From: an uncultured Pseudomonadota bacterium
Lineage (GTDB): Bacteria > Oederibacteriota > Muellerivitia > Muellerivitales > Muellerivitaceae
Length of the DNA: 64,000 nt
Direction of reading: 5' to 3'
Assembly (NCBI GenBank): GCA_963836235.1
Contig: CAWIIP010000002.1
Coordinates: forward strand, 139,454 to 203,453
Position numbers and translations under genes: made by a program
Shown: piece by piece, positions 1-64,000 of the stretch
How the letters are laid out: each line of letters begins with the position of its first letter
How positions within the stretch are numbered: the stretch's first letter is position 1
Notes under the pieces: model-generated
Told to the model about the DNA's origin: nothing
Seen by the model: only the letters and a program-made list of their open reading frames with translations
The model's database searches: none

Positions 1-753
1 AAAAATAGCCAATCCCGGAAAAGTGATGAGCCACCAAGCGTCGGTTAAATGATCCCGTCCCTCTTCCAGCATATTTCCCCAGCTCGGGGTAGGCGGCTGG
101 ACCCCTAGGCCGAGGAAACTAAGCGAGGACTCAATCAGGATGGCCCCCCCAATTCCCAAGGTCGCCACCACCAAGACTGGACCCAAGGCATTTGGTAAAA
201 GATGCCTCAAAATGATGCGGGAATCGGTCATACCAATAACCCGGGCTGCCTGAATGAATTCTCTTTCCTTCAAGGAAAGAATTTCACCCCGAACCAACCG
301 GGCAACATCCGTCCAGGAAGTGATTCCGATGATGACCATGATGTTAAGAATACTCGGGCCCACAAAAGCTATGACCATTAGGATAAGAAAAAAAGTCGGG
401 ATACAAAGCAGAATATCCACTAGCCTCATCAAAACCGAATCCAATAGCCCGCCATAATAGCCTGCTACGGCACCGACAAAGGTCCCGATAAATATATAGA
501 TGGAGACAGCCACTAAACCGACGGCCAGGGAAACACGGGAACCATAAAGCATTCGAGAAAGGACATCCCGACCATATTGGTCCGTACCCATCCAATGGTG
601 GAGGGAGGGTGACAGAAGTCGGTCCGCCAAAGTTTGCTGGAGCGGGTCGTAGGGCGAAATCCACTGGGCGGTTAGGGCCGTCAAAACTAAAATTGAAACA
701 ACAACTAAACCCCAAAACATCAAGGGATGTTGAAGAAACAATCGCTTAATCAT
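1..753 (-). CDS. Peptide ABC transporter permease, DppC/OppC family (partial, runs off window start)
   Basis: Hand translation of minus strand from the ATG at 753: MIKRLFLQHPLMFWGLVVVSILVLTALTAQWISPYDPLQ...HWMGTDQYGRDVLSRMLYGS... N-terminal TM plus GTDxxGRD motif of binding-protein-dependent permease C subunits. Not in ORF track because no stop in window. Overlaps upstream permease by 8 nt. Confidence 0.8.
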   Translation of the reverse strand, partial: MIKRLFLQHPLMFWGLVVVSILVLTALTAQWISPYDPLQQTLADRLLSPSLHHWMGTDQYGRDVLSRMLYGSRVSLAVGLVAVSIYIFIGTFVGAVAGYYGGLLDSVLMRLVDILLCIPTFFLILMVIAFVGPSILNIMVIIGITSWTDVARLVRGEILSLKEREFIQAARVIGMTDSRIILRHLLPNALGPVLVVATLGIGGAILIESSLSFLGLGVQPPTPSWGNMLEEGRDHLTDAWWLITFPGLAIF

Positions 754-1720
754 AGCGGATCCTCGGATCCAGCCAAGCATAGGTAATATCCGCCAACAGG
801 TTCCCAAAAAGCGTTAAGAAACCTGAAATGACACCGATCCCCATCAACAAGGGGTAGTCATGGGCTAGAACGGCCTCAAACCCCAGGCGCCCCATTCCCG
901 GCCAGGAAAAAAGGGTTTCGATAATGAAACTCCCGCCGATGATCCCGGGGAGCGACAAACCCATCAATGTCACAATCGGGATAAGGGCGTTAGGTAACGC
1001 ATGTTTGAAGATTACTTGAAACTCGGATAAGCCTTTAGCCCGGGCAGTGCGGATGTAGTCCTGACGGATAACTTCCAGCATGCTGGTCCGGGCGTATCTG
1101 GAAACAGAAGCCAGGCCACCGAAAGTCGTCACGACTAGAGGCAAAACCAGGTGGGAAATCAAATCCCAAACCTGGGACCACCAGGGCAGAAACTCGGCTT
1201 CGGTACTGGTCATTCCGGAAATGGGAAAGAGGTTCATTTTAACCCCAAATAAAAGCATCAACATGAGGGCAAACCAGAAACTGGGCATGGAAAAACCAAC
1301 GAATGAAAAAAGAGTGACGAACCGGTCAAACCACCTATTTTGATAGTAAGCCGCCATAACCCCCATAGGCACCGCCACGAGGAATAAAAGCACTTCAGAC
1401 AATCCCGACAACAAGAGGGTTGCGGGAAGACGCTCGGCGATGACGGCAATCACCGGCCGGTTGTCCCGAAAAGTATTGCCGAAATCCAGGAAGCATATGC
1501 GGTTGAGCCAATGCCAATATTGGACCATCAGGGGATCATCCAAGCCGTAGGACTGGCGGAGTTTGATAAGGTAACTGGGGTCAATCTTGCTGTTCATCCC
1601 TACGTTCAGGGAGGCAGGATCTCCCGGCGCCAACTGCATGATCACAAAGCTGATGAAGGAAATCCCCAAAAGGAGGGGCGCCATCATCAAAAGACGACGG
1701 ATGACATACTTTCTCATGGT
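746..1720 (-). CDS. Peptide ABC transporter permease, DppB/OppB family
   Basis: 337-aa ORF; likely start at MRKYVIRRLL (typical DppB N-terminus). Multi-TM with EAA-loop permease features. Immediately downstream of the substrate-binding protein gene. Confidence 0.85.
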   Translation of the reverse strand, partial: TMRKYVIRRLLMMAPLLLGISFISFVIMQLAPGDPASLNVGMNSKIDPSYLIKLRQSYGLDDPLMVQYWHWLNRICFLDFGNTFRDNRPVIAVIAERLPATLLLSGLSEVLLFLVAVPMGVMAAYYQNRWFDRFVTLFSFVGFSMPSFWFALMLMLLFGVKMNLFPISGMTSTEAEFLPWWSQVWDLISHLVLPLVVTTFGGLASVSRYARTSMLEVIRQDYIRTARAKGLSEFQVIFKHALPNALIPIVTLMGLSLPGIIGGSFIIETLFSWPGMGRLGFEAVLAHDYPLLMGIGVISGFLTLFGNLLADITYAWLDPRIRYD

Positions 1721-3369
1721 TTGATCGAATATTTTTGCTGAGCCAGGGGCACATACCATTTATTAACGGTCAATAAAGAAGGATCCACCAGTTGGGCAAT
1801 CCCAAATCCTTTGAACCGCTTGTGGATGGCGGCAAGGTGGTTGGGAACGACAAGAAAAGTATAAGGCTGGTCCTCGTGTAGGATGGACTGTATTTTCCAG
1901 TAGATTTTTTGGCGTTTGGCCGTATTCAGAGTCTGGCGCCCTTCCACTAACAAGCGGTCCATCTGTTTATTGTTGTAGTCCACAAAATTAAATTGGTGCT
2001 CTCCCCTTTGACTGGAATGGAAGAGCTGGTAGCAATCCGGGTCCGGGGTAATGGCCCAAGATCCGATGTAAGCGTCGAACTTCCGGGGATACATGTACTG
2101 GGAAAGAAGAGTGGTCCATTCATAAACCTGCAGGTCCATCTGAATGCCCATCTGCTTGAACTGTTGCTGGATGATGGTGGCCACCCTCTCGGCGCTAATG
2201 GACCCTTGGGCCAAGATGAGTGTGAATTTAAACGGCGTATCCTTACCGGCGATGACCTTGTGGAGCAGGCCGTCCCCACTCGGCTTCCAACCCACTTCCT
2301 TCAGGATTTGTCCCGCTTTAGCCGGATCAAAGGGCCAGGGCTTGTCGGCAGGATTGTTAGCCCAAGAATGGAGCGGGTAAGGGCTATCACAAACCACTCC
2401 CTGCCCATAACTGACATTTTGAATGATGGTTTGACGATCAATGGCCATGGTCAAGGCCTGTCGTACTTTCTTATCCTTGAAGATGGGGTTTTTCGGATTC
2501 CAACCAATGTAACTGAAAGCCAGCGAATCTGTTTTGTAGGTGTTGTAATAATCCTCAAACTTCGGGGTATCCGTTTCCTTGACATATTGTTCCGCCCTCA
2601 TACCCCCATGCATCCAGGCGCCCATGGCGTCGATTCCGCCGTTCATTAGCTCAAGAAATTCGGTGGTTTGGTCCGGAATAATTCGCATGACGAATTTTTG
2701 GATGTGGGGCTTTCCACCCCAATAGTCGGGGTTGGCTTCCAGCACGACCTTTTGGGCCGTCTGCCATTCGACGAACTTGTAAGGCCCTGTCCCGATCGGG
2801 TGGCGGTCGAAATCCGATTTATTGATGTCCTTGCCTTCCAACAAATGCTTGGGAAGAATCATGTCGAAGGTTTGGGACAAGGCCGGAGCAAAGGGCTTTT
2901 TGTAGGTTACCCGAACGGTATAGAGGTCCATAATTTCGACATTCTTAATGTCCTGGTACATGGCCCCTTCCGGGGTGTTCACCGTCGGATCGGAATAAAC
3001 CTTATAAGTAAAAAGAACGTCATCGGCCGTGAATTCCACCCCATCCTGGAAATGAACTCCCTTGCGGAGGTAATAGGTGATGACCTTGCCGTCCTTGGAA
3101 ACAGTCCATTTTTCGGCCAGGCATGGCACGGGATTGAAATTCTCGTCCATGCGGGCCAGTCCCTCAAATATCAAATAGTCAATATCCTCTCCGCCCGTCT
3201 CATCCACCAAGGGCGGCATTAAGTGCCTGGGATCGGCAGACCCCGATTCCACTAACATGTCCCCATCTGCCACCGGGCCATCCTGGGTGTAGATTTTGGG
3301 ATCTTTTTTCCCGCAACCGGAAAAGAGAACCGCCGCCATCGCCAAAACGACCAGTGACTTTCGGTACAT
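1714..3369 (-). CDS. Peptide ABC transporter substrate-binding lipoprotein (family 5 SBP)
   Basis: 577-aa ORF; real start probably MYRKSLVVLAMAAVLFSGCGKK (lipoprotein signal with lipobox). Length and composition typical of OppA/DppA-type SBP. First gene of the dppA-B-C arrangement. Confidence 0.85.
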   Translation of the reverse strand: MYRKSLVVLAMAAVLFSGCGKKDPKIYTQDGPVADGDMLVESGSADPRHLMPPLVDETGGEDIDYLIFEGLARMDENFNPVPCLAEKWTVSKDGKVITYYLRKGVHFQDGVEFTADDVLFTYKVYSDPTVNTPEGAMYQDIKNVEIMDLYTVRVTYKKPFAPALSQTFDMILPKHLLEGKDINKSDFDRHPIGTGPYKFVEWQTAQKVVLEANPDYWGGKPHIQKFVMRIIPDQTTEFLELMNGGIDAMGAWMHGGMRAEQYVKETDTPKFEDYYNTYKTDSLAFSYIGWNPKNPIFKDKKVRQALTMAIDRQTIIQNVSYGQGVVCDSPYPLHSWANNPADKPWPFDPAKAGQILKEVGWKPSGDGLLHKVIAGKDTPFKFTLILAQGSISAERVATIIQQQFKQMGIQMDLQVYEWTTLLSQYMYPRKFDAYIGSWAITPDPDCYQLFHSSQRGEHQFNFVDYNNKQMDRLLVEGRQTLNTAKRQKIYWKIQSILHEDQPYTFLVVPNHLAAIHKRFKGFGIAQLVDPSLLTVNKWYVPLAQQKYSIKP

Positions 3370-3513
3370 TTTAAAAAAACTCCTTAAAAGATTGTTAACC
3401 ACCAAGATACCAAGAGCACCAAGAACGACAAAAAGATCGAAACACAAGAAAGATATTAAAATAAAAGATTTTGTCTTTCCCTTTTCTTGGTGTCTTGGTG
3501 GTTCAAATAGATT

Positions 3514-6201
3514 TTAAGCGCCGTGGCACTTCTTGTATTTCTTGCCGGACCCGCAAGGGCAAGGGTCATTCCGACCCACCTTGGGCTCATCCCTGCGGAT
3601 GGTGGCGACCTTCCCCGTTTCCTGAGACTGGTTTCCTTGGGCCTGCTGCCAAGTGTCCATGCCCGGGGGCGGCGCTATTCCTGGCGGCATATTTCCTCCC
3701 AACATTCCCATAGGCTGGGTCTCCATAGGTGCCGGAGCGGGAGTGGCCTGTGCGTGCGGATCGAAATCCGGGTGTTCTTCCTTGATGTTCTTGAGATCTC
3801 CTTGGGGAAATAATTCTTCTTTGGAACTCACGGTTTGAATGAGGAACAAAAGCTTAAGAGAATCTACTTTAATTTGTCCCACCATCTCCTGGAACATTTG
3901 GAACCCTTCCCTTTTATATTCGATCAAGGGGTCTTTTTGACCATAAGCTTGCAGTCCGATGCCTTCTTTCAAATGATCCATCGATAGAAGATGGTCTTTC
4001 CAAAGGTTATCCACAACTTGGAGAATAATCGCCCTTTCCAGAGAACGCATAACATCAGGCGTCAGGGCCTTTTCCTTGTCTTCGTAGGCCTTGATAATTT
4101 CGTCTTTCAGCGCGGCGTAAAAAGCATCTCGGTCCAGTCGGCGGAAGCTTTCTTCCTTCCATCCCAGCTCTTTTTGAAAAACCTCTTGATACCACTTTTT
4201 CAAACCCTCATGGTTCCATTCCTCGGGTTTAGTTTTCTCCGGCAGGTGGGTATCGATACCCAATACCGCCACATCTTCCAGAATTTCAAGCATGTGGGCT
4301 CGAATGTCTTTTTCCCTTAAAACCCGGTTTCTTTCCCGGTAAATCACCTCGCGCTGCTTGTTCATAACGTCGTCATATTCGAGCAAGTGTTTACGGATGT
4401 CGAAATTGTGGGACTCGACCGCTTTCTGCGCCCTTTCAATGGATTTAGACACCCAAGGATGGGAAATCACTTCCCCTTCCTCCATGCCCAACCGGGTCAT
4501 CCAATCCTTTAGTTTGTCCGAACCGAAGATACGCATCAGATCATCCTCAAGGGACACGTAAAAGCGGGACAATCCCGGATCGCCCTGGCGCCCCGACCGG
4601 CCACGAAGCTGGTTATCGATACGGCGGCTCTCATGCCGTTCCGTGCCAAAAACAGCCAACCCACCGACCTCTTTAACACCAGGGCCCAACACGATATCCG
4701 TGCCTCGGCCTGCCATGTTCGTGGCGATGGTGACCGCGCCCGGCTGTCCAGCTAGGGAGATGATGTCCGATTCCCGGTCATGGAACTTGGCGTTCAAGAC
4801 CTCATGCTTGACCCCCCGCTTCTTCAATAAGCCGGAGAGCATTTCATTTTTCTCAATGGAAACGGTACCAACCAGCACCGGTTGGCCTTTTTGGTTCAAC
4901 TCGACGACGTCGTCGACGATCGCGTTGAATTTTTCCTTGATCGAGCGGTAAACCGCGTCCGAATCGTCTTTGCGAACCATGGGGTTATGGGTGGGAATAG
5001 TCAAAACGTCCAGATTATAAATGTCCTTGAACTCCGCAGCCTCGGTTTCGGCAGTCCCGGTCATTCCCGCTAGCTTTTTGTACATACGAAAGAAATTTTG
5101 GAAAGTGATCGTCGCCAGAGTTTGATTCTCCGCCTCGATCTTGACTTTTTCCTTGGCTTCCAGGGCTTGATGCAGGCCATCGGAATAGCGACGCCCCGGC
5201 ATGAGGCGGCCCGTGAATTCATCGACGATGATGACTTCACCGTCTTTCACGATGTAATCCACGTCCCGTTTGAAGACGACATGAGCTTTCAAAGCCTGGT
5301 TGACGTGGTGGACCAACCGGACATTTTTATGGTCATAAAGATTGTCTACCTTAAGGAGACTTTCCACGTGGCGCACTCCGGCTTCGGTTAAAAAGGCCGA
5401 CCGGGTTTTTTCTTCCGTGTCATAATCCTTGTCTTTTCCGAGAGCAAGCGAAGGGATAATGCGATCAATTTTGTAGTAGAGGTCGGTTGATTCTTCGGAG
5501 GGCCCCGAAATAATGAGTGGCGTTCGCGCTTCATCCACCAAGATACTGTCCACTTCGTCCACGATGGCATAGTTCAAGGCCCTTTGGACGGTATAACCCG
5601 GACCGGTCGCCATGTTGTCCCTCAAATAGTCGAAACCCAATTCGTTATTGGTACCATAAGTGATGTCACAACCATAGGCGGCCTGGCGCTCTTCATGTTC
5701 CAACCCGTGTTTGATAACGCCGGTAGTAAGACCCAAAAAATTATAAATGTTCCCCATGCCCTTGAAGGTTCCCCGGCCCAAGCTGTCGCGCTCAGCCAAG
5801 AAGTCGTTGACGGTCACCAAGTGGACACCCTTGCCTTCCAGGGCATTCAAATAAATGGGTAACGTGGCGACGAGGGTTTTACCCTCACCTGTTTTCATTT
5901 CAGCGATACAACCCGAGTGAAGCACCATGCCGCCGACCAATTGCACGTCAAAATGGCGGAGCCCCATCACGCGTTTGGAGGTTTCCCGCACGACGGCAAA
6001 AGCCTCCACCAAAAGGTCGTCGATGGTTTCCCCATGGGTAAGGCGGTCTTTAAATTCGTCGGTTTTCTTGCGTAAATCCGCGTCGGAAAGCGCCTGAAAT
6101 TGGGGTTCCAAGGCGTTGATTTGCTGTACTTTAGGCCAAAGTTTTTTCAGTTCCCGGTCGGCCTTGCTTCCGAAAATCTTGGTTAAGACGTTACCTAACA
6201 T
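3514..6201 (-). CDS. secA: Preprotein translocase ATPase SecA
   Basis: 895 aa; N-terminus [20 protein letters not shown] matches SecA; DEAD-like motor motifs; C-terminal zinc-binding tail [14 protein letters not shown]. Confidence 0.95.
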
Positions 6202-6331
6202 GTTTCCTCGTTTCGATGGGGTAGGGGTGGTAAAGAGGCCTAAGTATAAGGAGTTTGATGGGGTGGTTCAAGGCGGGAAAAGGCTAGCTGACAGTCGGTA
6301 GATTTCGGTTCCAAGCAAAGGCTTTTAAATC

Positions 6332-9601
<3,270 letters not shown>

Positions 9602-9736
9602 GGAACCCCGCTGGTTGGATGGTTAGGACCGGGGTAGTTTATCACGTAGTTTTGATGAAACATATGCTTGAAATGCGTTCGCCGTTCGCGGCCAGACTTT
9701 TAACAGTCAACGGTCAATTTTGAACCTTTGGCTGGT

Positions 9737-10093
9737 TTATCGGATCTTCTTCTGGAGGAGATAGCTAAGAATTCGCAAGCGGTTTTCCTGACTTTCATTG
9801 TAGGCCCAAAAGCGTTCCAAATTTGAAAAACGCTCGGATTTCTTGTTGAGGCGGCAAACTTGCTCCCCATCAACGCGTTTCTCAAAAGTGGCCAAACCCA
9901 ACTTCTCAAGCTTTCGCGTGGGTTTCAAGACGTCTTCGGTTGTCCGGCCCAAAAGTTGGGCGATACGGGCGGGAGTTTCCACCTCCCCCATTTTTTTGGA
10001 AACGAATATCAGCAAATCCCACATGACAAAGGAATCTACCACCTCGTCGATAAAGGCCCGGATGTCATCGGGAATGTCAATTTCCACTTTCAA
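9737..10093 (-). CDS. Hypothetical protein, possible winged-helix DNA-binding
   Basis: 118-aa ORF between phosphoesterase and nusB; no diagnostic motif recognised. Confidence 0.4.
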   Translation of the reverse strand: MKVEIDIPDDIRAFIDEVVDSFVMWDLLIFVSKKMGEVETPARIAQLLGRTTEDVLKPTRKLEKLGLATFEKRVDGEQVCRLNKKSERFSNLERFWAYNESQENRLRILSYLLQKKIR

Positions 10094-10139
10094 CTCCTAA
10101 AGAACCCCTAGCCATTGTCAAATGGCTACAAGCCACCCA

Positions 10140-10544
10140 TTACGCGCTGGTTTTATTTAATTTGTCCAAAATGCCGTTCACAAACTTGCTCGATTCTTCG
10201 GTGCTGAAACGTCTCACAATCTCGATGGCTTCATTGATGGCCACCGATTTTGGAATTTCCGAATCATAAATAATTTCATAGGTCGCCAGCCTCAAAATGT
10301 TGCGATCCACGGCGGCCATGCGAGTCAAATCCCAATTCTCGGCCAATCCCCTTAGATGCTTGTCGATATCAGCCAGCTTGTCCCAGGTGTTTCTCACCAT
10401 ACGTAGAGCCATGACCTTGGCGGCTTCCGGTGCGCTGGCCTGGGGCAAAAAACTTTCTTCAATTTCCTTTAATTGAACCGTCCCCATGTCCATTTGAAAC
10501 AACATCTGGAGCGCTAGTTCGCGGCTGCGGCGTTTCAATCCCAT
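10140..10544 (-). CDS. nusB: Transcription antitermination factor NusB
   Basis: 134 aa; N-terminus RRSRELALQMLFQMDMG and overall helical pattern match NusB; located downstream of ribH as in many bacteria. Confidence 0.9.
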   Translation of the reverse strand: MGLKRRSRELALQMLFQMDMGTVQLKEIEESFLPQASAPEAAKVMALRMVRNTWDKLADIDKHLRGLAENWDLTRMAAVDRNILRLATYEIIYDSEIPKSVAINEAIEIVRRFSTEESSKFVNGILDKLNKTSA

Positions 10545-10556
10545 TTCAAATAATCC

Positions 10557-11027
10557 TCATTGGATTTGGTCCATAACCGAAAGGGTTTCTAAAAGATGCA
10601 AGGCCGCCTCGGCACCCTTGTTTTCGTTTTTCTCCCCCGCCCGAGCCAGGGCTTGGTCCAAACTATCTGTCGTTAAAACGCCAAAAGCCACGGGCAAGCT
10701 CGATTTTTCCGAAATCCGCCGCAATCCCGAAGCTACTTCCGCGGCAATGTGTTCGTGATGGGTGGTCTCTCCCCGGATAACCGCCCCTAAAGTGATAACC
10801 CCTTGGAATCGGCCAGTCCTCACGAGTTTCGCGGCGACCACCGGTATCTCCCACGCGCCGGGCACCCAGGCAACCTCAATATTTTTCTCGATTACACCCC
10901 GGGCCGCCAAGGTTTCCAAAGCGCCCCGCAACAAGCGTTGGCCGATCAAATCGTTGAATCGGCTTACGACAATGGCAATCCGATATTTGGCGCCTTCCGG
11001 TTTTCCTTCGTAAATTTTGACGGTCAC
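10557..11027 (-). CDS. ribH: 6,7-dimethyl-8-ribityllumazine synthase
   Basis: 156 aa; KYRIAIVVSRFNDLIGQRLLRGALETL and AWVPGAWEIPVVAAKL match RibH. Confidence 0.9.
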   Translation of the reverse strand: MTVKIYEGKPEGAKYRIAIVVSRFNDLIGQRLLRGALETLAARGVIEKNIEVAWVPGAWEIPVVAAKLVRTGRFQGVITLGAVIRGETTHHEHIAAEVASGLRRISEKSSLPVAFGVLTTDSLDQALARAGEKNENKGAEAALHLLETLSVMDQIQ

Positions 11028-11119
11028 TCAATCTCCTTAAAAATCAGCACCACCGAAAAGGTCCTTAATGCCGCAAAACATTGAAAGGCTAAACCGGCAG
11101 GCATTGTAGTGCATCTTTT

Positions 11120-12331
11120 CTATTTTGGTTCGGAATTCTTGCTTAAAAAATGTCCCATCTTCAAACGTTTTGCGTCCAAATACCTGGCATTAATGGAATT
11201 AGCGGGGATTTCAATAGGAACACGTTCGACTACCTTTAACCCATATCCTTCCAAACCCACGATTTTTTTCGGGTTATTGGTCAAAAGACGAATTTCCTTA
11301 ATTCCTAAATCCACAAGGATCTGGGCGCCAATACCATAGTCCCGTAAATCGGCGGGAAAGCCCAATTTTTCGTTCGCTTCTACCGTATCCAATCCCTGGT
11401 CCTGAAGTTGATAAGCTTTTAATTTATTGAGAAGGCCGATTCCACGGCCTTCCTGTCGCATGTAAAGAACGAGTCCTTGCCCTTCTTTTTCAATCTGGGC
11501 CATCGCGGCGTGAAGCTGCTCACCGCAATCACAACGCAAAGAACCAAAAACGTCCCCCGTGAGACATTCGGAATGCACCCTGACCAGAACCGGTCCCTGA
11601 ACAATGTCGCCTTTAATAAAAGCCAAACTGTCGTCATCTTCCGTTTCGGCCTTATAGATAACGACTTTCCATTCACCCGTTTCGGTCGGTATCGGAACTT
11701 CTAACACTCGCCGTACCAATTTTTCCTTCTGGCGGCGGTAACGAATGAGCTCCGCGATGGTGATCATCGTGAGTCCGTACTTGGCCGTAAAGATTTTCAA
11801 ATCGTCCATGCGGGCCATCGTACCGTCATCTTTCATGATTTCACAAAGAACGCCAATGGGCCTTAAACCCGCCAGCTTGGCCAAGTCAACCGTGGCTTCC
11901 GTGTGCCCCGCTCGGCGGAGCACTCCTCCGGATCGGTATTTCAGGGGAAAAATATGCCCCGGTCTCACCAAATCGGAAGGTTTTGATTTCCGGTCGGCAA
12001 GGATTTGAATCGCCTTCGCCCGGTCGTGAGTTGAGATGCCGGTCGTGACCCCTTGGCGAGCATCCACGGAAACGGCGAAAGCCGTGCGAAATTGATCTTG
12101 TTGTTCCGTAACCATCAAAGAAAGATCCAAGCGGTCTAAATCCTCGCCCAGCATAGGCACGCAAATAAGGCCACGACCTTCTTTCGCCATGAAATTAACC
12201 GCCTCGGGAGTCGCCTTTTCGGCTGCGATGACCAAGTCTCCTTCATTTTCTCGGTTCTCGTCATCCACCACGACCACCATTTTCCCCTGGCGGATATCTT
12301 CAATGGCTTGTTCTATTCTCTTGGTTTCCAT
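11120..12331 (-). CDS. ribBA: Bifunctional 3,4-dihydroxy-2-butanone-4-phosphate synthase / GTP cyclohydrolase II
   Basis: ~400 aa; DHBP synthase motifs ([16 protein letters not shown]) then GTP cyclohydrolase II (CDCG zinc motif). Start taken at METKR rather than ORF-track 12358. Confidence 0.9.
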
Positions 12332-12483
12332 TTCAACACCTTTAACCCCGCAATACACGAAAAGTACGAAGTTTAATATTTAACTTTTCTAAACTCATTT
12401 ATTTACTTTGCTTAGTACACAAATGCTTTCGAGAAACCCAAGGCCCAAGCAAGTCGGCCAACTCATGCTTGAATCCGCCCTAT

Positions 12484-12915
12484 TTATGAATAAGTATCTA
12501 AAAGCATCCCACGAATCTCATCTAAAGCCGCCAGGATCCTCATGGAATCCTGCTGGCCTGCCAAAAGCAGTTGGCCCAGGTTTTCGATGGCTTCATCCAC
12601 CTTCTGCATCGTTAAATAGACAACGAACTTTCCGTCCTTTTTCTTGCCATGATGTTCCTCCATACGAAAGGAAGAATTCACCACCTTATTCATGAACTTC
12701 TTGACCGAAGCCTTATATTCCTCAAATTCTTTACGACCTTTGCTGGAAAATAGTTTCCTCCCTTTTTCCTCGACCTCGACGATCATCATGCTTAATTCCG
12801 CTTGCAAGGCGGAGTTGGTCACCCTTTTAATGCGCTCATTCAACGCGGGCGCAAAGAGCGGGGAAATGGGTTGGGGCTTTTCAAATTCACTATCACCCAA
12901 TTTTTCTATTTTCAT
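12484..12915 (-). CDS. Small conserved hypothetical protein inserted in rib operon (possibly DUF327/YaaR-like, from memory)
   Basis: 143 aa; FEEYKASVKKFMNKVV ... EIRGMLLD pattern recalled from YaaR-like proteins. Overlaps ribE start by 4 nt. Confidence 0.45.
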   Translation of the reverse strand: MKIEKLGDSEFEKPQPISPLFAPALNERIKRVTNSALQAELSMMIVEVEEKGRKLFSSKGRKEFEEYKASVKKFMNKVVNSSFRMEEHHGKKKDGKFVVYLTMQKVDEAIENLGQLLLAGQQDSMRILAALDEIRGMLLDTYS

Positions 12916-13520
12916 AGGTTTTGTACCGTCCGATATCCCGCCGAAAGCTTCTCCACGTATTTGGCGAGGAGGTCCGCTTCCACATGCAAATAATCGTCCG
13001 CCTTCCTGAATTTCAAATCGGTATTTTGAAGGGTATGGGGGATAAGCGCCACTTCCACTTCGTCGCCTTTTACCGTCACAACCGTCAAGCTGATCCCATT
13101 CAGCGCGATGCTTCCCTTTTCAATTACATAAGGCACGAGTGCGTCAGGAATCCGAACCTTTAAGCGTGCGCCTTGACCGTCCTGGTTCAATTCCAAGATT
13201 TGACCGACACCGTCAACGTGGCCCTGAACAAAATGTCCACCTAAGGGCTCGCTGAGGGTCAAAGGAGGTTCCAAATTGACGGCCTCCCCTTTTTTCAAAA
13301 GTCCAAGCACGGTACGTTTGATCGTCTCTGGAACCGCCTGGAAGGAAACAACAGGCGGCTTCACCTCCACCACCGTAAGGCAGCAACCATTGACGGCTAC
13401 GCTATCCCCAATCCTTAACTTTGGGGACAACCGGGGAGCTTCCAGCGAAAGCCACAACTCATGACCTTGCTTTTCAGCCTTTAATACAGTCCCCACTTCT
13501 TGAATCAGACCCGTGAACAT
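12912..13520 (-). CDS. ribE: Riboflavin synthase alpha subunit
   Basis: Start at MFTGLIQEVG (classic riboflavin synthase N-terminus); two lumazine-binding repeats. Confidence 0.9.
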   Translation of the reverse strand: MFTGLIQEVGTVLKAEKQGHELWLSLEAPRLSPKLRIGDSVAVNGCCLTVVEVKPPVVSFQAVPETIKRTVLGLLKKGEAVNLEPPLTLSEPLGGHFVQGHVDGVGQILELNQDGQGARLKVRIPDALVPYVIEKGSIALNGISLTVVTVKGDEVEVALIPHTLQNTDLKFRKADDYLHVEADLLAKYVEKLSAGYRTVQNL

Positions 13521-13521
13521 T

Positions 13522-14592
13522 TCACATTTTTCCCGTGAGTAAAAAATCAATACCAACTTTCCGCACTTGGATATCCTTTAAGTAAGGCGCAGTGTTGGGA
13601 TTTTCAACACCCACTCCACCCACCCAACCGGGAGCCTTTCCTCCGAAAATTTTGGGTGAAATAAAGAGATCCACCTCATCAACTTTCTTTTCCCGCAAAA
13701 ATGAAGCAAATACTTCACCGCCGCCTTCCACTAAAATTGAACGAACCTGGAGTAAATAAAGCACCTTTAAAACAGCTCTTAACGATAACATCTTTCCTTG
13801 TGAAGGCACCCGAAAAACAACCGCACCGCGCTTCACGAGGGCTTTTTCTTTGGTCTTAGAAGCTATTTGGGAGGTGAAAAGGATGGTTTTCGCCCGGCCT
13901 TGTAAAACTTTGGCCCTCAGGCCCAACCGCAAGCGGGAATCTAAAATAACTCTAAAAGGCCATCCGTCGTTTCGACGATAGCCGGGAAGCCGAATTGTAA
14001 GAGAAGGATTATCCTTCAAAGCCGTGCCACTACCCACCAGGATAGCGTCGGATTGGACCCGCATTTCGTGGGTTTTCCGGCGAGCTTTTTCCCCCGTAAT
14101 CCACTTGGACTTACCCGAAACGGTGGCAATTTTTCCATCCAAACTCATGGCCGCTTTCAAGATGACCCGAGGCCTTCGATGGGCAACACTAAACAGAAAA
14201 GCCCGATTGATTTCTTGCGCTTCTTTTTCCAATACTCCCGTCTGCACTTGTATGCCAGCTTCCGTTAACGCTTTGAATCCTCGTCCATTGACCAAGGGAA
14301 ATGGGTCTTTCATAGCCACCACAACTTTTCGAACTTCCGATTGGATGATAGCGTCTACACATGGTGGAGTTTTTCCATAATGGACGCAAGGTTCTAGGGT
14401 GATGTATAAAGTTGCGCCTTTAGCCCGCCTTCCGGCCTTCCTAAGCGTTACCCGCTCGGCGTGGGGGCCGCCATAAGGTTGGGTAGCTCCCTCCGCCACA
14501 ATCCTGCCCTTCTGAACCAAAACGGCTCCGACCCTGGGATTTGGCGAAGCATATTTCGCCCGGTTCTGCGCCAGGAAAAGCGCTCGTCTCAT
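13522..14592 (-). CDS. ribD: Bifunctional riboflavin biosynthesis deaminase/reductase RibD
   Basis: Deaminase zinc motif HAE...PCxxC (HAERVTLRKAG... LEPCVHYGKTPPC) then reductase domain. Start chosen at MRRALFLAQN; ORF track extends to 14727. Confidence 0.88.
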   Translation of the reverse strand: MRRALFLAQNRAKYASPNPRVGAVLVQKGRIVAEGATQPYGGPHAERVTLRKAGRRAKGATLYITLEPCVHYGKTPPCVDAIIQSEVRKVVVAMKDPFPLVNGRGFKALTEAGIQVQTGVLEKEAQEINRAFLFSVAHRRPRVILKAAMSLDGKIATVSGKSKWITGEKARRKTHEMRVQSDAILVGSGTALKDNPSLTIRLPGYRRNDGWPFRVILDSRLRLGLRAKVLQGRAKTILFTSQIASKTKEKALVKRGAVVFRVPSQGKMLSLRAVLKVLYLLQVRSILVEGGGEVFASFLREKKVDEVDLFISPKIFGGKAPGWVGGVGVENPNTAPYLKDIQVRKVGIDFLLTGKM

Positions 14593-14788
14593 AAATTTTA
14601 AATCCGCCTGAGCCACCTCAACCACCGTTTTAAAAATTTTGACCTCGGGCCACAGTATGCAATAGGCTCCATTGCCAATCAAGGCGTGCCGGCCCTTAGC
14701 CATTCCCCTTTTCAAAAAGGATTTCAAAGGTTAAAATCACACCGCTTTTATAGCCTCCCTATCCTGATTCCAACAAAAGGGGTTTTCA

Positions 14789-15412
14789 ATGCCGACTCTC
14801 GTTTTGGTTCGTCACGGCCAATCACAATGGAACTTGGAGAACAAATTCACCGGGTGGGTGGATGTTCCCCTAACCGAACAGGGAGAAAAAGAGGCTCACC
14901 GAGCGGGTCAACTTTTGAAAGGCTCAAAATTTGACATCGCTTTCACTTCCGATCTTCAACGCGCCCAAAAAACGTTAAATATCATTCTTCAGGAAATCAG
15001 CCAGACCAATCTCATGATTATTAAGGACAAGGCTCTCAACGAGCGACATTACGGCGCCCTCCAGGGTTTGAACAAGGCTGAGACCACCCAGAAATACGGC
15101 GAGGAGCAAGTCAAGATCTGGCGTCGTAGCTATGACGTGCCCCCGCCCAAGGACAATACCGGTTATTCCGAATCCCTCAAGGATACCGCCGCCCGGACCC
15201 TTCCCTATTTTGACCACAAAATCGTGCCCTACTTGAAAGACGGAAAAAACGTCCTCGTTGCCGCCCATGGCAATTCCTTGCGGTCCATCGTCATGCACCT
15301 GGAAAATCTGACCAAGGAACAGGTTCTGGAATTGAACCTTGATACCGGCGTTCCCCGGGTTTACGAATTGGACAAAAACTTGAAGATTCTTTCCTCAAAA
15401 GACCTGAAGTAA
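14789..15412 (+). CDS. gpmA: 2,3-bisphosphoglycerate-dependent phosphoglycerate mutase
   Basis: 207 aa; [12 protein letters not shown] phosphohistidine motif. Confidence 0.9.
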
Positions 15413-15426
15413 AGCTAACAGTCGAA

Positions 15427-16317
15427 ATGAATAAAACAGGGAAGATATCGCAGTCCATCTATTGCCTTCTGGTCATTGCTCTCTTGGCCTTGAACTGTCT
15501 TTGTGGTTGTGCCCCCCATCGCTTTGCCCTCAAGCCTTCCTCTGCTCCCGCTCCCTCCCCACCCCCGCCCCAACCTCCCGTTTTAACTATTGACCAACTT
15601 TTTGGGCTTCAAAGACCACCTGATCTTATCCGCGACAACGATTCGGACCAATATGCGCAGCGGCCCGTCATGGAAAGCTTTTGGAAGCTAAAGGAGAAGG
15701 CGGCCCAGGACGGCTGGCGTTTGATCCTAGTTTCGGGTTACAGGTCTTTTAGCCACCAACGCCACATTTGGAACCACTTTGACTCCCTTTATAAAAAAAC
15801 AGACAACTTGGACGAAAAAGGACGGGCAAGGGCGGTTATGAGCTTAGTCTCGGTACCTGGACTTTCCCGGCATCATTGGGGTACCGAACTGGATATATCG
15901 GAGGCCAGCTTGAGAGGACAGTTAGTGAACGTGCACCCCGATACTCCGAGTAAGGTAGTCCAGTTTTACGATTGGATGGAACAAAACGCGCCTTTATTTG
16001 GTTTTTGCAAGACTTACGTCGGAAAACATGGGGCAGTAAGGGATGAACCTTGGCATTGGAGCTACTTACCTTTTTCCAGGGTTTACCAACAGCAGTTTAT
16101 GGCGATAAAAGATTTCCACGAAATCATGAACGACAAAGTTTTCAATGTTGGTTTCTTGATGAAGAATTTTCCGAAGATATTGAAACAGGAGATTCGGTCC
16201 ATCAATAGCGAATGCTTTCCGGGAGAACCAACCGAAAAAAGTCAAAACTCCGGCGTGGAAACGGAAGGCAAGGGACAACTACCCCCAACCCCGAAAGGCG
16301 CTGAAGGGGCGGATTAA
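15427..16317 (+). CDS. D-alanyl-D-alanine carboxypeptidase family lipoprotein (peptidase M15B/VanY-like)
   Basis: 296 aa; lipoprotein signal; SGYRSFSHQ and HHWGTELDI zinc-ligand motifs of VanY-type peptidases. Confidence 0.7.
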   Translation: MNKTGKISQSIYCLLVIALLALNCLCGCAPHRFALKPSSAPAPSPPPPQPPVLTIDQLFGLQRPPDLIRDNDSDQYAQRPVMESFWKLKEKAAQDGWRLILVSGYRSFSHQRHIWNHFDSLYKKTDNLDEKGRARAVMSLVSVPGLSRHHWGTELDISEASLRGQLVNVHPDTPSKVVQFYDWMEQNAPLFGFCKTYVGKHGAVRDEPWHWSYLPFSRVYQQQFMAIKDFHEIMNDKVFNVGFLMKNFPKILKQEIRSINSECFPGEPTEKSQNSGVETEGKGQLPPTPKGAEGAD

Positions 16318-16379
16318 GTTCTTTGATCAGATACGGTCACTTATGGCGCCTCGGATTCCATCCCCAAATGAATTCGTCT

Positions 16380-17255
16380 CTACTTTTTGAGCCCGATAAC
16401 CTTGAGGGGATAGTTTGAGTTTTGAACCCTTAAGCGGTCCCCCAATCGGAAGGGATAAGCCAAGTTGGCTCCATCGATAAAAAGCCGACCCTCCTTCATG
16501 CGGGAAACCACTTCTAAAATTCTACCCGGTTCCAATACTCCTTTTAACAAATGGCGGGTTCCAAATTTCTTTTGATAGGCTTCTCGAACCACGTACTGGA
16601 ATTTTCCGGAGGTGGGCGGCAAGGCCTTTCCCCCCGCCGAGAAAATAGCTGCCGTGGAGCCCGCAGCCGTGCTGATCCAGATGCCACTCGACATCTGCTC
16701 CTCGGCCCGGGAACCAACTTTAAGAACGTAACGGGAAGTACCGGCGGGGCTCAAGGTGGTCACCAATAGGTCGTTTAAAACCAGCCAAGGGTTCTTTCGG
16801 CCGTTCACCCAAAACTCAAGCCGGGGAACCGCGGTCGGCTTTAACCTGCCATCGAGATAGGTTTTTAAAACCATTGGAAAGGTCTTTAAATTACAACCGC
16901 TAAAGCGGGCCACGCTTCTTAAGGGATCGGAATTGACTCCCAAGATCGGAACCCGAACAGCATGATGGGAAGCGTCCAGTAACGTTCCGTCTCCACCCAC
17001 AGAAACGAGAAATTTGAACTTTCCATCCACTCCCTTTTCGCGGTGAACCTGGTCTCGGAGAACCAGGGTCACATTCATTCCTTCTTTTTCCAAAGCTTCC
17101 CTGACGCCATTCAGAGTAAGATTGTGGCGTTGATGGCTTCCCAAAACGATGTCCCAGTAGCCGCCCTTTTTCAAGCTTTTAGCCAACTGGTTTTTGGATA
17201 GGTATTGGCTATAGGCGCTTTCTTTATAAACAACCAAAACTCGTGGTCTGGACAT
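16380..17255 (-). CDS. nadK: NAD(+) kinase
   Basis: GGDGTLL and TAAGSTAAIFSAGG motifs. Start taken at MSRPRVLVV (SD AGGAT upstream); longer ORF-track start 17384 overlaps the upstream gene. Confidence 0.75.
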   Translation of the reverse strand: MSRPRVLVVYKESAYSQYLSKNQLAKSLKKGGYWDIVLGSHQRHNLTLNGVREALEKEGMNVTLVLRDQVHREKGVDGKFKFLVSVGGDGTLLDASHHAVRVPILGVNSDPLRSVARFSGCNLKTFPMVLKTYLDGRLKPTAVPRLEFWVNGRKNPWLVLNDLLVTTLSPAGTSRYVLKVGSRAEEQMSSGIWISTAAGSTAAIFSAGGKALPPTSGKFQYVVREAYQKKFGTRHLLKGVLEPGRILEVVSRMKEGRLFIDGANLAYPFRLGDRLRVQNSNYPLKVIGLKK

Positions 17256-17263
17256 GAAATATC

Positions 17264-17863
17264 CTAATTCAGTAGGAATTGCTTGAGGGACACGAAACCC
17301 ACCCGGATCATCATAACCGCGTAAGCGGCCAAAAGAAGCGCGGCTAGTTTGGATAGTACCCGGGTGCCAGTCAGGCCCATCCACTGCATGAGTACGGTGG
17401 ATTTACGGAAAATGGACCAGGACAGGAACAAGTTCAAAATGAGGCAACACCCGATCTCGACGACAGAAAACCTATCCCGAAGAAGAATAAGAGTCGCAAA
17501 AACCGCGGGACCTACCAAAAGCGGAATTCCGAAAGGCACGATCCCCGTCGCTTCCGAGGACTCACTCATGGCCATCATTTTCTGGTCCCACACCACGTCA
17601 CGTAAAGCTACCACAAGGACCAAAAGACCGCCCGCCACCTGAAAGTCGCCGTTTTTAAGACCCAATACATCCAGCACCAGGGGGCCCAGTGGAATAAAGA
17701 GAAGACCGACCATTCCGGCCGTCAGAATGGAAAGGTTCAACATCTTCTGCCTTCTGGCAGGGGAAAGATCGGAGGTCATTTGGATAAAAATCGGCAGGAC
17801 GCCCAAAGGATCCATAGCCACAAAGAGGGGGAGAAAAAGGCTGAGGAAGTCGGAGAAGGTCAT
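17264..17863 (-). CDS. MarC family (UPF0056) integral membrane protein
   Basis: 199 aa; FLPLFVAMDPLGVLPIF signature; 6 TM. Confidence 0.8.
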   Translation of the reverse strand: MTFSDFLSLFLPLFVAMDPLGVLPIFIQMTSDLSPARRQKMLNLSILTAGMVGLLFIPLGPLVLDVLGLKNGDFQVAGGLLVLVVALRDVVWDQKMMAMSESSEATGIVPFGIPLLVGPAVFATLILLRDRFSVVEIGCCLILNLFLSWSIFRKSTVLMQWMGLTGTRVLSKLAALLLAAYAVMMIRVGFVSLKQFLLN

Positions 17864-17937
17864 AGCGCCTCGAATAAAATGATTCCCATGTTGCCATTAT
17901 AAGGCGGAGAGAGTTCCTGGTCGGAAAACCTCTAAAC

Positions 17938-20208
17938 TTATTTGGTTTTCATTACAAAAACACCATCCCAATTAACGCCGGGAGGGTCTTGTTTGAGATG
18001 ATGACACCGTTTCACGAAAATCTCAGCGGGGCCGTCTTTCGGGTCCAAGTCCAAACAATTTTTGAAGCATTTGACCGCCTCGTCCCATTTTTGGGTGCGG
18101 TAGAAAGCCAGGCCCTCTTCAAAAGCCTTCACTTTCATTTCTTTGGCGCCCGCGCCTTTCAAACGGTGGTCCACCAATTCGTAAATGCGGATCGGCTCGT
18201 TTTTCCCCTTCACCTTGATCAGGTCCAGTTCGCGGCAAAGCATGTCATTTTTTACTTGTACATAGGTGGTTTCAGAAATGATGATTTCCACGTGATATTC
18301 TTTCGTGGTCCCTTCCAGGCGGCTTCCCAAATTGACCGCATCACCGATAAGGGTATAGCTTTTCATGGATTCGGACCCCACGAACCCTACGACCATGGGC
18401 CCGCTATTCAATCCGACCCCGATCTCGAGTTTTTCCTTGCCTTCTAATTCCCATTTGGGATGCAGGACCGTATGTAGCAAATCCACCATTCCGAGCGCCG
18501 TACTGCAGGCCCGATAAGCGTTGTCCTGTTGAACTGTTGGCGCCCCCCAGAAGGCCATAATGGCGTCGCCGATGTACTTGTCTAAAGTGCCCTCGGTCTG
18601 GAAAACCAGGTAGGTCATCTGGGTCAAATATTCGTTGAGAATCTCAACCACATCGTGGGGTTTATGTTTTTCGGAGAAAGTCGTGAATCCGCGAACATCG
18701 GAAAACATGACGGTCAGGTTCTTTTCTTCCCCGCCCAGCTCGATTCCCGCCGGCAGTTTCAGGATTTCTTCGACAACTTGAGGCGCTACCATACTCTGGA
18801 ACATCTGCTTCATGTAGCGGCTATGGCGCACTTCCGTACGGAACTTGTAGGTAGTCAGCATGAGGAAAGTTACGACTAATGCCGCGGAGGGATAGGCCAA
18901 GTTGACCACATAGTTGAATTGACCAAAAAGGACACAGGCCACCGCGAAGTAAATGATGAAGACGAGGAGAAACCAAACCGTGCCCATGATGGGGGTCAGA
19001 CGGGGGATCAAGTACCACATGAGCATGGCCGCCACTACGATTAGAGCCAGGGTCAAAGGTTCAGGGGCTTTCCTGAGGAAATTTCCGGAGATGGCGTTTT
19101 CCAGGACGTTGGCGTTGACATCCATCCCGGGCGCATTGTGGGTAAAAGGCGTGGGCCTCAAGTCGAAAAGCCCCGTGGCTGTCGCCCCGAAAATCACCAC
19201 CGAATCCTTCAACTCCTCGGGCTTGATCCGGCCGTTCAACAAATCACTAGCGGAATAGGTGGGAAAAGTGAAAGTTGGCGGATTCTTTCCGTAATCGATG
19301 AAAGGCCCGCAATAATTGATAAGGGCGATGCCCAGGTCCTGGATGGGGATTTGGTGCTTCCCTACCTTCACGTATTCTCCCATGTTAAACTTGATCGGAT
19401 CCTTGTCCCCCAGGAAGTAGCGGGCCATCTGGAGTGACGCATGGGGAATCAATTTTCCCTGGTAGGAAAGGACTGTCGGATAATAACGATAGATTCCATC
19501 CCAATAAGGGAACACGGTCGTGTGGCCCGAGTCCAGCGCGGATTGCTGTAGGAGAGGTATGGAAACGAGTAATGACTTGGCGTTGATCAAATCATCGGTT
19601 GATCCCCCGAACAACTCCGCCGGGGTGAAATGAAGCTTCCGGGGGTCGGGGATGGATCCCTCGGTTTCGGAGACATAGGGCTCGATCAAGAGGAAAACAT
19701 TGCCCGCCTCCCGGATCGCCGCCGCCAATTGGGCGTCCCCGTCCTCCGACTCTTGAAACTTCTTGACGTCCGACCGGACCTTCTCCCGCATCGAGTTGGC
19801 CGTTTTGGAGGAACCCTTGAGTGAGGCTCCCAAAACTTCGTCCAGTTGGGCGAGCATTTTTTCCTGGGTGCGTTCGGGTTCCGGGAAAAAGACGTCGTAA
19901 AAAACGAATTTAACACCGTCCGCCTTGAGAAGACGGACAATCTTGGCGTGGGTGGCCCGGGGCCAGGGCCATTGGCCCACTTCCTTCAGGCTTTTCTCGT
20001 CTACCGTGATCAATTTAATGGGAGCCTGGGGAACCCTGGCACCGCGGACGGAGAAACGTAAGTCGATCGTCTTGTTTTCCAGCAAAACAAAAAAACTAAA
20101 ATCCTGGTTTTCACATGCGAAAAGAAGGAGGATCACCCCGAAGGCCATCCAAAAAGCGGTTTTTTTGCTGTAATTAACTTTGATTTCTTTGGCTTGGGGC
20201 TGGGGCAT
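17938..20208 (-). CDS. CHASE2 sensor-domain adenylate/guanylate cyclase with C-terminal TPR-like tail
   Basis: 756 aa; N-terminal TM, periplasmic CHASE2-like region, 3 TM, class III cyclase core (VMFSDVRGFTTFSE ... YIGDAIMAFWGAP). Confidence 0.85.
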   Translation of the reverse strand: MPQPQAKEIKVNYSKKTAFWMAFGVILLLFACENQDFSFFVLLENKTIDLRFSVRGARVPQAPIKLITVDEKSLKEVGQWPWPRATHAKIVRLLKADGVKFVFYDVFFPEPERTQEKMLAQLDEVLGASLKGSSKTANSMREKVRSDVKKFQESEDGDAQLAAAIREAGNVFLLIEPYVSETEGSIPDPRKLHFTPAELFGGSTDDLINAKSLLVSIPLLQQSALDSGHTTVFPYWDGIYRYYPTVLSYQGKLIPHASLQMARYFLGDKDPIKFNMGEYVKVGKHQIPIQDLGIALINYCGPFIDYGKNPPTFTFPTYSASDLLNGRIKPEELKDSVVIFGATATGLFDLRPTPFTHNAPGMDVNANVLENAISGNFLRKAPEPLTLALIVVAAMLMWYLIPRLTPIMGTVWFLLVFIIYFAVACVLFGQFNYVVNLAYPSAALVVTFLMLTTYKFRTEVRHSRYMKQMFQSMVAPQVVEEILKLPAGIELGGEEKNLTVMFSDVRGFTTFSEKHKPHDVVEILNEYLTQMTYLVFQTEGTLDKYIGDAIMAFWGAPTVQQDNAYRACSTALGMVDLLHTVLHPKWELEGKEKLEIGVGLNSGPMVVGFVGSESMKSYTLIGDAVNLGSRLEGTTKEYHVEIIISETTYVQVKNDMLCRELDLIKVKGKNEPIRIYELVDHRLKGAGAKEMKVKAFEEGLAFYRTQKWDEAVKCFKNCLDLDPKDGPAEIFVKRCHHLKQDPPGVNWDGVFVMKTK

Positions 20209-20297
20209 GGCTGCATTCTATGTTTGACCCAACAAAGGGTCAAACAGTTTTGAATTCTTAACTCGGAATTTTAACTGAATGTAACCGTGTTTCGAGG

Positions 20298-21095
20298 CTA
20301 AGAGGACGCCGATCTGTACCGCTGAAGACCCTTCTTCCAAATCCACACCGTAAAAGCCATAAACGAAAGTCCTAAGGCAAATCCGTAGAATATCCAGCCG
20401 CTTTCCAGCTTATGAATCAGGAGCCCGGCTGGGAAATTGGAAACGATCAGCATCGGGATTACCGTCATCAACACCCGGCGGATCAACCAGGGGTAAATAT
20501 CCCCGGGATAGCGGGAAAATTGACCGAACTGCCAATAAAGCTCCATGAGGTTGTTGGAGCGCCCGATCCAAAAGGTCCAAACCGAAAGGGTGAAAAGCAT
20601 GGCGTAATAAATAAGGACGCTGTTCACAACGAGGGCGGCGAAAAGAACCGCTTCCCCTAAACTAACGGTCGCCCCCATTTTATGCAGCGCGAAAAGGATC
20701 ACCCCAACACCAATCGAGCTATTGGCGATGGAAGAATAATCGGTATAGCGCAACGACACCAGGAACTGGGTGTTGATAGGCTTGATCAGGTTGAAATCCA
20801 GGTCACCTTGGCGGATCTGGTCCGTCAGCCTTGTACAGTTATCGTAAAAGAGCGCCTCGAAAAGTTGGGTGATGACGTGATTGGTGCCGGCCAAAACGAC
20901 CATCTCCCATAAAGTCCAACCCGCGATTTCCTTCGTCTGCCCGAAAATGACCCCTATATAAACAAACTGCATCGCCAGCCACATGAATTCGGTGACAAGG
21001 CGGATCAGGAAATTGGACTTGAACTGCATTTCCCGGATCAGGCAGTTTTTCATCATTAAGCCGGTCAGCCGCAGATATCTTCCCAATGGGTTCAT
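20298..21095 (-). CDS. ABC-2 type transporter permease
   Basis: 265 aa polytopic membrane protein, adjacent to second permease and ABC ATPase. Confidence 0.7.
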   Translation of the reverse strand: MNPLGRYLRLTGLMMKNCLIREMQFKSNFLIRLVTEFMWLAMQFVYIGVIFGQTKEIAGWTLWEMVVLAGTNHVITQLFEALFYDNCTRLTDQIRQGDLDFNLIKPINTQFLVSLRYTDYSSIANSSIGVGVILFALHKMGATVSLGEAVLFAALVVNSVLIYYAMLFTLSVWTFWIGRSNNLMELYWQFGQFSRYPGDIYPWLIRRVLMTVIPMLIVSNFPAGLLIHKLESGWIFYGFALGLSFMAFTVWIWKKGLQRYRSASS

Positions 21096-21096
21096 T

Positions 21097-21951
21097 TCAT
21101 CCCCCCACCGCCGAATAGCGTTTTAGGCCCGTCTTCCACGTGGCCTGACTGATCAAGTAAAAAACGCCCACCCATAAAAATCCGATTCCCAGCACCTGGG
21201 GCAATTGGGCTTGGGATACCTTCCCCATCAAAATCATACAGGGCCAATAGCCCTCATAGCCAAAAGGGGAAAGGGATAAAAAGGGCTGCATGGCCGCGGG
21301 CAGGATGTTCAACGGAATCATTTGGCCCGAAAGGAAAAACTCGATCATCATCACCACGAAAAGGAAGGTCGATATTTCCAGAAACCAAAAAGCGAGGGTT
21401 CCAATGACGAAGCAAAAAAGCATCCCGATGGCAAAAGCGATGACCAATGAAACCACGAAGGCAGCCCATTCCCACAAGGTGGGGATATGGCTGAAAAAAT
21501 GCCGCATCAGGAAAAAAATAGGCGGAAAGGTGAAAAGAGCCACGTACCAGAAAACCAATTTATGGGCCAGGCGGTACATCACTTGATACCACAGGTAACT
21601 GATCGGCCGGATAAGGTAACGGTTGAGCAGACCGTCCTTGATATCCTTGGTGATGTCCGATGTGGTGCCGGGAACGCTGGAGAAGCCCCGGGCGATATAC
21701 ATCAACGCGTTATAGGTGACCATATCGGCATAGCTCATGCCCATAATGTTAGGGGTGCCGCCTCCGGTCTTGCGGGATTGATAAACGGCGTACCAGAGAA
21801 AAATCAAGGTCACCAAGGGCAGGAAGCGGAAAACCGCCCCGAAGACATAATTAGCCCGGTAGGACATATCCTCTTGGGTGCGGGTCGAAAGGATAACCCA
21901 GTATTTGTGAAGGGGGGACTTGGATAAGGTTGTCGAGGTTGGAATCGCCAT
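21097..21951 (-). CDS. ABC-2 type transporter permease
   Basis: 284 aa polytopic membrane protein; 1-nt spacing to neighbours (operon). Confidence 0.7.
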   Translation of the reverse strand: MAIPTSTTLSKSPLHKYWVILSTRTQEDMSYRANYVFGAVFRFLPLVTLIFLWYAVYQSRKTGGGTPNIMGMSYADMVTYNALMYIARGFSSVPGTTSDITKDIKDGLLNRYLIRPISYLWYQVMYRLAHKLVFWYVALFTFPPIFFLMRHFFSHIPTLWEWAAFVVSLVIAFAIGMLFCFVIGTLAFWFLEISTFLFVVMMIEFFLSGQMIPLNILPAAMQPFLSLSPFGYEGYWPCMILMGKVSQAQLPQVLGIGFLWVGVFYLISQATWKTGLKRYSAVGG

Positions 21952-22934
21952 TAGCTCTCAGATCCTTTAAAGACCTTCTCGATTACTTCCTCGATCGGCA
22001 CTTCCTCAATATTGATATCATCTACGTCGAATTGGTTCAAAATCTCGTTGGAGGCGCTTTTCACCTTTTCCCTCGGTACCTTCAAAACCGATTTCGCCTT
22101 GGTATATTCCAGCACTTCCCCCAGGGCCGCCATCTGCTCCCGGCTCACCCCCCCGTTTTTAAAAGAAACCGAAATCAACTTGGTTTGGGAGAATTTTTCC
22201 ACCACATCGTCTAGTCGCCCGTCGAATATCTTTTTCCCATGATTGATGACGACCACTCTTTCGCAAAGCGCCTGGATGTCGTTCATATAATGGCTCGTGA
22301 GGAGAATGGTTGTCTTGGTGCGACGGTTATAATCCTTGATGAATTCCCGGATGTTCTTTTGGGCCACAACATCCAATCCGATAGTAGGCTCGTCCAGAAA
22401 CAAAACCCGGGGGCGGTGCAAAAGGGACGCGATCAGCTCGAATTTCATGCGCTCTCCCAGAGAAAGTTCGCGCACCATGATCCCCAGGAGTTTTTTCACC
22501 TGCAAAAGCTCCGTCATTTCGTCCAAGACCTTTTGATAGGCCTCATCCTCCACCCCATAGATTTCTTTATTGAGGTAAAGGGATTCTTGGGCTGGCAGGT
22601 CCCACCAAAGCTGGTTTTTCTGGCCCATCACCAGCGCGAATTGGCGGCGATATTCATTTTTGCGTTCCCAGGGAGTGAATCCCATGACTTTCGCGGTTCC
22701 CGAAGTCGGAAAGAGAATTCCGGAGAGCATTTTTAAAGTGGTAGTCTTCCCCGCCCCATTAGGGCCCAGGAAGCCGACCAACTCTCCCTCTTCGATGTTA
22801 AAGGAAACTCCATCCACCGCTCGCACTTCGGTATATTCCCGATTAAAGAGGCCTTTAAAGGCCCCGCCCAAGCCTGGAAGGCGTTTTTGAGTGCGATAGA
22901 TTTTGCTGAGGTTTTCCACTTCAATAATAGGCAT
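21951..22934 (-). CDS. ABC transporter ATP-binding protein
   Basis: Walker A GPNGAGKTTTLK, ABC signature LSLGERMK, Walker B LFLDEPT. Start at MPIIEVENLSKIYRT with SD AAGAGGA. Confidence 0.85.
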   Translation of the reverse strand: MPIIEVENLSKIYRTQKRLPGLGGAFKGLFNREYTEVRAVDGVSFNIEEGELVGFLGPNGAGKTTTLKMLSGILFPTSGTAKVMGFTPWERKNEYRRQFALVMGQKNQLWWDLPAQESLYLNKEIYGVEDEAYQKVLDEMTELLQVKKLLGIMVRELSLGERMKFELIASLLHRPRVLFLDEPTIGLDVVAQKNIREFIKDYNRRTKTTILLTSHYMNDIQALCERVVVINHGKKIFDGRLDDVVEKFSQTKLISVSFKNGGVSREQMAALGEVLEYTKAKSVLKVPREKVKSASNEILNQFDVDDINIEEVPIEEVIEKVFKGSES

Positions 22935-23055
22935 TGGGAGGCGTCCTCTTTCTTTTTGGTGAGTGGCGGTTATTATAGGAACCGCCATAAGCCTCAAACA
23001 AGGCAAGCCACAAAATATTTAGCCGTAAATCGAGGCGAATTTTAGTTGTAAGTCT

Positions 23056-23400
23056 TTAAGTGACGATTTGCCAATTCCCCACTTCCAGCTGGGACGGCAA
23101 GAAGTAGGCCTTCCCATCGGGTTGGGTCGTTTTGGTGTAGGTGACGCTGTTGGAGGGTGGGATCGCCTGGACCGACAAGCCCGTGACCGGAAAGGAATTA
23201 AGGACAGGGGTTGAGCCGGGCGTGGGGTAGGTGAGGTAATTATCGGTGACATAGACCTCAAGCGGCCCTGAGATTGGCAAGGGAGTTGGCGTGGCCTGGT
23301 TCAACGAGGGGGCGTCCGCCGCGGTGGGTACGTTTTTTTTACAGCCGTCGAGCAAAGCGAAGCCACAAGCGAGAGAAACGATTACCGACACGACCAGCAT
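23056..23400 (-). CDS. Hypothetical lipoprotein
   Basis: Start at MLVVSVIVSLACGFALLDGCKK (lipobox LDGC). First gene past the ABC transporter; start of accessory region. Confidence 0.5.
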   Translation of the reverse strand: MLVVSVIVSLACGFALLDGCKKNVPTAADAPSLNQATPTPLPISGPLEVYVTDNYLTYPTPGSTPVLNSFPVTGLSVQAIPPSNSVTYTKTTQPDGKAYFLPSQLEVGNWQIVT

Positions 23401-23434
23401 ATTTTTCTTTTTCACACGAACCCCTATTGAATTA

Positions 23435-23620
23435 CTAGACCTTGTTTTTCCTCTGATACCTTGCGTCAAGTTCCTGCTTTACGATTTCCGAAATAGTAAG
23501 CCGCCTGCCCCTCGAAGCTTCCTTGGAGATCTCCTCTTCCATCATTTCCTTGTGCATCGGCAGGACCATCGCGTGTAAACGAACGAGCTTGATCCTTTTG
23601 TTTTCCTTTGCTTGTTCCAT
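23435..23620 (-). CDS. Small basic protein, possible ribbon-helix-helix regulator
   Basis: 61 aa; weak CopG/ParD-like pattern (RRLTISEIVKQEL). Confidence 0.3.
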   Translation of the reverse strand: MEQAKENKRIKLVRLHAMVLPMHKEMMEEEISKEASRGRRLTISEIVKQELDARYQRKNKV

Positions 23621-23949
23621 GGAACCTCGCGGGATTACACATTAGATGTGGTGATAGTGTGGTGAGCGTGTGCGAGGGTTTTAACATGAGAAAAAAATTA
23701 TGCGAAAGGAAAAATGAAAATAATTCTCAAACCGAGAATGACGGACAGGCTTTGTGCGGATATCGTTTCGATGAGGAAAAGGGTATTAGTTGGACAGAAA
23801 AGTTGCGGAAAATAATTTAACCGCTCAATGAAGATAAATTCCTCCCGCCCGAATTCATTAGTGTTCAATGACTACAGACGGAGTAGGAACGATTTATTAC
23901 AGAAAATTATTAAGGAAAAGTGAAAAACGTTATGAGGTGGTTGTTGAAG

Positions 23950-24264
23950 TCACTTGAGGTAGAAGCCGCGGTGGGTGAGAAAGTTGTCAACACGCTCCAA
24001 AACCAAAGTGACTGCTTCCCCGACCGCTGGTTCTCCGGTTTCTTTTAAAATGATCGAATTGATTAATTCAAGCAGATCTATTCGGACGGTTTTGTGCCGG
24101 GCGATTAGGTCTTCGTGGGAGAGAAGCACTTCTTCCATTGCAATTAAAGGGGGGTACACCTGGTCAAAAGTGGCCGTTGTCAGACGGGTGTCCAAGATGC
24201 GCCTTATTAAGGCCAAATTGTCCATGGAACACCTATGAGGTAAACGGTATATCCAAGAGGTCAA
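23950..24264 (-). CDS. Hypothetical protein
   Basis: 104 aa, divergently oriented to the recombinase gene. Confidence 0.35.
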   Translation of the reverse strand: MTSWIYRLPHRCSMDNLALIRRILDTRLTTATFDQVYPPLIAMEEVLLSHEDLIARHKTVRIDLLELINSIILKETGEPAVGEAVTLVLERVDNFLTHRGFYLK

Positions 24265-24373
24265 TTTGTCAATTTTAGGGGGTAATGGAATACTCAGGCG
24301 CTCCGGATCGCCAATAAGAGGGGCCGCTACGGCGAAGAATTAAGGTTCGTTTAGCCCCTCAAAGGGAGAGGCA

Positions 24374-25210
24374 ATGAAAACAAACCTTAAATTAAAACCG
24401 TCCATACAAGCCGTCCTTTATGTACGGGTATCTTCTAAAGAACAAGAAAAAGGGGGGTTTTCAATCCCCGCCCAATTGAGATTGCTTCGGCAGTACGGGG
24501 AAACCCAGGGGTTTACCATTGTTAAAGAATTCCGGGACGTGGAAACCGCCAAGCAATCCGGCCGGGAGGGGTTTGGGGAGATGGTTAATTTCCTTATCAA
24601 GAATACGAACTGCAAATATTTACTGGTCGAAAAGACCGACCGTCTTTACCGAAATTTCAAGGATTACGTTTCATTAGAGGATATGGATGTGGAGATCCAC
24701 CTGGTCAAGGAAGGGTCCATCGTTTCGAATAATTCCAAATCGGCGGAAAAGTTTATCCATGGGATAAAAGTCTTAATGGCAAAAAATTACATCGATAACC
24801 TCTCGGAGGAAACGCGAAAAGGGATGACTGAAAAGGCAGAACAAGGGATTTGGCCCTCGTTAGCCCCGGTTGGTTACAAGAATGTTTTGGGAAAAGCCGG
24901 GAAAAGAACAATAAAACCTGACTCCCGGTCTGCTCCTCTTGTTATCCGCCTTTTCAAAACCTATTCATCGGGAAATTATTCCCTAGAAGGGATGGCACGA
25001 AAGTTTAAAGGAAAAGGTTTTGTTAGTGCTAAAAGGCCCTTGCACAGGAGTACCGTCCATAAAATTCTTTCGAACCAAATGTATTCAGGGCATTTCAATT
25101 GGAAGGGGAAACTTTACCAGGGGAAATATCCGCCCTTAATATCGGAAAAATTATGGGAAAAGGTACAAGGAAAATTGAGGACCAGGTGCACAACCAAATT
25201 GCAGGTTTAG
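24374..25210 (+). CDS. Serine recombinase (resolvase catalytic domain + recombinase domain), apparently truncated
   Basis: VLYVRVSSKEQ (catalytic Ser), ...KTDRLYRN..., then recombinase-domain pattern (NYIDNLSEETRKGMTEKAEQGIWPSLAPVGYKN). Ends at 278 aa where large serine recombinases continue with a zinc ribbon and coiled coil. Confidence 0.8.
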   Translation: MKTNLKLKPSIQAVLYVRVSSKEQEKGGFSIPAQLRLLRQYGETQGFTIVKEFRDVETAKQSGREGFGEMVNFLIKNTNCKYLLVEKTDRLYRNFKDYVSLEDMDVEIHLVKEGSIVSNNSKSAEKFIHGIKVLMAKNYIDNLSEETRKGMTEKAEQGIWPSLAPVGYKNVLGKAGKRTIKPDSRSAPLVIRLFKTYSSGNYSLEGMARKFKGKGFVSAKRPLHRSTVHKILSNQMYSGHFNWKGKLYQGKYPPLISEKLWEKVQGKLRTRCTTKLQV

Positions 25211-25282
25211 GGCCTTCCACGACCCCAAAAAGGGTCAAGGGGGTCGTCCCCTAGGGGTCCCCATCGTGGACAAATACCTTTT

Positions 25283-26302
25283 TTAGTCGCCATTCACCTG
25301 TTGATAGCGCTTTGTTTTAAGATCAATGCCCCAACTATCTGTAACCCTTCCCGACCCAGCTCCGGGATTCTGTTCGATATCAATGTAGTAATAATCTTCT
25401 TTTATTTTTTTTGAAGTAACTGACTGAATAACATTCAACACATTTTCAGTTAATATCATTGCTTGGGTAGGCTTTCGGGTATCGATCAAATAGGTTTTGT
25501 CGTAAATCATCCAAAGAATTAAAGGGGTATCATTAATTTCCAAGTAGTAACCCGCCCCGGTAGAATTGTCATTATCCAAGCCTAAGCTTTTAAACCTTTT
25601 CTTTAAATCAATATTTTCATCGTCGTCGCCGTCAATATCGTAAACCTCGGCGAACCTTGAATCTGGAAAAATAATCTTCGCCTTAACGAGGTCTGATGAA
25701 AGCTTAACCAAATCTTCCTTGAACGTTATTACGGTTGTGGGTTCGAAATCGGTTTCATCATTCAATCCCTTAACTTTCGATTCAGACTCAGTCGAAGCCT
25801 GATAAGAATTTTGAAATGCTTGCATCCTTAAAATATCCCTAAATTTCGGATCGCCTTTAACTTTTGCCTGTAGCGATGGGTCGAATTTCAATGCCAAAAC
25901 CAACTCACGAATCGCCAAATTTGTGTTTTGTGATGAAAGCCCGTTTTTGAAAACCCAATAACTCAAAGCTAAATTGTAATGAGCCAGGGAGGATTGCGGA
26001 TTTAACTTTATTGCTTTTTTATAAGTCTCTTCGGCTAACGCGGGTTGGTTGTTTCGATAATAGGCATATCCTAAATAGATGAATGCTTTTTCGTTCTTAT
26101 CATTTAATTCAATTGCACTTTGATAAGTTTTGATCGCCCCTAAGTAATTCTTTTCTGATATGTATTTTTTTCCAATAATTAAACATTTTTTATATTCATC
26201 GGAAACGCTTCCACTACTTTCCGCCGACAAAAGAGGACAAAGTGGAATGAAGAGGCACAAAAATACAAATTGAATTTTAACGTAGTCTTTTTTTCGCGTC
26301 AT
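25283..26302 (-). CDS. Secreted TPR-repeat protein
   Basis: Start at MTRKKDYVKIQFVFLCLF (signal peptide); multiple TPR-like repeats (AIKTYQSAIELNDKNEKAFIYLGYAYY...). Confidence 0.6.
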   Translation of the reverse strand: MTRKKDYVKIQFVFLCLFIPLCPLLSAESSGSVSDEYKKCLIIGKKYISEKNYLGAIKTYQSAIELNDKNEKAFIYLGYAYYRNNQPALAEETYKKAIKLNPQSSLAHYNLALSYWVFKNGLSSQNTNLAIRELVLALKFDPSLQAKVKGDPKFRDILRMQAFQNSYQASTESESKVKGLNDETDFEPTTVITFKEDLVKLSSDLVKAKIIFPDSRFAEVYDIDGDDDENIDLKKRFKSLGLDNDNSTGAGYYLEINDTPLILWMIYDKTYLIDTRKPTQAMILTENVLNVIQSVTSKKIKEDYYYIDIEQNPGAGSGRVTDSWGIDLKTKRYQQVNGD

Positions 26303-26377
26303 AAAATCACTTTTCCTGTAAAACAGCAACCTCTGGGTTGTCCACGACGGGTCCCCGTCGTGGACAGGTAGAATCAA

Positions 26378-28507
26378 TTATTTAAATGACCCCAGGATAT
26401 AGGCTTTGAAAAAATCATAGGGGGGATTTCCCTCAGCCCCCGGTGTATAGTTCCCGGCCGTGATGCCGCAAACCAGATCCAATTCCGGGACCACGAAAAT
26501 AAATTGTCCCCCACGGCCGGAGGCATAGAAAACCTTGGTTTTCCTGCCCTTAAAAGGCATCTGTTCCTCCCACCAGAGGTAGCCGTAATCCCCGCCACCT
26601 TGGGTCGTTGCCTGGAGCTTGGTGGATTCTTCCACCCATTTTTCCGAAACCACTTGTTGGCCGTTCCATTTCCCTTTCTGAAAAAATAATTGGCCCAGCT
26701 TGGCCATGTCGCGCGGCTTCAGCCAAAGACTTCCGCCAACCTCGGTTACCTGGTGGGGGCCGCTCTTTCCCCAACTATGTTCTTGGATACCAAGGGGATC
26801 AAAAAGGTATTTCTGGGCGAATGCCGGTATGGACATTCCACTTTTGCGGGCAATGATGGCACCCAGAGGTTCCATGCAGGAAGTGCAATAGCCCCAATGC
26901 TCCCCGGGGCGGTATTTCGAGGGGAGCGAGAAAACAAAGTCCAGCCAATCGGATGTGCCCAACATCTCCCCCATGTAGTCCGATGTCCAACCATCGTTGA
27001 TCCCGATAGTCATGCTCAGAAGGTGCTTGAGGAGGATCTTGTCTTTTTGGTCCGTCCAGTCCTTGGCACGGTATTCGGGGAAATAGTCGAAGAGCTTGTT
27101 ATTCACGTTCACCCAGCCATGGTCCTGGGCGATCCCGAAGAGGATGGAAAGAACGGATTTGCTGGCAGATTGTAACTGGTGGGTGTCCCCGGGCTCTTCA
27201 CCCATGAAATACTCGTCTAGGATCAATTTTCCATTTTTGACGACCGACAAACCCTCGATGTTTGAAAGACGCCCGTTCAATATCTCATCGATGCCCCTAG
27301 CCACTACCTGGGGGTCCAAGGCGCTTTCCAAAAGGTTCCCCACCGGCCAGCCGTCGGCCAGGGTTTGGGGAAGCTGGTAGCTGTACTCCGTGACAGCCCC
27401 GCCGTCCGCGTCCACACGGGGCAGGAGGTAATCCAAGCCTCTTTTAAAACTGAGGGGGTGGCCGGCTTCATTCCATTGGCCATGGCCGGTCAAGGAATCA
27501 CCGGCCTCGTTCAGGGTCACGCTCGCTTGGACGAGGCCATTCTCCAGCAATAAGGTCCGCCCCTTCCGAGTGACATTGAACCAATCGTTCATGCCGTTCC
27601 CAAACTGATCCAGGTCGTGGAAATAGGCCAGGTATTTCCCCTTTAGCTTTTTGATTCCCAGGCAGATCCGTTCGCGGCCGTCCAGCCCATCGACCCTCCC
27701 ATACCAGTAACCCGTCAATTCCTGGGAAGCCTTCGGTTGTTCGGTTGGAAGAGTGGCGAAATCACGGTTGAAACTCAAATTGAAATCAAAATCCTTAGAT
27801 TCCCCCGCCTTCCAAATCCAGGGCTTATCAAGGGATTCACCGTGGCTCAGGATCACCGAAAGGTTGCTATACCATTCCCATTGCCGGTAGTCCTGGAGGA
27901 TCGCGGTGAGCCCTGTTCCGGCAAATCGGACCTTGAGCTCCCCATGATGGATTGCGGGTCCAAGGGAAAGACCGTCCAGCCCTCCCGTTGCAATCAGGAC
28001 ATTGGAAGTTTTTTTCCATGGGATCTTCCCTTTGCTTTTTGAAAATCGATAGTCGGTTTCCGACCAGTCGGCGTAGGGAAAAGCAAGGTTTACCCGGGCG
28101 GCAATGACCGTGACCGGGCTCAAAGCGGTCATAACCGTATGGATATGGATTTCCGTTTTTTGGACATCCATGCTGGTCTTGATCCCAACCCTTTCCTTGT
28201 CCGTGATCTCGGTGGAACCGTCATAGCTACCTTCCGCATCCCCCGATACGAAGTAATGGTCCTTCCATCCCTCGGTGGAAACGATTGGGAGGACTATGAG
28301 CACCTGGCCCTGGGCATCGCCAATGCTGACCGCCCCGTTCCCGTAGGCCTGGACTTCCAAAGGTCCCAAGAACCGATTGTCCACGGGGGCAGTGGTGGCC
28401 GGTTCCGTGACAGGCGGAGGTGGGATCTCATCGTCATCCGCGTAAGCCCGTCCAACGGCAGTCAGGAGGGCGAGCCCGAGGAAAAACGAATAGATAAGTT
28501 TATTCAT
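26378..28507 (-). CDS. Secreted serine hydrolase, beta-lactamase family C-terminal domain with ~400-aa N-terminal domain of unknown function
   Basis: 709 aa; signal peptide; S-x-x-K motif SASKSVLSILFGIA in the C-terminal third. Confidence 0.7.
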   Translation of the reverse strand: MNKLIYSFFLGLALLTAVGRAYADDDEIPPPPVTEPATTAPVDNRFLGPLEVQAYGNGAVSIGDAQGQVLIVLPIVSTEGWKDHYFVSGDAEGSYDGSTEITDKERVGIKTSMDVQKTEIHIHTVMTALSPVTVIAARVNLAFPYADWSETDYRFSKSKGKIPWKKTSNVLIATGGLDGLSLGPAIHHGELKVRFAGTGLTAILQDYRQWEWYSNLSVILSHGESLDKPWIWKAGESKDFDFNLSFNRDFATLPTEQPKASQELTGYWYGRVDGLDGRERICLGIKKLKGKYLAYFHDLDQFGNGMNDWFNVTRKGRTLLLENGLVQASVTLNEAGDSLTGHGQWNEAGHPLSFKRGLDYLLPRVDADGGAVTEYSYQLPQTLADGWPVGNLLESALDPQVVARGIDEILNGRLSNIEGLSVVKNGKLILDEYFMGEEPGDTHQLQSASKSVLSILFGIAQDHGWVNVNNKLFDYFPEYRAKDWTDQKDKILLKHLLSMTIGINDGWTSDYMGEMLGTSDWLDFVFSLPSKYRPGEHWGYCTSCMEPLGAIIARKSGMSIPAFAQKYLFDPLGIQEHSWGKSGPHQVTEVGGSLWLKPRDMAKLGQLFFQKGKWNGQQVVSEKWVEESTKLQATTQGGGDYGYLWWEEQMPFKGRKTKVFYASGRGGQFIFVVPELDLVCGITAGNYTPGAEGNPPYDFFKAYILGSFK

Positions 28508-28720
28508 TTTAGATTTATCAATTGATAGCTCATTCCAGTTTTAATGGCGTTACCTTGTCCATGACGGGTCCCCCAAGGGGACAACCATTTTCCTCGTAAT
28601 TTACTCGATTTTACACCTTTTGAAGCATATCGGGGTGTGGTTCTTGCGTTGATTACCCCTTGCCAAATCGAGGACTGGGTTCGCTGGGCGTTAAAATTTC
28701 TTTTTTCAAAACCGACCCCT

Positions 28721-29515
28721 TTAACCCTTTGGGCCGACCCATTTCTGAAACTTGTAACGAGAGTTTGAGGGATTCGAAGGTTCCCCCGTGCTAATCGGGA
28801 CACGTTTGCAGCCCCTTTTGCGGAACTGTACCCCGACCGTATTTTCATGCAAGTGGACACCCCATTTTTCCAGGATTAAATCCCTGACCTGCGTTAGGTT
28901 CCAATGGACGGCCTTAATGCCGAATTTTTCCGGGCTGAACTCCAACCAGCCAACCGTTTCCCGCCACTGTTCTTCCGTTAAGGGTGAAGTCTGCTCCGGG
29001 CGTTTCCTTTTCGCCATTTTCCTCCGGAAGGAAGGCGTTCTCCAAAGTTTTCGAAGCACCTTGCTGCGCCGCCGACGGAAGCTTTTCGTTCCACTAATTC
29101 GCCTGGACATTTCCGACATCTCGGCCTTGTAAGTAGGGTCCGACCATCTGCCCCGCATATAGACCTGATGTTTCCCCCTCATTTCCCCGGACTTCCACGC
29201 CTTTTTCATTCCCTGGACAATTTTTTTCCTAAGCCGCGGGTTCTTCCATAGCTTTTTTCCCCTTTTAGAGTTTTTCTTAATTTCATCGGGAGTATGTTTC
29301 CGACCGATATTATGGGTGTTTCCGATGTGGATTTTTGAAAGGATTTGTCTGGTTTCGGGGCTGATAATGGTGCGAATTTTAAAATCTTTTATGTATTCAG
29401 CCTGTGTGAGGGAATGTTTGAAAAAAAGATGGGTGTGGCTGATGCTCCTGAAGGATTTATGGCAGATTTTGCAGTCGATCAAGGGTATTCCAGTCAAGGT
29501 TAGATTCACGACCAA
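28721..29515 (-). CDS. DNA-binding protein: MucR/Ros-type C2H2 zinc finger + NUMOD3-like basic repeats + IS630-type winged HTH, no nuclease/DDE domain
   Basis: CKICHKSFRSISHTHLFFKHSLTQAEY matches Ros/MucR finger (CLECGKSFKSLKRHLTTHH..TPEEY). GRKHTPDEIKKNSKRGKK and GKHQVYMRGRWSDPTYKAEMSEMSRR resemble NUMOD3. C-terminus EQWRETVGWLEFSPEKFGIKAVHWNLTQVRDLILEKWGVHLHENTV resembles the second HTH of IS630 transposases. Confidence 0.5.
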   Translation of the reverse strand: MVVNLTLTGIPLIDCKICHKSFRSISHTHLFFKHSLTQAEYIKDFKIRTIISPETRQILSKIHIGNTHNIGRKHTPDEIKKNSKRGKKLWKNPRLRKKIVQGMKKAWKSGEMRGKHQVYMRGRWSDPTYKAEMSEMSRRISGTKSFRRRRSKVLRKLWRTPSFRRKMAKRKRPEQTSPLTEEQWRETVGWLEFSPEKFGIKAVHWNLTQVRDLILEKWGVHLHENTVGVQFRKRGCKRVPISTGEPSNPSNSRYKFQKWVGPKG

Positions 29516-29542
29516 CGATGTGGGCGAAGCATGGCGAATAAG

Positions 29543-30118
29543 TCATTCAGGCTGGCCTTTTCCGAAAGGAACCGCCACAACGGTCCTTTTACTTGATTGG
29601 AGAACCCAACCGATTCCTGACTTGTAATAACGGCCCAACCACTGTCGGATAAGGCCTGGGCTAACTCCGAGCCGTTTTCCGACCTCGTTTACTTTCATCC
29701 CCTTCGCAAGCCAGGAAAGCGCCTGTAACTTTTCCTTCACCCAGGGCCGATCCTCTTTTTCCAAGAAAGATTTAATCTCTTGTGTGTTCATATTTCGTTC
29801 TGTGCGAGCGTTGAAATAACCTTTTTGGTTCCAAATCTTTGACAGCGCATGGAAAGGAATCTTTTGTTCAAGGAGCTTCGCTATTGATGAAAAAGAACCA
29901 TCAAAAAATACCGAAAGTTTCAGCAGGACATGAACATCCCGTGATCCTTCCCGCTCCCATCGCTTCCATTCCTCAAGGGTGCATCCACAACTAGCGGCGG
30001 CCTGTTTTGGGGATAGGTTCTTTTTCAGCCGAAGTTCCTGGATCACTTCCCCGATTTTTCGTTCAAACTCTTGGCGGGTCAATATCCCCTTGTCTGGCTT
30101 CTTTGATGATGATTTCAC
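29543..30118 (-). CDS. HTH(XRE)-HTH protein resembling the N-terminal DNA-binding module of IS630-family transposases (no DDE domain)
   Basis: 191 aa; N-terminal XRE-like HTH (IGEVIQELRLKKNLSPKQAAASCGCTLEEWKRWE), C-terminal HTH (KLQALSWLAKGMKVNEVGKRLGVSPGLIRQWLGRYYKSGIGW). Paralog at 45162..45770. Confidence 0.5.
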   Translation of the reverse strand: MKSSSKKPDKGILTRQEFERKIGEVIQELRLKKNLSPKQAAASCGCTLEEWKRWEREGSRDVHVLLKLSVFFDGSFSSIAKLLEQKIPFHALSKIWNQKGYFNARTERNMNTQEIKSFLEKEDRPWVKEKLQALSWLAKGMKVNEVGKRLGVSPGLIRQWLGRYYKSGIGWVLQSSKRTVVAVPFGKGQPE

Positions 30119-30121
30119 CGA

Positions 30122-30790
30122 TTATTTATTTTTAAGGAGTTTTTCAAAGAAATTCTTGGTTTTTGCAACTTCCGCCCTCGCATGAGCAATTGGGGCGGGT
30201 TTAACATTAACCTGGTTCCCGATGTTGTCCTCGGGACCGGGTTCTGGATCGGGCGTTGAAGGGAAAATCTTCGACTTAAACTTATCCAAAACCTCGGAAA
30301 GAGGAAGTATCCGGTCGGATGCCTTTAGTAATTCTGAGGGCTGGGAATCCTTGAAAAAACCGATCTCCACGGCTTTGCCTAGTTCCTTCACCGCATTAAG
30401 TACCGGTGAGTATTCCGAATCTTCGGTCACTACAATGGCCGTGTCAAAAAGGCCGCGGGCGGCGAAGTAGACCAAATCTGCCGAAAATATTGTTTTTTCA
30501 CCCTTTGGTTTAAAGTTTCCATCCGCTCCTGAGACAAGCCGTCCAAGGCGTAAATCCAGGTAAGGGGTCTTGCGGAGGGAATCAAAAAAGGATTGTTGCG
30601 TTTTGGATTGCTCGGTTGCAATGACGGGATCATAGGCGGAATTGTAATAATAGGTGCGAACAAGTTCCCGGTCGGGCCCGGCCAGGGCTTTGGAAAGCTC
30701 GTAATAGTCCACGCGGGTGGGGTAGTTGTTCCGCTTCAAGGCGAAGTAGAAGTTGCTACCGTCGATGAAAATACAAACACGGTTCTTCAT
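30122..30790 (-). CDS. NYN (LabA-like PIN-fold) domain protein with low-complexity C-terminal tail
   Basis: RVCIFIDGSNFYFAL ... SADLVYFAARG ... VVTEDSEYSPVL match NYN/LabA acidic-residue motifs. 3 nt upstream of the HTH-HTH gene. Confidence 0.75.
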   Translation of the reverse strand: MKNRVCIFIDGSNFYFALKRNNYPTRVDYYELSKALAGPDRELVRTYYYNSAYDPVIATEQSKTQQSFFDSLRKTPYLDLRLGRLVSGADGNFKPKGEKTIFSADLVYFAARGLFDTAIVVTEDSEYSPVLNAVKELGKAVEIGFFKDSQPSELLKASDRILPLSEVLDKFKSKIFPSTPDPEPGPEDNIGNQVNVKPAPIAHARAEVAKTKNFFEKLLKNK

Positions 30791-31180
30791 GGAAAACCTT
30801 CTTCGATTAATTTTAGGTGGGTGTTGGGGTAAGGTACAGTCAATCAGCGTCGAAATGAACGGCTGTTATGTCAAAGATCCAGGGTTGGTTAGACCTATTT
30901 TCCTTTGGCTTTTCTCGTATTCTTTTTATTTAGGGGATTTTTCAATGTTTGGATTGCGGATCCTAGGTTTCGATCCGCCATTTTGCCCCATTCCTTCACT
31001 TGCTTTATCCATTCCCGCATTTGATATCCTGAAGACTTCAAAGCTTTTGATTTTTTACCAACGGTTTTCTGGACCACTATTCCTACTCCGGTCACACATT
31101 TTCCCATGAGAGACTATCAAGCAAGCGGGTTAAGTTTAGACGCTTAAAAGAGGGTTTCAAGCCGATGGAAAAAATTGAGA

Positions 31181-31369
31181 TTAATGCCGGTTTGTTGAGT
31201 CTATGAGTTCCATTTCGTGGGGAAACCACACCTTTTCCAAGGTGCCAACCGTCACCAAGAAGCACTCTCCCGTATTATTCCCGAGCCTGAAGGATTGGGG
31301 GCTCTTGATTAAGCCTTCCTCGCGGGTTAGTTTGTGGACGACCGGGTCACCGGGTTTGAACTCAGCCAT
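31181..31369 (-). CDS. Small protein, DUF2158-like pattern
   Basis: 62 aa; FKPGDPVVHK ... GECFLVTV ... WFPHEMEL resembles the KxGDxV...GE...W..F pattern of small DUF2158 proteins (from memory). Confidence 0.35.
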   Translation of the reverse strand: MAEFKPGDPVVHKLTREEGLIKSPQSFRLGNNTGECFLVTVGTLEKVWFPHEMELIDSTNRH

Positions 31370-31771
31370 TAAAACCCACCTGTTAAAAGTACCTTGGGAA
31401 CCGCCCCAATATCACCTGTCTTAAGCCCTTCCGCAAATAAAATGTGGGTGGTTTATCAGGTCAAAAACGCCCTGGTTGCCGTTGATTTTCATTAAAAAGA
31501 ACTCCTACCCTATAATGCCGAAATGCACAAAGCCAACTTTCAACTCCGTGACATGTTAATCCACAAAAAAATCAAAATCGTTGGCATGGTTGTTTTCGTG
31601 GACCGGAAGAAGGGAATTTATCGGGTCAGTGTGGACGATGACATGCCGGTGGAAAACTGGAGTTTTGGCGAGGTGGAACTTTACCAAAAAGAAATCACCC
31701 AATAAAATCTACTGGCGAAGTACGGGCGATTCTTTTATTTCTAGAATTTCAGCTTATCTGGCAGTAGGTGA

Positions 31772-32230
31772 TTATTCCATTTCACCAAATTTACTTAGAA
31801 ACAGGTTTTGGAGCGCCATTTGTGCTTCCCCTGCATCCTCCCCTTCAAATATTAGAGTGAGTTCTGATCCATAGCTGGCCGCCAAAGTAATGAGATTTAA
31901 AATGGCATCCGGCAGATTGGCGATCTCATAGACCGCTTTTACAGGGTCCGAAACCTGGAAATAAAGCAAAACATCAATAATGATGGTGACGTTATCTTTG
32001 GTTATGACATTTTGTTTTGGAAATTCATAAACCGTCTCTCTTAAATCAATTCTTTCGACTTCCACTTTTCGGACAATATGATTGCCACCGATATCTGTCA
32101 GGGAATACCGCCATTGAATTTTTCGGGGACGGTCAAAGAACGGCCAAAGGATATTCACGCCGCTGTGAAGCAAGCGGTGATAACGTCCCAAACGCTCAAC
32201 GACGACGACTTCCGCCTGTTGCACGATCAT
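31772..32230 (-). CDS. SPFH/band-7 (stomatin-like) domain fragment lacking membrane anchor
   Basis: 152 aa; VVERLGRYHRLLHSGVNILWPFFD ... QNVITKDNVTIIIDVLLYFQVSDPVKAVYEI is the conserved SPFH core; no N-terminal TM and no C-terminal coiled coil, so likely truncated. Confidence 0.5.
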   Translation of the reverse strand: MIVQQAEVVVVERLGRYHRLLHSGVNILWPFFDRPRKIQWRYSLTDIGGNHIVRKVEVERIDLRETVYEFPKQNVITKDNVTIIIDVLLYFQVSDPVKAVYEIANLPDAILNLITLAASYGSELTLIFEGEDAGEAQMALQNLFLSKFGEME

Positions 32231-32237
32231 AAAACCT

Positions 32238-32774
32238 TTAATCGGTAAAGACCCCGTTGCCGTAGGTCACCGAAGACCAGGCTTGGGAACTAGGAAGGGT
32301 TTGGGTCGTCCAATTGATTCCATCCGGCGAGGTTGCCGCCACCGCGCTGTTTTGCGCGACCGCCACAAAGACACCGTTCCCAAAGGTCACCGAAACCCAT
32401 TGTTGAGAACTGGGCAGGTTTTGGGCCGTCCAATTGACCCCGTCGGGCGATGTCGCGGCCACCGCGCTCGCCTTTGAAATCGCCACAAAAATTCCTTTCC
32501 CATAGGTCACCGAGCACCAGCTCTGGAGACCAGGGAGGGTCTGAAAGGTCCAGGACGACCCGGCCAGGGGGGTTGGAGTGGGCGAACAGGTGACGGTTGA
32601 GGTGGGGGTTCCGGTGGCCTGGTTCGTGGTGGTGGAGGTGGGGGTTGAAGTGGCGGTGGCGGAAGCCACCGGGGACGCCGAGGAAGGCGATAGGGGGGTG
32701 CTAAAAGGTTTGGTACAAGCCAGCGGTATGCCCAAAAGAACAGCGGCCAAAAAAACCAGGGTCCATAATTTCAT
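32238..32774 (-). CDS. Secreted protein with Thr-rich linker and three BNR/Asp-box-like repeats
   Basis: Signal peptide; TSTPTSTTTNQATGTPTSTVT linker; three ~40-aa repeats containing SPDG(V/I)NWT (S-x-D-G-x-x-W Asp-box-like). Confidence 0.5.
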   Translation of the reverse strand: MKLWTLVFLAAVLLGIPLACTKPFSTPLSPSSASPVASATATSTPTSTTTNQATGTPTSTVTCSPTPTPLAGSSWTFQTLPGLQSWCSVTYGKGIFVAISKASAVAATSPDGVNWTAQNLPSSQQWVSVTFGNGVFVAVAQNSAVAATSPDGINWTTQTLPSSQAWSSVTYGNGVFTD

Positions 32775-33030
32775 AGATCATCCCCTCCTCAATACTGAAT
32801 TCGAAATATGGATTGAATAAAGCAATTTTGATTCCAGAAAAAGGCGTGGTTTTATTGTGGTTTTGTAAGGGAAAAGCCCGGAAAGAAGGAAGCCCCTTGG
32901 CGGAAGCCCGGCGCAAATTTGACGAATCCCTGCCCCCGGCAGGTTCTTTTTTGACTTGGGACCGGAATTTCCCGGAATTGCGGGGATGGATTATTAAACC
33001 CGCGGGTCGCGGTTCAAAGCGGAGTGGTAA

Positions 33031-36000
33031 TTACCGCAGGACCAGCAATTTGAGGATATTCCGGCCCCGGTTGGTTTGCACCACCACATAGTAAAGGCCG
33101 TTGGCCAAGGGCGTTCCCCACTCATCGGCCAAAGGAATGGGCACGCTGACCCCCGGTTGGACATTGTAATAAGTTAAATCCGCTACCTTCCGGAAGGCGG
33201 TCGTGAAGATCTCGATGCTCACGTTCGATTCAAACGTCAACCCCGGATTGAGCTGAGCCACTCCCCCCGTGGAAACGGGGTTGGGATAAAGCACTGGTTT
33301 GGCCGGAGGGGCCGGGGTCCGGGTAGCCGTGGCCGTCGGCGGTGGCGTTAAAGTTTTAGTGGCCGTTGGGGTGGCCGACGCACTGGGGGTATAAGTCGGC
33401 GTGGCGGCGGCGATGGTGACCGTGGCGCCTGGAACGGGCAATCCGGTAAAGAGAAGGGCCTGGCCGTTGCTTCCCGTGGCGTCCGTGGCGCTGAAGGAAT
33501 AGTTCCCCGCCGGTGAAGAGGAGGAGAAGTTCGCGGTGACTTCGTAGGTCACTGCTCCATTGGCCCCCGGAATGGCGCTGTTGAAGCTGAGGGTGGCGTC
33601 CGGCCCGCTGAAGGCGGCGGTGGCGATAAGCGTTCCATTGGCTGATAAATTGATCGATGTGATCCCGGTGGGAGGGGTTCCCGTCTCGGAGAGGGTGATA
33701 CTGGTGAGCGTCACCGGATTGCCGCTGGGATTGTTCACCTGGATCTGTTGGATGGGTACCCCGGAAGCCCCCGGAATTTGGATGGAGTTACCCGGCGGGC
33801 TCAACCCTTGCGAGGCCGAAACCGTCACCGGCGTGGGGCTGAAAGTGGGAGTCACCGACGCCGTTGAAGTGGCGGTTTGAGTTGGCGAAGCCGAAGGCGT
33901 AGCCGTGGCGGTAGCTGTGTTTGCCGGCGTTAGCGTCCGCGTGAGGGTAGGGGTCGCCGTAGTCGAAGCCGTGGCGGTGGAAGTGGGGGTCAAGGTACTG
34001 GTCCTGGTCGGGGTTCCGGTGTTGACCAGCGTCTCGGTAGCCGTGCCCGTAGGAGTACTTGACGGCGTAGCCGTCAATGTATTGGTCGGCGTAACCGTCG
34101 GCGTAGTGGTGGCCGTTGCCGTCGAGGTGCCGGTGGGGCTGTTGGTGGCCGTCCCGGTCGGGGTCAACGAAGAGGTGGTAGTTGGGCTGTTGCTGGCGGT
34201 ATTCGTGGCCGTAACGGTGGCGGTTGAGGTCGGGGTTCCGGTGTTGACCAGCGTCGCGGTAGCCGTGCCCGTAGGAGTACTTGACGGCGTAGCCGTCAAT
34301 GTATTGGCCGGCGTAACCGTCGGCGTATGGGTGGCCGTTGCCGTCGAGGTGCCGGTGGGGCTGTTGGTGGCTGTCCCGGTCGGGGTCAATGGGGAGGTGG
34401 CAGTTGGGCTGTTGCTGGCGGTATTCGTGGTGGTTGCCGTGGCGGTACGGGTTGCGGTGGATGTCGCGGTTAAAGTCGCCGTATTGGGCAGGGTAGTCGT
34501 GGGCGTAGGGCTAAGGGTTGGGGAGAAGGTGGAAGTAGGGCTGTTGCTGGGTGTGTTCGTGGCCGTTTTGGTGGCCGTGCCCGTAGGAGTACTTGATGGC
34601 GTAGCCGTCAATGTATTCGTCGCGGTGCTGGCAGCCGTATTCGTTGGGCTGTTCATCGGGGTATTCGTGGACGTTGGAGTGGGGGTCGAAGTCGATGTAT
34701 TCGTGGGGCTGTTCGTTGCGGTCTTGGTGGGCGTATTGGTCACGGTGGGTGTGGCGGTATTCGTGGCCGTGGGGGTGGCCGTATGGCTGGGTGTGGCGGT
34801 GGGGGTATTCGTGGGAGTGTTGGTCCGGCTAAAGGTGGGGGTGCTGGAGGCGGTGCTGGTCGCCGTACTGGTGGGAGTGCTGGTTTTCGTGGGGGTAACC
34901 GTGGCCGTGGCGGTTTTTGTGGCGGTCGCCGTCGCGGTCGCGGTCGGCGTGGATGTTTTGGTGAAGGACGCCGTGGCGGTGGGGGTCGCCGTGGCGCCGC
35001 TGGAGGAGCAACCTGGATGGGTAAGTCCCTTCAGCCAGCCATAGACCTGTTGGCCTTCATAAGACGTCAGCACCCAGCCGCTGCCGGTGGAAACCGGGGC
35101 GGACAGAGTTGAGGACCAGGCCGAAAGCAGGAGAGGCGTCGCCGAGATATCCATGTCCCAAGCCATGCCCCCATAGACGTAATTCTTGTCGTTTGTGCCG
35201 TTCATGAAGGTAATCACGCTGTTCACGAAAGTGCCGCCGTCGGTGGTATTGGCCGAATTCCCGAATTCCTCGATGAACACCGGGCCGTAGGTGAGGGCCG
35301 TATCGATGTTGGACTCCCAACCCGCCGGGGTGTTGGTGCCCTTGTTGTTGTAGATATGGGCCGAGTAGACGATGCCGTTGCCTCCGGCCTTATCCACCAC
35401 AGGACTCATGCCCACGTAATAATAGGAATACTGCTGGCCGCCGACGATGCAGATGTTTTCGGCGTTGGTGCCGCTGGCCAGGGTGCTGCCGGCGCTGGCG
35501 GTAGTGCCCCGGATGGTGTTCACGATGGACTGAAGGCCGGGCGTGGTAAAGCCCTCGGAGGCCGTGCCTCCGTTTAACCAGACGGTCCAGGAAGTTGTGT
35601 AGGGCTCGTTGAAGGTGTCGAAGAGCACGGAGGGGTTGTTGGCGTAACGGGCGGCGACGCTGGCCCAGAAAACCAGGCTGTTCTCATCAGGCATGGAGTA
35701 TTGCCCGGTGGCCGAGCCCGTGGGCCCGTCGCCGGACCATTGCAGGTCCAGGTCGCAATAGATGTTGTTGGCGTTGCAGTAGGCCACGAGGGAGTCCACG
35801 AAGCTTTGGTATCCCGATTGGCTGGTGGAACCCCTGGAGCTTTGCGCGTTGCCATCCCACCAGTCCTGGTCCAGGGGGATGCGGACGCAATTGACATTCC
35901 AATATTTGACCGCCTCCTGCAGCATTGTCAGGACCCCATTGCCGCCGGCCGGATTGTCCCCTGGCGGTACGTCCCATTCCAAAGAATCCAGATTCACCCC

Positions 36001-36144
36001 GGTCAGGCGCACGGTGCAGCCGCCGCTGGCGGTGACGATTTCGTTTCCGGAAACCTTAAGCAGGGGAGGAGCGGCTTGCGCGGGAGTTGGACCGAAAAAA
36101 GTGGAACCCAAAAGCACAAAAAGCGAAAGAAAGAAAAAGTTCAT
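33031..36144 (-). CDS. Glycoside hydrolase family 5 (cellulase-like) with ~450-aa Thr/Pro/Ala-rich linker and T9SS C-terminal sorting domain
   Basis: Start at [24 protein letters not shown] (signal peptide); GH5 NEP motif ([11 protein letters not shown]); long TPT/TAT low-complexity linker; C-terminus [10 protein letters not shown]...[13 protein letters not shown]...[22 protein letters not shown] matches T9SS/FlgD-Ig-like CTD. The antisense 379-aa VAVAV ORF is spurious. Confidence 0.8.
33990..34440. repeat. Intragenic tandem repeat, 2 x 222 bp (74 aa) ~95% identical, plus degenerate further copies, in the Thr-rich linker of the GH5 gene
   Basis: Landmark ccgtcaatgt at 34071 and 34293; ggttccggtgttgaccagcgtc at 34012 and 34234 (period 222). 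Confidence 0.8.
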
Positions 36145-36900
36145 TTCGCCCCGGGACGTTTTAAGCCGGGAACCAAAGAACGTTTTCGTTTTGAAAAATA
36201 AGTTTTGTGGAGACCTGTTCAAAGTGTCACCCGATACACTGGTTAAACCGGAATTTCCCAGATGACCTTCTCTGAAAACATTGCCGGGTAATTTGTTTCT
36301 CATTATATCGCCCCCCCCCCCCCCGCTTCTTCCATCCGAATCCGGAATTTTCCGTCCTGGGCCACTGAAATAAGCCCCAGGAAAAGGTTTCTGTGCCCAA
36401 AAAAGCTGAAATTGACCTTCTGGAAAGCCAATTCTCGTTGTGAGCGCACACCTATCCTGCGGTAGTCGCTCGGGTTGAAGCCTTGATGCCTTCCTGCGGT
36501 TATCGCAGTACTGGCGCTCGCGGCCTTACCATTGCCAGTAGCCGTATCCGATTGAGGATTTCAGCAAACAGGCGTCGGGAAACCATCACCTCCGCCATCT
36601 GGAAAATAACGTACCGCGAATGACGGATGACATTAGCCCCGATCTTGATGAGTTTTTCCCTCAAGGTCGTTAGCGACCAATGTTTCACCAGTTCTGGCAG
36701 TGCCAGTCGGCGCAGGAAGTTGCCCAGATTGTAGGCCAGGGCGAATAGTTGTAAGCGCACTTGGTTGTCCGCGAAGTCGTGGCAGCTTAGTCTTGTCCAC
36801 TTCATCGCATACTTTCCCTCTTTGATCCACTGCTCAGCCGTGCCTCTTCCGTTGTAGAATTTCACCACCTGGGGTGCCGGTCGTCGCATGTTCGTTACGA
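35985..36900. repeat. Segmental duplication copy A (916 bp): 5' end/upstream region of GH5 gene plus right end of IS1380-family element; identical to 60757..61724 except a 53-nt indel and poly-C length
   Basis: Direct comparison of the two regions; identity starts at aatccagattcacccc and ends at catgttcgttacga. Poly-C tract is C14 here (36311..36324) versus C13 in copy B. Confidence 0.9.
36248..36900 (-). mobile_element. One-ended remnant of IS1380-family element (right inverted repeat + 3' noncoding region + last 129 codons of transposase)
   Basis: Identical to the 3' part of the complete element at 61073..62778. IRR CCGGAATTTCCCAGATGA begins at 36248. Transposase fragment 36500..36889 is a pseudogene. 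Identity stops abruptly at 36900. Confidence 0.85.
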
Positions 36901-37823
36901 AGAAATCCCATTAGTGTTGATTTACCTGTTCCTCTACCTCCGATAATGGCATTTAACCAAGGGTTAAATTTTGCTGTTAGTGGTACTCCATTACCCATGT
37001 ACTTAGCGCTTTTTACCTCAATTTGATCAATTATTATTGGACTGTGGACATTTGGATCGTCCTGGGTATCTGTAGATCGTTTTATCGAATGAATACCATC
37101 AAACAAACCTAGCCGTAAACCCTCCAGACTTGGGTATGTCATTTTCACCCACGTAAATCTTCGATTTATTTCCGAAGGTTTGTGAGAATCCGATCCAATA
37201 ATTTCCGAGAGAACCCTTTTTGAAGAATGATCAGTAAATATTTGTGGTCTTTGGGAACCAATATCTTTAAATTCGACGGCCGTCAAACCTTTTGAACCTA
37301 GAGCCTGTTCTAATGCTTTCCCTGTAAGTTTAAAAAGACCTGCATGGGAATCATCGACATGCGCGGGAATTGGAATTCCACCTGCGGAAACGACTACTTC
37401 TACAACCTTTTCAAATGTTAGATCAGTAACGGCATCAGATTCACCAGCAGTTCCCTTATATCCAACCGCTCCTCTTAAAGCATCCAAATCGGCCGTTGTT
37501 TTGTTTGGGTCCAAAATAACCAATAAATGAATGCCGGGATTTACACTTATTTCCATTCCCGGGAATAAAACTAATGGTTTATAACCCACGGGCTTTTCTT
37601 GATCTAAAACTGCCAAGGCATTTTTTAAAGGATCAACCCAAGCTCCAGAATTGTGGTCTGTAATAACAACACCATCAAAGCCACCACGCATAAAATCAAG
37701 AATCCAATCTCTTGGGGAACGAGCTTTTAAACTTGGATCACCCTTTCCATAGTCAATGGAGGCGGGAGTATGCGTGTGAAAATCGAATTTCCACCAGCGA
37801 GAACCTGGGAATTCTAAACTCAT
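36834..37823 (-). pseudogene. PHP-domain + SMC-like ABC ATPase protein, third gene of type III R-M operon, truncated by the IS remnant just after the Walker A motif
   Basis: N-terminus WWKFDFHTHTPASIDYGKG and later DHNSG, HVDDSH motifs = PHP phosphoesterase fold. C-terminus WLNAIIGGRGTGKSTLMGF = N-terminal Walker A of SMC/RecF/OLD-type ABC ATPases. Authentic sequence ends at 36901; last ~20 codons are read from IS DNA. Start ATG overlaps res stop (TAATG). Confidence 0.7.
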
Positions 37824-40489
37824 TAAGACTCACCAAAAAGTCTGATTAATTGTTTAAATGATTCCGGTTTGTGTTCATCCCACGCTTCTTGCCGTATATA
37901 TAACGGTTGGTAGGTTTTACCGCGTTCGGCTTTGGTAGCGTCTTCGCACCATTGAATAAGACGGCCCCACTTTTCCGGGTCGTCCAAGTCTTCTCTACCC
38001 TTCGTCTCAATGATCCAAACGTTTTTCTGATCCTGTTTTACGATGAAATCTGGGTAGTAGTTAGAAATGAACCCATCGGCGGTTCGGTATTCGATCTTGA
38101 AAAAGGTACTTTGGGAATTCTTAATGAACGAGATTATGTCGTCACAATCGTCAAGGAAGAAAGCAAACTCAAGCTCAAGGTGGCTATCGCCGATGATCTT
38201 ATTAAAAATTGATTTTTTAGGAATCAAATATTCCTGGTTTTTAACCACAAAGGGGCGAGTCTTGCTCAATTTAATGTAATCCTTAACCTCGGTAGCCCCC
38301 TTGTCTTGGACAGTTAGATCATTAATGGCCTTTTTCAGCGTCTCCCTTAAGGTCTTATTTACTTCCGGTTCAGAAAGGTTCCTAAGAGTATTAAAGTCAT
38401 CCAAGGGGACTTTTTGGCCAAAGAGGTACTTTTCAGTGAACTCCATTAGCTTTCCAAAAAGAATGTCTTTTCCGCCCACCAACCGAAGGTCTCGCATTAT
38501 TGAGGTGGTAAAGTAGGAAATGGCGTTCTGAAAATTCGGCTCGGAATCGGTGTCTAATTCGGTAACGTGGCTGATTTCATCCTTGTCGATATCCTTAAAG
38601 ACGATCTGCCTTTTCTCTTCCTCGGTGTACTGCTTTAGGGAAACAGGTTTAAACTTTAGGTTCCCCACTTTGATGTCGTTTAAGTTCTTATATTCCCTAT
38701 AAATCCTGGGCGCTAATACAGGCAGAACAATATCCAAGCTTTCTATGTCTTTTTTGGGATTTTCCCGATCTACTTCAATCACTAAAGGGGATCTAGGGTT
38801 TTTATCCCCCATAGGGGTGTACTCGAACTCAACACCTTCGATCTTGATGGATTCCACAAATTCAATGAATTTAGAGGTCCCGATAACGCTTACTTTTTCT
38901 GATACGTCTTCACCCCGGAACATCCGCCTAAGGCCACGACCTAGCGTTTGTTCAGGTAATATTTTGGATTCGTATTGCCTTAACCCAACAATGGAAACAA
39001 CGTTTTGCACATCCCACCCCTCTTTTAATACCATTACCGAAACGACTGCTTTATAGGGGCTTTCCATGCTGTCAATTTCTCTGCTGGCTTTACGAAGTAT
39101 GTCCAAATCTTCTTTGTTTTTGTTGGTATTGCTTTCGGAGATTTCGCCGTTGTTTTTAGTATGAATAACCAACACCGCGTCTTTTAATTCTTTAAAAGTA
39201 GCTTCCAAATATTCGGCTACTTCATCGCAATTTTTGGTGTCATCGGTCATTATGAAAAGAACCGATTTCTTGTTAAGTTTGATCAATTCATCGTAAACCT
39301 TTTTCCATTCATAAACCCCAAGATGTAAATAATCCCGAAATTGTTCACAGAATTTAGAACTTTTTCTCTCCTGTAATTTTGCCCTAGAAGCCTCATCAGG
39401 GAGAACGGGTGTTTTGACGACTTGTTGGCGAATGGCTTCCACAAGGGGATAATCGCTGATCGTTTGGACAAAGATCCCACCCCCTTCATGTTTTGGTGTG
39501 GCCGTAACGTCAAACTGGGCAGAAAGTTTCCCACCCTTTATCTTCAATTTATTGGAAATTTCCTCGATAGCCTTAAACCCAGCTTGGGTATTGCTGTGAA
39601 TATGATGGGCCTCGTCGTTGAGGATTACTAAATCGGAAACCTCTCGAACGATCTTCCCTAAATCAGCTTGGGAATCGTTCGTTTTGCCGGTTGGTTTAGT
39701 CCCCAGAAAATAATCCTCTGTGTTTTCATCCTCTAAAGAAGGATTAGTCTCATTGAGGTGGATACGGTGGATATTGGTTAAGAAAATGTTCCCAGTATTG
39801 GAAATGTTCCCAATCTCGTCCTGAATATGTAGAGTCACTTGAAAATCACTTCTCCAATCCTGGCCCTCGTAACCATTCTCCGGTAGAACAGGGTCCTCGT
39901 TGAATATCCTAAGACCATCAAAGTCCACCCGAAGCCGATCCAAAACGATGATGTTCGGAGCCGTAATCAAAAAATTGGTGGAAAGATCAGAATCGGGCTC
40001 ATATCGCTTGTGGAAGTAGGACCAGGCCACCAACAAACTCATTACCTTGGTTTTTCCTGCCCCGGTGGCGAGCTTCATGACGTAACGGGTCCAGGTCTCT
40101 TCAAACATCCCCTTGCTTACTTGTTCGGAAGAGTCGTAACGAAGCAAGGAATAAGGATCGTGCGCCTTTTCTATCTCATAAAGCCAAATAGCCGATTCGA
40201 CTGCTTCTCTTTGGGCGAAGTAATATTGAAATTGACGGGGATCCCCATTGGGACCCGGGACGAAATGTTCTGTGTTGAACCAATAATTCAGGAGGGTCCT
40301 GGTCGTATGGCACGCACCTTCATAACCCCGTTTTCGCCAACTTTTCACACCTTCCCTAATCTTATGAACAAGAGGGGGTAAAAGAAGGGTAAAAGTATCG
40401 CCAAGGACAGTCTGTTCTCCTGGATACCAACGAATTGCAGGATCGAGAATGACATGGGGATCGCGAGGGAAATCAGGTGAAAGGGGCAT
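37823..40489 (-). CDS. res: Type III restriction-modification system restriction subunit (Res), SF2 helicase-nuclease
   Basis: 888 aa; Walker A KLATGAGKTKV, DEAH box (ILNDEAHHIHS), helicase C-terminal motifs, then endonuclease region. Start overlaps mod stop (TAATG). Confidence 0.85.
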   Translation of the reverse strand: MPLSPDFPRDPHVILDPAIRWYPGEQTVLGDTFTLLLPPLVHKIREGVKSWRKRGYEGACHTTRTLLNYWFNTEHFVPGPNGDPRQFQYYFAQREAVESAIWLYEIEKAHDPYSLLRYDSSEQVSKGMFEETWTRYVMKLATGAGKTKVMSLLVAWSYFHKRYEPDSDLSTNFLITAPNIIVLDRLRVDFDGLRIFNEDPVLPENGYEGQDWRSDFQVTLHIQDEIGNISNTGNIFLTNIHRIHLNETNPSLEDENTEDYFLGTKPTGKTNDSQADLGKIVREVSDLVILNDEAHHIHSNTQAGFKAIEEISNKLKIKGGKLSAQFDVTATPKHEGGGIFVQTISDYPLVEAIRQQVVKTPVLPDEASRAKLQERKSSKFCEQFRDYLHLGVYEWKKVYDELIKLNKKSVLFIMTDDTKNCDEVAEYLEATFKELKDAVLVIHTKNNGEISESNTNKNKEDLDILRKASREIDSMESPYKAVVSVMVLKEGWDVQNVVSIVGLRQYESKILPEQTLGRGLRRMFRGEDVSEKVSVIGTSKFIEFVESIKIEGVEFEYTPMGDKNPRSPLVIEVDRENPKKDIESLDIVLPVLAPRIYREYKNLNDIKVGNLKFKPVSLKQYTEEEKRQIVFKDIDKDEISHVTELDTDSEPNFQNAISYFTTSIMRDLRLVGGKDILFGKLMEFTEKYLFGQKVPLDDFNTLRNLSEPEVNKTLRETLKKAINDLTVQDKGATEVKDYIKLSKTRPFVVKNQEYLIPKKSIFNKIIGDSHLELEFAFFLDDCDDIISFIKNSQSTFFKIEYRTADGFISNYYPDFIVKQDQKNVWIIETKGREDLDDPEKWGRLIQWCEDATKAERGKTYQPLYIRQEAWDEHKPESFKQLIRLFGES

Positions 40490-42672
40490 TAAACTTTCAC
40501 CTCAACTACTTTGGTTGTGTCGTTTCCAAAAATGTCGATCACTTTGACTGCAATTTTATATTTACCCTTAGAAGGATACTCGTACTCGGCGCTTTCCATC
40601 TCGAGGGAGCGATCTTTATCAGTGCGGAAAGTCTGCCATTGGTTCTCAAAAATAAACCCTCCGGTCCAAACATCTCTTTCTTTTCCCTTTTCGTCCACCT
40701 GCTTTATTATCTCCTTACGGCTCTCATAGTCGAAGTCCACGGCCCAATAGTCGATCCAGTCTGTCCATTTCTTTGTGAGCACTTCCCTTTTTACAATGCC
40801 CTTTTTGTCCTTGGTGATCTTCACGACCTGGCCGTTCTCAACGGTTACTTTAGAACCGCCTGGTTTAAGGGATTCGGAAACAGCTTCCACGTCATCCTGG
40901 GTGTAGAAAACACCAAAATTTTTGAGGACAACGGTGGCTTTCATCCCTTTTATTTTGGGCAACACCTCACCATAAGCCGCGTCAAAGAATTTAACCTGAT
41001 TCTTTTCAACAGCACGGCGGTCAAAAACATCTTTAGGAATGTACTTCAGGGACAAGTTAATTCCGTGACGGTTAGCTTCATCTTTATAGGTTTCGATTAG
41101 GCCCATTTCAAATTCAAACCCAAGAACATCAACCTTTGTAAGCTTTAACTTTTTACAGGACTCAATTATTTCCTGAACCTGGCTAATGGTAACAGGTGCA
41201 TCCAAGGGGCCAACGAAAACAGCTACACCGCCTCTTTTACCATGAAATGGAGCTAGCTGTTGAACACGCTCTCCTTTGTAAGCTTGCAAGATAAGCTTTA
41301 GATAATCCTCCTCCTTCTGAAGGGATTGTTTCTTTCGTTCCTTCTCTGGTAGGTTTGGGTTAATTCCTACAAAGTATTGACGTTCATATTTGCCTAAGTT
41401 GAGAATTTCAAAACTACGATAGGGTTTTGTATCCTTTTTTAGTTCTCGTTGTGCCCCTATAAGGCGTTTACGAGTCGTATGAATTGAGAAACGACCTAGG
41501 TCACACCCGATCCATTTGCGGCCAAGTTTTTCAGCAACTGAAAGAGTCGTCCCGGAACCACAAAAAAAATCAGCAACCAGATCAGTGTCATTTGAGGAGG
41601 CTTTAATAATTCGTTCTAGTAATGTTTCAGGTTTTTGGGTCGCATAATTAGTTCTTTCCTCGGCCATTGAGTTAACTTCTGAAATATCAGTCCAAATATC
41701 ACCCAATGATTCCCCTTTTTCTTCATCTAAATATCTTATTAATCTTTTATTCCCACTTGAGGTTACCCAAATTTTGTTTTGTTTTTCAAACTGTTTAATT
41801 GAATCTTCCGAATAATCTCCCAAATCACAATCACGAAATAATCTTCCTTTTTTATCAGGTCGAAATTTTGTTTTAATAAAATTTTCGTCGTAGGGTTTAT
41901 AAGCACCGTTCCAAGTCCATTTCTCGGACTTGGAATAAAATAGTATAGAGTCAGAATTCCTAGCATATTGGCCAGATGTCGCTTTAGCTCCCCGGACTGG
42001 CTGCCTTCGCCATCTAATTTCATTTCGAAAATTTTCTAACCCAAATAATTCCTGCATTACCAGACGAATTACACTATTCAACCTCCAATCACAATGAACG
42101 TAAATAGAGCCATCGTTTGCCAATAAATCCTTCATTAATTTTACCCGCTCGTACATCATTGATAAATATGAGTCGGCTCCTCTACCCCATGTGTCTCTAT
42201 AGGCCACGTCTTCTATTACACTTGGCTCTTTTTCTAACAGTCCTTTGTCGCCAATCTCTAAGTTAATAGAAAAATCTGATCCAATATCAAAAGGAGGGTC
42301 GATGTAAATGAGTTTCAAACCACCCACTTCATCGATCTCTTGGCGCAAAGGCCCATTTTTTAGAGATGAAAGGACTAGTTTATTGTCACCCCAAATAAGT
42401 TTATTACTCCAACCACTAGCCTGACGGCCGCTTTGGAGATCTAAAGAAAAGAGATCCGCCACCTGGCCAGTTTTTTCTGACCTTGGTTCGTCGATTTGTT
42501 CGATGACTTGGAACGGAAGAACTGCATTCGTGACTTCTTGGGACTTCCCTTGCCACACAAGCTCAACTTCAGGAGCATCGGCAAAGAGAGAAAGGCGGTA
42601 TTTGGGTGGAAGAGGTTCTCCCCGGTCGACCATGGCTTTGATTTGTTCTTTTTCTTGATCGGAAAGGTACAC
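40489..42672 (-). CDS. mod: Type III restriction-modification system methyltransferase (Mod), N6-adenine beta-class, with ~150-aa C-terminal extension
   Basis: 727 aa; motif IV IYIDPPFDIGSDF precedes motif I DFFCGSGTTLSVAEKLGRKWIGCDL (beta-class order typical of Mod). Confidence 0.85.
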   Translation of the reverse strand: MYLSDQEKEQIKAMVDRGEPLPPKYRLSLFADAPEVELVWQGKSQEVTNAVLPFQVIEQIDEPRSEKTGQVADLFSLDLQSGRQASGWSNKLIWGDNKLVLSSLKNGPLRQEIDEVGGLKLIYIDPPFDIGSDFSINLEIGDKGLLEKEPSVIEDVAYRDTWGRGADSYLSMMYERVKLMKDLLANDGSIYVHCDWRLNSVIRLVMQELFGLENFRNEIRWRRQPVRGAKATSGQYARNSDSILFYSKSEKWTWNGAYKPYDENFIKTKFRPDKKGRLFRDCDLGDYSEDSIKQFEKQNKIWVTSSGNKRLIRYLDEEKGESLGDIWTDISEVNSMAEERTNYATQKPETLLERIIKASSNDTDLVADFFCGSGTTLSVAEKLGRKWIGCDLGRFSIHTTRKRLIGAQRELKKDTKPYRSFEILNLGKYERQYFVGINPNLPEKERKKQSLQKEEDYLKLILQAYKGERVQQLAPFHGKRGGVAVFVGPLDAPVTISQVQEIIESCKKLKLTKVDVLGFEFEMGLIETYKDEANRHGINLSLKYIPKDVFDRRAVEKNQVKFFDAAYGEVLPKIKGMKATVVLKNFGVFYTQDDVEAVSESLKPGGSKVTVENGQVVKITKDKKGIVKREVLTKKWTDWIDYWAVDFDYESRKEIIKQVDEKGKERDVWTGGFIFENQWQTFRTDKDRSLEMESAEYEYPSKGKYKIAVKVIDIFGNDTTKVVEVKV

Positions 42673-42877
42673 GAAAACTCCTCAGAGGGTTATTTCTTCT
42701 TGTAAACGTTCAGCCCAATTTTCTCGTCCCGTTCAGGGACGGAGATGTTCCCCTCTTTGGAAGCAACAATGGTTGTCTTTCCGGAAGAAGAAGGCCCAAA
42801 CTCCTTGGACAAGTCCACCTTAATAGTGAGGATGTTCCCTCAACTTTTATTTCGACGTTTTTCATTTTTACCCTCTT

Positions 42878-43894
42878 TTAAGTACCGGATTTAAAAGCGC
42901 TTGGGTTTATGTTTACCAACGAAAGATGCCCACCGTCGGAACCTTCATTTTTAGAAAAACCGGTGGGTTGAGGGGAAAAAATACACTCAGCGGCCTTGGT
43001 GAGAACAACGTCTCTATTAGCCCCTTCTTTTCCGGCTTTTACTAAAGCTTCATAAGTTGCTAAAGCATTTTGCCTGTGACGGTCAATTACGGAATTGTGT
43101 CTATGTGCTGAAAAATTCTTTACCGAAAGAATTAAAAAATAAGAAATTGTAATAAAAATTAAAAATTTACTTACAGAAAGTTGAATGGAATCAAAAACCG
43201 TAACAGGGACAAAAAATGGAATTTTATGAATAAATAGTGTCGAAACGGCATAAACCAAAAGGCAAACAGTTAACCAAATAGTTGTTGTTAACCATTTAGA
43301 TGCTTCTTCCGCGTGTTTATCAGCTTCGTTTTTAAAATATATGGCTTGTTGAGAAACACCTTGTTCCGCTGCAACTTTTCTAACAGCTTCTAAAACTTTA
43401 TCTGCTTCCAATTTCCTTTTTTCAAGTTCTGTCTGAAGTTCTCCAGCCCTATCCGTAACATCCTGAATTAATGCACGCGCCTCACGTTCAAGACGACCAA
43501 AATCGGTTGATTTTCTAACAGAATACGAAATGAATGGATGTAATGTTTTGAATGAGTTCCCATAGCCAGCTTCTAAGGCCTGGACAGAACTATCTCTTGT
43601 TTGCGTGGTAAGTCCCGGGGCCGCCTTTAAAATAGTTTCAAGCAAACGAAAATCATTGTTTGAAACATTTTTAATATTTGTCAAGATTTCATCCGGGAAC
43701 GCGTCCAAAACCTCTAAAGGTATTTGTTTATATAAATCAATAATCCTCGTTGCTGGTTCAACCGCATTGGTAAAATTAATTGCTGTCCCGAACTCCTGAA
43801 CCCTAGGTAATGAATTTACATCGAAATTTTGGAGTCTTACCAAAGAACCTTTTACTTCCTCTATTAACTTATTAGTTGTTTCAGAAATCGGCAT
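42878..43894 (-). CDS. Membrane protein of unknown function (cytoplasmic N-domain + 2 TM hairpin + C-tail), immediately upstream of mod
   Basis: 338 aa; two hydrophobic helices (WLTTTIWLTVCLLVYAVSTLF; FLIFITISYFLILSVKNF). Confidence 0.5.
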   Translation of the reverse strand: MPISETTNKLIEEVKGSLVRLQNFDVNSLPRVQEFGTAINFTNAVEPATRIIDLYKQIPLEVLDAFPDEILTNIKNVSNNDFRLLETILKAAPGLTTQTRDSSVQALEAGYGNSFKTLHPFISYSVRKSTDFGRLEREARALIQDVTDRAGELQTELEKRKLEADKVLEAVRKVAAEQGVSQQAIYFKNEADKHAEEASKWLTTTIWLTVCLLVYAVSTLFIHKIPFFVPVTVFDSIQLSVSKFLIFITISYFLILSVKNFSAHRHNSVIDRHRQNALATYEALVKAGKEGANRDVVLTKAAECIFSPQPTGFSKNEGSDGGHLSLVNINPSAFKSGT

Positions 43895-43991
43895 TTTTAT
43901 CTCCCGTTTATATTTTTATCAGAAGGTTTTCCCTTCCCCTACCATCCTAAATTAGTGCGCTTGGTGTCCTTGTGGTTCAAAAGAGGTGGCT

Positions 43992-44876
43992 CTATTTAAA
44001 TATCTCATTCAGCACGTATGCCAACCTTATCCCAGCCTTCTCAAGCTGTTGGTCCACGATGGGGCGCATTTTATCAAAGTAATCACCCGGAAGGGGCTTA
44101 TCGCTGTAATCCTGGGTCCCTGGGTCCATTCCTTTGTAGACCTTAGTCTTGGCGATCATGTAACTCTCGAAAACCCAATTTTTCTCACTCCCCTTGGTCC
44201 AGGTGGCCGCCTGGTCCCCGGGGATCGCCTTTTCAAGGGTGGAGGCCAGCTCCCGGGGATCCTCCTCGGTCTTAGACTCAATTAGATGGTCCCAAAGAGC
44301 GTGTAATTTGATTTTAGCCCCGTGGCCACGGTGGCCAGGGGCTTTGAACCGGACCATCTTCTCGTTTCCCCCGCGGTCGCCGTCATCGGCACAATGAAGG
44401 GGTTGGTGTAAGTCGCCCATGAAGTGGACGACGAATTTTAGGGCCTCTAAGCGCTTGGATTTAGGTTGGGTTTCATCCCCCAAAACACCTTCAAATATCT
44501 GGAGCTGGTTGATGACGCAATCATTATTGGGGCAATAATCCTGCTCGTCTTTAAGGGTTAGGTCTTTCCGGATAGGGAGGTCGATGAAATGCCACGGGGC
44601 TGTCTCACGGCGCGATTCACGGATTTGGTCCGCCCAATTTGAAATACTGGCCAGATCGTCCGGCTGCAATGAAGTCACAAGCTGAATTGCGGGCTTTGCC
44701 TGTGCCGATTCCATAGAAGAATCGGCCCCCTGGTCCAGGATGGAGGCTAATTTTGCCTTGGCGGCCGTGGCGAGGTTGTCCTGGGCGATATAGGCAATGG
44801 TTTCGTGGCCGACCGGACCCCATGCGGCCGCCGGCAATGTCCCAAAAAGATTTAAACAAAGTACGGCAAAAAGCAT
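43992..44876 (-). CDS. Secreted S1/P1-family zinc nuclease
   Basis: Start at MLFAVLCLNLFGTLPAAA (signal peptide) then WGPVGHETIAYIAQ; WHFID, HFMGDLHQPLH, LHALWD and RLAYVLNEIF motifs of S1/P1 nucleases. Confidence 0.8.
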   Translation of the reverse strand: MLFAVLCLNLFGTLPAAAWGPVGHETIAYIAQDNLATAAKAKLASILDQGADSSMESAQAKPAIQLVTSLQPDDLASISNWADQIRESRRETAPWHFIDLPIRKDLTLKDEQDYCPNNDCVINQLQIFEGVLGDETQPKSKRLEALKFVVHFMGDLHQPLHCADDGDRGGNEKMVRFKAPGHRGHGAKIKLHALWDHLIESKTEEDPRELASTLEKAIPGDQAATWTKGSEKNWVFESYMIAKTKVYKGMDPGTQDYSDKPLPGDYFDKMRPIVDQQLEKAGIRLAYVLNEIFK

Positions 44877-45161
44877 CCCGAAAGCCCTCAAGCTTTCGAA
44901 GGATTGTGCGAAATTCCTAAAGGTCAAAGGGGGTTTGTTTGACCTGATAAATGGAATTTTGCAAAAAAGGAGGGGTATCAGGCCCAGCGAATTGATAATC
45001 TTCGCGGCCTTCGACGAGGCTTCAAGCCGAGGAGAAAGCTTTGGGGGTGCCAATACCGGGGGTATTGGTATACCGGAGAGGTGTGACTTCGTCGAAATTA
45101 GGGGCCATAGCGTGAAAAATATTTTCATTTTTTGTACTCAATTCCTACTTCTTTTTAAAAA

Positions 45162-45770
45162 TCAATTATTAGGCGTTTGATGAGGTTTAATTCTGGTCCT
45201 GGCCCGGTCCGCTCTCGGAGGCTGATTGTGTTTGCGGGAGTTCAGCGCCCACCCGATTCCTGTCTTATAATACCGCCACAGCCAGTGCTGGATGAGACCG
45301 CCTCTCCTCCCTAGCTTTTTTGCCACATCATTAGTTTTCATCCCTTCCGCCAGGCAGGCAAGCGCCTGCAACTTTTCCCTCACCCACGGTCGTTCCTCTT
45401 TTGCCAAAAAGGACTTAATCTCCTGCAAGTTCATATTCCGCACAAGGCGAGGATGGAAAAATCCCTTGTCTGTCCAATTCTTTGATAGCGCATTGAGAGG
45501 GACCTTTCGTTCAAGGATCCTCGTTATTGAAGAAAAGGAACCGGCAAGAAATACCGAGAGTTTCAATAGCACGTGAACAGATTGGACTCCTTCTTGCTCC
45601 CATCGTCCCCATTCCTCAAGCGTGCATCCACAATTGTCGGCAGCTTGTTCTTGGGTAAGGTTCTTTTCCAAGCGGAGTTCCCTGATTACTTCCCCGGTTT
45701 TTCGCTGAACATCTTTCCGTGTGAGCTTTACCCTCGCGGTGAGCGATTTTTGGGAGTCGAATCCTTTCAT
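45162..45770 (-). CDS. HTH(XRE)-HTH protein, diverged paralog of 29543..30118
   Basis: 202 aa; same architecture and ~60% aa identity (TGEVIRELRLEKNLTQEQAADNCGCTLEEWGRWEQEG ... KLQALACLAEGMKTNDVAKKLG). Confidence 0.5.
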   Translation of the reverse strand: MKGFDSQKSLTARVKLTRKDVQRKTGEVIRELRLEKNLTQEQAADNCGCTLEEWGRWEQEGVQSVHVLLKLSVFLAGSFSSITRILERKVPLNALSKNWTDKGFFHPRLVRNMNLQEIKSFLAKEERPWVREKLQALACLAEGMKTNDVAKKLGRRGGLIQHWLWRYYKTGIGWALNSRKHNQPPRADRARTRIKPHQTPNN

Positions 45771-46090
45771 TTTTCATACTCAATTCTCAACTCTTGAAAG
45801 TAATCTAAAATCCGCCGTTTGATGAGGTTGAGTTCAACGACCTTCAGTTCCCTGCCCAAAAGGCCGACGATTTCCAGCTTGGCGTCCCGGAAGACCATAT
45901 TGAAAGCTAGTTCAAACCATTCGGTTTGTTCTGCGGGGGCAAGGTCTTGGTATGGTTTGTGGAGACGTTTGGGCCAAGGATAATCCATGAGCAGTTCCGG
46001 GCCCAAAAAGCCATTCATGAAATTCGCCACACGGAGGGCGGCGGGATTTTTATTGCTGTGGGGGTTATAAGAACCAGGGGTTTCAGACAT
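45767..46090 (-). CDS. Hypothetical protein
   Basis: 107-aa ORF, 4-nt overlap with downstream gene. Confidence 0.4.
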   Translation of the reverse strand: MSETPGSYNPHSNKNPAALRVANFMNGFLGPELLMDYPWPKRLHKPYQDLAPAEQTEWFELAFNMVFRDAKLEIVGLLGRELKVVELNLIKRRILDYFQELRIEYEK

Positions 46091-46105
46091 GAATATCTCT
46101 CCTCA

Positions 46106-46441
46106 TTAAATCCGCCGTCCGAAAAAGGCCGTTAAGGATGCCCATGAAGCGACCAGGGCAAAGAGCCAAAACCAAAACGGATGAGGTAAGGTCGTAAAGA
46201 CCGATACGGTCCCTGACGAAATGAACCGGCCCAAGACCGAGAAGATGTGGTAGGTGATAATCAGCCTATAGGCCGAAAAGACCAAAAGCACGGCCAAGGC
46301 GATCCCGAATAGTATCCTGACGAAATTCATTCCCGCCAATTTTGAGAAATGGAAAAACCTTTCGAGGTGTTCGTTGTTCATAAGGGCCGACCTTTCAGTC
46401 GGTGGTTCCTCCGAAACGATCCTGCTGTCTGTGTTTTCCAT
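46106..46441 (-). CDS. Small membrane protein (2 TM)
   Basis: Start chosen at MENTDSR; two hydrophobic helices. Confidence 0.4.
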   Translation of the reverse strand: MENTDSRIVSEEPPTERSALMNNEHLERFFHFSKLAGMNFVRILFGIALAVLLVFSAYRLIITYHIFSVLGRFISSGTVSVFTTLPHPFWFWLFALVASWASLTAFFGRRI

Positions 46442-46455
46442 AATCCAATCCTTCC

Positions 46456-46734
46456 TCAATAGTCGATCACTTCTTCCCACCGGCTCACTTTAGACGCGGG
46501 TTCCGCCTCGTGAAAGCCGAGGCCGTTGCACCTGGGGCAATCGGCCCCGCCGGGCAAGACACCTCTGCCCCCGCACGGCTTACAGCTTTCCAACCATATC
46601 GGCTGTTTCCCGCTTCCGTTGCAATCCCCACAAGGGAATTTTCCGGAATAAAATATGCCTTCCAGCCAAAAACCCGGCTCCCCTGGCTCGTCGCCCGTCC
46701 CCCCGCATTTTTGGCAGTCGACTTCGCCTCTCAT
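46456..46734 (-). CDS. Small DnaJ-type zinc-finger protein (four CxxCxGxG repeats)
   Basis: CQKCGGTG, CGDCNGSG, CKPCGGRG, CPRCNGLG. Confidence 0.5.
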   Translation of the reverse strand: MRGEVDCQKCGGTGDEPGEPGFWLEGIFYSGKFPCGDCNGSGKQPIWLESCKPCGGRGVLPGGADCPRCNGLGFHEAEPASKVSRWEEVIDY

Positions 46735-46845
46735 GGTGCCGTCCTGGATTGCATTTTAGGGCCATCCAAAAAAATCCTGAACAGAAAGTCGAATAATTTT
46801 AGACCGGGATACCGCCCCGCCGGCCAGGCCGGCGGGGCGAAAATC

Positions 46846-47214
46846 CTAATACTCGTTGGGGACCATCAGGACAGGTTTACCCTCCTGCATAGCGACGTAA
46901 AACTTCCAGGTTCCCTCCGGGAAATCCGTGAATTCGATCTCCTGCCGCACAATTTCTGGCCGGTCGTCGTCCTCCTTCATCGTAAGGATCGCCTTGGAGG
47001 CTTTGACTTCAAGCGTCCAAAACTGGATTTCCTCCTTCCGGGCATAACTGAAAATGGCGTCGATCAGCCAATAGGCCCCGGCAATCTCCGCCACGGCCTG
47101 GACCCCTTCGGTGTAAATGCCTCCCGTAATGTGCTTGAAGTAGCTCACGCTACCCGTGCTCATGGCAAAAACCTCCTCTATCCTCAACTTCTTTACGGCT
47201 TCTTCCCTGTCCAT
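46846..47214 (-). CDS. Hypothetical protein
   Basis: 122-aa ORF; SD AAGGAG upstream; preceded by structured element A1. Confidence 0.4.
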   Translation of the reverse strand: MDREEAVKKLRIEEVFAMSTGSVSYFKHITGGIYTEGVQAVAEIAGAYWLIDAIFSYARKEEIQFWTLEVKASKAILTMKEDDDRPEIVRQEIEFTDFPEGTWKFYVAMQEGKPVLMVPNEY

Positions 47215-47707
47215 AGATGCTCCTTATCTTTATTTGGGAGGGGCCCCCTCCGGGGGGCGGCCCTCAAAGAATCTGGGCCGCAACACGGAGGCGAGAGAGG
47301 GTTGGTGGGTGGAGATTGAGCCGTGCGAAAGAAGCACCTAGCCAACCCCAGCAAACCGCTTCGGGCAAAGTGCCGAAGGGCGGACGCCGCGGCGGACGCA
47401 TCTAGGCATTTAGCGGCCCTTGCCCCTGGGCCAGACGGTATTTGGCGGCCCAGGGGTGCGATCTATCAGGCCAGCGGCACGATGAGGTTTGCGAACCTTG
47501 AAGCCGTTCGATCTTGGGGGTCCGGGGGGATCTTCCGCCCGGGCTAGGAGAGGGGCGCGGGGAGAGGGGTTTTTCTTTCCCCGAAAATTCCGAGGCCCGG
47601 CATAGGGAAGGTTACACGGCCGCTTTGCGGCCGGCGAACCTTCTTCAAACCCGCCAGGGTGCCGGGCCGAGCAAAACAAAAGGCCCCCCTAAGAGGGCCT
47701 CCGGTCT
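47215..47707. promoter_or_regulatory. GC-rich structured noncoding element A1 (member of repeated family with 48934..49620 and 52236..52760)
   Basis: Shares blocks with A2/A3: cccggagggggcccctccc next to the gene start, gggggtccggggg...ccgcccgggcta, and hairpin GAAGGTTACACGGCCGCTTTGCGGCCGGCGAACCTTC. All ORFs called inside are low-complexity P/G/R translations. Confidence 0.6.
47672..47702 (-). terminator. Rho-independent terminator (minus strand) after gene 47708..48100
   Basis: Hairpin AGGCCCCCCTAAGAGGGCCT followed on the minus strand by a U-run (plus-strand caaaacaaaa). Confidence 0.6.
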
Positions 47708-48100
47708 TCAAGCCGTAGGGTGTGAAGATTTTTCCAAGGGGTGTTTCTTGGAACACTTAGGGCAAAACTTCCCGTCTCTGCCCTCGACGGGCAAGGAATC
47801 CTTCAAGAGAATTTCCGTGTTGCAAACTTGGCACCAAGTGGCGTAGGTATCATCCGAAAGGATTTGAGGAACCAATTTTTTAATAAGGCCCTTCCCTACC
47901 GTGGCCCGGCCAAATTCATAAGCCCAACGGGTGGCGGTGTACTTATCCTTTCCCGGCCAAGTAAGGCGGCGGTATTCGTCTCCCTGGGCGGCGTCCCCTC
48001 CGTCGTCGTCCTCCACCTTGAAAACTTGTAAGCCGGGAATGTCTGACACCACATCGGACAAAACCCCACCTTCCATAAAAATGATAATTTTCGGCATAAC
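47708..48100 (-). CDS. Hypothetical protein with C-terminal zinc ribbon
   Basis: Start at MPKIIIFMEGG with SD AAGGAGG; C-terminal CQVCN...CPKC. Confidence 0.45.
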   Translation of the reverse strand, partial: VMPKIIIFMEGGVLSDVVSDIPGLQVFKVEDDDGGDAAQGDEYRRLTWPGKDKYTATRWAYEFGRATVGKGLIKKLVPQILSDDTYATWCQVCNTEILLKDSLPVEGRDGKFCPKCSKKHPLEKSSHPTA

Positions 48101-48107
48101 GTCCTCC

Positions 48108-48404
48108 TTAAAGTTCGTATTTTTCGGCAAAGTTTGAAAGTGATTCAGCGGAAGCGGCACAAACGTCCAGCGCGCGCGCGGCGGCCAAGCCGACAAGGGC
48201 GCTCCCGCCTTCCTCAAAATCCAGTTTTGAAAATATCGTTTCGGCCTGGTCGGTGAGGTAGTTGTTTAAAGCTCCCGCAACTTCCAAAAGGCCGTGATGG
48301 CTTACGAGAAACGCTAAAACGTCATAAGGCTCGTAAGTCTCAAGGCGGTATTTTTTAAACTCCTTTACGGTTTCTTTTTCCGGCCCTAACAATTTGATTT
48401 CCAT
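48108..48404 (-). CDS. Hypothetical protein
   Basis: 98 aa; SD TAGGAGG 6 nt upstream of ATG. Confidence 0.45.
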   Translation of the reverse strand: MEIKLLGPEKETVKEFKKYRLETYEPYDVLAFLVSHHGLLEVAGALNNYLTDQAETIFSKLDFEEGGSALVGLAAARALDVCAASAESLSNFAEKYEL

Positions 48405-48444
48405 AAATCCTCCTAAAATTTTTCATCCCCAAAGGGGCGATTTC

Positions 48445-48933
48445 TTAAACCAAAAGCCCTGCGGTGCGGAAGGAAAAGTGGCCTTCGTGGGTGACTATCA
48501 AGTGATCATGAACGGTTATCCCCAGGGCACGGGCGGCGGTGATAATTTGGCGGGTCAATTGCTTGTCCCCTTCCGATGGTTCAAGGCTTCCGGCTGGGTG
48601 ATTGTGGGAAAATATGATCCCCGTGGCGTTTAACTCCAAAGCTTTTTTTAGTACCTCTCTTGGATAAACGGCGGTATGGTCCACGGTTCCTTCGCTGTTC
48701 AAAACCGTTTCTAAAACGTGGTTGCGGTGGTCGAGGTACATGGTGACAAAAGCCTCTTTGTCCCTGCCTCCGATGTATTTGGCAAAATAGGCCACTACAT
48801 CATCTGGGCTTGTTACAACCGGGCCTCTCTCGTAATCGGTCCTTGCTTCGGACCATGAAACCGGGGGAACCGTGGGGGGAATTTTGAACATCACTTCCAA
48901 AGGCATTTCTAACTGCTTGATTCTCTTGCTCAT
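48445..48933 (-). CDS. radC: RadC-like JAB/MPN domain protein
   Basis: HNHPAGSLEPSEGD (HNHPSG JAMM motif) and surrounding RadC-family conservation. Confidence 0.8.
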   Translation of the reverse strand: MSKRIKQLEMPLEVMFKIPPTVPPVSWSEARTDYERGPVVTSPDDVVAYFAKYIGGRDKEAFVTMYLDHRNHVLETVLNSEGTVDHTAVYPREVLKKALELNATGIIFSHNHPAGSLEPSEGDKQLTRQIITAARALGITVHDHLIVTHEGHFSFRTAGLLV

Positions 48934-49620
48934 TTTGAACGCTCCGCTTTTTTATTAGAGGAGAGAGCACCCTCCGGGTGCGCCCCCTCAAAAATCCTTG
49001 GGGGCGCATACGGAGCGAGTAAGGTGTTTGTGTTGGGGCAAATCAATGTCGGCGGGTCCTGCGCCTTGGTGTTAGCAGACCGGGAAAATTCCCAAACAGG
49101 TTTTGGGCCGAAAGACGAGGAACGAGGCGTGGCCCGTTTGGGAATTTAGGCGCTGACCGATCCCGGCGGCGATAGCCGCCCGTCGATTTGGTTTGCGTCC
49201 TCTATGTCTTTCGTTTCTGGGGTTGCCAGGGGTCACTGTCCCTTGGCTAGGGTGGGGATATAGGGGAGGGTCTTTTCCCTCCCCCTGGGGGGTCCGGGGG
49301 ATGGCTCGAACGAGCCCGCCGCCCGGGCTAGGGTGGGCACCTGGCCCGTCGCTTTCAAAGCGAGGGCCTCGCAGTGGTGGTGCAAACAGCATTGAAGCTG
49401 TTTGCAAAAGGGTAGGGGTACTTCCCTTCCCTGCTTTAATGATTTTCGAGGCGCGGCAAAGGGAAGGTTACACGGCCAAAGGCCGGCGAACCTTCCTCAA
49501 TCCCGATAGGGGCCGCACCGAGACAAAGAACACCTTAATCGGCTTTTCCCCATACACCTTCCCGACCCTTCTCAAGATAGACGCGTTTCACGTAAAGTGT
49601 AATATGTAGGCCTGGCCCCT
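48934..49620. promoter_or_regulatory. GC-rich structured noncoding element A2 (closest relative of A3)
   Basis: First ~60 nt (ttattagaggagagagcaccctccgggtgcgccccctcaaaaatccttgggggcgcatacggagcga) nearly identical to the start of A3; shared ~100-nt block ggtcact...ctagggtgggg...ggggggtccggggga...cgccgcccgggcta; perfect hairpin GCAAACAGCATTGAAGCTGTTTGC; GAAGGTTACACGGCC...GGCGAACCTTC hairpin. Confidence 0.65.
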
Positions 49621-49812
49621 TTTTCTATGGGGAAACGCCGCCCGGTCTACCGTGTGGAAATTGGAGTCGCGGGGAAAAGTTAATCCATAAAAACCGACGA
49701 ACGAATTTGGATTTTAGTGAGGAGGTTTTTAACTTTGAGGGCCGGCGATTAAAAAATTACACAGGCAAAAGGAGGAAATCTGTCCAGAGGGTCCAAAGCC
49801 CCTTTAATGGAA

Positions 49813-50409
49813 TTACTGTGAGGGTGGGAGAGGGAGAGTTGTGATATTTAATTTTTTATTGACGTATTGAATCCATTTCTCAGCGGAATTTCTTTGGTCA
49901 TCTGTCTGGGCCGTTTGAACAGCCGCATTAAAATATTTTAACGAATCTTGCCACCTATCCTCTTTAGTTAATTTTACTCCATACGAGAAGTAAGAATTAA
50001 AGTTTTCACCACCTTCCAAATTTGAAGAATTGGAAGCTTGGAGGTCGGCATTCATATTTTTCTGGTTAAGTTTATTCCAATCAGAGGTAATGGCGTCTAC
50101 GATTAAAGGAATAAAACCTAATAGGAAACCTGGAACAACATCCAAAACTATCCATCCACCATCAACACCATTACTCAACGAGCTTGTTTGGGTGGTATAT
50201 CCAGGTTTCCTAAATTCAACATTATGAGTTTTGTTAGATTCTAGAGGAACAGAAACTGGGGTAGTTCCCCTTTGCAAACCATCAACATAAACTTCTGCAC
50301 CAGGGGGATTGGAGGAAAATTCAACAGGTTCTGCACCACCTTTAAAGACCGTTGCGCAACCGGTAGAAATAAGGCTGAACACTAACATTAAAGCCATTAA
50401 CTTTTTCAT
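49813..50409 (-). CDS. PEGA-domain lipoprotein
   Basis: Start MKKLMALMLVFSLISTGC (lipobox); PPGAEVYVDGLQRGTTP = PEGA motif. Confidence 0.6.
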   Translation of the reverse strand: MKKLMALMLVFSLISTGCATVFKGGAEPVEFSSNPPGAEVYVDGLQRGTTPVSVPLESNKTHNVEFRKPGYTTQTSSLSNGVDGGWIVLDVVPGFLLGFIPLIVDAITSDWNKLNQKNMNADLQASNSSNLEGGENFNSYFSYGVKLTKEDRWQDSLKYFNAAVQTAQTDDQRNSAEKWIQYVNKKLNITTLPLPPSQ

Positions 50410-50555
50410 AACACTCCGAATGATCAAGCGTCCACTTATTTCATCGAGATATAAGGTTAATTGTCGTGACTACCCTTGGTCAACACAAAAATAGGCTAGG
50501 AGGGGAGGCACTTCCGTTGCACACCATCCTTTTTGCGACAGCCATGTGCAGGTAT

Positions 50556-50873
50556 TTAGGCACTCTTTTTCCCGCGGGCGAGTTCCCTTTCAAATAGAAT
50601 CCGCACCCCGAAAGCGTGAAGAACCTTTTCTAAACTCGAAAGGGTTGGATTTCCCTTCTCGGAAAGCATCGTGTAAAGGGATTCCCTCGCAAGTTGTGTT
50701 TCCTTGGAAAGCTTTTTCATCCCGCCTAGGGCGTCGGCCACGTTCTTCAATGCCTTCAAAAAGTATTTAAAATCTCCGGTTTCCCAAGCGGCGTTTATGT
50801 ATCGGACCCGTGTTTTAAGGTCTTGAAGTTCTTCAAACAAATAACTTTTATGGTCAATCAATCCAAATTTCAT
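50556..50873 (-). CDS. Addiction-module antidote protein, HTH type (HI1420-like)
   Basis: LKALKNVADALGGMKKLSKETQLARESLYTMLSEKGNPTLSSLEKVLHAFGV matches the conserved HI1420-type antidote pattern; 4-nt overlap with upstream toxin gene. Confidence 0.7.
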   Translation of the reverse strand: MKFGLIDHKSYLFEELQDLKTRVRYINAAWETGDFKYFLKALKNVADALGGMKKLSKETQLARESLYTMLSEKGNPTLSSLEKVLHAFGVRILFERELARGKKSA

Positions 50874-51244
50874 TTCACGCTCCCTTTAAAAGCCGCCCAT
50901 AGCTTGGTGGCTTTCTTTGTGTCATTATCCTGATTGTCTTTTTCTCCCCCACAAACCACGACGATGATGGCTCCCTTATGATAGCCGTAATAAACCCGGA
51001 AACCTCTTCCGTAATGAATCCTTAATTCCCAAAGGCCCCCGGTCTTTGGCAGGTCGTGATGATCGCCAAAATTCCCGTCCTCCATCCGGTCAACCGCCAT
51101 CCGTATAAGGTCCTTGGCGGTTTCGTCCTTTAAGCGGCGGTGCCACTCCTTGTATAAAACCTTACCGTCTACCTCCAAATATTTAACTACAAAGGGGTGG
51201 TTTTCCATGCCTGAACCTAGTGTAATATTTATATTACTCATTGT
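50870..51244 (-). CDS. Addiction-module killer protein, RelE/ParE superfamily (HI1419-like)
   Basis: GDHHDLPKTGGLWELRIHYGRGFRVYYGYHKGAIIVVVCGGEKDNQDNDTKKATKLW matches the HI1419-type toxin pattern. Start chosen at MSNINITLG; upstream part of the 172-aa ORF looks non-coding. Confidence 0.65.
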   Translation of the reverse strand, partial: TMSNINITLGSGMENHPFVVKYLEVDGKVLYKEWHRRLKDETAKDLIRMAVDRMEDGNFGDHHDLPKTGGLWELRIHYGRGFRVYYGYHKGAIIVVVCGGEKDNQDNDTKKATKLWAAFKGSVK

Positions 51245-51301
51245 CAAATCTTCCTTTCGAAAACAATCCCGAAAGGGGCCGCACCGAGACAAAGAACACC
51301 C

Positions 51302-51343
51302 CAAAAAAAGCCCCCCGGTTTGAAACCGGGGGGCTTTTCTTCC
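51302..51343. terminator. Bidirectional rho-independent terminator downstream of ardC
   Basis: Hairpin GCCCCCCGGTTTGAAACCGGGGGGC flanked by caaaaaaa (5') and ttttcttcc (3'). Confidence 0.65.
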
Positions 51344-51362
51344 TGAAAGGATGGAGCTGTTA

Positions 51363-52235
51363 TTAAGCGGCTTCCTCCTTCTTTTCAAATTTCACGCCTA
51401 AGATAAAGTCGGCTGCGGATTGGGCGAGTGATGCCGCCCGGAAAATGGCGCGGGTGTCATCCTTTAAAACCTTGATCCAGTTTTGGACATAGGCGGCGTG
51501 TTGGGTGTCGTATTCGTAGCCGACATGCCCAGCCAAGAAAGCCCCGCCTATTTCGGCGACAAGTTCCTCGAAGGCATAATCAACTGAACCGAAAACCAGG
51601 GACTGCTTGCGGTTAAGCCGTTTCGGGTGGCCGCTCCAGTGGGTTAGCTCATGGTAACTCGTGGAAAAAAATTTCTCCTCCGTCTTGAAAGAACGGCGAG
51701 GGGGAAGGTTGATATAGTCCAAAGTCGGGGAGTAAAAAGCCTTGTCGGGGTTTTCTTCAACGATCTTCGCCCCGGATTGGGTGAGGATGCGCTCGGCTTC
51801 CTCGTTCTTGTTGAAAGGCTTTTCCTCGGCGCTCTTGGGCCGCAAGTGGTCGAGTCCCTCGGTTTGGTCCAGGTTGAAAACCGTAAAATATTTTAGGTAT
51901 TTGATAACCTTCTTTTCAAAATCCCCTTCCGCTTTTTCCTCCTTCACCGTCAAGGGCTTGAAGAAAATGACCTCAACCCCCTTGGCCCCGGCCTTGATGT
52001 TGCCTCCCGCTGTTTTGGCCTGTTGGTAGGTGAGCCAAGAGTTACAGGAAAAACCCTGGCGGCTCGCAACCGAGGTAAGCCAAATAACATTCACCCCCCG
52101 GTATGCCTTCCGGGTGGCGGCGTTCTTGGGGAAGTTTCCGGTTTTAATCCAGGGCGTTTCCCAAAAAAGATTTCCTTTCTCCATGTCCTCCAAAATTTGG
52201 TTGGTGATTTTCTCCATCAAATCGTTTGTTTTCAT
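51363..52235 (-). CDS. ardC: ArdC-like antirestriction protein (N-terminal ssDNA-binding domain + C-terminal HExxH zincin domain)
   Basis: N-terminus KAYRGVNVIWLTSVASRQGFSCNSWLTYQQAKTAGGNIKAGAKG matches ArdC-N; C-terminal YHELTHWSGH metalloprotease motif. Confidence 0.75.
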   Translation of the reverse strand: MKTNDLMEKITNQILEDMEKGNLFWETPWIKTGNFPKNAATRKAYRGVNVIWLTSVASRQGFSCNSWLTYQQAKTAGGNIKAGAKGVEVIFFKPLTVKEEKAEGDFEKKVIKYLKYFTVFNLDQTEGLDHLRPKSAEEKPFNKNEEAERILTQSGAKIVEENPDKAFYSPTLDYINLPPRRSFKTEEKFFSTSYHELTHWSGHPKRLNRKQSLVFGSVDYAFEELVAEIGGAFLAGHVGYEYDTQHAAYVQNWIKVLKDDTRAIFRAASLAQSAADFILGVKFEKKEEAA

Positions 52236-52760
52236 CTGGCCTGCTCCCTTTGATTTATTAGAGGAGAGCCGCCCTCCGGGTGGGCCCCCTCAAAAATCCT
52301 TGGGGGCCCAAACGGAGCGAAAGAGGTGTTGTTGTTGGGGTAAAACAAGATCGAGGGTCCTGCGGTGTTCCTTTAGCAGATCGGGAAAATTCCAAAACAG
52401 TTGTGGGGCCGGATAAGCCGACGAAGGAGGCCCGGCCCGTTTTGAAATTTAGGCGCCGACCGATCCCGACGGCGTTTATCCGCCCTCACCCTCCAGGTGA
52501 GGGCGAAGGTTGATAATGCCAACTCTATAAGAGTTGGTAAAAGCCGCCCGGCGATTTGTTTTGCGTCCACGTTGTCTTTCGCTTCCGGGGGTTCCGGGGG
52601 TCACTTCCCGCCGGGCTAGGGATGGGAATAGGGAAGGGGCTGTTCCCTTCCCTTGGGGGGGTCCGGGGGAAACGCCGCCCGGACTACAGGTTTGGGAAAC
52701 GGTTGAAAAGGTTGGGGGATAAATCGGCGGGAACAAAACCTTTAAAAAAAAGCCGAAAGG
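52236..52760. promoter_or_regulatory. GC-rich structured noncoding element A3
   Basis: See A2; directly abuts the ardC start codon. Divergent intergenic region shared with SpoVG-like gene 1. Confidence 0.65.
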
Positions 52761-53127
52761 CTTTTCACCTTATGGGCCAAAAAAGCGACCGGCCTTGGGT
52801 CTCACGCCCCTTCCCTCGTCCCCAAATACCGTGGACGGTGAACCAGGCCTCGAACGCTGCCGTTGCACTCTCGCGATTCGTCGCTTAAAGGATTGCCTGA
52901 CCAGAGCTCCAGGTCATCCGCTCCGCTACTTCCCTTCCGCCAAAAGCACGCGGAAGTCCCTTAATCATCGTTGCCGGAAAAACCGGCAACCTCGACTTCC
53001 GCACCAGGCAGGCCTGCTTGAGGGCAGGCCGCCAAGAATCCTTTTTACCCGCGCCCCCCTACTCGTTCGTAGAGGGGGGCGCAGTAAAAAGGCGCGAAAC
53101 CCTCAAATAAAAATGAGGAGGATTCGC

Positions 53128-53547
53128 ATGAATCCAAAGATTGAAGTAGAGAAGTTGAATATCGCCAAGAAAGGACAGCAGGTCGGGACGTTCTCCGCTC
53201 GGGTGGGCTTCGATGGCGGGTGTGAGGTTACTCTACCCGGTATGAGGATCGTCGAGGGGGCCAAAGGGACTTTCGTGGATGTTCCGTCAAGGCAGTTCAA
53301 GGACGTGGGCTTTGTTCCCTTTTACTACTTGAACAAGGCCTTAAGGGATTTAATCACGCATGAGGCGCTGGATGCCTACCGCAAAGCGGTGGCGGAAAAG
53401 GCGGGTGAGAAACCGACGAGTCCGGCGGTGCCGGCGGCCCCTGCAGGGCCCGCAGTTGCGGCGGTAAAGCCGGAAAGTCCAGTGGTTCCCTCTCAAGCGA
53501 AAACGTGGCCACGGAAGGAATGGAAGCCAAACCCGGCAAGGAAATAG
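53128..53547 (+). CDS. SpoVG-like nucleic-acid-binding protein, paralog 1
   Basis: Start at MNPKIEV preceded by SD GGAGGA. FSARVGFDGGCEVTLPGMRIVEGAKGTFVDVPSRQFKDVGFVPFYYLNKALRDLI aligns with SpoVG core ([52 protein letters not shown]). ~250-nt conserved leader at 52840..53127. Confidence 0.6.
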   Translation: MNPKIEVEKLNIAKKGQQVGTFSARVGFDGGCEVTLPGMRIVEGAKGTFVDVPSRQFKDVGFVPFYYLNKALRDLITHEALDAYRKAVAEKAGEKPTSPAVPAAPAGPAVAAVKPESPVVPSQAKTWPRKEWKPNPARK

Positions 53548-53561
53548 AAGATAAAAGAAGG

Positions 53562-53595
53562 GCCCGGGGCCGAGAGGCTCCGGGCTCTTTTTGTT
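53562..53595 (+). terminator. Rho-independent terminator after SpoVG-like gene 1
   Basis: GCCCGGGGCCGAGAGGCTCCGGGC + TCTTTTTGTT. Confidence 0.65.
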
Positions 53596-53645
53596 GAAGG
53601 GGGAAGGTTTGGAGGGGCGTACTACCCCCTCCAACTTTGTCAGTT

Positions 53646-54041
53646 CTAGGGTTTAGGCTGTTTAGCGAAGGTCTTGTCGAACGACCCTTTCCAGCGAATC
53701 CCCTTTACCCGACCTTCCATGATTGCGTCCGCCTTCTCGTCAATTTCTTTGGCGAGTTTGGGACCGGGTTTATAAAATTTCGTTCCATTGTATTCAAAAA
53801 GGAATTTGTTAGATTTACTTCTCAGGCGGGTCTTTTTCGGCAGGTTTGCCTTATTCGGTTTCTTAGGTTTTGATTTCACGATTTTCCCCCCAACCAAGGC
53901 ATCCGCCACGTTTTTGAGGGAAGAAAGAATATGTTTCTTATCCCGCCTGTCGAGGGCGGCGTTTAGATAACCCTTCCTGATTTCAGGGTCTTTTAGTTCC
54001 TTCAAAAGAAATTCATGATGATCGACTGTTCGGCCTTTCAT
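53646..54041 (-). CDS. Protein with HI1420-type antidote-like N-terminus fused to a basic Lys-rich tail
   Basis: KGRTVDHHEFLLKELKDPEIRKGYLNAALDRRDKKHILSSLKNVADALVGG parallels the N-terminus of 50556..50873, but the HTH part is replaced by a K/P-rich region. Confidence 0.4.
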   Translation of the reverse strand: MKGRTVDHHEFLLKELKDPEIRKGYLNAALDRRDKKHILSSLKNVADALVGGKIVKSKPKKPNKANLPKKTRLRSKSNKFLFEYNGTKFYKPGPKLAKEIDEKADAIMEGRVKGIRWKGSFDKTFAKQPKP

Positions 54042-54080
54042 ATTATCCTCCGTTGGAAAGCTCCTAAGGCGCAAACACCT

Positions 54081-54419
54081 TTAAAAGTTTACGGTTAAGT
54101 CAACGTTCTTAACCAGATCGGAAGCCGTCACCCCCAAGGCCTTGGCAATAAGGTCAATTATTCCTAAGGTCGGGCTATAGGTGCTGTTCTCGTTTTCAAT
54201 ATTCAAAACCGTCCGGCTGGAAACACCCGCCTTCTCGGCCAATTCAACTTGGGTCAATTTCTTCTTGTTCCGCAACTTAATGAGGTTCCAACCAAGGGAA
54301 ACCCTTGGGCTCGGATTCTTCAAAGAGGCGTAAAGGTCGGGCCGTCTTTTCTTAAGGTGTTTAATGTCTTCTTCAATGGAAACTCCCGGCAAAACAATTT
54401 TTTTAAAATGTGTTTTCAT
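54081..54419 (-). CDS. XRE-family HTH protein (antitoxin-like)
   Basis: LIKLRNKKKLTQVELAEKAGVSSRTVLNIEN = HTH_XRE. Confidence 0.7.
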   Translation of the reverse strand: MKTHFKKIVLPGVSIEEDIKHLKKRRPDLYASLKNPSPRVSLGWNLIKLRNKKKLTQVELAEKAGVSSRTVLNIENENSTYSPTLGIIDLIAKALGVTASDLVKNVDLTVNF

Positions 54420-54707
54420 TTATTCCCCCTCCAATGCTTTTATTTCAGCTAAGTATTTTTGAATCGCCTCTTTTTCTTTTTCGCGCGGCTCCCCCGCCCT
54501 GGTGATATGGGCGGTCAAAATGAAAAGGGCGTGCAACTTAAAAGACAAATAATAATTCACCACCAAAACCCTTTTTTCTCCCTTTAAAATTTTATCAAAA
54601 AAACCAGAACGGTCTTTAGCATAAGCAAGCCCCAAAACCTGGAACCTTAAAAGGTCAAGCTCTTCCCGGTCCATAATGTTGTCCCGGAAGTTCCGAAAAT
54701 ACGGCAT
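54420..54707 (-). CDS. Putative toxin partner of the downstream XRE antitoxin (RelE/HigB-like?)
   Basis: 95 aa; directly abuts the HTH gene in HigBA-like order; sequence assignment weak. Confidence 0.4.
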   Translation of the reverse strand: MPYFRNFRDNIMDREELDLLRFQVLGLAYAKDRSGFFDKILKGEKRVLVVNYYLSFKLHALFILTAHITRAGEPREKEKEAIQKYLAEIKALEGE

Positions 54708-54748
54708 AAATCCATAAAAACCTCACTTCTTATTATGTGTAGTATCCT

Positions 54749-54991
54749 TCATATAGTCAAGTACGACAAACTGCGCTCGATAAAATCCTCATAATCCGAA
54801 TCAAAAACATCCTGGCACTTGAGGCAGTTTCCGGTTTCTTCGTCTAACGGGAGGGCGTTGCTTCCGCACGAAAAACAAAACCCCTTGCAAGCGGGGCAGG
54901 GTGTCCCCTCTTTTTCGTCGTCCCATCCGTGGCCACATTTCCAAGCGGAAAAAGGAAAATGGAGTCCTGTTTTAGAAATTTCGTTTATCAA
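54749..54991 (-). CDS. Small Cys-rich (zinc-binding) protein
   Basis: 80 aa with CGHGW, CPACKGFCFSCG, CLKC clusters. Confidence 0.4.
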   Translation of the reverse strand: MINEISKTGLHFPFSAWKCGHGWDDEKEGTPCPACKGFCFSCGSNALPLDEETGNCLKCQDVFDSDYEDFIERSLSYLTI

Positions 54992-55098
54992 ATTTTTTCT
55001 CCTTAAATCCTTTCTTCTTTGATTAGTTCCAAAAACCTATCGATTTCCTGGTCGGGAACCCTGAAAAGTTCCTCTATGTTTTTGATCTCTTCGTTCAT

Positions 55099-55560
55099 TT
55101 CCCCTGCTCCTTCGCTTTTTTTTCGGGGCTTTTAAGTTCCTGCCCCCACCGGCACAAGCCGGCGGTGGGGGCAGGAACTTGAAGGGGATTCCGCAGGAAA
55201 AATTTGGTTTCAATGCGACAGCAGCGCCGACCTTGCCGACCATGACAATTGCGATCTTCAATTGGCGTGGGCGGTGCTTTGCAGTCGGCGCATTTGAAAG
55301 GAATTAAATTTTCTTAGGAATAGACCATTGGCAAAGCGGGGGCACCTCGCCCTTTGCCCACAAGGCAAAGGGCGGCGTCTTGGTTGTGCAAACAGCAATA
55401 AGCTGTTTGCACATAGGGGCGGGTTGGCCCCGGATGGTTAAATGGATGAAGGTTACACGCCCGCGAAATCAGCGGTCGGCGAACCTTCTTAGGTATTTTT
55501 CGAAGGGACTTAGGCTTTCAACAAGGCCTTAAAACCAAAACCGCGAACGGCGATCCGAAA
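55099..55560. promoter_or_regulatory. Structured noncoding element B1 (related to 59504..59800; contains sub-modules also found in A2)
   Basis: 17-bp hairpin TTCCTGCCCCCACCGGC-ACAA-GCCGGCGGTGGGGGCAGGAA; conserved block gacaattgcgatcttcaattggcgtgggcggtgctttgcagtcggcgcat; hairpin GCAAACAGCAATAAGCTGTTTGC; GAAGGTTACACGCCC...GGCGAACCTTC. A 31-aa micro-ORF (55003..55098, minus) sits at its edge. Confidence 0.6.
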
Positions 55561-55863
55561 CCTCAAGTCAAAGATAAAGAATGCCAACACAGATTCATAA
55601 GGAATCAGCAACCGGCCTGGCCCTCCGGGACCCCGGGCAAAATCAGCCCGGCGGCCTCGAACGCTGTCGGCCTCCTCCTCCGTCGTCGCCTTTCGCGATT
55701 CGTCGCTTAAAGCAATTTTCTAACAGGGCTACAGGTCATCCGCTCCGCTGCTTCCCTTCCGCAAAGGAACATACAAACTTTTTACCGCGCCCCCCTACTC
55801 GTTCGTAGAGGGGGGCGCAGTAAAAAGGCGCGAAACCCCAAAATAAAAATGAGGAGGATTCGA

Positions 55864-56280
55864 ATGAATCCAAAGATTGAAGTTGTGAAGTTGAATATCG
55901 CCAGGAAGGGACACCAGGTCGGGACGTTCTCCGTCAAGGTTGGGTTCGATGGCGGGTGTGAAGTGACGCTACCGGGGATGAGGATCGTCGAGGGTTCCAA
56001 AGGAACCTTCGTGGATCTGCCGGCGAGAAAGTTCAAGGAAGGGGGCTTTGTTCCCTTCTACTACTTGAACAAGTCTTTGAAGGATTTGATCACCAAGGAA
56101 GGGCTGGAGAATTACCGAAAGGCCGGGACGGGGAAGCAACCGGAGAAGGCGGCATTCGCGGTCCCTGCGGCCGCAAGGCCAGCGGCGGCCAGCGCGACCA
56201 TGGTTTCAAAACCAACGGTTCCTGCTCCGGCGAAAACGTGGCCACGGAAGGAGTGGAAACCGAATTCATTTAAAAAATAA
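55864..56280 (+). CDS. SpoVG-like nucleic-acid-binding protein, paralog 2
   Basis: MNPKIEVVKLNIARKGHQVGTFSVKVGFDGGCEVTLPGMRIVEGSKGTFVDLPARKF... ~85% identical to paralog 1 over the N-terminal 90 aa; same SD and conserved leader (55630..55863). Confidence 0.6.
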   Translation: MNPKIEVVKLNIARKGHQVGTFSVKVGFDGGCEVTLPGMRIVEGSKGTFVDLPARKFKEGGFVPFYYLNKSLKDLITKEGLENYRKAGTGKQPEKAAFAVPAAARPAAASATMVSKPTVPAPAKTWPRKEWKPNSFKK

Positions 56281-56293
56281 AAGAAGGAAAATG

Positions 56294-56327
56294 GCCCGGC
56301 TCCTAGAGGAGTCGGGCTTTTTTTGTT
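56294..56327 (+). terminator. Rho-independent terminator after SpoVG-like gene 2
   Basis: GCCCGGCTCCTAGAGGAGTCGGGC + TTTTTTTGTTT. Confidence 0.65.
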
Positions 56328-56380
56328 TCGCGGGGGGAGGTTTGGAGGGGCGTCCTACCCTCTTCTAGCCTTTTTGGGAT

Positions 56381-56581
56381 TTATTCGGGGTGAACTTCAA
56401 TTCCCTTCACGGCCCCGCTTTTCATTTCCTTATAACGAACTATGATTTCTTTATGCTCTTTGGCGGTTGGTTTCCTGAACTTTAAAGGGGCGTTTTTGTA
56501 AACAGCCTCAACCAATTCAGCCACCAGCCTCCCAACCTTGGGGACTCTTGGCCCGTGGGCCGTCTTTTTCATCAGATTCAA
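56381..56581 (-). CDS. Small protein, possible ParD/RelB-like antitoxin (C-terminal EMKSG.VK motif)
   Basis: 66 aa; C-terminus VRYKEMKSGAVKGIEV shares a motif with 57725..57976. Confidence 0.3.
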   Translation of the reverse strand: MNLMKKTAHGPRVPKVGRLVAELVEAVYKNAPLKFRKPTAKEHKEIIVRYKEMKSGAVKGIEVHPE

Positions 56582-56772
56582 ACTTTAGACAATCGGCGTT
56601 CAACTGAGCGCGAGGGCGGCATAAGTTCCTTTTTGCAAACACTTTTTATGAACTCATCCGTCTCTTTTCGATGCTTTTGATTAAACTTTACAATTCCCAG
56701 ACGGTTCATCTCGTTGGAAACTCTCTGTTTCCATTTTCTGACTTCCGTCAAACTCTTAGGTTCCTTCATCAC
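56578..56772 (-). CDS. Small hypothetical protein
   Basis: 64-aa ORF overlapping the downstream small gene by 4 nt. Confidence 0.3.
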   Translation of the reverse strand: MMKEPKSLTEVRKWKQRVSNEMNRLGIVKFNQKHRKETDEFIKSVCKKELMPPSRSVERRLSKV

Positions 56773-56802
56773 CTAACACCTCCAAAGGGGATGGCAATTT
56801 AA

Positions 56803-57156
56803 TTAATGTCCTGCCGCTGGAACCAATCCCGTCAATTTACCCGCCATTTCGAAAAGAAGCTTTTTTGTTTGGGAGGGGTGAGTTTTTATGCCTTCTGCCC
56901 AATAGCCAACCGCCGCCGGAATCGGGTTCTTACCTTGCTCCCATTTCTTTACCGTTTCCGAACTAACAGCCATGATTCGGGCGAATTGGGGTTGGGAAAC
57001 CTTCAGAATATTTCTCGCGTCCTTTATATCCTGGCCTGTAGTGCGGATGAAAAGGTTTTCGACCTTAACTTTGGCGGGTTTCCCTTGGGCAAATTTGAGA
57101 CCTTCCCTAAGGCTTTCCCTGAACAATTTCTTTTCTTCCTTTGTTTTTTTCATCAT
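56803..57156 (-). CDS. HTH (XRE/HigA-like) antitoxin
   Basis: ARNILKVSQPQFARIMAVSSETVKKWEQGKNPIPAAV = HTH of HigA-type antitoxins; 4-nt overlap with upstream toxin gene. Confidence 0.65.
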   Translation of the reverse strand: MMKKTKEEKKLFRESLREGLKFAQGKPAKVKVENLFIRTTGQDIKDARNILKVSQPQFARIMAVSSETVKKWEQGKNPIPAAVGYWAEGIKTHPSQTKKLLFEMAGKLTGLVPAAGH

Positions 57157-57602
57157 CGATCCCCTCCCTCTTTCTGGTAGGCTTTTTTTATGCCTTCCGC
57201 GGTTTTTTTTAGTTCCTTTAAATCATTGGCGTCTAAATTTAATTTATTCCTGTGGTCGTAAATTGAGAACAGGTAAATATCATGTTGAACACGAAAAAGA
57301 AGGTAAGTGAATCTAAAGCCTCCGCTTTTCCCGATGTTCCGGCTGGGTGATTTTGCCCGGCCTTTTATCCATCCTCCCGTACCTTTGATTTCGTCAAGCT
57401 TTCCGGATTCAACTTCCAACCTGATACTGTCACGTATTTCCTCGTGTAATTTGGGCTCCAACCTCACCAATTTTTTAAGGTCGCTCTCATATTGAAGGAG
57501 CTTAATGAGGCGGTATTTGATTTTCGAAACGTCAATTTCTTCCACGAGTACCCTAATCTTTATGATATGGTATCTTATACCATATGTCATATAACAGGTC
57601 AA
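57153..57602 (-). CDS. RelE/HigB-family toxin
   Basis: GKSGGFRFTYLLFRVQHDIYLFSIYDHRNKLNLDANDLKELKK matches the RelE/HigB C-terminal core. Confidence 0.6.
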   Translation of the reverse strand: MTCYMTYGIRYHIIKIRVLVEEIDVSKIKYRLIKLLQYESDLKKLVRLEPKLHEEIRDSIRLEVESGKLDEIKGTGGWIKGRAKSPSRNIGKSGGFRFTYLLFRVQHDIYLFSIYDHRNKLNLDANDLKELKKTAEGIKKAYQKEGGDR

Positions 57603-57724
57603 CCAATATATTATGAAAACCCGGATACAAAGCCTCCGGCGGGGCCATTCCTTTACTTGCCCTTTTCATCGGGAGAGCCTTGTAGACCCTAGGGCCGCTG
57701 TTCTCCTTCGAGGACCATTAGCTC

Positions 57725-57976
57725 TTAAAGTTTCTCCAAGTGTTTGATGAGGTCTTGAGAAGAAATCGTCTTGACCTTGCCGCTTTTCATTTCGGCCACC
57801 CCACGGCGAATCTCTGCCGCTTCCTTGGGTGAAGGCTTGCTAAACTTCCAGCCCTTGTGTTCAACGATATCATTTGATTTGTTACCCACGGCGGTATCTT
57901 TCAGGCCGGACTTTTTCATCGGGAATCCAAGTCCCTTCCCGGTCGGCTTTTGCGGCGGCTTTAACAATCTTCGCAT
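57725..57976 (-). CDS. Small basic protein with ParD/RelB-like C-terminal motif
   Basis: C-terminus IRRGVAEMKSGKVKTISSQDLIKHLEKL. Confidence 0.3.
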   Translation of the reverse strand: MRRLLKPPQKPTGKGLGFPMKKSGLKDTAVGNKSNDIVEHKGWKFSKPSPKEAAEIRRGVAEMKSGKVKTISSQDLIKHLEKL

Positions 57977-58057
57977 GGGTTTTAGCGTCGGGCTTGGTGA
58001 GTTTAAGCCCCATGTGTTCCACCACTACCTTTTTAATCAAAATCCCCTCCAACATTT

Positions 58058-58375
58058 TTACTTCTTCTTTCCAAATAGGCGCCGGTACTCCTCGGCGGAA
58101 ATTCCCTTGCGTTTCTTTCCGTAGCCTTCCGTAACCCTGGCCCCTCCGTGGAAGATTCCGTAACCAAGTTTCTTTTTCGCCATGGGTTGAATGGCCTCAA
58201 GGAAATCCTGCCACTTTGGATCGTGGGCCTTCTGGCCCATTTCGATGGCGGCCTGAACGGCCCCACGGGCGAAGGATGAGAAGTCCTTCACGCCCAAAGC
58301 CTTAAGGGACTCTTCCCAATACTTCGCCTGGGAAGATTTAGCTTTGAAACGGATCATCACGAATTTTCTTTTCAT
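58058..58375 (-). CDS. Hypothetical protein
   Basis: 105-aa basic protein; no motif recognised. Confidence 0.35.
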   Translation of the reverse strand: MKRKFVMIRFKAKSSQAKYWEESLKALGVKDFSSFARGAVQAAIEMGQKAHDPKWQDFLEAIQPMAKKKLGYGIFHGGARVTEGYGKKRKGISAEEYRRLFGKKK

Positions 58376-58441
58376 CCAAAGCCTTTCCTAATAAGAACCT
58401 GGCGAATAACTCCAGCCTACCCGCGACTAAAATATTTAAAC

Positions 58442-58843
58442 TTATCGAATCCACTTCACCTTAATGTCTTTTTCAACGGATTTGAATTCTTTGTCCCCGG
58501 TCACGAGGTGGGCGTTTCTCAATTTTGCCGTCGCGGCGGCGTATGCGTCGGCGTAAGACATCTTATGAGTCCCTTTGAATCGCGCCGCAACAAGGGTCAA
58601 TTCCCTACCCACGTCCAAAACCTGGATATCCATTTCCGCAAGCGTTTTTTCATACAGCATCGCTCTTTCTTCCCCGCCCTCCCTAAAAGCCGTGTACCAA
58701 ACCTCTCCCCAATTCACGATACAAAGGAAAGCCTCGGCGTGGCCGTCCGCGATTTCATTTAAAACGGAAACAACGACTTCCTTGCCCTCTTCCCCTTCCA
58801 AATAGGCCAAAAGGGCGTGGGCGTCCAAAACGTAATGTTTCAA
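58442..58843 (-). CDS. vapC: PIN-domain toxin VapC
   Basis: 133 aa; VLDAHALLAYL... and acidic residues in PIN spacing; overlaps antitoxin by 4 nt. Confidence 0.8.
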   Translation of the reverse strand: MKHYVLDAHALLAYLEGEEGKEVVVSVLNEIADGHAEAFLCIVNWGEVWYTAFREGGEERAMLYEKTLAEMDIQVLDVGRELTLVAARFKGTHKMSYADAYAAATAKLRNAHLVTGDKEFKSVEKDIKVKWIR

Positions 58844-59070
58844 AGCTCGCGCTCAGCTTTCTTTTCTTCCGCCAAAAGCTTTAAAAGCTTGCCCTTGGTC
58901 CCGAGAATCCCGCAGTTCTTCCTTATCAAATCCTTGGTCATGGGAACCATGCGGATCTCCCCGTCTTTCTCAAAAAATTTGACGGAAGTCCCCTTCTTGA
59001 TTCCGAATTTTTCCCTGAATTCAGCCGGAATGACTACTTGGCCTTTTTCGGAAACGTGTGTAATCAGCAT
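58840..59070 (-). CDS. vapB: AbrB/SpoVT-type antitoxin VapB
   Basis: Start MLITHVSEKGQVVIPAEFREKFGIKKGTSV (swapped-hairpin AbrB-like domain) with SD GGGAGG. Confidence 0.7.
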   Translation of the reverse strand: MLITHVSEKGQVVIPAEFREKFGIKKGTSVKFFEKDGEIRMVPMTKDLIRKNCGILGTKGKLLKLLAEEKKAEREL

Positions 59071-59194
59071 AAAAACCTCCCAAAAGTAAAACATATTTAC
59101 TATGTAAAACTTATTTATAAGGTACAACTTTATTGAACCGTAGTCAAATAAAGACTAATTGCCGGGTACAAAGCCCCCGGCGGGGCCGTTCCTC

Positions 59195-59503
59195 TTACTT
59201 GCCCTTTTTCACCGGGAGGGCCTTGTAGACCTTCTCGGCTTCGGGCAGAACCTCGTCGTTGAGGTTGTTGAAGGGGTAGTAGCACTTGATGAATTCAGGC
59301 TTGCCACCTTGCTCCTTCGCTTGCTTGACCTCGTGGATTGCGGAGTCCACTTTCAACCCCTTATCCGTCTGGACTAGCCGGTAGTTCGGTAGGGTGATAA
59401 GCGGCTCACCGTCCACCGACACCGTGACCTTGAAAAATGCCAGGGTCTTGGTGTCCTCCTTCTTGGTTTTTTTCATGTCCTTCACTTCGATTTGCAGTCC
59501 CAT
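59195..59503 (-). CDS. SpoVG-like protein, divergent paralog 3
   Basis: Start MGLQIEVKDMKK with SD AAGGAG. LAFFKVTVSVDGEPLITLPNYRLVQTDKGLKVDSAIHEVKQ...FIKCYYPFNN...AEKVYKAL aligns position-by-position with paralogs 1 and 2. Confidence 0.45.
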   Translation of the reverse strand: MGLQIEVKDMKKTKKEDTKTLAFFKVTVSVDGEPLITLPNYRLVQTDKGLKVDSAIHEVKQAKEQGGKPEFIKCYYPFNNLNDEVLPEAEKVYKALPVKKGK

Positions 59504-59800
59504 GACTTGCTCCTTATTTTTATTATTGCCTGGGGCCTTCGGCCTCTTTTTTGCGGGACTTTTAAATTTCCGGCCCCGCCGGCACAAGGCCGGCGGCGGG
59601 GCTGGAAATTAAGAAGGGGATTCCATCTTGGGAATTTATTCACCAAGCGATAGCGGCGCCGACCCGATGTTTTTTATCGCCCTTGGCCGAAGGCCAACGG
59701 GTAGGCCTCACATGACAATCGCGGGTTTCGATTGGCGTGGGAGGTGCCTCGCAGTCGGCGCATCTTTAAAAAATAAATTTTCAAAGGAATCTTCACGTAT
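59504..59800. promoter_or_regulatory. Structured noncoding element B2
   Basis: Hairpin TTCCGGCCCCGCCGGC-ACAA-GGCCGGCGGCGGGGCTGGAA with compensatory changes relative to B1; conserved block gacaatcgcgggtttcgattggcgtgggaggtgcctcgcagtcggcgcat. Confidence 0.6.
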
Positions 59801-59987
59801 TATTGCCCGACTGGACAATACCAGTGACCGAAGTGAAATAGTAATCAGTGAGAGGATTAGGTAAAGGGCAAAAGTTTTGGGCCTTAGCAACATTCACCAA
59901 CATTAGACAGATAAAAAATATATTCAGTTTTTGAAAAATAATTTTCAATTTCAACAACCTTAGATAGAACTTTTTCTTGAACCCGAT

Positions 59988-60725
59988 TTAATTAGAATGA
60001 TATTTTCCAACCGGTTCTGCGTACTTGACCGATGGGTCAGTTTTCATTTCTTCAATTGCGTCTTTCACGGACATTCCATTTGTAATTTGAATAAGGTAAT
60101 ATTCCATTTTAAGAGCTTGTAAAACTTCATGCTTTACGTCACCTATCGACCCCATTAGTTTGAGGACTCTTTCATTATCAGTTGCGGGAATATCTGATTT
60201 TAATCCGACCATAATTTGATTCGCATCGTAATCTTTACCTGGCACAAGCCGATCCCAATTGGGGGTCGGGTAAGGTTTGTGCGTTGGGGTTGGTGTTGGA
60301 GAAGCGAAAAAAGTTTCCAAGTTAGTAATGATAACGGGTTCAGCAAATGAAACAGCTGGATCAGCTTTCAGCTTTTCGTAAGCGCCTTTCGACGACATAC
60401 CATTTGTAACCTTGATATTCCAACCTTCCGCCCCATTGGTATTTTTTGTAACACCCATCGACATCATTATTCCAATAATTCTATTTTTTTCAGAAAGAGG
60501 GAGGTGTGGTTTTAACCCGACCAAAATCACCTTGTCTTTTTCAAGAACCGGCCAATTAAAATGACGTGTCGGAACGGGAGAAGAAGAAGTAAGGTTTGCC
60601 CCATTGACACTTCCATTTGATTGAAGTGAAGTGGGACCTGCCGAGGCCGAAGAAAAAATAAAATATTGTATTATCAACAAAAATGATAAAAATAAATTTC
60701 TATGCTTGCGAAAGTCCATTGTCAA
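59988..60725 (-). CDS. Secreted protein with two tandem subtilisin-propeptide (inhibitor I9)-like domains
   Basis: Signal peptide; two ~75-aa repeats ending VSFAEPV / VKYAEPV, typical of I9 propeptide C-termini; no protease domain. Confidence 0.5.
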   Translation of the reverse strand: MTMDFRKHRNLFLSFLLIIQYFIFSSASAGPTSLQSNGSVNGANLTSSSPVPTRHFNWPVLEKDKVILVGLKPHLPLSEKNRIIGIMMSMGVTKNTNGAEGWNIKVTNGMSSKGAYEKLKADPAVSFAEPVIITNLETFFASPTPTPTHKPYPTPNWDRLVPGKDYDANQIMVGLKSDIPATDNERVLKLMGSIGDVKHEVLQALKMEYYLIQITNGMSVKDAIEEMKTDPSVKYAEPVGKYHSN

Positions 60726-60756
60726 TATTGCTTCCTTAGTTCAAGCAGAATTAATT

Positions 60757-61724
60757 AATCCAGATTCACCCCGGTCAGGCGCACGGTGCAGCCGCCGCTG
60801 GCGGTGACGATTTCGTTTCCGGAAACCTTAAGCAGGGGAGGAGCGGCTTGCGCGGGAGTTGGACCGAAAAAAGTGGAACCCAAAAGCACAAAAAGCGAAA
60901 GAAAGAAAAAGTTCATTTCGCCCCGGGACGTTTTAAGCCGGGAACCAAAGAACGTTTTCGTTTTGAAAAATAAGTTTTGTGGAGACCTGTTCAAAGTGTC
61001 ACCCGATACACTGGTTAAAGGTTGCGGAACAATTGGCAACAAAACTCGAAATGTTTCATCGCTTCTCATGAACCGGAATTTCCCAGATGACCTTCTCTGA
61101 AAACATTGCCGGGTAATTTGTTTCTCATTATATCGCCCCCCCCCCCCCGCTTCTTCCATCCGAATCCGGAATTTTCCGTCCTGGGCCACTGAAATAAGCC
61201 CCAGGAAAAGGTTTCTGTGCCCAAAAAAGCTGAAATTGACCTTCTGGAAAGCCAATTCTCGTTGTGAGCGCACACCTATCCTGCGGTAGTCGCTCGGGTT
61301 GAAGCCTTGATGCCTTCCTGCGGTTATCGCAGTACTGGCGCTCGCGGCCTTACCATTGCCAGTAGCCGTATCCGATTGAGGATTTCAGCAAACAGGCGTC
61401 GGGAAACCATCACCTCCGCCATCTGGAAAATAACGTACCGCGAATGACGGATGACATTAGCCCCGATCTTGATGAGTTTTTCCCTCAAGGTCGTTAGCGA
61501 CCAATGTTTCACCAGTTCTGGCAGTGCCAGTCGGCGCAGGAAGTTGCCCAGATTGTAGGCCAGGGCGAATAGTTGTAAGCGCACTTGGTTGTCCGCGAAG
61601 TCGTGGCAGCTTAGTCTTGTCCACTTCATCGCATACTTTCCCTCTTTGATCCACTGCTCAGCCGTGCCTCTTCCGTTGTAGAATTTCACCACCTGGGGTG
61701 CCGGTCGTCGCATGTTCGTTACGA
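60757..61724. repeat. Segmental duplication copy B (968 bp), containing a 5' pseudogene fragment of the GH5 gene (60757..60969, minus strand)
   Basis: Identical to 35985..36900 apart from a 53-nt insertion (61020..61072) and C13 vs C14 tract. Includes the cellulase ATG (60969..60967) and first 71 codons fused to unrelated sequence. Confidence 0.9.
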
Positions 61725-62778
61725 TGAAACCCACCTTTGGGAACAATTCCCCGTTGTGATGTTCGATCTTCGCCACCACGCGGCGGGGTTTGTCCCAGCT
61801 GACGGCTTGGTATTGGAAGCTGTGAAACCGGACAACCGGCTTGTGGGAGGGGCGGCCCACGGGACGGGTTAAAAATGGCTCGATTTCCCGTTGGAGTATG
61901 GCATTGGCAGGTTGGCGGATCGCGTAAAGATATCCTTCGTCTTCTAGGTATTCGTATAGTTCCTGACGGGCGAAAGCCGCGTCACCCCGGAAAAACCGGC
62001 TGATGGAAAGACCCCGGTAGCGGGCAACTACCGGTTCAAGAACCGAACGCCATTCGTGGGCACTGGCCACATTGCCGTTGCGCAACATAGCCCGTTCCAA
62101 ATCGCCGAACTGGTTGAAGCAAAACAGGGGATGGTAACAGGTACAGCCAAAGTAACCGTTGTACAAGGAACCTTCCTGATCCCCGTAGGTCTCGCTCACT
62201 GAGCTATCCATGTCGAGGATGATCTGTTGTATGGGCTTTTTCTCATGGACTCCATCGATCCATTGGCCCGATAAGTCAATTAAGCCGGTCAAATTCTTCG
62301 ACTGGGTGAGGACCTCCGTCTCGAAACGACCCATCTGGCTGGTGGAGGCGGCCTGTTTTTCCCTGGCCCGTCCTCCGATCACATGCCGCATCGCAGGATC
62401 GACACTCAGGCGTTCTGCGTCGTTGGTATCCTCATAACCGGCCAAGCGGCTGAATACCGACTGGCGAAGAAGCGCCGTCATCGTGTGTTGCGTATTCTTA
62501 CCGGTCCGCCGATCCCAAAGGATGTTTTCTGTTCTGTCAGTCAAACCAAAAGCTTCGTCGAGTTCGCGATAGGGAATCAACCCGCCATCGGAAGTGACCT
62601 TCGCACCATGGAACTCCAACTTGAGGCCAGGATCAAAAACCACCCGAAGAGCGTCTTTTCCGCCTTCACCCATTGCATTTCCCCCTCTCATGTTCCCCAA
62701 CACGAAGAAAAACCTTTGTTTATATGGCCAAACGTTGTCTTATTATACTCGAAAGGAAATTCCATCTGGGAAATCCGG
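61073..62778 (-). mobile_element. Complete IS1380-family insertion sequence (~1.7 kb)
   Basis: Imperfect terminal inverted repeats CCGGAATTTCCCAGATGA (61073..) and CCATCTGGGAAATCCGG (..62778); single 459-aa transposase. No matching 4-bp target duplication found. ~250-bp 3' noncoding region contains the C13 tract. Confidence 0.8.
61324..62703 (-). CDS. IS1380-family DDE transposase
   Basis: N-terminus LKLEFHGAKVTSDGGLIPYRELDEAFGLTD...LLRQSVFSRLAGYEDTNDAERLSVDPAM matches the IS1380-family N-terminus; C-terminal LSCHDFADNQVRLQLFALAYNL. Confidence 0.85.
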   Translation of the reverse strand: MLGNMRGGNAMGEGGKDALRVVFDPGLKLEFHGAKVTSDGGLIPYRELDEAFGLTDRTENILWDRRTGKNTQHTMTALLRQSVFSRLAGYEDTNDAERLSVDPAMRHVIGGRAREKQAASTSQMGRFETEVLTQSKNLTGLIDLSGQWIDGVHEKKPIQQIILDMDSSVSETYGDQEGSLYNGYFGCTCYHPLFCFNQFGDLERAMLRNGNVASAHEWRSVLEPVVARYRGLSISRFFRGDAAFARQELYEYLEDEGYLYAIRQPANAILQREIEPFLTRPVGRPSHKPVVRFHSFQYQAVSWDKPRRVVAKIEHHNGELFPKVGFIVTNMRRPAPQVVKFYNGRGTAEQWIKEGKYAMKWTRLSCHDFADNQVRLQLFALAYNLGNFLRRLALPELVKHWSLTTLREKLIKIGANVIRHSRYVIFQMAEVMVSRRLFAEILNRIRLLAMVRPRAPVLR

Positions 62779-62793
62779 GTTAAGGGTTACATT

Positions 62794-63427
62794 GCCAAAT
62801 CCCAATACATCCAAGATCATCCGCGAACTTCAACGCCTTTATCCCGACACCCGATGCTTCCTGCACTATAAAACTCCCTTTCAACTACTTTGCGCCGTCA
62901 TCCTTTCCGCCCAATGCACGGACGAAAGGGTGAACATCGTGGCCCCGGAATTATTCAAAGTTTTTCCAACCCCGGAAAAGCTGGCGAAAGCCAAAATGAA
63001 AGACGTGGAAAAGCTCATCAAATCCACCGGGTTTTACCATAACAAAGCCAAGAACTTGGTTGGAGCCGCCCAAGCCTTATTGGGTTTATATAAAGGAAAG
63101 ATGCCCAAAACCATTGAAGAAATGGTGGAGATTCCCGGCGTGGGCCGAAAAACCGCAAACGTGGTTCTTGGGGAGGTTTACGGCATCTCAGAAGGCATTA
63201 CAGTGGATACCCACGTCACTCGCCTCAGCAATCGCCTAGGTTGGACCAAACACCAGGATGCCGTAAAAATCGAACAGGATTTAATGAAGATTGTTCACAG
63301 GGAAGAGTGGCTTCACTTCTCTCATCGCCTGATCCAGCACGGCCGTAAAGTTTGCGACGCCCGTAAACCCCTTTGTAACATTTGTGCTCTGGCGAAGTGG
63401 TGTCCATCCGCTAAATCTTTAAAATGA
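62794..63427 (+). CDS. nth: Endonuclease III
   Basis: FQLLCAVILSAQCTDERVN, HhH-GPD (EIPGVGRKTANVVL), [4Fe-4S] CxxxxxxCxxC..C at C-terminus. No in-frame ATG near the expected N-terminus; TTG at 62794 proposed. Confidence 0.85.
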
Positions 63428-63564
63428 GACTTGAAAAGATATCGTCCAGAACAACCGGAAAGACAATTCATGATATTATTTAGGGAACCTGGGAGTTTCG
63501 TTATAAGCCGACAACCCCGTTTATTGATTGTATCGAACCAGTAATATACCGACAGGAAAACCCT

Positions 63565-64000
63565 ATGACGGAAAACCTTCCAATCTTTCATGTTTTAAAA
63601 TCCATATCTAATAAGCCTTTCAATCAAAAAAGACTGCGCCAGATATTGTCTTCCTTTATTTATTTTCCAATCCTGATCGGTGGACTGGGTCTTATTCACC
63701 CGGATATAAGTTTCCCCTGCACTTTAAGCAGCGCTACCCTGAGTTGGGCATCGGATGACGGTGGGGAAATCTTCATCAACGGCAACCTGGCCAATCAATG
63801 TCCCGACGGTTGTTGGGTGGGTGTGAATAATATCAATATTCCCCTCGCTTGGTTAAATACCACCGGGGACAATGTTCTGGCGGCATACACCTATTCGTCG
63901 GACACGGTTTATAGCGGCACCACTTGGCTGCTCACCCTGGCTTATTCCGATTGTGGGAATACTTACATTCAATCGGGCGATCCCTGCGTTGTCGACCAGT
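63565..64000 (+). CDS. Hypothetical secreted/membrane protein (partial, runs off window end)
   Basis: ATG at 63565 with open frame to the window end; hydrophobic segment FIYFPILIGGLGLI. Confidence 0.4.
   Translation, partial: MTENLPIFHVLKSISNKPFNQKRLRQILSSFIYFPILIGGLGLIHPDISFPCTLSSATLSWASDDGGEIFINGNLANQCPDGCWVGVNNINIPLAWLNTTGDNVLAAYTYSSDTVYSGTTWLLTLAYSDCGNTYIQSGDPCVVDQ

Follow-up and report, generated by a model that had tools for sequence, protein, structure and literature searches.

Conserved folded elements, candidate mRNA leaders, upstream of anti-defence genes in conjugative-element islands of uncultured bacteria

In a 64,000-nt stretch of DNA from an uncultured bacterium, referred to as the window, three minus-strand genes are each preceded by a long, GC-rich noncoding element (A1, A2 and A3). 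The question raised by this locus is whether such elements act as single-stranded DNA during conjugation, or as RNA within the transcript of the adjoining gene. The initial annotation preferred the former, by analogy with the single-stranded-DNA promoters (Frpo/ssi) of conjugative plasmids, and listed structured 5′ UTR RNAs or a novel ncRNA family as alternatives. The analysis described here indicates that A1–A3 belong to a family of leader sequences, conserved, folded and not catalogued before, that occur in conjugative-element islands of uncultured bacteria; each most likely acts on the transcript of its own gene.

Three homologous noncoding elements

The three elements reported at first are confirmed: they are intergenic, adjoin the minus-strand genes on the upstream side, and contain the quoted sequence blocks at the places described (Table 1). 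The downstream genes encode DUF6876 (46846–47214, Pfam E 2e-29), RadC (48445–48933, E 3e-41) and ArdC (51363–52235, E 4e-44/3e-33). By blastn, A2 and A3 align over 246 nt at 81% (E 5e-57) and over 130 nt at 81.5% (E 3e-28), a shared total of about 375 nt at 81%. A1, the most diverged of the three, has the 3′ block, a CCTAGCCCGG...CCCCCGGACCCCC block and the GAAGGTT...AACCTTC hairpin in common with the others (blastn E 1e-14 to 6e-4), and this 5′-module hairpin is enclosed by an outer helix, GG(C/T)(C/G)CGGC / GCCG(G/C)GCC. A1 begins right behind a terminator-like hairpin (47679–47702). In A2, the homologous portion spans 48934–49538, and the remaining 49539–49620 is specific to the variant of the island in the window, having arrived with the insertion of a PEGA gene. 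A3 has no 5′ GAAGGTT hairpin module. The view that no plausible protein is encoded also stands, with no Pfam match for any ORF inside the elements and 2–10 frame-breaking indels for each pair of copies.

Table 1. Positions of the elements and of their conserved parts in the window
Feature	Positions	Strand	Remarks
A1	47215–47707	−	Upstream of DUF6876 gene; nhmmer E 5e-76; R1 74 bits
A2	48934–49620	−	Upstream of RadC; nhmmer E 2e-133; R1 112 bits
A3	52236–52760	−	Upstream of ArdC; nhmmer E 6e-123
B1	55099–55500	−	Upstream of 31-codon ORF; R1 19 bits
B2	59504–59790	−	Upstream of SpoVG-like gene 59195–59503
C1	52795–53127	+	Upstream of SpoVG-like gene 53128–53547; R1 29 bits, E 1e-5
C2	55590–55863	+	Upstream of SpoVG-like gene 55864–56280; 29 bits
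A2 3′ platform	48931–49035	−	Equivalents 47212–47310 (A1), 52233–52336 (A3)
A2 core-domain long hairpin AAATTCCCAAAC.GG / CC.GTTTGGGAATTT	49087–49148	−	Consensus helix 8
5′-module hairpin GAAGGTT-CGC-CGGCC / GGCCG-TGT-AACCTTC	49464–49496 (A2)	−	Also 47608–47644 (A1), 55448–55490 (B1)
37-nt fragment, copy of A2 5′-module start	51264–51300	−	97% over 37 nt; just past ArdC terminator

Related elements on both strands of the island

The same island contains B-type and C-type elements, which, like the 37-nt fragment in Table 1, are absent from the initial annotation. B1 has two hairpin modules in common with A1 and A2 and repeats their arrangement, in which a long GC hairpin is followed by an A-run and then the SD; the hairpin of B2 differs from that of B1 by compensatory changes. 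The C elements are homologous to those found before RadC and DUF6876 in L053, a related island. Within one island, the A and B elements occupy the minus strand and the C elements the plus strand, each in sense to its own gene. A C>G skew (+0.04 to +0.09) tracks the gene direction in 7/7 elements; among the 12 other tabulated upstream regions of the window, which average close to zero, 3 are also positive (+0.07, +0.07 and +0.21). All 16 instances found upstream of ArdC, RadC, DUF6876, SpoVG-like genes and small ORFs are in sense, with an invariant position relative to the gene, and the distance from the 3′ hairpin to the start codon, read directly from the sequences, is about 46–79 nt.

Metagenome contigs contain diverged copies (72–80%) before their ArdC, RadC and DUF6876 genes, and the same contigs encode integrases, ParAB and a T4SS coupling protein, in agreement with the proposed mobile-element anti-defence setting. 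These islands belong to uncultured bacteria of the candidate division FCPU426 and its relatives. No relaxase or oriT is seen, and the copy in the window lies on a chromosome without T4SS genes. At gathering thresholds, an Rfam cmscan of the whole window gives 0 matches, and at E ≤ 5 a scan of 46800–56200 gives nothing within the elements, with the radC RNA motif (RF01754) and STAXI (RF01728) unmatched.

A conserved multi-branched fold

The elements possess a conserved, covarying secondary structure beyond that of shuffled controls. In an alignment of 8 copies, which come from few related island lineages so that the counts are not independent events, the 81 consensus pairs have 92.3% of their cells paired, compared with 83.9% in shuffles, and 29 pairs are changed on both sides, compared with 11.7 in shuffles; none of 500 shuffles reaches 29. 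Slid controls are paired at 58% or less. The structure conservation index (SCI) is 0.70–0.75 and the mean z is −4 to −5. The consensus fold is multi-branched, with about 12 helices over 330–600 nt, and includes a three-way junction closed by a long-range helix whose arms lie more than 200 nt apart. Helix 8 shows compensatory changes at 12/12 pairs.

The 3′ platform next to the SD

The last ~100 nt of the elements run from an extended GC hairpin through a CU- or A-rich spacer to the SD. In sense order, this 3′ platform is formed by CACCT-type and CGCTCCG pyrimidine segments, the GC hairpin GCGCCCCC-loop(...TGA)-GGGGGCGC and then CCCGGAGGG, followed by the CU tract CTCTCTCCTCT, an A-rich spacer, the SD and the ATG. 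The CTCCG, TGAGGG and CCCGGAGGG motifs are invariant and are kept even in distant members. The small gene-proximal hairpin described at first, CACCCGGAGGGTG, is present, but more likely forms part of an extended helix, with CTCCG paired to CGGAG on either side of the GC hairpin.

The ~83 nt that border the SD are under the strongest constraint. Between the window and islands L036 and L037, this block is 93–94% identical, compared with 71–75% for the RadC coding sequence, whereas for the rest of the element identity drops to about 76%, measured over the half that can be aligned; hence, the elements are more conserved than the flanking genes, as the initial annotation had it, only in their 3′ block. 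In the A-core copies (A2, A3, L036a, L037a/b, L050 and L053b), the predicted unpaired probability of the SD is 0.00–0.08, compared with 0.15–0.31 in shuffles, and 0–12% of shuffles are as low. Such sequestration is not general, the mean over all 16 leaders being 0.25 in native and 0.28 in shuffled sequences.

The reading preferred here, plausible but tentative, is that A1–A3 together with the B and C elements would be modular, cis-acting structured mRNA leaders co-transcribed with their own genes, forming either a long 5′ UTR or the intercistronic spacer of a polycistronic mRNA. The variable upstream domain (the three-way junction and accessory hairpins, 250–500 nt) may determine which state the almost invariant 3′ platform adopts. 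There, the pyrimidine segments (CACCTCTT, CGCTCCG and CTCTCTCC) and the purine segments (CGGAGGG and the SD) could pair alternatively around the stable GC hairpin, which would gate the access of ribosomes to the SD and possibly influence mRNA stability. Each anti-defence or establishment gene would thereby come under separate post-transcriptional control. This reading is suggested by the orientation of the elements, which is bound to the gene and not to the DNA strand, and also by the compensatory changes in the fold, the skew that goes with gene direction, the constraint beside the SD and the placing of variable-length insertions at hairpin tips. Against it, no RNA-specific tetraloops (GNRA, UNCG) are found on reading the loops, and the main hairpins are plain Watson–Crick. 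Among the explanations first proposed, the structured 5′ UTR RNA fits better than Frpo/ssi, given the both-strand siblings in sense to their genes and the covarying multi-branched fold.

Transcription of the elements

In a scan with the sigma-70 consensus only, no −35/−10 pair is found inside most elements on either strand, even at 8/12 matches. Promoter-like sites on the sense strand, with 9/12 matches, are confined to the first element of a gene cluster, at its far 5′, AT-rich edge (L036, 9398–9425; also L050 and L052). Furthermore, the order in L036 is ArdC, element, RadC, without a T-run terminator between the genes. This layout, together with the promoter-like sites at the 5′ edges, fits read-through transcription of the elements. 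By contrast, A1, A3, L037b and L041b each follow a terminator-like hairpin and have no recognisable sigma-70 promoter inside, so that the leader reading leaves their transcription without an evident source.

Those 5′ terminator-like hairpins, and the size, complexity and conservation of the fold, would also suit independent non-coding RNAs with an incidental upstream position, serving as decoys or scaffolds that bind a host or ICE protein, or as anti-defence RNAs. A SpoVG-like protein might be such a partner, since this family binds nucleic acids and three SpoVG-like paralogues are present in the island of the window. Such an RNA is very unlikely: between the element and the downstream SD no terminator is found in any copy, the 3′ platform being continuous with the SD and ATG in every one, all 16 instances keep one position and one orientation with respect to the gene, and the elements are without a detected promoter of their own.

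Single-stranded DNA as the active form

Conjugation transfers only one DNA strand, and the Frpo/ssi analogy would have the transferred strand of an ICE fold in the recipient, with its hairpins recruiting RNA polymerase or primase, so that ArdC, RadC and DUF6876 are expressed before the complementary strand exists. The gene content resembles that of a leading or anti-defence region, including ArdC, RadC, DUF6876 and TA modules, as well as the T4SS coupling protein and ParAB of related islands. Every gene is preceded by a hairpin-rich element of its own, often just past a terminator and without a double-stranded sigma-70 promoter, as expected for expression from ssDNA only. Folded as DNA, both strands surpass shuffles by far (z −7.4 for the template and −9.1 for the sense strand), and the two strands are hardly distinguished by fold conservation, with sense and antisense SCI of 0.70 against 0.69 and 0.75 against 0.72, and similar z-scores. 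More pairs are predicted on the G-rich antisense strand (92) than on the sense strand (81), and the former takes slightly more G-T-compatible variation (13 wobble cells compared with 7, in pairs predicted on both strands). In addition, new ssDNA promoter classes without homology to earlier ones are still emerging (PMC12672017).

Nevertheless, the ssDNA idea is weakened for these elements, and action as a transferred strand is regarded as unlikely. A TTGACA-N16–18-TATAAT-like pair, searched for on the template strand at thresholds of at least 9/12 and at least 8/12, is neither present nor reconstitutable in 8/8 core copies or in most full elements, so that the Frpo-like reconstitution raised in the initial annotation is not seen with the sigma-70 consensus. 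Known Frpo/ssi elements are located on IncF/IncI plasmids, and a blastn search (word 11) of 72,556 plasmid sequences with A2 and with the whole 46800–53200 region gives no match in any element and only weak matches to the ArdC coding sequence. Frpo/ssi elements are single large stem-loops that rebuild −35/−10 boxes, occupy regions of 50–350 bp and are confined to one strand (PMC11541004, PMC12672017). The present elements, in contrast, are multi-branched, 400–700 nt long and held by the long-range helix. Homologous elements also occur on both strands of one island, each in sense to its gene, whereas the leading-region genes driven by ssDNA are reported to be exclusively in one orientation (PMC11541004). 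Finally, the SD-proximal pyrimidine and purine segments are the most conserved part of the elements, yet they have no obvious role in ssDNA.

Comparison with known systems

The Frpo/ssi elements of IncF and IncI1 leading regions (classes 1–3) are likewise repeated, hairpin-rich, non-coding and placed before the establishment or anti-defence genes of a conjugative element, with no conventional double-stranded promoter nearby; beyond the differences in size, branching, strand and −35/−10 boxes given above, they have no sequence similarity to the elements here. The radC RNA motif and STAXI are also conserved structured motifs that lie by radC, antirestriction, ssb and integrase genes on mobile DNA. 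Both are small and proteobacterial, STAXI being a short repeated pseudoknot, while the present elements are several-fold larger and modular with an SD-proximal platform. The function of both motifs is unknown, and the question of RNA versus ssDNA has been raised for each (PMC2864571).

The translational platforms of riboswitches, RNA thermometers and leader attenuators similarly have a stable hairpin just before the SD, flanked by pyrimidine segments and purine segments complementary to one another, with the high sequence conservation expected where segments have alternative partners. Unlike in those systems, the upstream putative sensor here is far larger than known aptamers, and SD occlusion is statistically backed in the A-core copies only. 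GOLLD, ROOL and HEARO/omega-RNA resemble the elements in their length of several hundred nt, multi-branched folds and occurrence on mobile elements, mostly in uncultured bacteria; however, they are stand-alone, whereas the elements here are fused to a downstream translation start and occur in several copies per island.

To our knowledge, it is only in a few enterobacterial plasmids (Frpo/ssi) that the mechanism is known by which conjugative elements time when their anti-restriction and establishment genes are expressed. The provision of each such gene with its own interchangeable, strongly conserved folded module implies a layer of dedicated control, one that has no Rfam entry and no homologue in the sequenced plasmids searched. 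It is possible, though doubtful, that conjugative elements of uncultured phyla possess a new class of large (330–600 nt), multi-domain regulatory elements reserved for anti-defence and establishment genes, acting either as a sensor RNA that permits translation only when conditions specific to entry prevail, or as an ssDNA promoter or priming structure free of sigma-70 boxes. If RNA, they would add a large class of structured leaders tied to anti-defence genes; if ssDNA, they would represent a new promoter or priming architecture and extend 'zygotic induction' well past enterobacterial plasmids. In either mode, a model of the 3′ platform provides a search handle for anti-defence islands in metagenomes.

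Module exchange and helix replacement

From island to island, the elements change partners among ArdC, RadC, DUF6876 and SpoVG-like genes, and the [element + gene] modules are mosaic and reshuffled. Two copies from the same island, L036a and L036b, share an identical stretch of about 330 nt, consistent with within-island homogenisation, and RIT-type tyrosine recombinase trios lie close to the elements. In the window, the 37-nt fragment is a direct repeat of 49502–49538, and this pair flanks the inserted toxin–antitoxin and PEGA module. From such features, the elements could be taken as operators, recombination sites or selfish repeats that mark module junctions at the level of dsDNA, kept similar by gene conversion and without a functional fold. 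This is hardly probable at all, since complete helices are swapped for different yet complementary sequences, which shows selection on pairing, not on sequence, and the orientation strictly follows the downstream gene. The indels are frame-independent and gather in loops and hairpin tips, where the variable-length insertions are also located. At one such helix tip, A3 carries a 65-nt two-hairpin insertion (~52485–52550), and the same insertion is present in L037b.

Non-coding elements upstream of minus-strand genes

Three intergenic regions, A1, A2 and A3, lie immediately upstream of minus-strand genes assigned by Pfam to DUF6876, RadC and ArdC, as the initial annotation described, and all the sequence blocks that it quoted are found in the elements. 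In blastn comparisons of each element with the window, A2 and A3 share 81% identity over 246 nt (E 5e-57) and a second block of 81.5% over 130 nt. The blocks common to A1 and the other elements are three: the 3' end, CCTAGCCCGG...CCCCCGGACCCCC and a GAAGGTT...AACCTTC hairpin. ORFs internal to the elements have no Pfam match, and many indels between copies are not multiples of three; such frame-breaking indels mark the elements as non-coding, and the earlier view that no plausible protein is encoded stands. Loop indels and inconsistent frames rule out that the 3' block encodes a leader peptide or other small ORF. No Rfam family matches the elements, either at gathering thresholds (whole window) or at E ≤ 5 (46800-56200), and neither tRNA nor tmRNA is found.

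Related B and C elements were recognised by reading 54400-60100 together with the repeat table. B1 and B2 carry long near-perfect hairpins (55129-55185 and 59561-59610; AAGTTCCTGCCCCCACCGGC.../TTAAATTTCCGGCCCCGCCGGC...), which differ from each other on both arms while pairing is kept. Plant and animal miRNA precursors, matched at these hairpins by Rfam E-value, represent generic hairpin resemblance only. The SpoVG identity of the neighbouring small proteins is weak (Pfam E 1e-4, below cut-off; PDB SpoVG E 0.27); as possible nucleic-acid binders, these proteins are candidate partners of the elements.

Elements and associated genes in the window
Feature	Position	Strand	Remark
A1	47215-47707	minus	element before DUF6876 gene
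A2	48934-49620	minus	element before RadC gene
A3	52236-52760	minus	element before ArdC gene
DUF6876 gene	46846-47214	minus	A1 directly upstream
RadC gene	48445-48933	minus	A2 directly upstream
ArdC gene	51363-52235	minus	ArdcN plus zincin peptidase domain; A3 directly upstream
Copy of A2 start	51264-51300		37 nt; direct repeat of 49502-49538, 97% identical
B1, B2	55099-55500, 59504-59790	minus	two A hairpin modules reused; 3' end is a long GC hairpin, A-run and SD
C1, C2	52795-53127, 55590-55863	plus	each upstream of a SpoVG-like paralogue
SpoVG-like paralogues	53128-53547, 55864-56280, 59195-59503	plus, plus, minus	small proteins; each with its own C- or B-type leader

A conserved multi-branched fold

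Folded as RNA, the sense strand is more stable than its shuffles, with z-scores of -6.6 (A2), -4.2 (A3) and -2.3 (A1); as DNA, A2 reaches -9.1 on the sense strand and -7.4 on the template strand. The consensus from RNAalifold on an eight-copy alignment comprises 81 pairs in 12 helices. Its parts are two or three hairpins on the 5' side, a three-way junction closed by a helix that joins arms >200 nt from each other, one long hairpin and the 3' platform, the last ~100 nt, which runs into the Shine-Dalgarno site (SD). On this consensus 92.3% of cells are paired (83.9% in column shuffles) and 29 pairs are changed on both sides (11.7 in shuffles, with none of 500 reaching 29), counts that are not independent events because the copies come from few related islands. 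Sliding the partners reduces pairing to 58% or less. In one 12-bp helix every pair shows compensatory change, as where AAATTCCCAAAC/GTTTGGGAATTT is replaced by TTTCTCTCCCCT/AGGGGAGAGAAA. The conserved structure anticipated for these elements is borne out by these compensatory changes. A 65-nt two-hairpin insertion at one helix tip occurs only in A3 and in one copy from another island (L037b).

Free energy, structure conservation, z-scores and wobble counts do not single out one strand as the folded one. By raw minimum free energy the antisense strand leads by 4-49 kcal/mol, an advantage due solely to its G-richness; the structure conservation indices of the two strands are 0.70 and 0.69, or 0.75 and 0.72, and the z-scores are alike. 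Where the same pair is predicted on either strand, the sense strand has 7 wobble-compatible cells and the antisense strand 13 (2 and 6 when A1 is left out), and each strand has extra wobble-dependent helices of its own. On reading the loops in the sequences, no RNA-specific tetraloops (GNRA/UNCG) are evident.

The SD-proximal platform

In the platform, a helix of CTCCG with CGGAG encloses a covarying GC hairpin, the loop of which has an invariant TGA at its end; next come a CU-rich tract, an A-rich spacer and the SD. R1, a covariance model built for the platform, scores 64-112 bits in all A copies and in L041, and 19-32 bits in C1, C2, B1, L037:9896-9985, L050/51, L052 and L053 (L numbers denoting other loci or contigs with related islands). 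The outer platform helix covaries in L050/L052 (CCTTC/GAAGG). The initial annotation held the shared blocks to be more conserved than the flanking genes. Between the window and L036/L037 this is true of the platform, at 93-94% identity against 71-75% for the adjacent RadC genes, but not of the rest of the element, at ~76%.

Several known regulatory motifs were considered for this region. A CsrA-type GGA-loop was dropped, since A1 and the copies in L041, L050 and L052 do not keep the GGA in their first hairpin loop. The likeness to boxA/nut-like antitermination sites (TGCTCT...TAA) is limited to one subfamily, and the T-run of an intrinsic attenuator follows the 3' hairpin only in L050 and, weakly, in L052.

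Distribution of homologues

A copies that have diverged to 72-80% identity stand before ArdC and RadC in L036 and before RadC and DUF6876 in L037. More distant members, identified chiefly through their 3' platform, lie upstream of DUF3560 and ArdC in L041, of ArdC or a small ORF in L050/L051 and L052, and of RadC and DUF6876 in L053, whose elements are homologous to the C elements of the window. The same genes thus carry an A-type leader in one island and a C-type leader in another, which indicates that the leaders are interchangeable modules. BLAST against 72,556 plasmids returns no homologue of the elements, and three exact patterns give no real match in IMG/VR. An exact-pattern scan of a genome collection with the 3' block yields 25 loci, mostly chance, the real ones being only those in metagenome-assembled genomes (MAGs) labelled FCPU426 and MFD05512; the same scan of metagenomes yields near-identical copies only.

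Possible cis-acting leaders or single-stranded-DNA promoters

The elements may quite possibly be structured cis-acting leaders, a tentative reading in which they would act at the RNA level on the downstream gene. Whichever DNA strand they occupy, they are strictly sense and abut the SD, and the strongest constraint falls on SD-proximal pyrimidine and purine segments. Furthermore, the predicted SD unpaired probability in the A-core copies is 0.00-0.08 (0.15-0.31 in shuffles), promoter-like sites are confined to the AT-rich 5' margin of the first element in L036, L050 and L052, and the ArdC-element-RadC arrangements have no T-run terminator. Together these features fit an RNA-level cis role best. 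The SD-proximal segments would pair in alternatives, namely CTCCG:CGGAG, GGAGGG:CTCTCC, and the CU tract or CGCTCCG with the SD. The structured 5' UTR, an alternative in the initial annotation, fits better than its preferred analogy with single-stranded-DNA promoters. Occlusion of the SD is not a general feature: over 16 leaders the mean unpaired probability is 0.25 against 0.28 in shuffles, and the comparison is significant for the A-core copies only. A stand-alone non-coding RNA would share the conserved fold, but is improbable given the strict placement before an SD; a purely DNA-level repeat or operator is slightly more improbable.

The initial annotation preferred an analogy with Frpo/ssi single-stranded-DNA promoters. 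Published work defines these as regions of 50-350 bp, each folding into one large stem-loop that restores -35/-10 (and UP) elements; they work solely as ssDNA, and the genes they drive all point the same way (PMC11541004, PMC12672017). Four defining features fail here. No sigma-70-like pair with at least 9/12 matches lies inside the elements on either strand, and at 8/12 or more the template strand has none in any core copy, nor in most full elements. Unlike the single stem-loop of Frpo/ssi, the elements are multi-branched and 400-700 nt long; they lack similarity to plasmid sequences; and they occur on opposite strands within one island, always sense to the gene that follows. A role as an unconventional ssDNA promoter or ssi is unlikely, although several elements come after terminator-like hairpins without a recognisable double-stranded promoter, and the genes present are those usual for a leading region. 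The C>G skew of the elements (+0.04 to +0.09) tracks gene direction; twelve other upstream regions in the window average about zero, yet three of them are positive (+0.07, +0.07, +0.21).

Apart from Frpo/ssi, the nearest published counterparts are the radC and STAXI motifs, structured motifs that neighbour radC, antirestriction and ssb genes and that likewise prompted the question of whether they act as RNA or as ssDNA (PMC2864571). The elements match none of these models, are several times larger and modular, and possess a distinct SD-proximal platform.

Island context and rearrangements

The window is chromosomal (SecA, LigA, riboflavin genes, ABC transporters), and the island spans ~36.6 to 60.7 kb, with direct repeats of 100% identity and IS4-type transposase sequence on its flanks. 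The bracketing repeat (~650 nt, 100% identical, 35985-36611 and 60757-61435, 24.8 kb apart) contains the 5' end of a large Thr/Pro-rich glycosidase-like gene, a 13-C run and the end of the transposase, which is complete at 61324-62703 and truncated at 36500-36889; it could reflect IS-mediated duplication or capture, or an assembly artefact. Two metagenome contigs, and MAGs that carry the labels candidate division FCPU426 and 'uncultured proteobacterium MFD05512', have near-identical islands, which differ by gain or loss of gene modules.

The 37-nt direct repeat formed by the start of A2 and its copy brackets a Gp49/HigB-type toxin and antitoxin operon and a PEGA lipoprotein gene. In L036, ArdC is directly followed by a full element and then RadC; this order suggests insertion of the toxin-antitoxin (+PEGA) module within the 5' module of an A2 ancestor. 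L008/L024 lack the PEGA gene together with 82 nt.

The wider setting was read from contigs encoding ArdC relatives (85%, 67%, 52%, 51% and 49% identity). L036, L037 and L052 all encode a T4SS coupling protein and integrases, L037 also ParA/ParB, and all three carry the ArdC, RadC, DUF6876 and toxin-antitoxin genes on the same strand. T4SS genes are represented by the coupling protein; neither a relaxase nor an oriT is seen. The element-bearing region is probably the cargo or establishment region of an integrative conjugative or mobilisable element.

Other features accompany the islands. In L037 (10001-14467), ArdC is split into an N-terminal part (10001-10729) and an MPTase part (14036-14467) by three consecutive opposite-strand tyrosine recombinase genes, an insertion of the recombinase-in-trio type; in L052, ArdC has a comparable trio upstream. 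ArdC is accompanied by an S1/P1-type nuclease gene in the window island (43992-45128) as well as in the distant island L041 (4210-6018), which suggests that the nuclease is recurrent cargo. On reading the translations, and within the window island, a helicase/restriction-subunit-like ORF (37823-40489) and a methyltransferase-like ORF (40489-42672), adjoining a PHP-like/ATPase ORF, looked like a putative type III restriction-modification pair. Extensive 12-nt-periodic repeats at 32200-35000, unrelated to the elements, encode Thr/Pro/Ser/Ala-rich linkers of a 1090-aa secreted glycosidase-like protein. An HTH_31/HTH_23 regulator gene is present in two copies (29588-29887 and 45231-45530; 73% nucleotide identity, separated by 15.6 kb), one of which borders the anti-defence gene cluster, and the encoded proteins are possible island regulators.

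Follow-up and report, generated by a model that had tools for sequence, protein, structure and literature searches.

Single-stranded DNA (ssDNA) promoters of the Frpo/ssi type have been described in the leading regions of F-like and IncI plasmids (Masai & Arai 1997; Samuel et al. 2024). The criterion for an Frpo is an intrastrand duplex that rebuilds the -35 and -10 hexamers approximately 17 bp apart. In the leading regions of enterobacterial plasmids, Frpo/ssi elements precede ssb, psiB, and ardA, and in known plasmids leading genes of the ArdC, RadC, and toxin-antitoxin (TA) types are those templated by the transferred strand (PMC11541004). The radC and STAXI motifs are associated with radC, antirestriction genes, ssb, and integrases, and the ambiguity between RNA and ssDNA has been discussed for them as well (PMC2864571).

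The SpoVG-like genes described here belong to a mobile island, carried by an uncultured member of the candidate division FCPU426 of bacteria. SpoVG genes are not known to have a leader of this kind. In the window, that is, the whole stretch of 64,000 nucleotides analysed, gene A (53128..53547, plus strand) encodes 139 residues and gene B (55864..56280, plus strand) 138 residues; their ATG codons, at 53128 and 55864, are each 6 nt 3' of a GGAGGA. The third paralog, of 102 residues, is divergent (59195..59503, minus strand). The gene coordinates and sequences in an earlier note on this DNA, including the third ORF on the minus strand, were correct, and its assignment of the products to SpoVG is supported, although Pfam itself stays below gathering. 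Against PF04026, proteins A and B gave 22.6 bits (E 1.2e-4), under the curated gathering score of 29.6 bits, and the third paralog gave no match to PF04026 in the Pfam HMM search. The profile of the family matched the solved SpoVG structure 2i9z over residues 8-96 (E 4.1e-5), and it also retrieved proteins that pass PF04026 (P0021, P0033, P0062, P0101, and P0030, with 32.7, 36.5, 43.8, 96.1, and 145.6 bits, respectively). The third paralog was matched to the family by hhalign with a probability of 92.6% (E 4.6e-7). In the Foldseek search with the AF2 model, the best eight PDB matches were all SpoVG, with target-normalised TM values of 0.53-0.68. The confidence of this model was moderate (mean pLDDT 67.9), with block means of 63-87 over residues 1-90 and values below 50 in the tail (residues 94-128). 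In protein A, the SpoVG fold takes up residues 1-93 and is followed by a disordered linker and, at the C terminus, by the motif AKTWPRKEWKP.

Both of the genes A and B are preceded by a non-coding leader of approximately 270-350 bases, the fold of which is conserved across relatives. The two copies align from approximately 52785/55608 (GCGACCGGCC / GCAACCGGCC) to approximately 53634/56365, and every shared upstream block of the earlier note was found in both. The 3' part of the leader, described there as identical, is near-identical, with three differences in the last ~80 nt (53103, 53104, and 53127); these ~80 nt are better conserved than the coding DNA (88% identity, first 300 nt of repeat D4). 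So few differences might be taken as a sign that a cassette without function was recently duplicated or underwent gene conversion. This explanation is scarcely credible. Other MAGs and metagenomes yielded at least 17 distinct homologs of the leader, and the leader accompanies SpoVG-like genes across different subfamilies, 44-52% identical to copy A. With compensatory changes, the leader persists in loci with proteins 42-70% identical to copy A; thus the similarity of the leaders exceeds that expected from chance or recent duplication. Long and short SpoVG-like genes are both fronted by the leader, and a diverged or chimeric form fronts RadC genes.

From 5' to 3', the leader consists of a 5' domain (P2, P2a, P2b, and P3), a variable middle, P5, an anti-SD stretch, and P6; all features of copies A and B given below are on the plus strand. 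The 5' domain of copy A (52785..52889) was matched by model R1 at 52779-52889 with 134.6 bits. Its helices are P2 (52791-95 with 52845-49), P2a (52797-800 with 52806-09), P2b (52817-23 with 52831-37, loop AAAUACC), and P3 (52851-57 with 52873-80). The 5' domain of copy B (55608..55711; R1 match 55602-55711, E 4e-12) is of type 2, in which P2a is a short CCC-UCC-GGG, P2b is CCGGGC-AAAAUCA-GCCCGG, and the loop of P3 carries a 15-nt YC-rich insertion. Among the sequences, the stem of P2b is swapped between CGUCC/GGACG, CAUCC/GGAUG, CCACCG/CGGUGG, CACCCGU/ACGGGUG, CCCCUGC/GCAGGGG, and CCGGGC/GCCCGG, and the orientation of P2a between GGG/CCC and CCC/GGG. P3 is mostly CGAACGC/GCGAUUCG, with GGUUUGC/GCACAACC in L010.

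The middle region, with a C/G ratio of ~1.7, shows two alternative hairpin designs among the homologs. In copy A (52890..52948), the hairpin GGAU-u-GCCUG...CAGGU-c-AUCC is followed by the conserved C-rich block CUUCCCUUCCGCC; the middle of copy B (55712..55777) contains the block CUUCCCUUCCGC. Copy A has in addition an optional insertion of ~87 nt (52949..53036), composed of an outer stem GCGGAAGUC/GACUUCCGC around one hairpin and then a second hairpin. Neither copy B nor the orthologous MAG locus L001 has this insertion; it is found in L012, where its sequence differs and its stems are kept.

The hairpin GCGCCCCCCTAC...TAGAGGGGGGCGC of the earlier note is real, and extends outward via CTTTTTAC/GTAAAAAG. 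P5 of copy A is a long hairpin (53041..53091) with the outer stem CUUUUUAC/GUAAAAAG, the inner stem GCGCCCCCC/GGGGGGCGC, and an internal CC/A loop, and is followed by an invariant GGCGCG (53091-53096). The arms of P5 in L010, L014s, L003, and L017r are wholly different yet complementary (R2 alignment A9). Of 22 sequences, 11 have C.A at the internal position, 3 have U-A, and 7 have C-G or G-C, as would be typical of a G.U pair on the opposite strand. The translation-initiation module of copy A (53101..53135) comprises the anti-SD, the SD, and P6. The anti-SD CCUCA (53101-05) pairs with UGAGG (53114-18), and the SD, GGAGGA, is at 53117-22; in this way the upstream CCUC(A/C) is able to cover the 5' half of the SD, a pairing that is weak in approximately one-third of the leaders (ACCCCAAAA type). 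P6 is a 6-bp hairpin of the 3' half of the SD and codons 2-3 around the AUG: GGAUUC (53120-25) pairs with GAAUCC (53130-35), with the AUG at 53128 inside. In copy B, the region from P5 to P6 (55778..55871; R2 match 55773-55875, 121 bits) contains P5 (55778-55827), GGCGCG, an A-rich spacer, the SD (55853-58), and P6 (55856-61 with 55866-71), with the AUG at 55864 inside. Occlusion of the ribosome-binding site was seen in the mean unpaired probability of positions -14..+3, which was 0.40 in 20 leaders and 0.57 in a set of 22 further genes from the window, and the MFE values of the same two sets were -14.5 and -9.1 kcal/mol, respectively.

The earlier note had proposed to collect homologous leaders and weigh coding against structure. 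This collection showed strong covariation and did not support a coding signal. In the 5' domain (alignment A6), 92.2% of the cells were paired, against 72.7% in shuffled and at most 48% in slid controls, with a score of 0.452 vs 0.145 and changes on both sides in 20 of 25 pairs; in the 3' domain (alignment A9), the corresponding values were 90.1% vs 82.3%, 0.191 vs 0.080, and 13 of 28 pairs, and both sets of values are biased toward the given structure because the alignments were fitted to their models. The leader is under structural constraint, with compensatory changes in the four helices of the 5' domain and in the long GC hairpin. The long conserved leader with a hairpin near the SD thus exists, as had been claimed, and is under structural selection. 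In P6, one pair is AU in 11, GU in 7, and UA in 3 sequences, and another is CG in 17 and UG in 4. P6 contains 12 G-U cells and no A-C cell, which means that selection acts on its mRNA strand. The wobbles of the 5' domain are strand-neutral (11 G-U vs 8 A-C).

The earlier note had also suggested that the conserved blocks might encode a leader peptide (GLERCR...AIRRLK...FPSAK) and that the hairpins resemble the mutually exclusive pairings of an attenuator. A translated upstream small ORF with attenuator-like alternative hairpins seems very improbable. The spacing of blocks 1 and 2, 26 nt (or 41 nt), is kept in 15 of 16 leaders, which speaks for the ORF, but the constant value of 26 nt is explained by helix P3. 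Variation at third positions is indeed in slight excess (42 vs 24 and 25 deviations in 15 sequences), but the excess is driven by a few columns. The frame is interrupted by stops in 8 of 16 homologs (L002, L007, L010, L017, L019, L020, L021, and L022); the stop is inside block 1 in L021 and immediately 3' of block 2 in L020. Blocks 2 and 3 are 52-65 nt apart, with all three residues modulo 3 represented, which shifts the frame, and two leader types differ by 16 nt in the region 5' of block 1. No start codon or SD for the proposed ORF is conserved among the homologs. As for the attenuator, P5 is not followed by a U-tract, and the alternative GCGC...GCGC pairing is impossible in L010, L011, L011s, and L014s, where the remaining architecture is kept. 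No conserved competitor for the 5' arm of P5 was found among the homologous leaders. The leader is a new candidate regulatory RNA, and not a small protein-coding gene.

Such an RNA, or its complement, might instead come from a small RNA gene of its own, or be an antisense RNA, and abut the SpoVG-like gene only by chance. In line with this, conserved structure reaches at least 40-70 nt 5' of GCGACC, with more hairpins. The upstream extension of copy A (52743..52784) is a small hairpin, AAAGCC-GAAA-GGCUUU, with a GNRA-type loop, conserved in one leader subgroup (window A, L001s, L013s, L002s, L005s, L020, and L011); the loop reads GAAA in all of them but L020, which has GAGA. Hairpin modules upstream of leader B (55340-55410) reappear in L022 in the interval from P5 to the SD, and are thus portable. 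The antisense strand folds more stably, by 5-22 kcal/mol; this excess is ascribed to the C/A-rich composition of the sense strand. However, conservation is unbroken into the SD and the start codon, no terminator is present between leader and gene, the element is always co-oriented with and immediately 5' of a gene, and Rfam gave zero matches at the gathering score over the whole window. A separate RNA gene is quite improbable.

Structure continues downstream of the genes. Gene A is followed by an intrinsic terminator (53561-53595), the stem of which covaries among homologs, and then by a second hairpin (53609-53634), UUGGAGGGG-CGUACUA-CCCCUCCAA; gene B is followed by a terminator (56293-56328) and a second hairpin (56344-56365). 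The shared downstream motif GGTTTGGAGGGGCGTMCTACC of the earlier note is real and hairpin-forming, and 9 of 18 homologous loci have it 3' of their terminator. On the sense strand, the second hairpin has G-C in some loci and G-U in others. The terminator and the flanking hairpin carry GNRA loops (GAAA/GAGA), and the hairpin loops are A-rich; both features are typical of RNA.

This post-terminator hairpin is hard to account for as RNA, and is one of the observations in favour of the main alternative, namely that the leader acts as folded ssDNA in conjugative transfer. It would then be a counterpart of Frpo/ssi in the FCPU426 phylum, serving to promote transcription from ssDNA and/or to prime synthesis of the complementary strand. 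The setting agrees with this idea: the island resembles a leading region in its content (ArdC, RadC, and TA pairs), and in the relative L012 a T4SS coupling protein is encoded 6 kb from the locus; an oriT and a relaxase were not found. At least three families of ~300-nt structured leaders are conserved across loci before different genes, a Frpo-like pattern (PMC11541004); two of them serve island genes on the opposite strand (ArdC, RadC, and others). The leader of the third paralog (59504-59800, minus strand) belongs to a 'zf-type' family distinct from copies A and B, and gave no match to R1. In addition, the C.A of P5 and an A.C at the end of P2 in L003 become G.T wobbles on the other strand. 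Nevertheless, the SpoVG-type leaders and genes face opposite to the ArdC, RadC, and TA genes in every locus. In L011 and L017, homologous leaders are back to back on opposite strands, before RadC and SpoVG-like genes, and those of L011 are only 70 nt apart; a single transferred strand cannot template both. A role at the RNA level therefore fits better. The longest stem, P5, does not exceed 22 bp, is broken by an internal loop, and is too short for a -35/-10 duplex, and no TTGACA/TATAAT-like pair is present in the leaders. A sigma-70 scan found no promoter in or just before them, although the consensus of the host phylum may differ. Blastn of the leader against 72,556 PLSDB plasmids, F-like plasmids with Frpo included, gave no DNA similarity, and the leader had no match among viral sequences. 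Together with the clear mRNA-strand selection of P6, these points make the ssDNA explanation unlikely.

The preferred explanation, slightly more probable than not, is that the region common to both copies is a 5'-UTR RNA of the SpoVG-like mRNA that gates translation in cis. Besides translation, its action in cis might extend to stability or read-through. Points against it are that neither a transcription start nor a promoter was identified for the leaders, that the wobbles of the 5' domain favour neither strand, that the internal position of P5 and the more stable antisense fold point to the other strand, and that the anti-SD pairing is weak in some leaders. With the 5' half of the SD able to pair with the anti-SD and the 3' half in P6, the ribosome-binding site is boxed in, and initiation might be damped by default. 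A trans factor might dock at the junction of the 5' domain and at the invariant blocks that stay single-stranded, and would open or lock the ribosome-binding site. The most economical candidate for it seems to be one of the island's nucleic-acid-binding proteins, perhaps the SpoVG-like protein acting in a feedback. The C-rich, G-poor middle could additionally be a Rho entry site. A riboswitch would call for a conserved aptamer, with a closing helix that competes with the expression platform, and for a defined ligand. The leader has a conserved junction domain; however, more than 100 nt of variable sequence, with the optional insertion, lie between this domain and the ribosome-binding-site module, and no competing pairing was found in the leaders.

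A wider reading, which is possible although rather doubtful, is that the leader families constitute an island-wide programme of expression after entry and are targeted by the SpoVG-like proteins of the island. At least three families front most cargo genes of conjugative islands of the FCPU426 lineage (ArdC, RadC, small zinc-finger, TA-adjacent, and SpoVG-like genes), and all of them end in a module that combines a long GC hairpin with a C-rich/A-rich spacer, an SD, and a start-codon hairpin. The SpoVG-like proteins, encoded in two to three copies on the opposite strand, might switch early genes on or off after transfer. If true, this programme would be a functional analogue of Frpo-based zygotic induction, built on RNA (or ssDNA) structure and a regulator of the SpoVG fold.

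Compared with known systems, the SpoVG-type leader resembles Frpo/ssi elements (Samuel et al. 2024, PMC11541004) in being a ~300-nt hairpin-rich non-coding repeat before establishment or anti-defence genes, in a comparable neighbourhood of ArdC, RadC, and TA modules. It differs in that it has no sequence similarity to them and no stem of -35/-10 length, opposes the anti-defence genes, occurs in both orientations, and carries an mRNA-selected hairpin at the ribosome-binding site. With leader-peptide attenuators it shares a long multi-hairpin leader 5' of a regulated gene, but the conserved ORF, the terminator/antiterminator pair, and the U-tract are all missing. The radC and STAXI motifs (Weinberg et al. 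2010, PMC2864571) are likewise defined by covariation, of unknown mechanism, and located before DNA-handling genes of mobile elements. They are, however, repeated pseudoknots, whereas the present leader has a multi-helix junction and a long hairpin, and belongs to another phylum and another main associated gene, SpoVG-like; the covariance models of radC (RF01754) and STAXI (RF01728) were unmatched at E up to 10 in 48000-60500. Autoregulatory leaders, such as those of ribosomal-protein genes, differ in that the SpoVG-type leader also fronts RadC in some elements. They resemble it in the structured 5' UTR, the invariant single-stranded blocks, the embedded ribosome-binding site, and a downstream gene for a nucleic-acid-binding protein, a function that is putative for the SpoVG-like proteins.

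The SpoVG-like genes at 53128-53547 (copy A) and 55864-56280 (copy B) of the plus strand are each preceded by a leader that is a new structured element, supported by covariation. The upstream regions that the earlier note described as shared were confirmed as real: the two copies can be aligned from GCGACCGGCC/GCAACCGGCC (52785/55608) past the terminators. Homologous loci from other MAGs and metagenomes (L001-L022) were collected by protein-guided genome and metagenome scans, exact-protein contig look-ups, nhmmer, and covariance models of the 5' domain (R1, alignment A6) and the 3' domain (R2, alignment A9), with 22 distinct sequences aligned to each model. In Rfam, no leader match reached the gathering score anywhere in the window; with E allowed up to 10, the stretch 48-60.5 kb gave only chance-level hairpin matches. 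A tRNA/tmRNA scan found none. PLSDB plasmids gave no match by tblastn with the protein or blastn with the leader, and the exact two-block DNA pattern was not found in IMG/VR.

The leader is found upstream of three kinds of gene: long SpoVG-like, short SpoVG-like, and RadC. The short subfamily (98-104 aa) is represented by L001:1476, L013:1899, L002, L005, L011, and L014 (contig_106471). The leader before RadC is diverged or chimeric, as in the operon of a 31-aa ORF and RadC in L017 and before a frameshifted RadC-like ORF in L011. The latter ORF was identified solely by the HNHP motif in the raw translation; L011 (Ga0137405_1342919) is a contig of low quality with many frameshifts, which break both of its SpoVG-like ORFs and the RadC-like ORF, so that its reading frames are unreliable.

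In copy A, the 5' domain (52785-52889) is closed by the P2 helix (GGCCU/AGGCC), whose junction contains P2a and P2b. The stem of P2b varies freely, and its loop is 7 nt long and A-rich. The junction is followed by P3 (CGAACGC/GCG-A-UUCG), in which a 2-bp apical pair covaries. The variable middle region has either of two hairpin designs and then the C-rich block CUUCCCUUCCGC; an optional branched insertion of ~87 nt (52949-53036) is present in copy A and L012. In the long GC hairpin P5 (53041-53091), the outer stem is AU-rich, the inner one is GC, and a small internal loop lies between them; the hairpin runs into an invariant GGCGCG (53091-53096). In the ribosome-binding module, UGAGG of the SD region lies across an A-rich loop from CCUCA, with which it can pair. 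The SD sequence GGAGGA is accompanied by the hairpin P6 (GGAUUC/GAAUCC), which surrounds the AUG.

In A6, which like A9 was fitted to its model and is therefore biased toward the given structure, 92.2% of the cells were paired, compared with 72.7% after shuffling and at most 48% with slid partners. Both sides had changed in 20 of the 25 pairs, and the score was 0.452 (0.145 for shuffled alignments). The values for A9, subject to the same bias, were 90.1% (82.3% shuffled), 13 of 28 pairs, and 0.191 (0.080 shuffled). On four of five measures no shuffle reached the observed values; the exception was "further standard pair types", which 18/500 and 10/500 shuffles reached. The stem swaps are also plain in the unaligned sequences. 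A long-range helix proposed by RNAalifold (GCGACC/GGCGC) was discarded: it is either invariant or broken without compensation (L002, L021, L001s, L010, and L017r).

Two other readings of these blocks, a translated leader peptide and an attenuator, were rejected. The proposed peptide frame contains stops in 8 of 16 homologs, the distance between blocks 2 and 3 covers every residue modulo 3, and the two leader types differ by 16 nt upstream of block 1. The excess of third-position substitutions is present but weak, and P3 explains why blocks 1 and 2 are a fixed distance apart: the helix requires it. As for an attenuator, P5 is without a U-tract, and the alternative GCGC...GCGC pairing is impossible in four divergent leaders that retain everything else.

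The strand on which selection acts is indicated by P6. In A9, G-U occurs in 12 cells of this hairpin and A-C in none, which means selection on the mRNA strand, and its changes go along with those of codon 2 (AAU, GAA, or GAU). Other genes in the window have a more open initiation region (unpaired probability of 0.57 vs 0.40 here). The wobbles of the 5' domain (11 G-U vs 8 A-C) are mixed evidence on the strand, and at one P5 position half of the sequences have C.A, the others U-A, C-G, or G-C. An unbiased count of 1x1 mismatches favoured neither strand; P6 alone is decisive. Folding energy was set aside as a guide, because the antisense strand, always the more stable in folding, owes this to the C/A-rich, G-poor composition of the sense strand (C/G about 1.8 in the middle region). 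With this composition, a Rho entry site is also possible. Upstream of the 5' boundary of the leader, nothing convincing was found as a sigma-70 promoter, whose consensus may not be that of this phylum.

The best mechanism, which we favour with modest confidence, is that of a cis-acting 5'-UTR RNA, in which the ribosome-binding site would be held closed until a trans factor acts; this factor might be the SpoVG-like protein. The main alternative is a role of the leader as single-stranded DNA, which seems rather unlikely. L011 and L017 each have homologous leaders facing opposite ways, separated by 70 nt and about 0.8 kb, respectively, and SpoVG-type leaders are always opposite in direction to ArdC, RadC, and toxin-antitoxin genes. 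This arrangement fits a role at the RNA level better than a single transferred DNA strand.

The SpoVG assignment is supported at the superfamily level, in agreement with the identity claimed in the earlier note. The Pfam SpoVG profile does match copies A and B, but with 22.6 bits (E 1.2e-4) it stays under the curated cut-off of 29.6 bits. The family profile matches solved SpoVG structures over residues 8-96 (E 4e-5) and also retrieves proteins above the Pfam cut-off. The top eight PDB matches of the AlphaFold model, whose confidence is moderate, are SpoVG structures. The long form is extended by a disordered linker and by AKTWPRKEWKP, a motif conserved at the C terminus. The third ORF (59195-59503, minus strand) is related more distantly (hhalign E 4.6e-7). 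In size the family is small, with 18 clusters from a word-indexed search and 119 of 1.84 billion representatives matching at E up to 1e-3. PHROGs gave no useful match for the three paralogs and their neighbours. A second hairpin, 3' of the intrinsic terminator of the SpoVG-like genes (53609-53634 and 56344-56365, plus strand), is conserved in 9 of 18 loci, whatever the neighbouring gene; there the sense strand shows either G-C or G-U.

The window is chromosomal, with the housekeeping genes SecA, LigA, RibBA, and RibD at 1-15 kb, and its closest relatives in public data are MAGs, labelled candidate division FCPU426 or, in one case, "uncultured proteobacterium". The three SpoVG-like genes lie on an island (~36.6-60.7 kb) flanked by 100% identical IS pieces (35985-36611 and 60757-61435). 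These contain a run of 13 C (36311-36323 and 61136-61148), and the right-hand one runs on into a DDE_Tnp_1_4 transposase gene (61324-62703, minus strand). The island also carries a type III restriction-modification system, an S1/P1 nuclease, RadC (48445-48933) and ArdC (51363-52235) on the minus strand, and several toxin-antitoxin-like pairs. In L012, which is on the 61-kb contig WOOD18-1 scaffold_3206, a T4SS coupling protein lies 6 kb from the SpoVG-like gene; such islands are thus either conjugative or derived from conjugative elements. Outside the island, a REP-like palindrome, TTGTCCACGACGGGTCCCCGTCGTGGACA, is repeated at 25244-25272, 26338-26366, and 28555-28583, and in L001, L002, and L005 the same palindrome precedes the short-SpoVG leaders by ~100 nt. 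At 32200-36300 (minus strand), a 1090-aa ORF (33031-36303), probably a repetitive surface protein, and its neighbours are made of 12-nt-periodic repeats, G/T-rich on the plus strand, with 222-nt units 90% identical, GC up to 0.62, and strong skew.

R2 gave weaker matches (E 5e-5 to 5e-3), on the correct strand, directly upstream of other minus-strand genes of the island: at 48924-49021 for RadC, 52224-52323 for ArdC, 55080-55186 for a small zinc-finger gene, and 47194-47295 for a 122-aa gene. Two more leader families are kept in many loci. Leaders of the RadC/ArdC type (48934-49260 and 52236-52561, minus strand) share about 85% identity over ~325 nt, with a GC hairpin GGGCCCCC...GGGGGCCC between CUCCG/CGGAG flanks, and are also kept in L001, L003, L004, L006, and L012. 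The "zf" type, with a perfect 23-bp hairpin (55133-55182), lies on the minus strand at 54992-55330, upstream of the 80-aa zinc-finger-like gene, and at 59504-59800, upstream of the third SpoVG-like paralog; it is kept in L001, L002, L005, L012, L013, L018, L019, and L021, and supplies the 3' part of the chimeric leader before RadC in L017. The 122-aa ORF (46846-47214, minus strand), which has the shared hairpin/A-rich/SD module upstream, is similar to a 121-aa ORF in L007 (GxYWLIDAIxSY motif); the overlapping plus-strand 269-aa ORF (46510-47319) is probably spurious. Upstream of leader B, 55340-55505 (plus strand) holds three further hairpins, the last of which is terminator-like (GAAGGUU...GAACCUUC, then U's), yet it has no gene upstream on the plus strand. 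The first two have relatives in L022, located there between P5 and the SD; these hairpins thus seem to be portable modules.

Should the leader prove to be a regulatory RNA, an uncultured phylum would contribute a new motif that is large and well supported, and mobile elements would offer a concrete genetic counterpart for SpoVG-fold proteins, whose roles are still debated. Taken with the two sister families, the leader suggests that long structured leaders set the timing of anti-defence and establishment genes in conjugative islands far from Proteobacteria; to our knowledge, Frpo of enterobacterial plasmids is almost the only case in which such timing has been studied to date. The repeated long homologous leaders before establishment genes recall Frpo/ssi, the single-stranded-DNA promoters in the leading regions of those plasmids, and likewise the radC and STAXI candidate motifs.

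Follow-up and report, generated by a model that had tools for sequence, protein, structure and literature searches.

Two copies of a folded module abut start codons

The whole 64,000-nt stretch of DNA (the window; uncultured Pseudomonadota bacterium, GCA_963836235.1 CAWIIP010000002.1:139454-203453) includes a mobile island, whose genes encode ArdC, RadC, DUF6876, SpoVG-like proteins and numerous toxin-antitoxin pairs. Within 13 kb, at least two copies of one structured element and three leaders of another family (class A) each adjoin a start codon. This raises the question of what these elements are and on which strand they act.

The two copies, B1 and B2, are homologous over an alignment of about 230 to 290 nt and represent an undescribed folded non-coding module of about 200 to 290 bases, which we term the B-core (Table 1). 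In agreement with an earlier note on this DNA, both begin at the start codons of minus-strand genes, directly abutting their open reading frames (ORFs). The micro-ORF is kept in other contigs ahead of RadC or ArdC (94% and 52% identity), and the product of the gene behind B2 is 31% identical to two SpoVG-like plus-strand genes and belongs to a very small protein family (9 clusters found). A covariance model matched B1 at 55124-55325 (207.8 bits) and B2 at 59554-59794 (224.8 bits); the limits of the B1 core are also based on the alignment and on covariation. Compared to its relatives, B2 is 5'-truncated. The alignment bears out a block conserved between the two copies (55241-55311 and 59711-59781), which had been noticed after the main hairpin.

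Table 1. Coordinates of the B-cores, their parts, the neighboring genes and the related leaders in the window
Feature	Position	Strand	Remarks
B1 core	55099..55325	- (that of the downstream gene)	from the micro-ORF start codon to the 5' arm of P0
B1 P4, main GC hairpin	55131..55183		inverted repeat; six P4 pairs doubly changed across copies
B1 P1-P3 domain	55224..55291		the earlier note's "conserved 55-nt block"; covariation
B1 distal modules	55348..55488		hairpins 55348-55374, 55385-55413 (GCAAACAGC...) and 55448-55488 (GAAGGTTACACG...GGCGAACCTTC)
31-aa micro-ORF	55003..55098	-	directly downstream of B1
B2 core	59504..59794	-	B1-like fold; the junction holds two additional hairpins (59665-59705)
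B2 P4, main GC hairpin	59559..59616		inverted repeat
B2 P1-P3 domain	59657..59751		includes B2-specific insert hairpins
SpoVG-like paralog 3	59195..59503	-	gene downstream of B2
Class A leader before RadC	48934..49540	-	hairpin modules shared with B1, a 35-nt stretch with B2
Class A leader before ArdC	52236..52720	-	
Mosaic leader before DUF6876 gene	47215..47707	-	class A proximal part plus GAAGGTT hairpin
GC palindrome, perfect 13-nt arms	46813..46839		just 3' of the DUF6876 gene

The fold comprises the helices P0, P0b, P1, P1a, P2, P3 and P4 (the GC hairpin). Its closing helix, P0/P0b, is long and AT-rich and surrounds a three-way domain, in which P1 (in B1, GCGCCGAC/GTCGGCGC) encloses P1a, P2 and P3; B2 and one relative (L018) carry hairpin inserts of variable length at junctions. 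The domain is followed by the bulged hairpin P4, located 40-60 nt before the ATG, then by an A-rich tract, the Shine-Dalgarno sequence and the start codon. The quoted 17-bp GC hairpin is present in both copies (TTCCTGCCCCCACCGGC-ACAA-GCCGGCGGTGGGGGCAGGAA at 55137-55177 and TTCCGGCCCCGCCGGC-ACAA-GGCCGGCGGCGGGGCTGGAA at 59568-59607), but its stem is in fact made of 11-12 bp and 5 bp separated by a 3-nt bulge. In B1, the lower stem has 12 bp and the loop reads ACAA on the plus strand and UUGU in the gene sense.

The AT-rich block forms one strand of a helix. Its duplex with the downstream linker was compared to 300 one-arm mononucleotide shuffles, giving P<=0.013 in five of seven sequence types on the sense strand and P<=0.007 in all seven on the antisense strand. 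L018 has a different sequence at this block and is yet complementary to the linker. Since the B1/B2 homology and independent rearrangement breakpoints both begin at the 5' arm of P0, we consider the module self-contained.

The secondary structure is under selection

The window and a near-identical MAG, together with metagenome contigs, yielded 24 matches, corresponding to 14 distinct copies, every one of which lies upstream of a gene in that gene's orientation. Among 10 distinct copies, 18 of 56 pairs were doubly changed, compared to 5.8 expected, a number reached by none of 500 shuffles; three of these pairs lie in P2 and five in P3. Furthermore, 93.7% of the cells were paired (87% in the shuffles), and the B1 and B2 regions outfolded dinucleotide shuffles on both strands (z from -3.2 to -8.2). 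These data support selection on secondary structure, as the note had proposed. It had, however, drawn this from several compensatory positions between B1 and B2, and in the two hairpins alone a single clean exchange (A-T to G-C) is seen, besides a T-A to G.T change paired on the plus strand only and a 1-bp length difference; several such positions do emerge once further copies (L018 and L019b) are added.

The gene-antisense strand is the better folder

The window plus strand, which is antisense to the genes and G-rich, outscored the sense strand in structure conservation index (0.80 versus 0.72), mean z (-5.9 versus -4.0) and consensus folding energy of the long alignment (-238 versus -195 kcal/mol). 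Similarly, in five of seven sequence types P0/P0b was continuous on the antisense strand only. Wobble-pair counts leave the strand undecided: the sense strand is not enriched in G.U, with 13 G.U, 22 A.C and 13 other mismatches in 722 cells. One P4 position of B2, a G.T pair on the plus strand, becomes A.C in the gene sense. Additionally, the plus-strand SpoVG-like genes are preceded, on the opposite strand, by a hairpin with an AT-rich base and a GC-rich top, about 40 nt from the ATG. This similarity indicates that the design follows the gene and not one DNA strand.

The module is confined to islands and differs from REP and attC elements

Pattern scans returned island-type loci only (six sites in one MAG and two metagenome contigs), and the covariance-model scan of the 64-kb window detected two copies and none in the chromosomal part (1-24 kb). 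Thus, the distribution is not that of a common REP-type repeat, the case that the note had named against its own view. A REP/BIME-type repeat was also ruled out by the unit itself, which measures 200-290 nt with nested helices and is not a palindrome of 20-40 nt. Likewise, integron attC sites (57-141 nt, 3' of the cassette ORF) were ruled out, the B-core being larger and 5' of genes; neither an integron integrase nor a RAYT was seen among the ORFs scanned. The recombinase of the window is a serine recombinase (24374-25210).

Two functions suggested earlier were abandoned. A terminator does not fit, as P4 is absent from the terminator-scan list and no T-run follows it on either strand: on the plus strand the hairpin runs into TTGAAGGGG or AATTAAGAAG, and on the minus strand into CTTAAAAGC or AAATTTAAAAG. 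An oriT was rejected because the fold occurs in several copies, each adjoining a start codon, and because the window ORFs that were scanned included no relaxase.

Rfam 15 gave no match at gathering score in the whole window, and a sensitive scan of 46000-60200 brought up only hairpin matches below threshold, to models of miRNAs or sRNAs; the mechanism of the leader proposed below would therefore be without precedent. In addition, blastn (word size 11) with the B1 intergenic region and a 1-kb leader from a relative (L019) found no match among 72,556 PLSDB plasmids, a set that includes Escherichia and Klebsiella plasmids.

B1, B2 and class A leaders share modules

The view of the elements as cis-acting and modular, with modules common to the class A intergenic regions, was supported by the alignments and by covariation. 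The B1 distal modules are also found in the region before RadC (49330-49530) and at 47607-47643, where GAAGGTT recurs. The GCAAACAGC and GAAGGTT modules are common to the class A leader of RadC and B1, and a 35-nt stretch of this leader (49138-49172) recurs in B2. The reuse of two B1 hairpins had thus been recognized correctly, but their place needed correction: GCAAACAGC and GAAGGTTACACG lie before RadC (49382-49405 and 49463-49495), and neither is present in the region before ArdC. A supposed third hairpin at 46833-46861 turned out to be the palindrome listed in Table 1, which has only the CCCCGCCGG string in common and was ruled out as a B element (E=0.29 with the B model).

Class A leaders display a GGAGG / CCUCC-like / GGAG arrangement adjoining the start codon, which is meaningful in, and thus speaks for, sense RNA only. 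In relatives, the structured sequence extends to about 1 kb, and this full-length version might itself constitute a large, ornate non-coding RNA. Units of leader plus gene are mosaic among the window, the MAG and other contigs; a 37-nt repeat pair (49498-49534 and 51264-51300) lies beside a segment missing from the MAG, and in one copy (L022) the P4 loop is inverted, a DNA-level event.

A transcribed 5' leader is tentatively favored

The module most likely controls the expression of the gene downstream. Most conserved, covarying structures placed immediately ahead of a start codon are cis-regulatory RNAs. Because of its position before genes and its covarying fold with variable junction hairpins, we tentatively favor the B-core as a structured 5' leader that is transcribed and acts in cis, a reading absent from the earlier note and at least as likely as the single-stranded DNA (ssDNA) promoter suggested there. 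The B-core would form part of the gene's transcript, either as a 5' leader or as an intercistronic RNA, and its stable hairpins could protect or process that transcript. The folded domain, possibly bound by an island-encoded factor, might set the output of an anti-restriction or "establishment" gene. Class A would then be a second leader family of the island, both families drawing on a common pool of hairpin modules.

In favor of such a leader, one class A leader (L025) starts right after a sigma-70-like TAGACA-18-TTAAAT, and the long version in two relatives (L019 and L014) starts just after TAGAAT, these hexamers having been read by eye. On the other hand, a promoter scan upstream of B1, B2 and the class A leaders of the window gave no convincing site, in several relatives an ORF end coincides with the long-leader start, and the better scores of the antisense strand, together with the lack of a G.U excess on the sense strand, weaken this reading.

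This last result fits better with an Frpo-like ssDNA element on the template (window plus) strand, folding after conjugative or mobilized entry, which we regard as a live rival although unlikely on balance. With the same reserve, it could recruit RNA polymerase, like Frpo/ssi of F and ColIb-P9, or stall complementary-strand synthesis, and the outcome, equally doubtful, would be early expression of ArdC, RadC and their neighbors. The genes are indeed of the leading-region type and nearly all on one strand; homologs of ArdC were found in 3167 plasmids, of which 56% are conjugative; successive operons are each preceded by a homologous structured element, like Frpo repeats (PMC11541004, PMC12672017); and a search for double-strand promoters of these genes came up empty. 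On neither strand is G.T more frequent than the other mismatches, a weak hint of DNA rather than RNA. With folding energies of -68 kcal/mol over 297 nt and -122 kcal/mol over 462 nt, the plus-strand DNA comes close to the cut-off of ssDNA-promoter searches, -75 kcal/mol per 300 nt (PMC12672017). However, the arms of the would-be promoter duplex are devoid of -35/-10-like hexamers, whereas the toxin-antitoxin operons of the same island have canonical, near-consensus promoters. The multi-branched architecture, the 1-kb version, which far exceeds known ssDNA promoters, the absence of similarity to PLSDB plasmids, the lack of a relaxase, T4SS gene or oriT among the window ORFs scanned and the opposite-strand structures before the plus-strand SpoVG-like genes also argue against it.

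The G-rich, better-folding plus strand could also produce an antisense RNA across the leader, a cis-antisense regulator as FinP is for traJ. Terminator-like hairpins face each other within two divergent intergenic regions, one pair at about 52741-52766 (read by eye and not in the terminator scan) and the other formed by a minus-strand site at 55556-55538 (scan) and a plus-strand T-rich tail after 55448-55488 (by eye). This is nevertheless improbable: there is no plus-strand promoter between the start codon and P4, which itself has no T-run, and in B2 a plus-strand terminator-like site (59532-59546 plus T-run) precedes the core and would therefore stop such a transcript. Moreover, the module homology ends at the Shine-Dalgarno region, so that a portable antisense promoter would sit inside unrelated genes. 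The mosaic of leader-gene units, breakpoints coinciding with module edges, the 37-nt repeat pair and the inverted P4 loop would suit recombination substrates or selfish, REP-like or attC-like repeats that shuffle cassettes with no role in expression. We hold this to be just as remote, since neither REP nor attC needs a nested fold covarying over 200-290 nt, and the module is always before a start codon, never behind genes, and limited to two copies in the 64 kb, none of them in the chromosomal part; the ORFs scanned showed neither an integron integrase nor a RAYT.

Comparison to known systems

The sso of rolling-circle plasmids and ICEBs1, which carry the conserved motifs RSB and CS-6, are also folded, orientation-specific non-coding DNA of 150-300 nt, acting only when single-stranded. 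Unlike the B-cores, they occur once or twice per replicon and are not known to be tied to start codons. The STAXI motif of Bacteroidales, reportedly described by Weinberg and co-workers in 2010, is reported to lie near SSB, topoisomerase, anti-restriction and integrase genes and to be a tandem array of a small pseudoknotted hairpin. It is likewise a structured non-coding motif by anti-restriction genes in mobile DNA for which an ssDNA role has been considered, but the B-core is a single large domain and has no Rfam hit.

The Frpo/ssi elements from the leading regions of F, ColIb-P9 and pESBL (PMC11541004, PMC12672017) resemble the B-cores: they too are homologous non-coding stretches, a few hundred nt long and strongly folded, that occur several times, each immediately ahead of an anti-restriction or establishment operon, all in one orientation and with comparable DNA folding energies. 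B-cores are similarly co-oriented with the ArdC, RadC, DUF6876 and toxin-antitoxin genes in the 64 kb visible. According to a 2026 preprint (10.64898/2026.01.09.698686), an ssDNA promoter doubles as a structural roadblock to strand conversion. B-cores differ from Frpo/ssi in sequence and in being multi-branched rather than one long hairpin. In addition, a promoter scan of 55099-55560 and 59504-59800 found no site on either strand, inspection of the P0/P0b and P4 arms found no -35/-10 hexamers at proper spacing, no oriT or relaxase was seen near the B-cores among the ORFs scanned, and some relatives have 1 kb of structured sequence. That B and A modules form a new architectural class of ssDNA "zygotic induction" elements seems unlikely on balance. 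If true, multi-branched template-strand folds would drive or prolong early anti-restriction expression when a mobilizable island enters a new host, and such elements would then extend to an uncultivated lineage, remote from the enterobacterial plasmids that carry the known Frpo.

Compared to leader and riboswitch-like RNAs of the Rfam type, the B-core has no Rfam match, no G.U excess in the sense strand and no recognized promoter, ligand or expression platform, and its other strand folds slightly better. Nevertheless, like them it has a conserved, covarying multi-helix fold in which insert hairpins vary, stands at a fixed distance from the Shine-Dalgarno sequence and the start codon, and is portable between different downstream genes.

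A covarying core upstream of minus-strand genes

The two hairpins quoted in the earlier note are indeed present, and the blocks that carry them, B1 and B2, start as described at the start codons of minus-strand ORFs, a 31-aa ORF for B1 and a SpoVG-like paralog (SpoVG-like-3) for B2. B1 and B2 can be aligned over ~230-290 nt. Their inverted repeats continue through AT-rich bases (to 55131-55183 in B1 and 59559-59616 in B2), and in both stems 11-12 lower pairs are separated by a 3-nt bulge from a 5-bp CCGGC/GCCGG top. The hairpins themselves differ in only three respects: an A-T pair becomes G-C, a T-A pair becomes G.T, which pairs on the plus strand only, and the length changes by 1 bp. The compensatory changes reported for the hairpin are therefore reduced to one clean swap when B1 and B2 are compared alone.

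Pattern scans and protein look-ups, together with a covariance-model search, yielded 24 matches to this shared module (B-core), 14 of them distinct sequences. The proteins downstream of the diverged copies in relatives L018 and L017 are ~60% identical to those of the window, and in another diverged copy, L019b (L019 6607-6810), the main hairpin has a wholly different 18-bp sequence, without bulge and with another loop. A fold with helices P0 to P4 was derived from RNAalifold and manual inspection (see table). In 10 distinct copies, 93.7% of cells were paired, compared to 87.1% after shuffling, and 18 of the 56 pairs were altered on both sides where 5.8 were expected; none of 500 shuffles was as high in either case. 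Shifting the structure by 1-3 columns left only 28-51% paired. This covariation upholds the central claim of selection on structure and extends it well past the hairpin.

The copy in L022 (~385-435) has an inverted 5-nt loop in its main hairpin, ACAAG instead of CUUGU in gene sense, between two unchanged arms; from the sequence, this looks like a DNA-level hairpin-loop inversion.

Coordinates and sequences of the elements, neighboring genes and helices
Feature	Position	Strand	Details
B1 main hairpin	55137-55177	plus-strand reading	TTCCTGCCCCCACCGGC-ACAA-GCCGGCGGTGGGGGCAGGAA, as quoted
B2 main hairpin	59568-59607	plus-strand reading	TTCCGGCCCCGCCGGC-ACAA-GGCCGGCGGCGGGGCTGGAA, as quoted
31-aa ORF downstream of B1	55003-55098	minus	
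SpoVG-like-3 gene downstream of B2	59195-59503	minus	protein with 31% identity to both plus-strand SpoVG-like genes
DUF6876 gene	46846-47214		island
RadC gene	48445-48933		island
ArdC gene	51363-52235		island
Five long intergenic regions	47215-47707, 48934-49812, 52236-53127, 55099-55863, 59504-59987		before minus-strand genes
Class A leader ends	48940-48985, 52240-52290, 47218-47260; L025 4950-5000		
~1-kb long version in relatives	L019 2950-4001; L007 1-997; L009-L011; L014; L015; L017 5000-6003; L018 1276-2272; L002 690-1611		
P0			GAUUCC/GGAAUC
P0b			AT-rich block with downstream linker; B2 AAUUUAUU/AAUAAAUU; L018 GGUGAUUUC/GAAAUCACC; L019b GAAAAUUU/AAAUUUUC
P1			GCGCCGAC/GUCGGCGC; encloses P1a, P2, P3
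P2			CCUC/GAGG, CCGC/GCGG, UCCG/CGGA
P3			CAAUCG/CGAUUG, CAAUUG/CAAUUG, CAAUCC/GGAUUG, CGGG/CCCG, CAAC/GUUG
P4			GC hairpin, then A-run, in some copies a small hairpin, then Shine-Dalgarno and AUG

Boundaries of the module and modular leaders

Most relatives carry B-core as the gene-proximal quarter of a ~1-kb conserved, hairpin-rich non-coding stretch preceding the SpoVG-like-3 gene, in which hairpins of differing sequence are inserted at the same positions. B2 in the window lacks the distal 750 nt of this long version, being cut at ~59795. The 5' arm of P0 is the point where the B1/B2 homology starts and also where independent rearrangements break, and this agrees with a self-contained domain.

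The reuse of hairpins proposed earlier was borne out, since the five long intergenic regions share blocks in a mosaic pattern. The GCAAACAGC hairpin is found at both 49382 and 55388, the GAAGGTTACACG...GGCGAACCTTC hairpin at 47607, 49463 and 55448 with differing inner stems, and B2 59628-59662 is similar to 49138-49172 and 52441-52475. The leaders before the RadC, ArdC and DUF6876 genes (class A) show compensatory changes of their own, e.g., UGCGCCCCC/GGGGGCGCA versus UGGGCCCCC/GGGGGCCCA versus GCGGCCC/GGGCCGC, and persist in a contig with a RadC of only 67% identity. Because the B covariance model gave no match on them, class A leaders were rejected as distant relatives of B, and A and B are distinct families with some common modules.

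All class A leaders end in a GGAGG hairpin arm, a CCUCC-like arm, an A-rich spacer, the real GGAG and ATG. Judged from the sequence, this arrangement of a Shine-Dalgarno mimic and an anti-Shine-Dalgarno could gate translation. In B, sequestration of the Shine-Dalgarno by the CCCCUUC block was discarded, as by eye the pairing is not kept in L018, L019b and L017. A conserved region of their own precedes the two plus-strand SpoVG-like genes (53040-53092 and 55778-55827), with a hairpin of ~21 bp that has an AT-rich base (T-run 5', A-run 3') and lies ~40 nt before the ATG. The protein encoded by the 31-aa ORF is conserved (motif VP(D/E)xEI(D/E)RxLE), and homologs of 31-41 aa are found directly before RadC in L008 (1472-1567, minus) and ArdC in L025 (6332-6457, plus).

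A recently moved island

Positions 1-24 kb are ordinary chromosome, with SecA, LigA and riboflavin genes, and the island runs from 24374, where a serine recombinase lies, to ~62 kb. In addition to IS copies and a type III restriction system, it has three SpoVG-like genes along with numerous toxin-antitoxin or HTH pairs, and almost all of its genes lie on the minus strand. Neither a relaxase nor a T4SS gene was seen among the window ORFs scanned. Among PLSDB plasmids, 3167 carry ArdC homologs, and 56% of these are conjugative. In the MAG CAVYRH01, titled "uncultured proteobacterium", the island recurs at 98-99.5% identity (window 46400-59400 compared with L001, L004 and L006), whereas genes of the adjacent riboflavin region (13468-16134) reach only ~72-78%, indicating that the island moved recently. 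CAVYRH01 holds several rearranged island copies over four contigs. Taken together, these comparisons suggest recent horizontal transfer and multiplication.

Several other repeats were observed. The palindrome TTGTCCACGACGGGTCCCCGTCGTGGACA, a possible REP-like or recombination site, is repeated close to the edge of the island (26338-26366, 25244-25272 and 28555-28583) and in MAG loci (L001, L002, L003 and L006). A segment is duplicated at 35985-36910 and from 60757-61435 onward; its matching blocks are identical, although the offset varies between them by ~52 bases. It comprises the 5' end of a PT-rich glycoside hydrolase gene, a tract of 13 C (36311-36323 / 61136-61148) and also a DDE transposase, whose copy at 36500-36889 is truncated. 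The gene for a 1090-aa secreted glycoside hydrolase (33031-36303) contains long arrays of 12-nt period (32200-35000) that encode Thr/Pro/Ser-rich repeats. A 37-nt repeat is present twice with 97% identity (49498-49534 and 51264-51300), the first copy adjoining a 1-kb segment (49539-50552) with a lipoprotein gene that is missing from the MAG. In L025, a 1.6-Mb contig, class A leaders accompany a RadC/ArdC cluster, after which come three tandem tyrosine recombinase genes (7193-10475), much as in "recombinase in trio" elements.

Roles that B-core does not fit

An Rfam search with gathering scores and in sensitive mode returned no known RNA family, and when the B1 region and 1-kb L019 leader were compared with PLSDB at the DNA level, no similar plasmid emerged. 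Viral contig pattern scans were without matches, and PHROGs gave essentially none for the island proteins, which argues against a phage link. The CTTCCC motif was not enriched. A terminator, one of the roles suggested earlier, does not agree with P4, as no T-run follows it on either strand. Nor is B-core a REP-type repeat, the alternative against which the claim had been set: the covariance model matched full copies at exactly two places in the window (55124-55325 and 59554-59794), with no copy in its chromosomal part, and all other copies precede the same few island genes. The presumed third hairpin of the class turned out to be a separate palindrome (46813-46839) located 3' of the DUF6876 gene. 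The AT-rich block is improbable as a double-strand promoter because it forms one strand of P0b; additionally, its spacing and hexamers misfit sigma-70, sigma-54, sigma-32 and Bacteroidetes-type promoters.

Which strand folds, and candidate mechanisms

Wobble counts were balanced between strands, with 20 G.U, 18 A.C and 30 other mismatches in the helices common to both strand predictions and 13 G.U, 22 A.C and 13 other in the 722 cells of the model-fitted alignment. Single substitutions were split as well, L009, L002b and L017 favoring sense (relative to the downstream gene) and L002a and the B2-type P4 and P0b positions antisense. The B-core alignment alone showed a moderate antisense preference in composition-corrected measures: the structure conservation index was 0.80 on the plus strand, the template of the downstream genes, versus 0.72, and the mean z was -5.9 versus -4.0, with 8 of 10 sequences in agreement. 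Furthermore, in 5 of 7 sequence types the plus-strand P0/P0b duplex was more favorable by 5-9 kcal/mol. The window intergenic regions had similar z-scores on both strands, and no such preference was seen in class A regions or upstream of the plus-strand SpoVG-like genes.

We tentatively rank first a sense 5' leader RNA acting in cis, a reading that we nevertheless hold at somewhat below even chances. It is favored by the strict relation of B-core to the Shine-Dalgarno and start codon, by its portability between different genes, by plausible promoters at the 5' conservation edge in L025 and L019/L014 (hexamers by eye) and by comparable designs that track gene orientation on both DNA strands. 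A single-stranded-DNA element on the template strand, similar to the Frpo promoters of plasmid leading regions, is the main rival and appears less likely. Gene content and co-orientation, successive operons each preceded by repeated elements and the better folding of the template strand would agree with it, as would the absence here of double-strand promoters, whereas toxin-antitoxin operons have canonical ones. DNA folding energies are also close to the values used in finding such promoters (PMC12672017). However, no stem carries the -35/-10 hexamers that are the testable defining feature of Frpo, B-core is built differently, and no transfer functions are visible. We give little credence to an antisense RNA, and a purely recombinational role seems just as improbable.

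Comparison with known systems

The B-core family is tied to anti-restriction islands, and its known distribution is narrow because the companion protein family has only 9 clusters. To our knowledge, the timely switch-on of anti-restriction and establishment genes of mobile elements is understood in only a few enterobacterial plasmids. In an uncultivated bacterium, the island supplies non-coding elements, backed by covariation, ahead of ArdC, RadC and their companion genes, and under either reading the covariance model and alignments give a tangible starting point for mapping transcripts and testing mutations. As an RNA, B-core would represent a new leader family linked to anti-defence genes; as single-stranded DNA, it would show that promoters or roadblocks of the single-strand type occur widely and in diverse structures. 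Should the single-stranded-DNA reading prove correct, or the 1-kb version act as a large RNA, B-core would become considerably more interesting. Covarying structured elements that precede genes are a familiar kind, to which B-core belongs as a family not described before.
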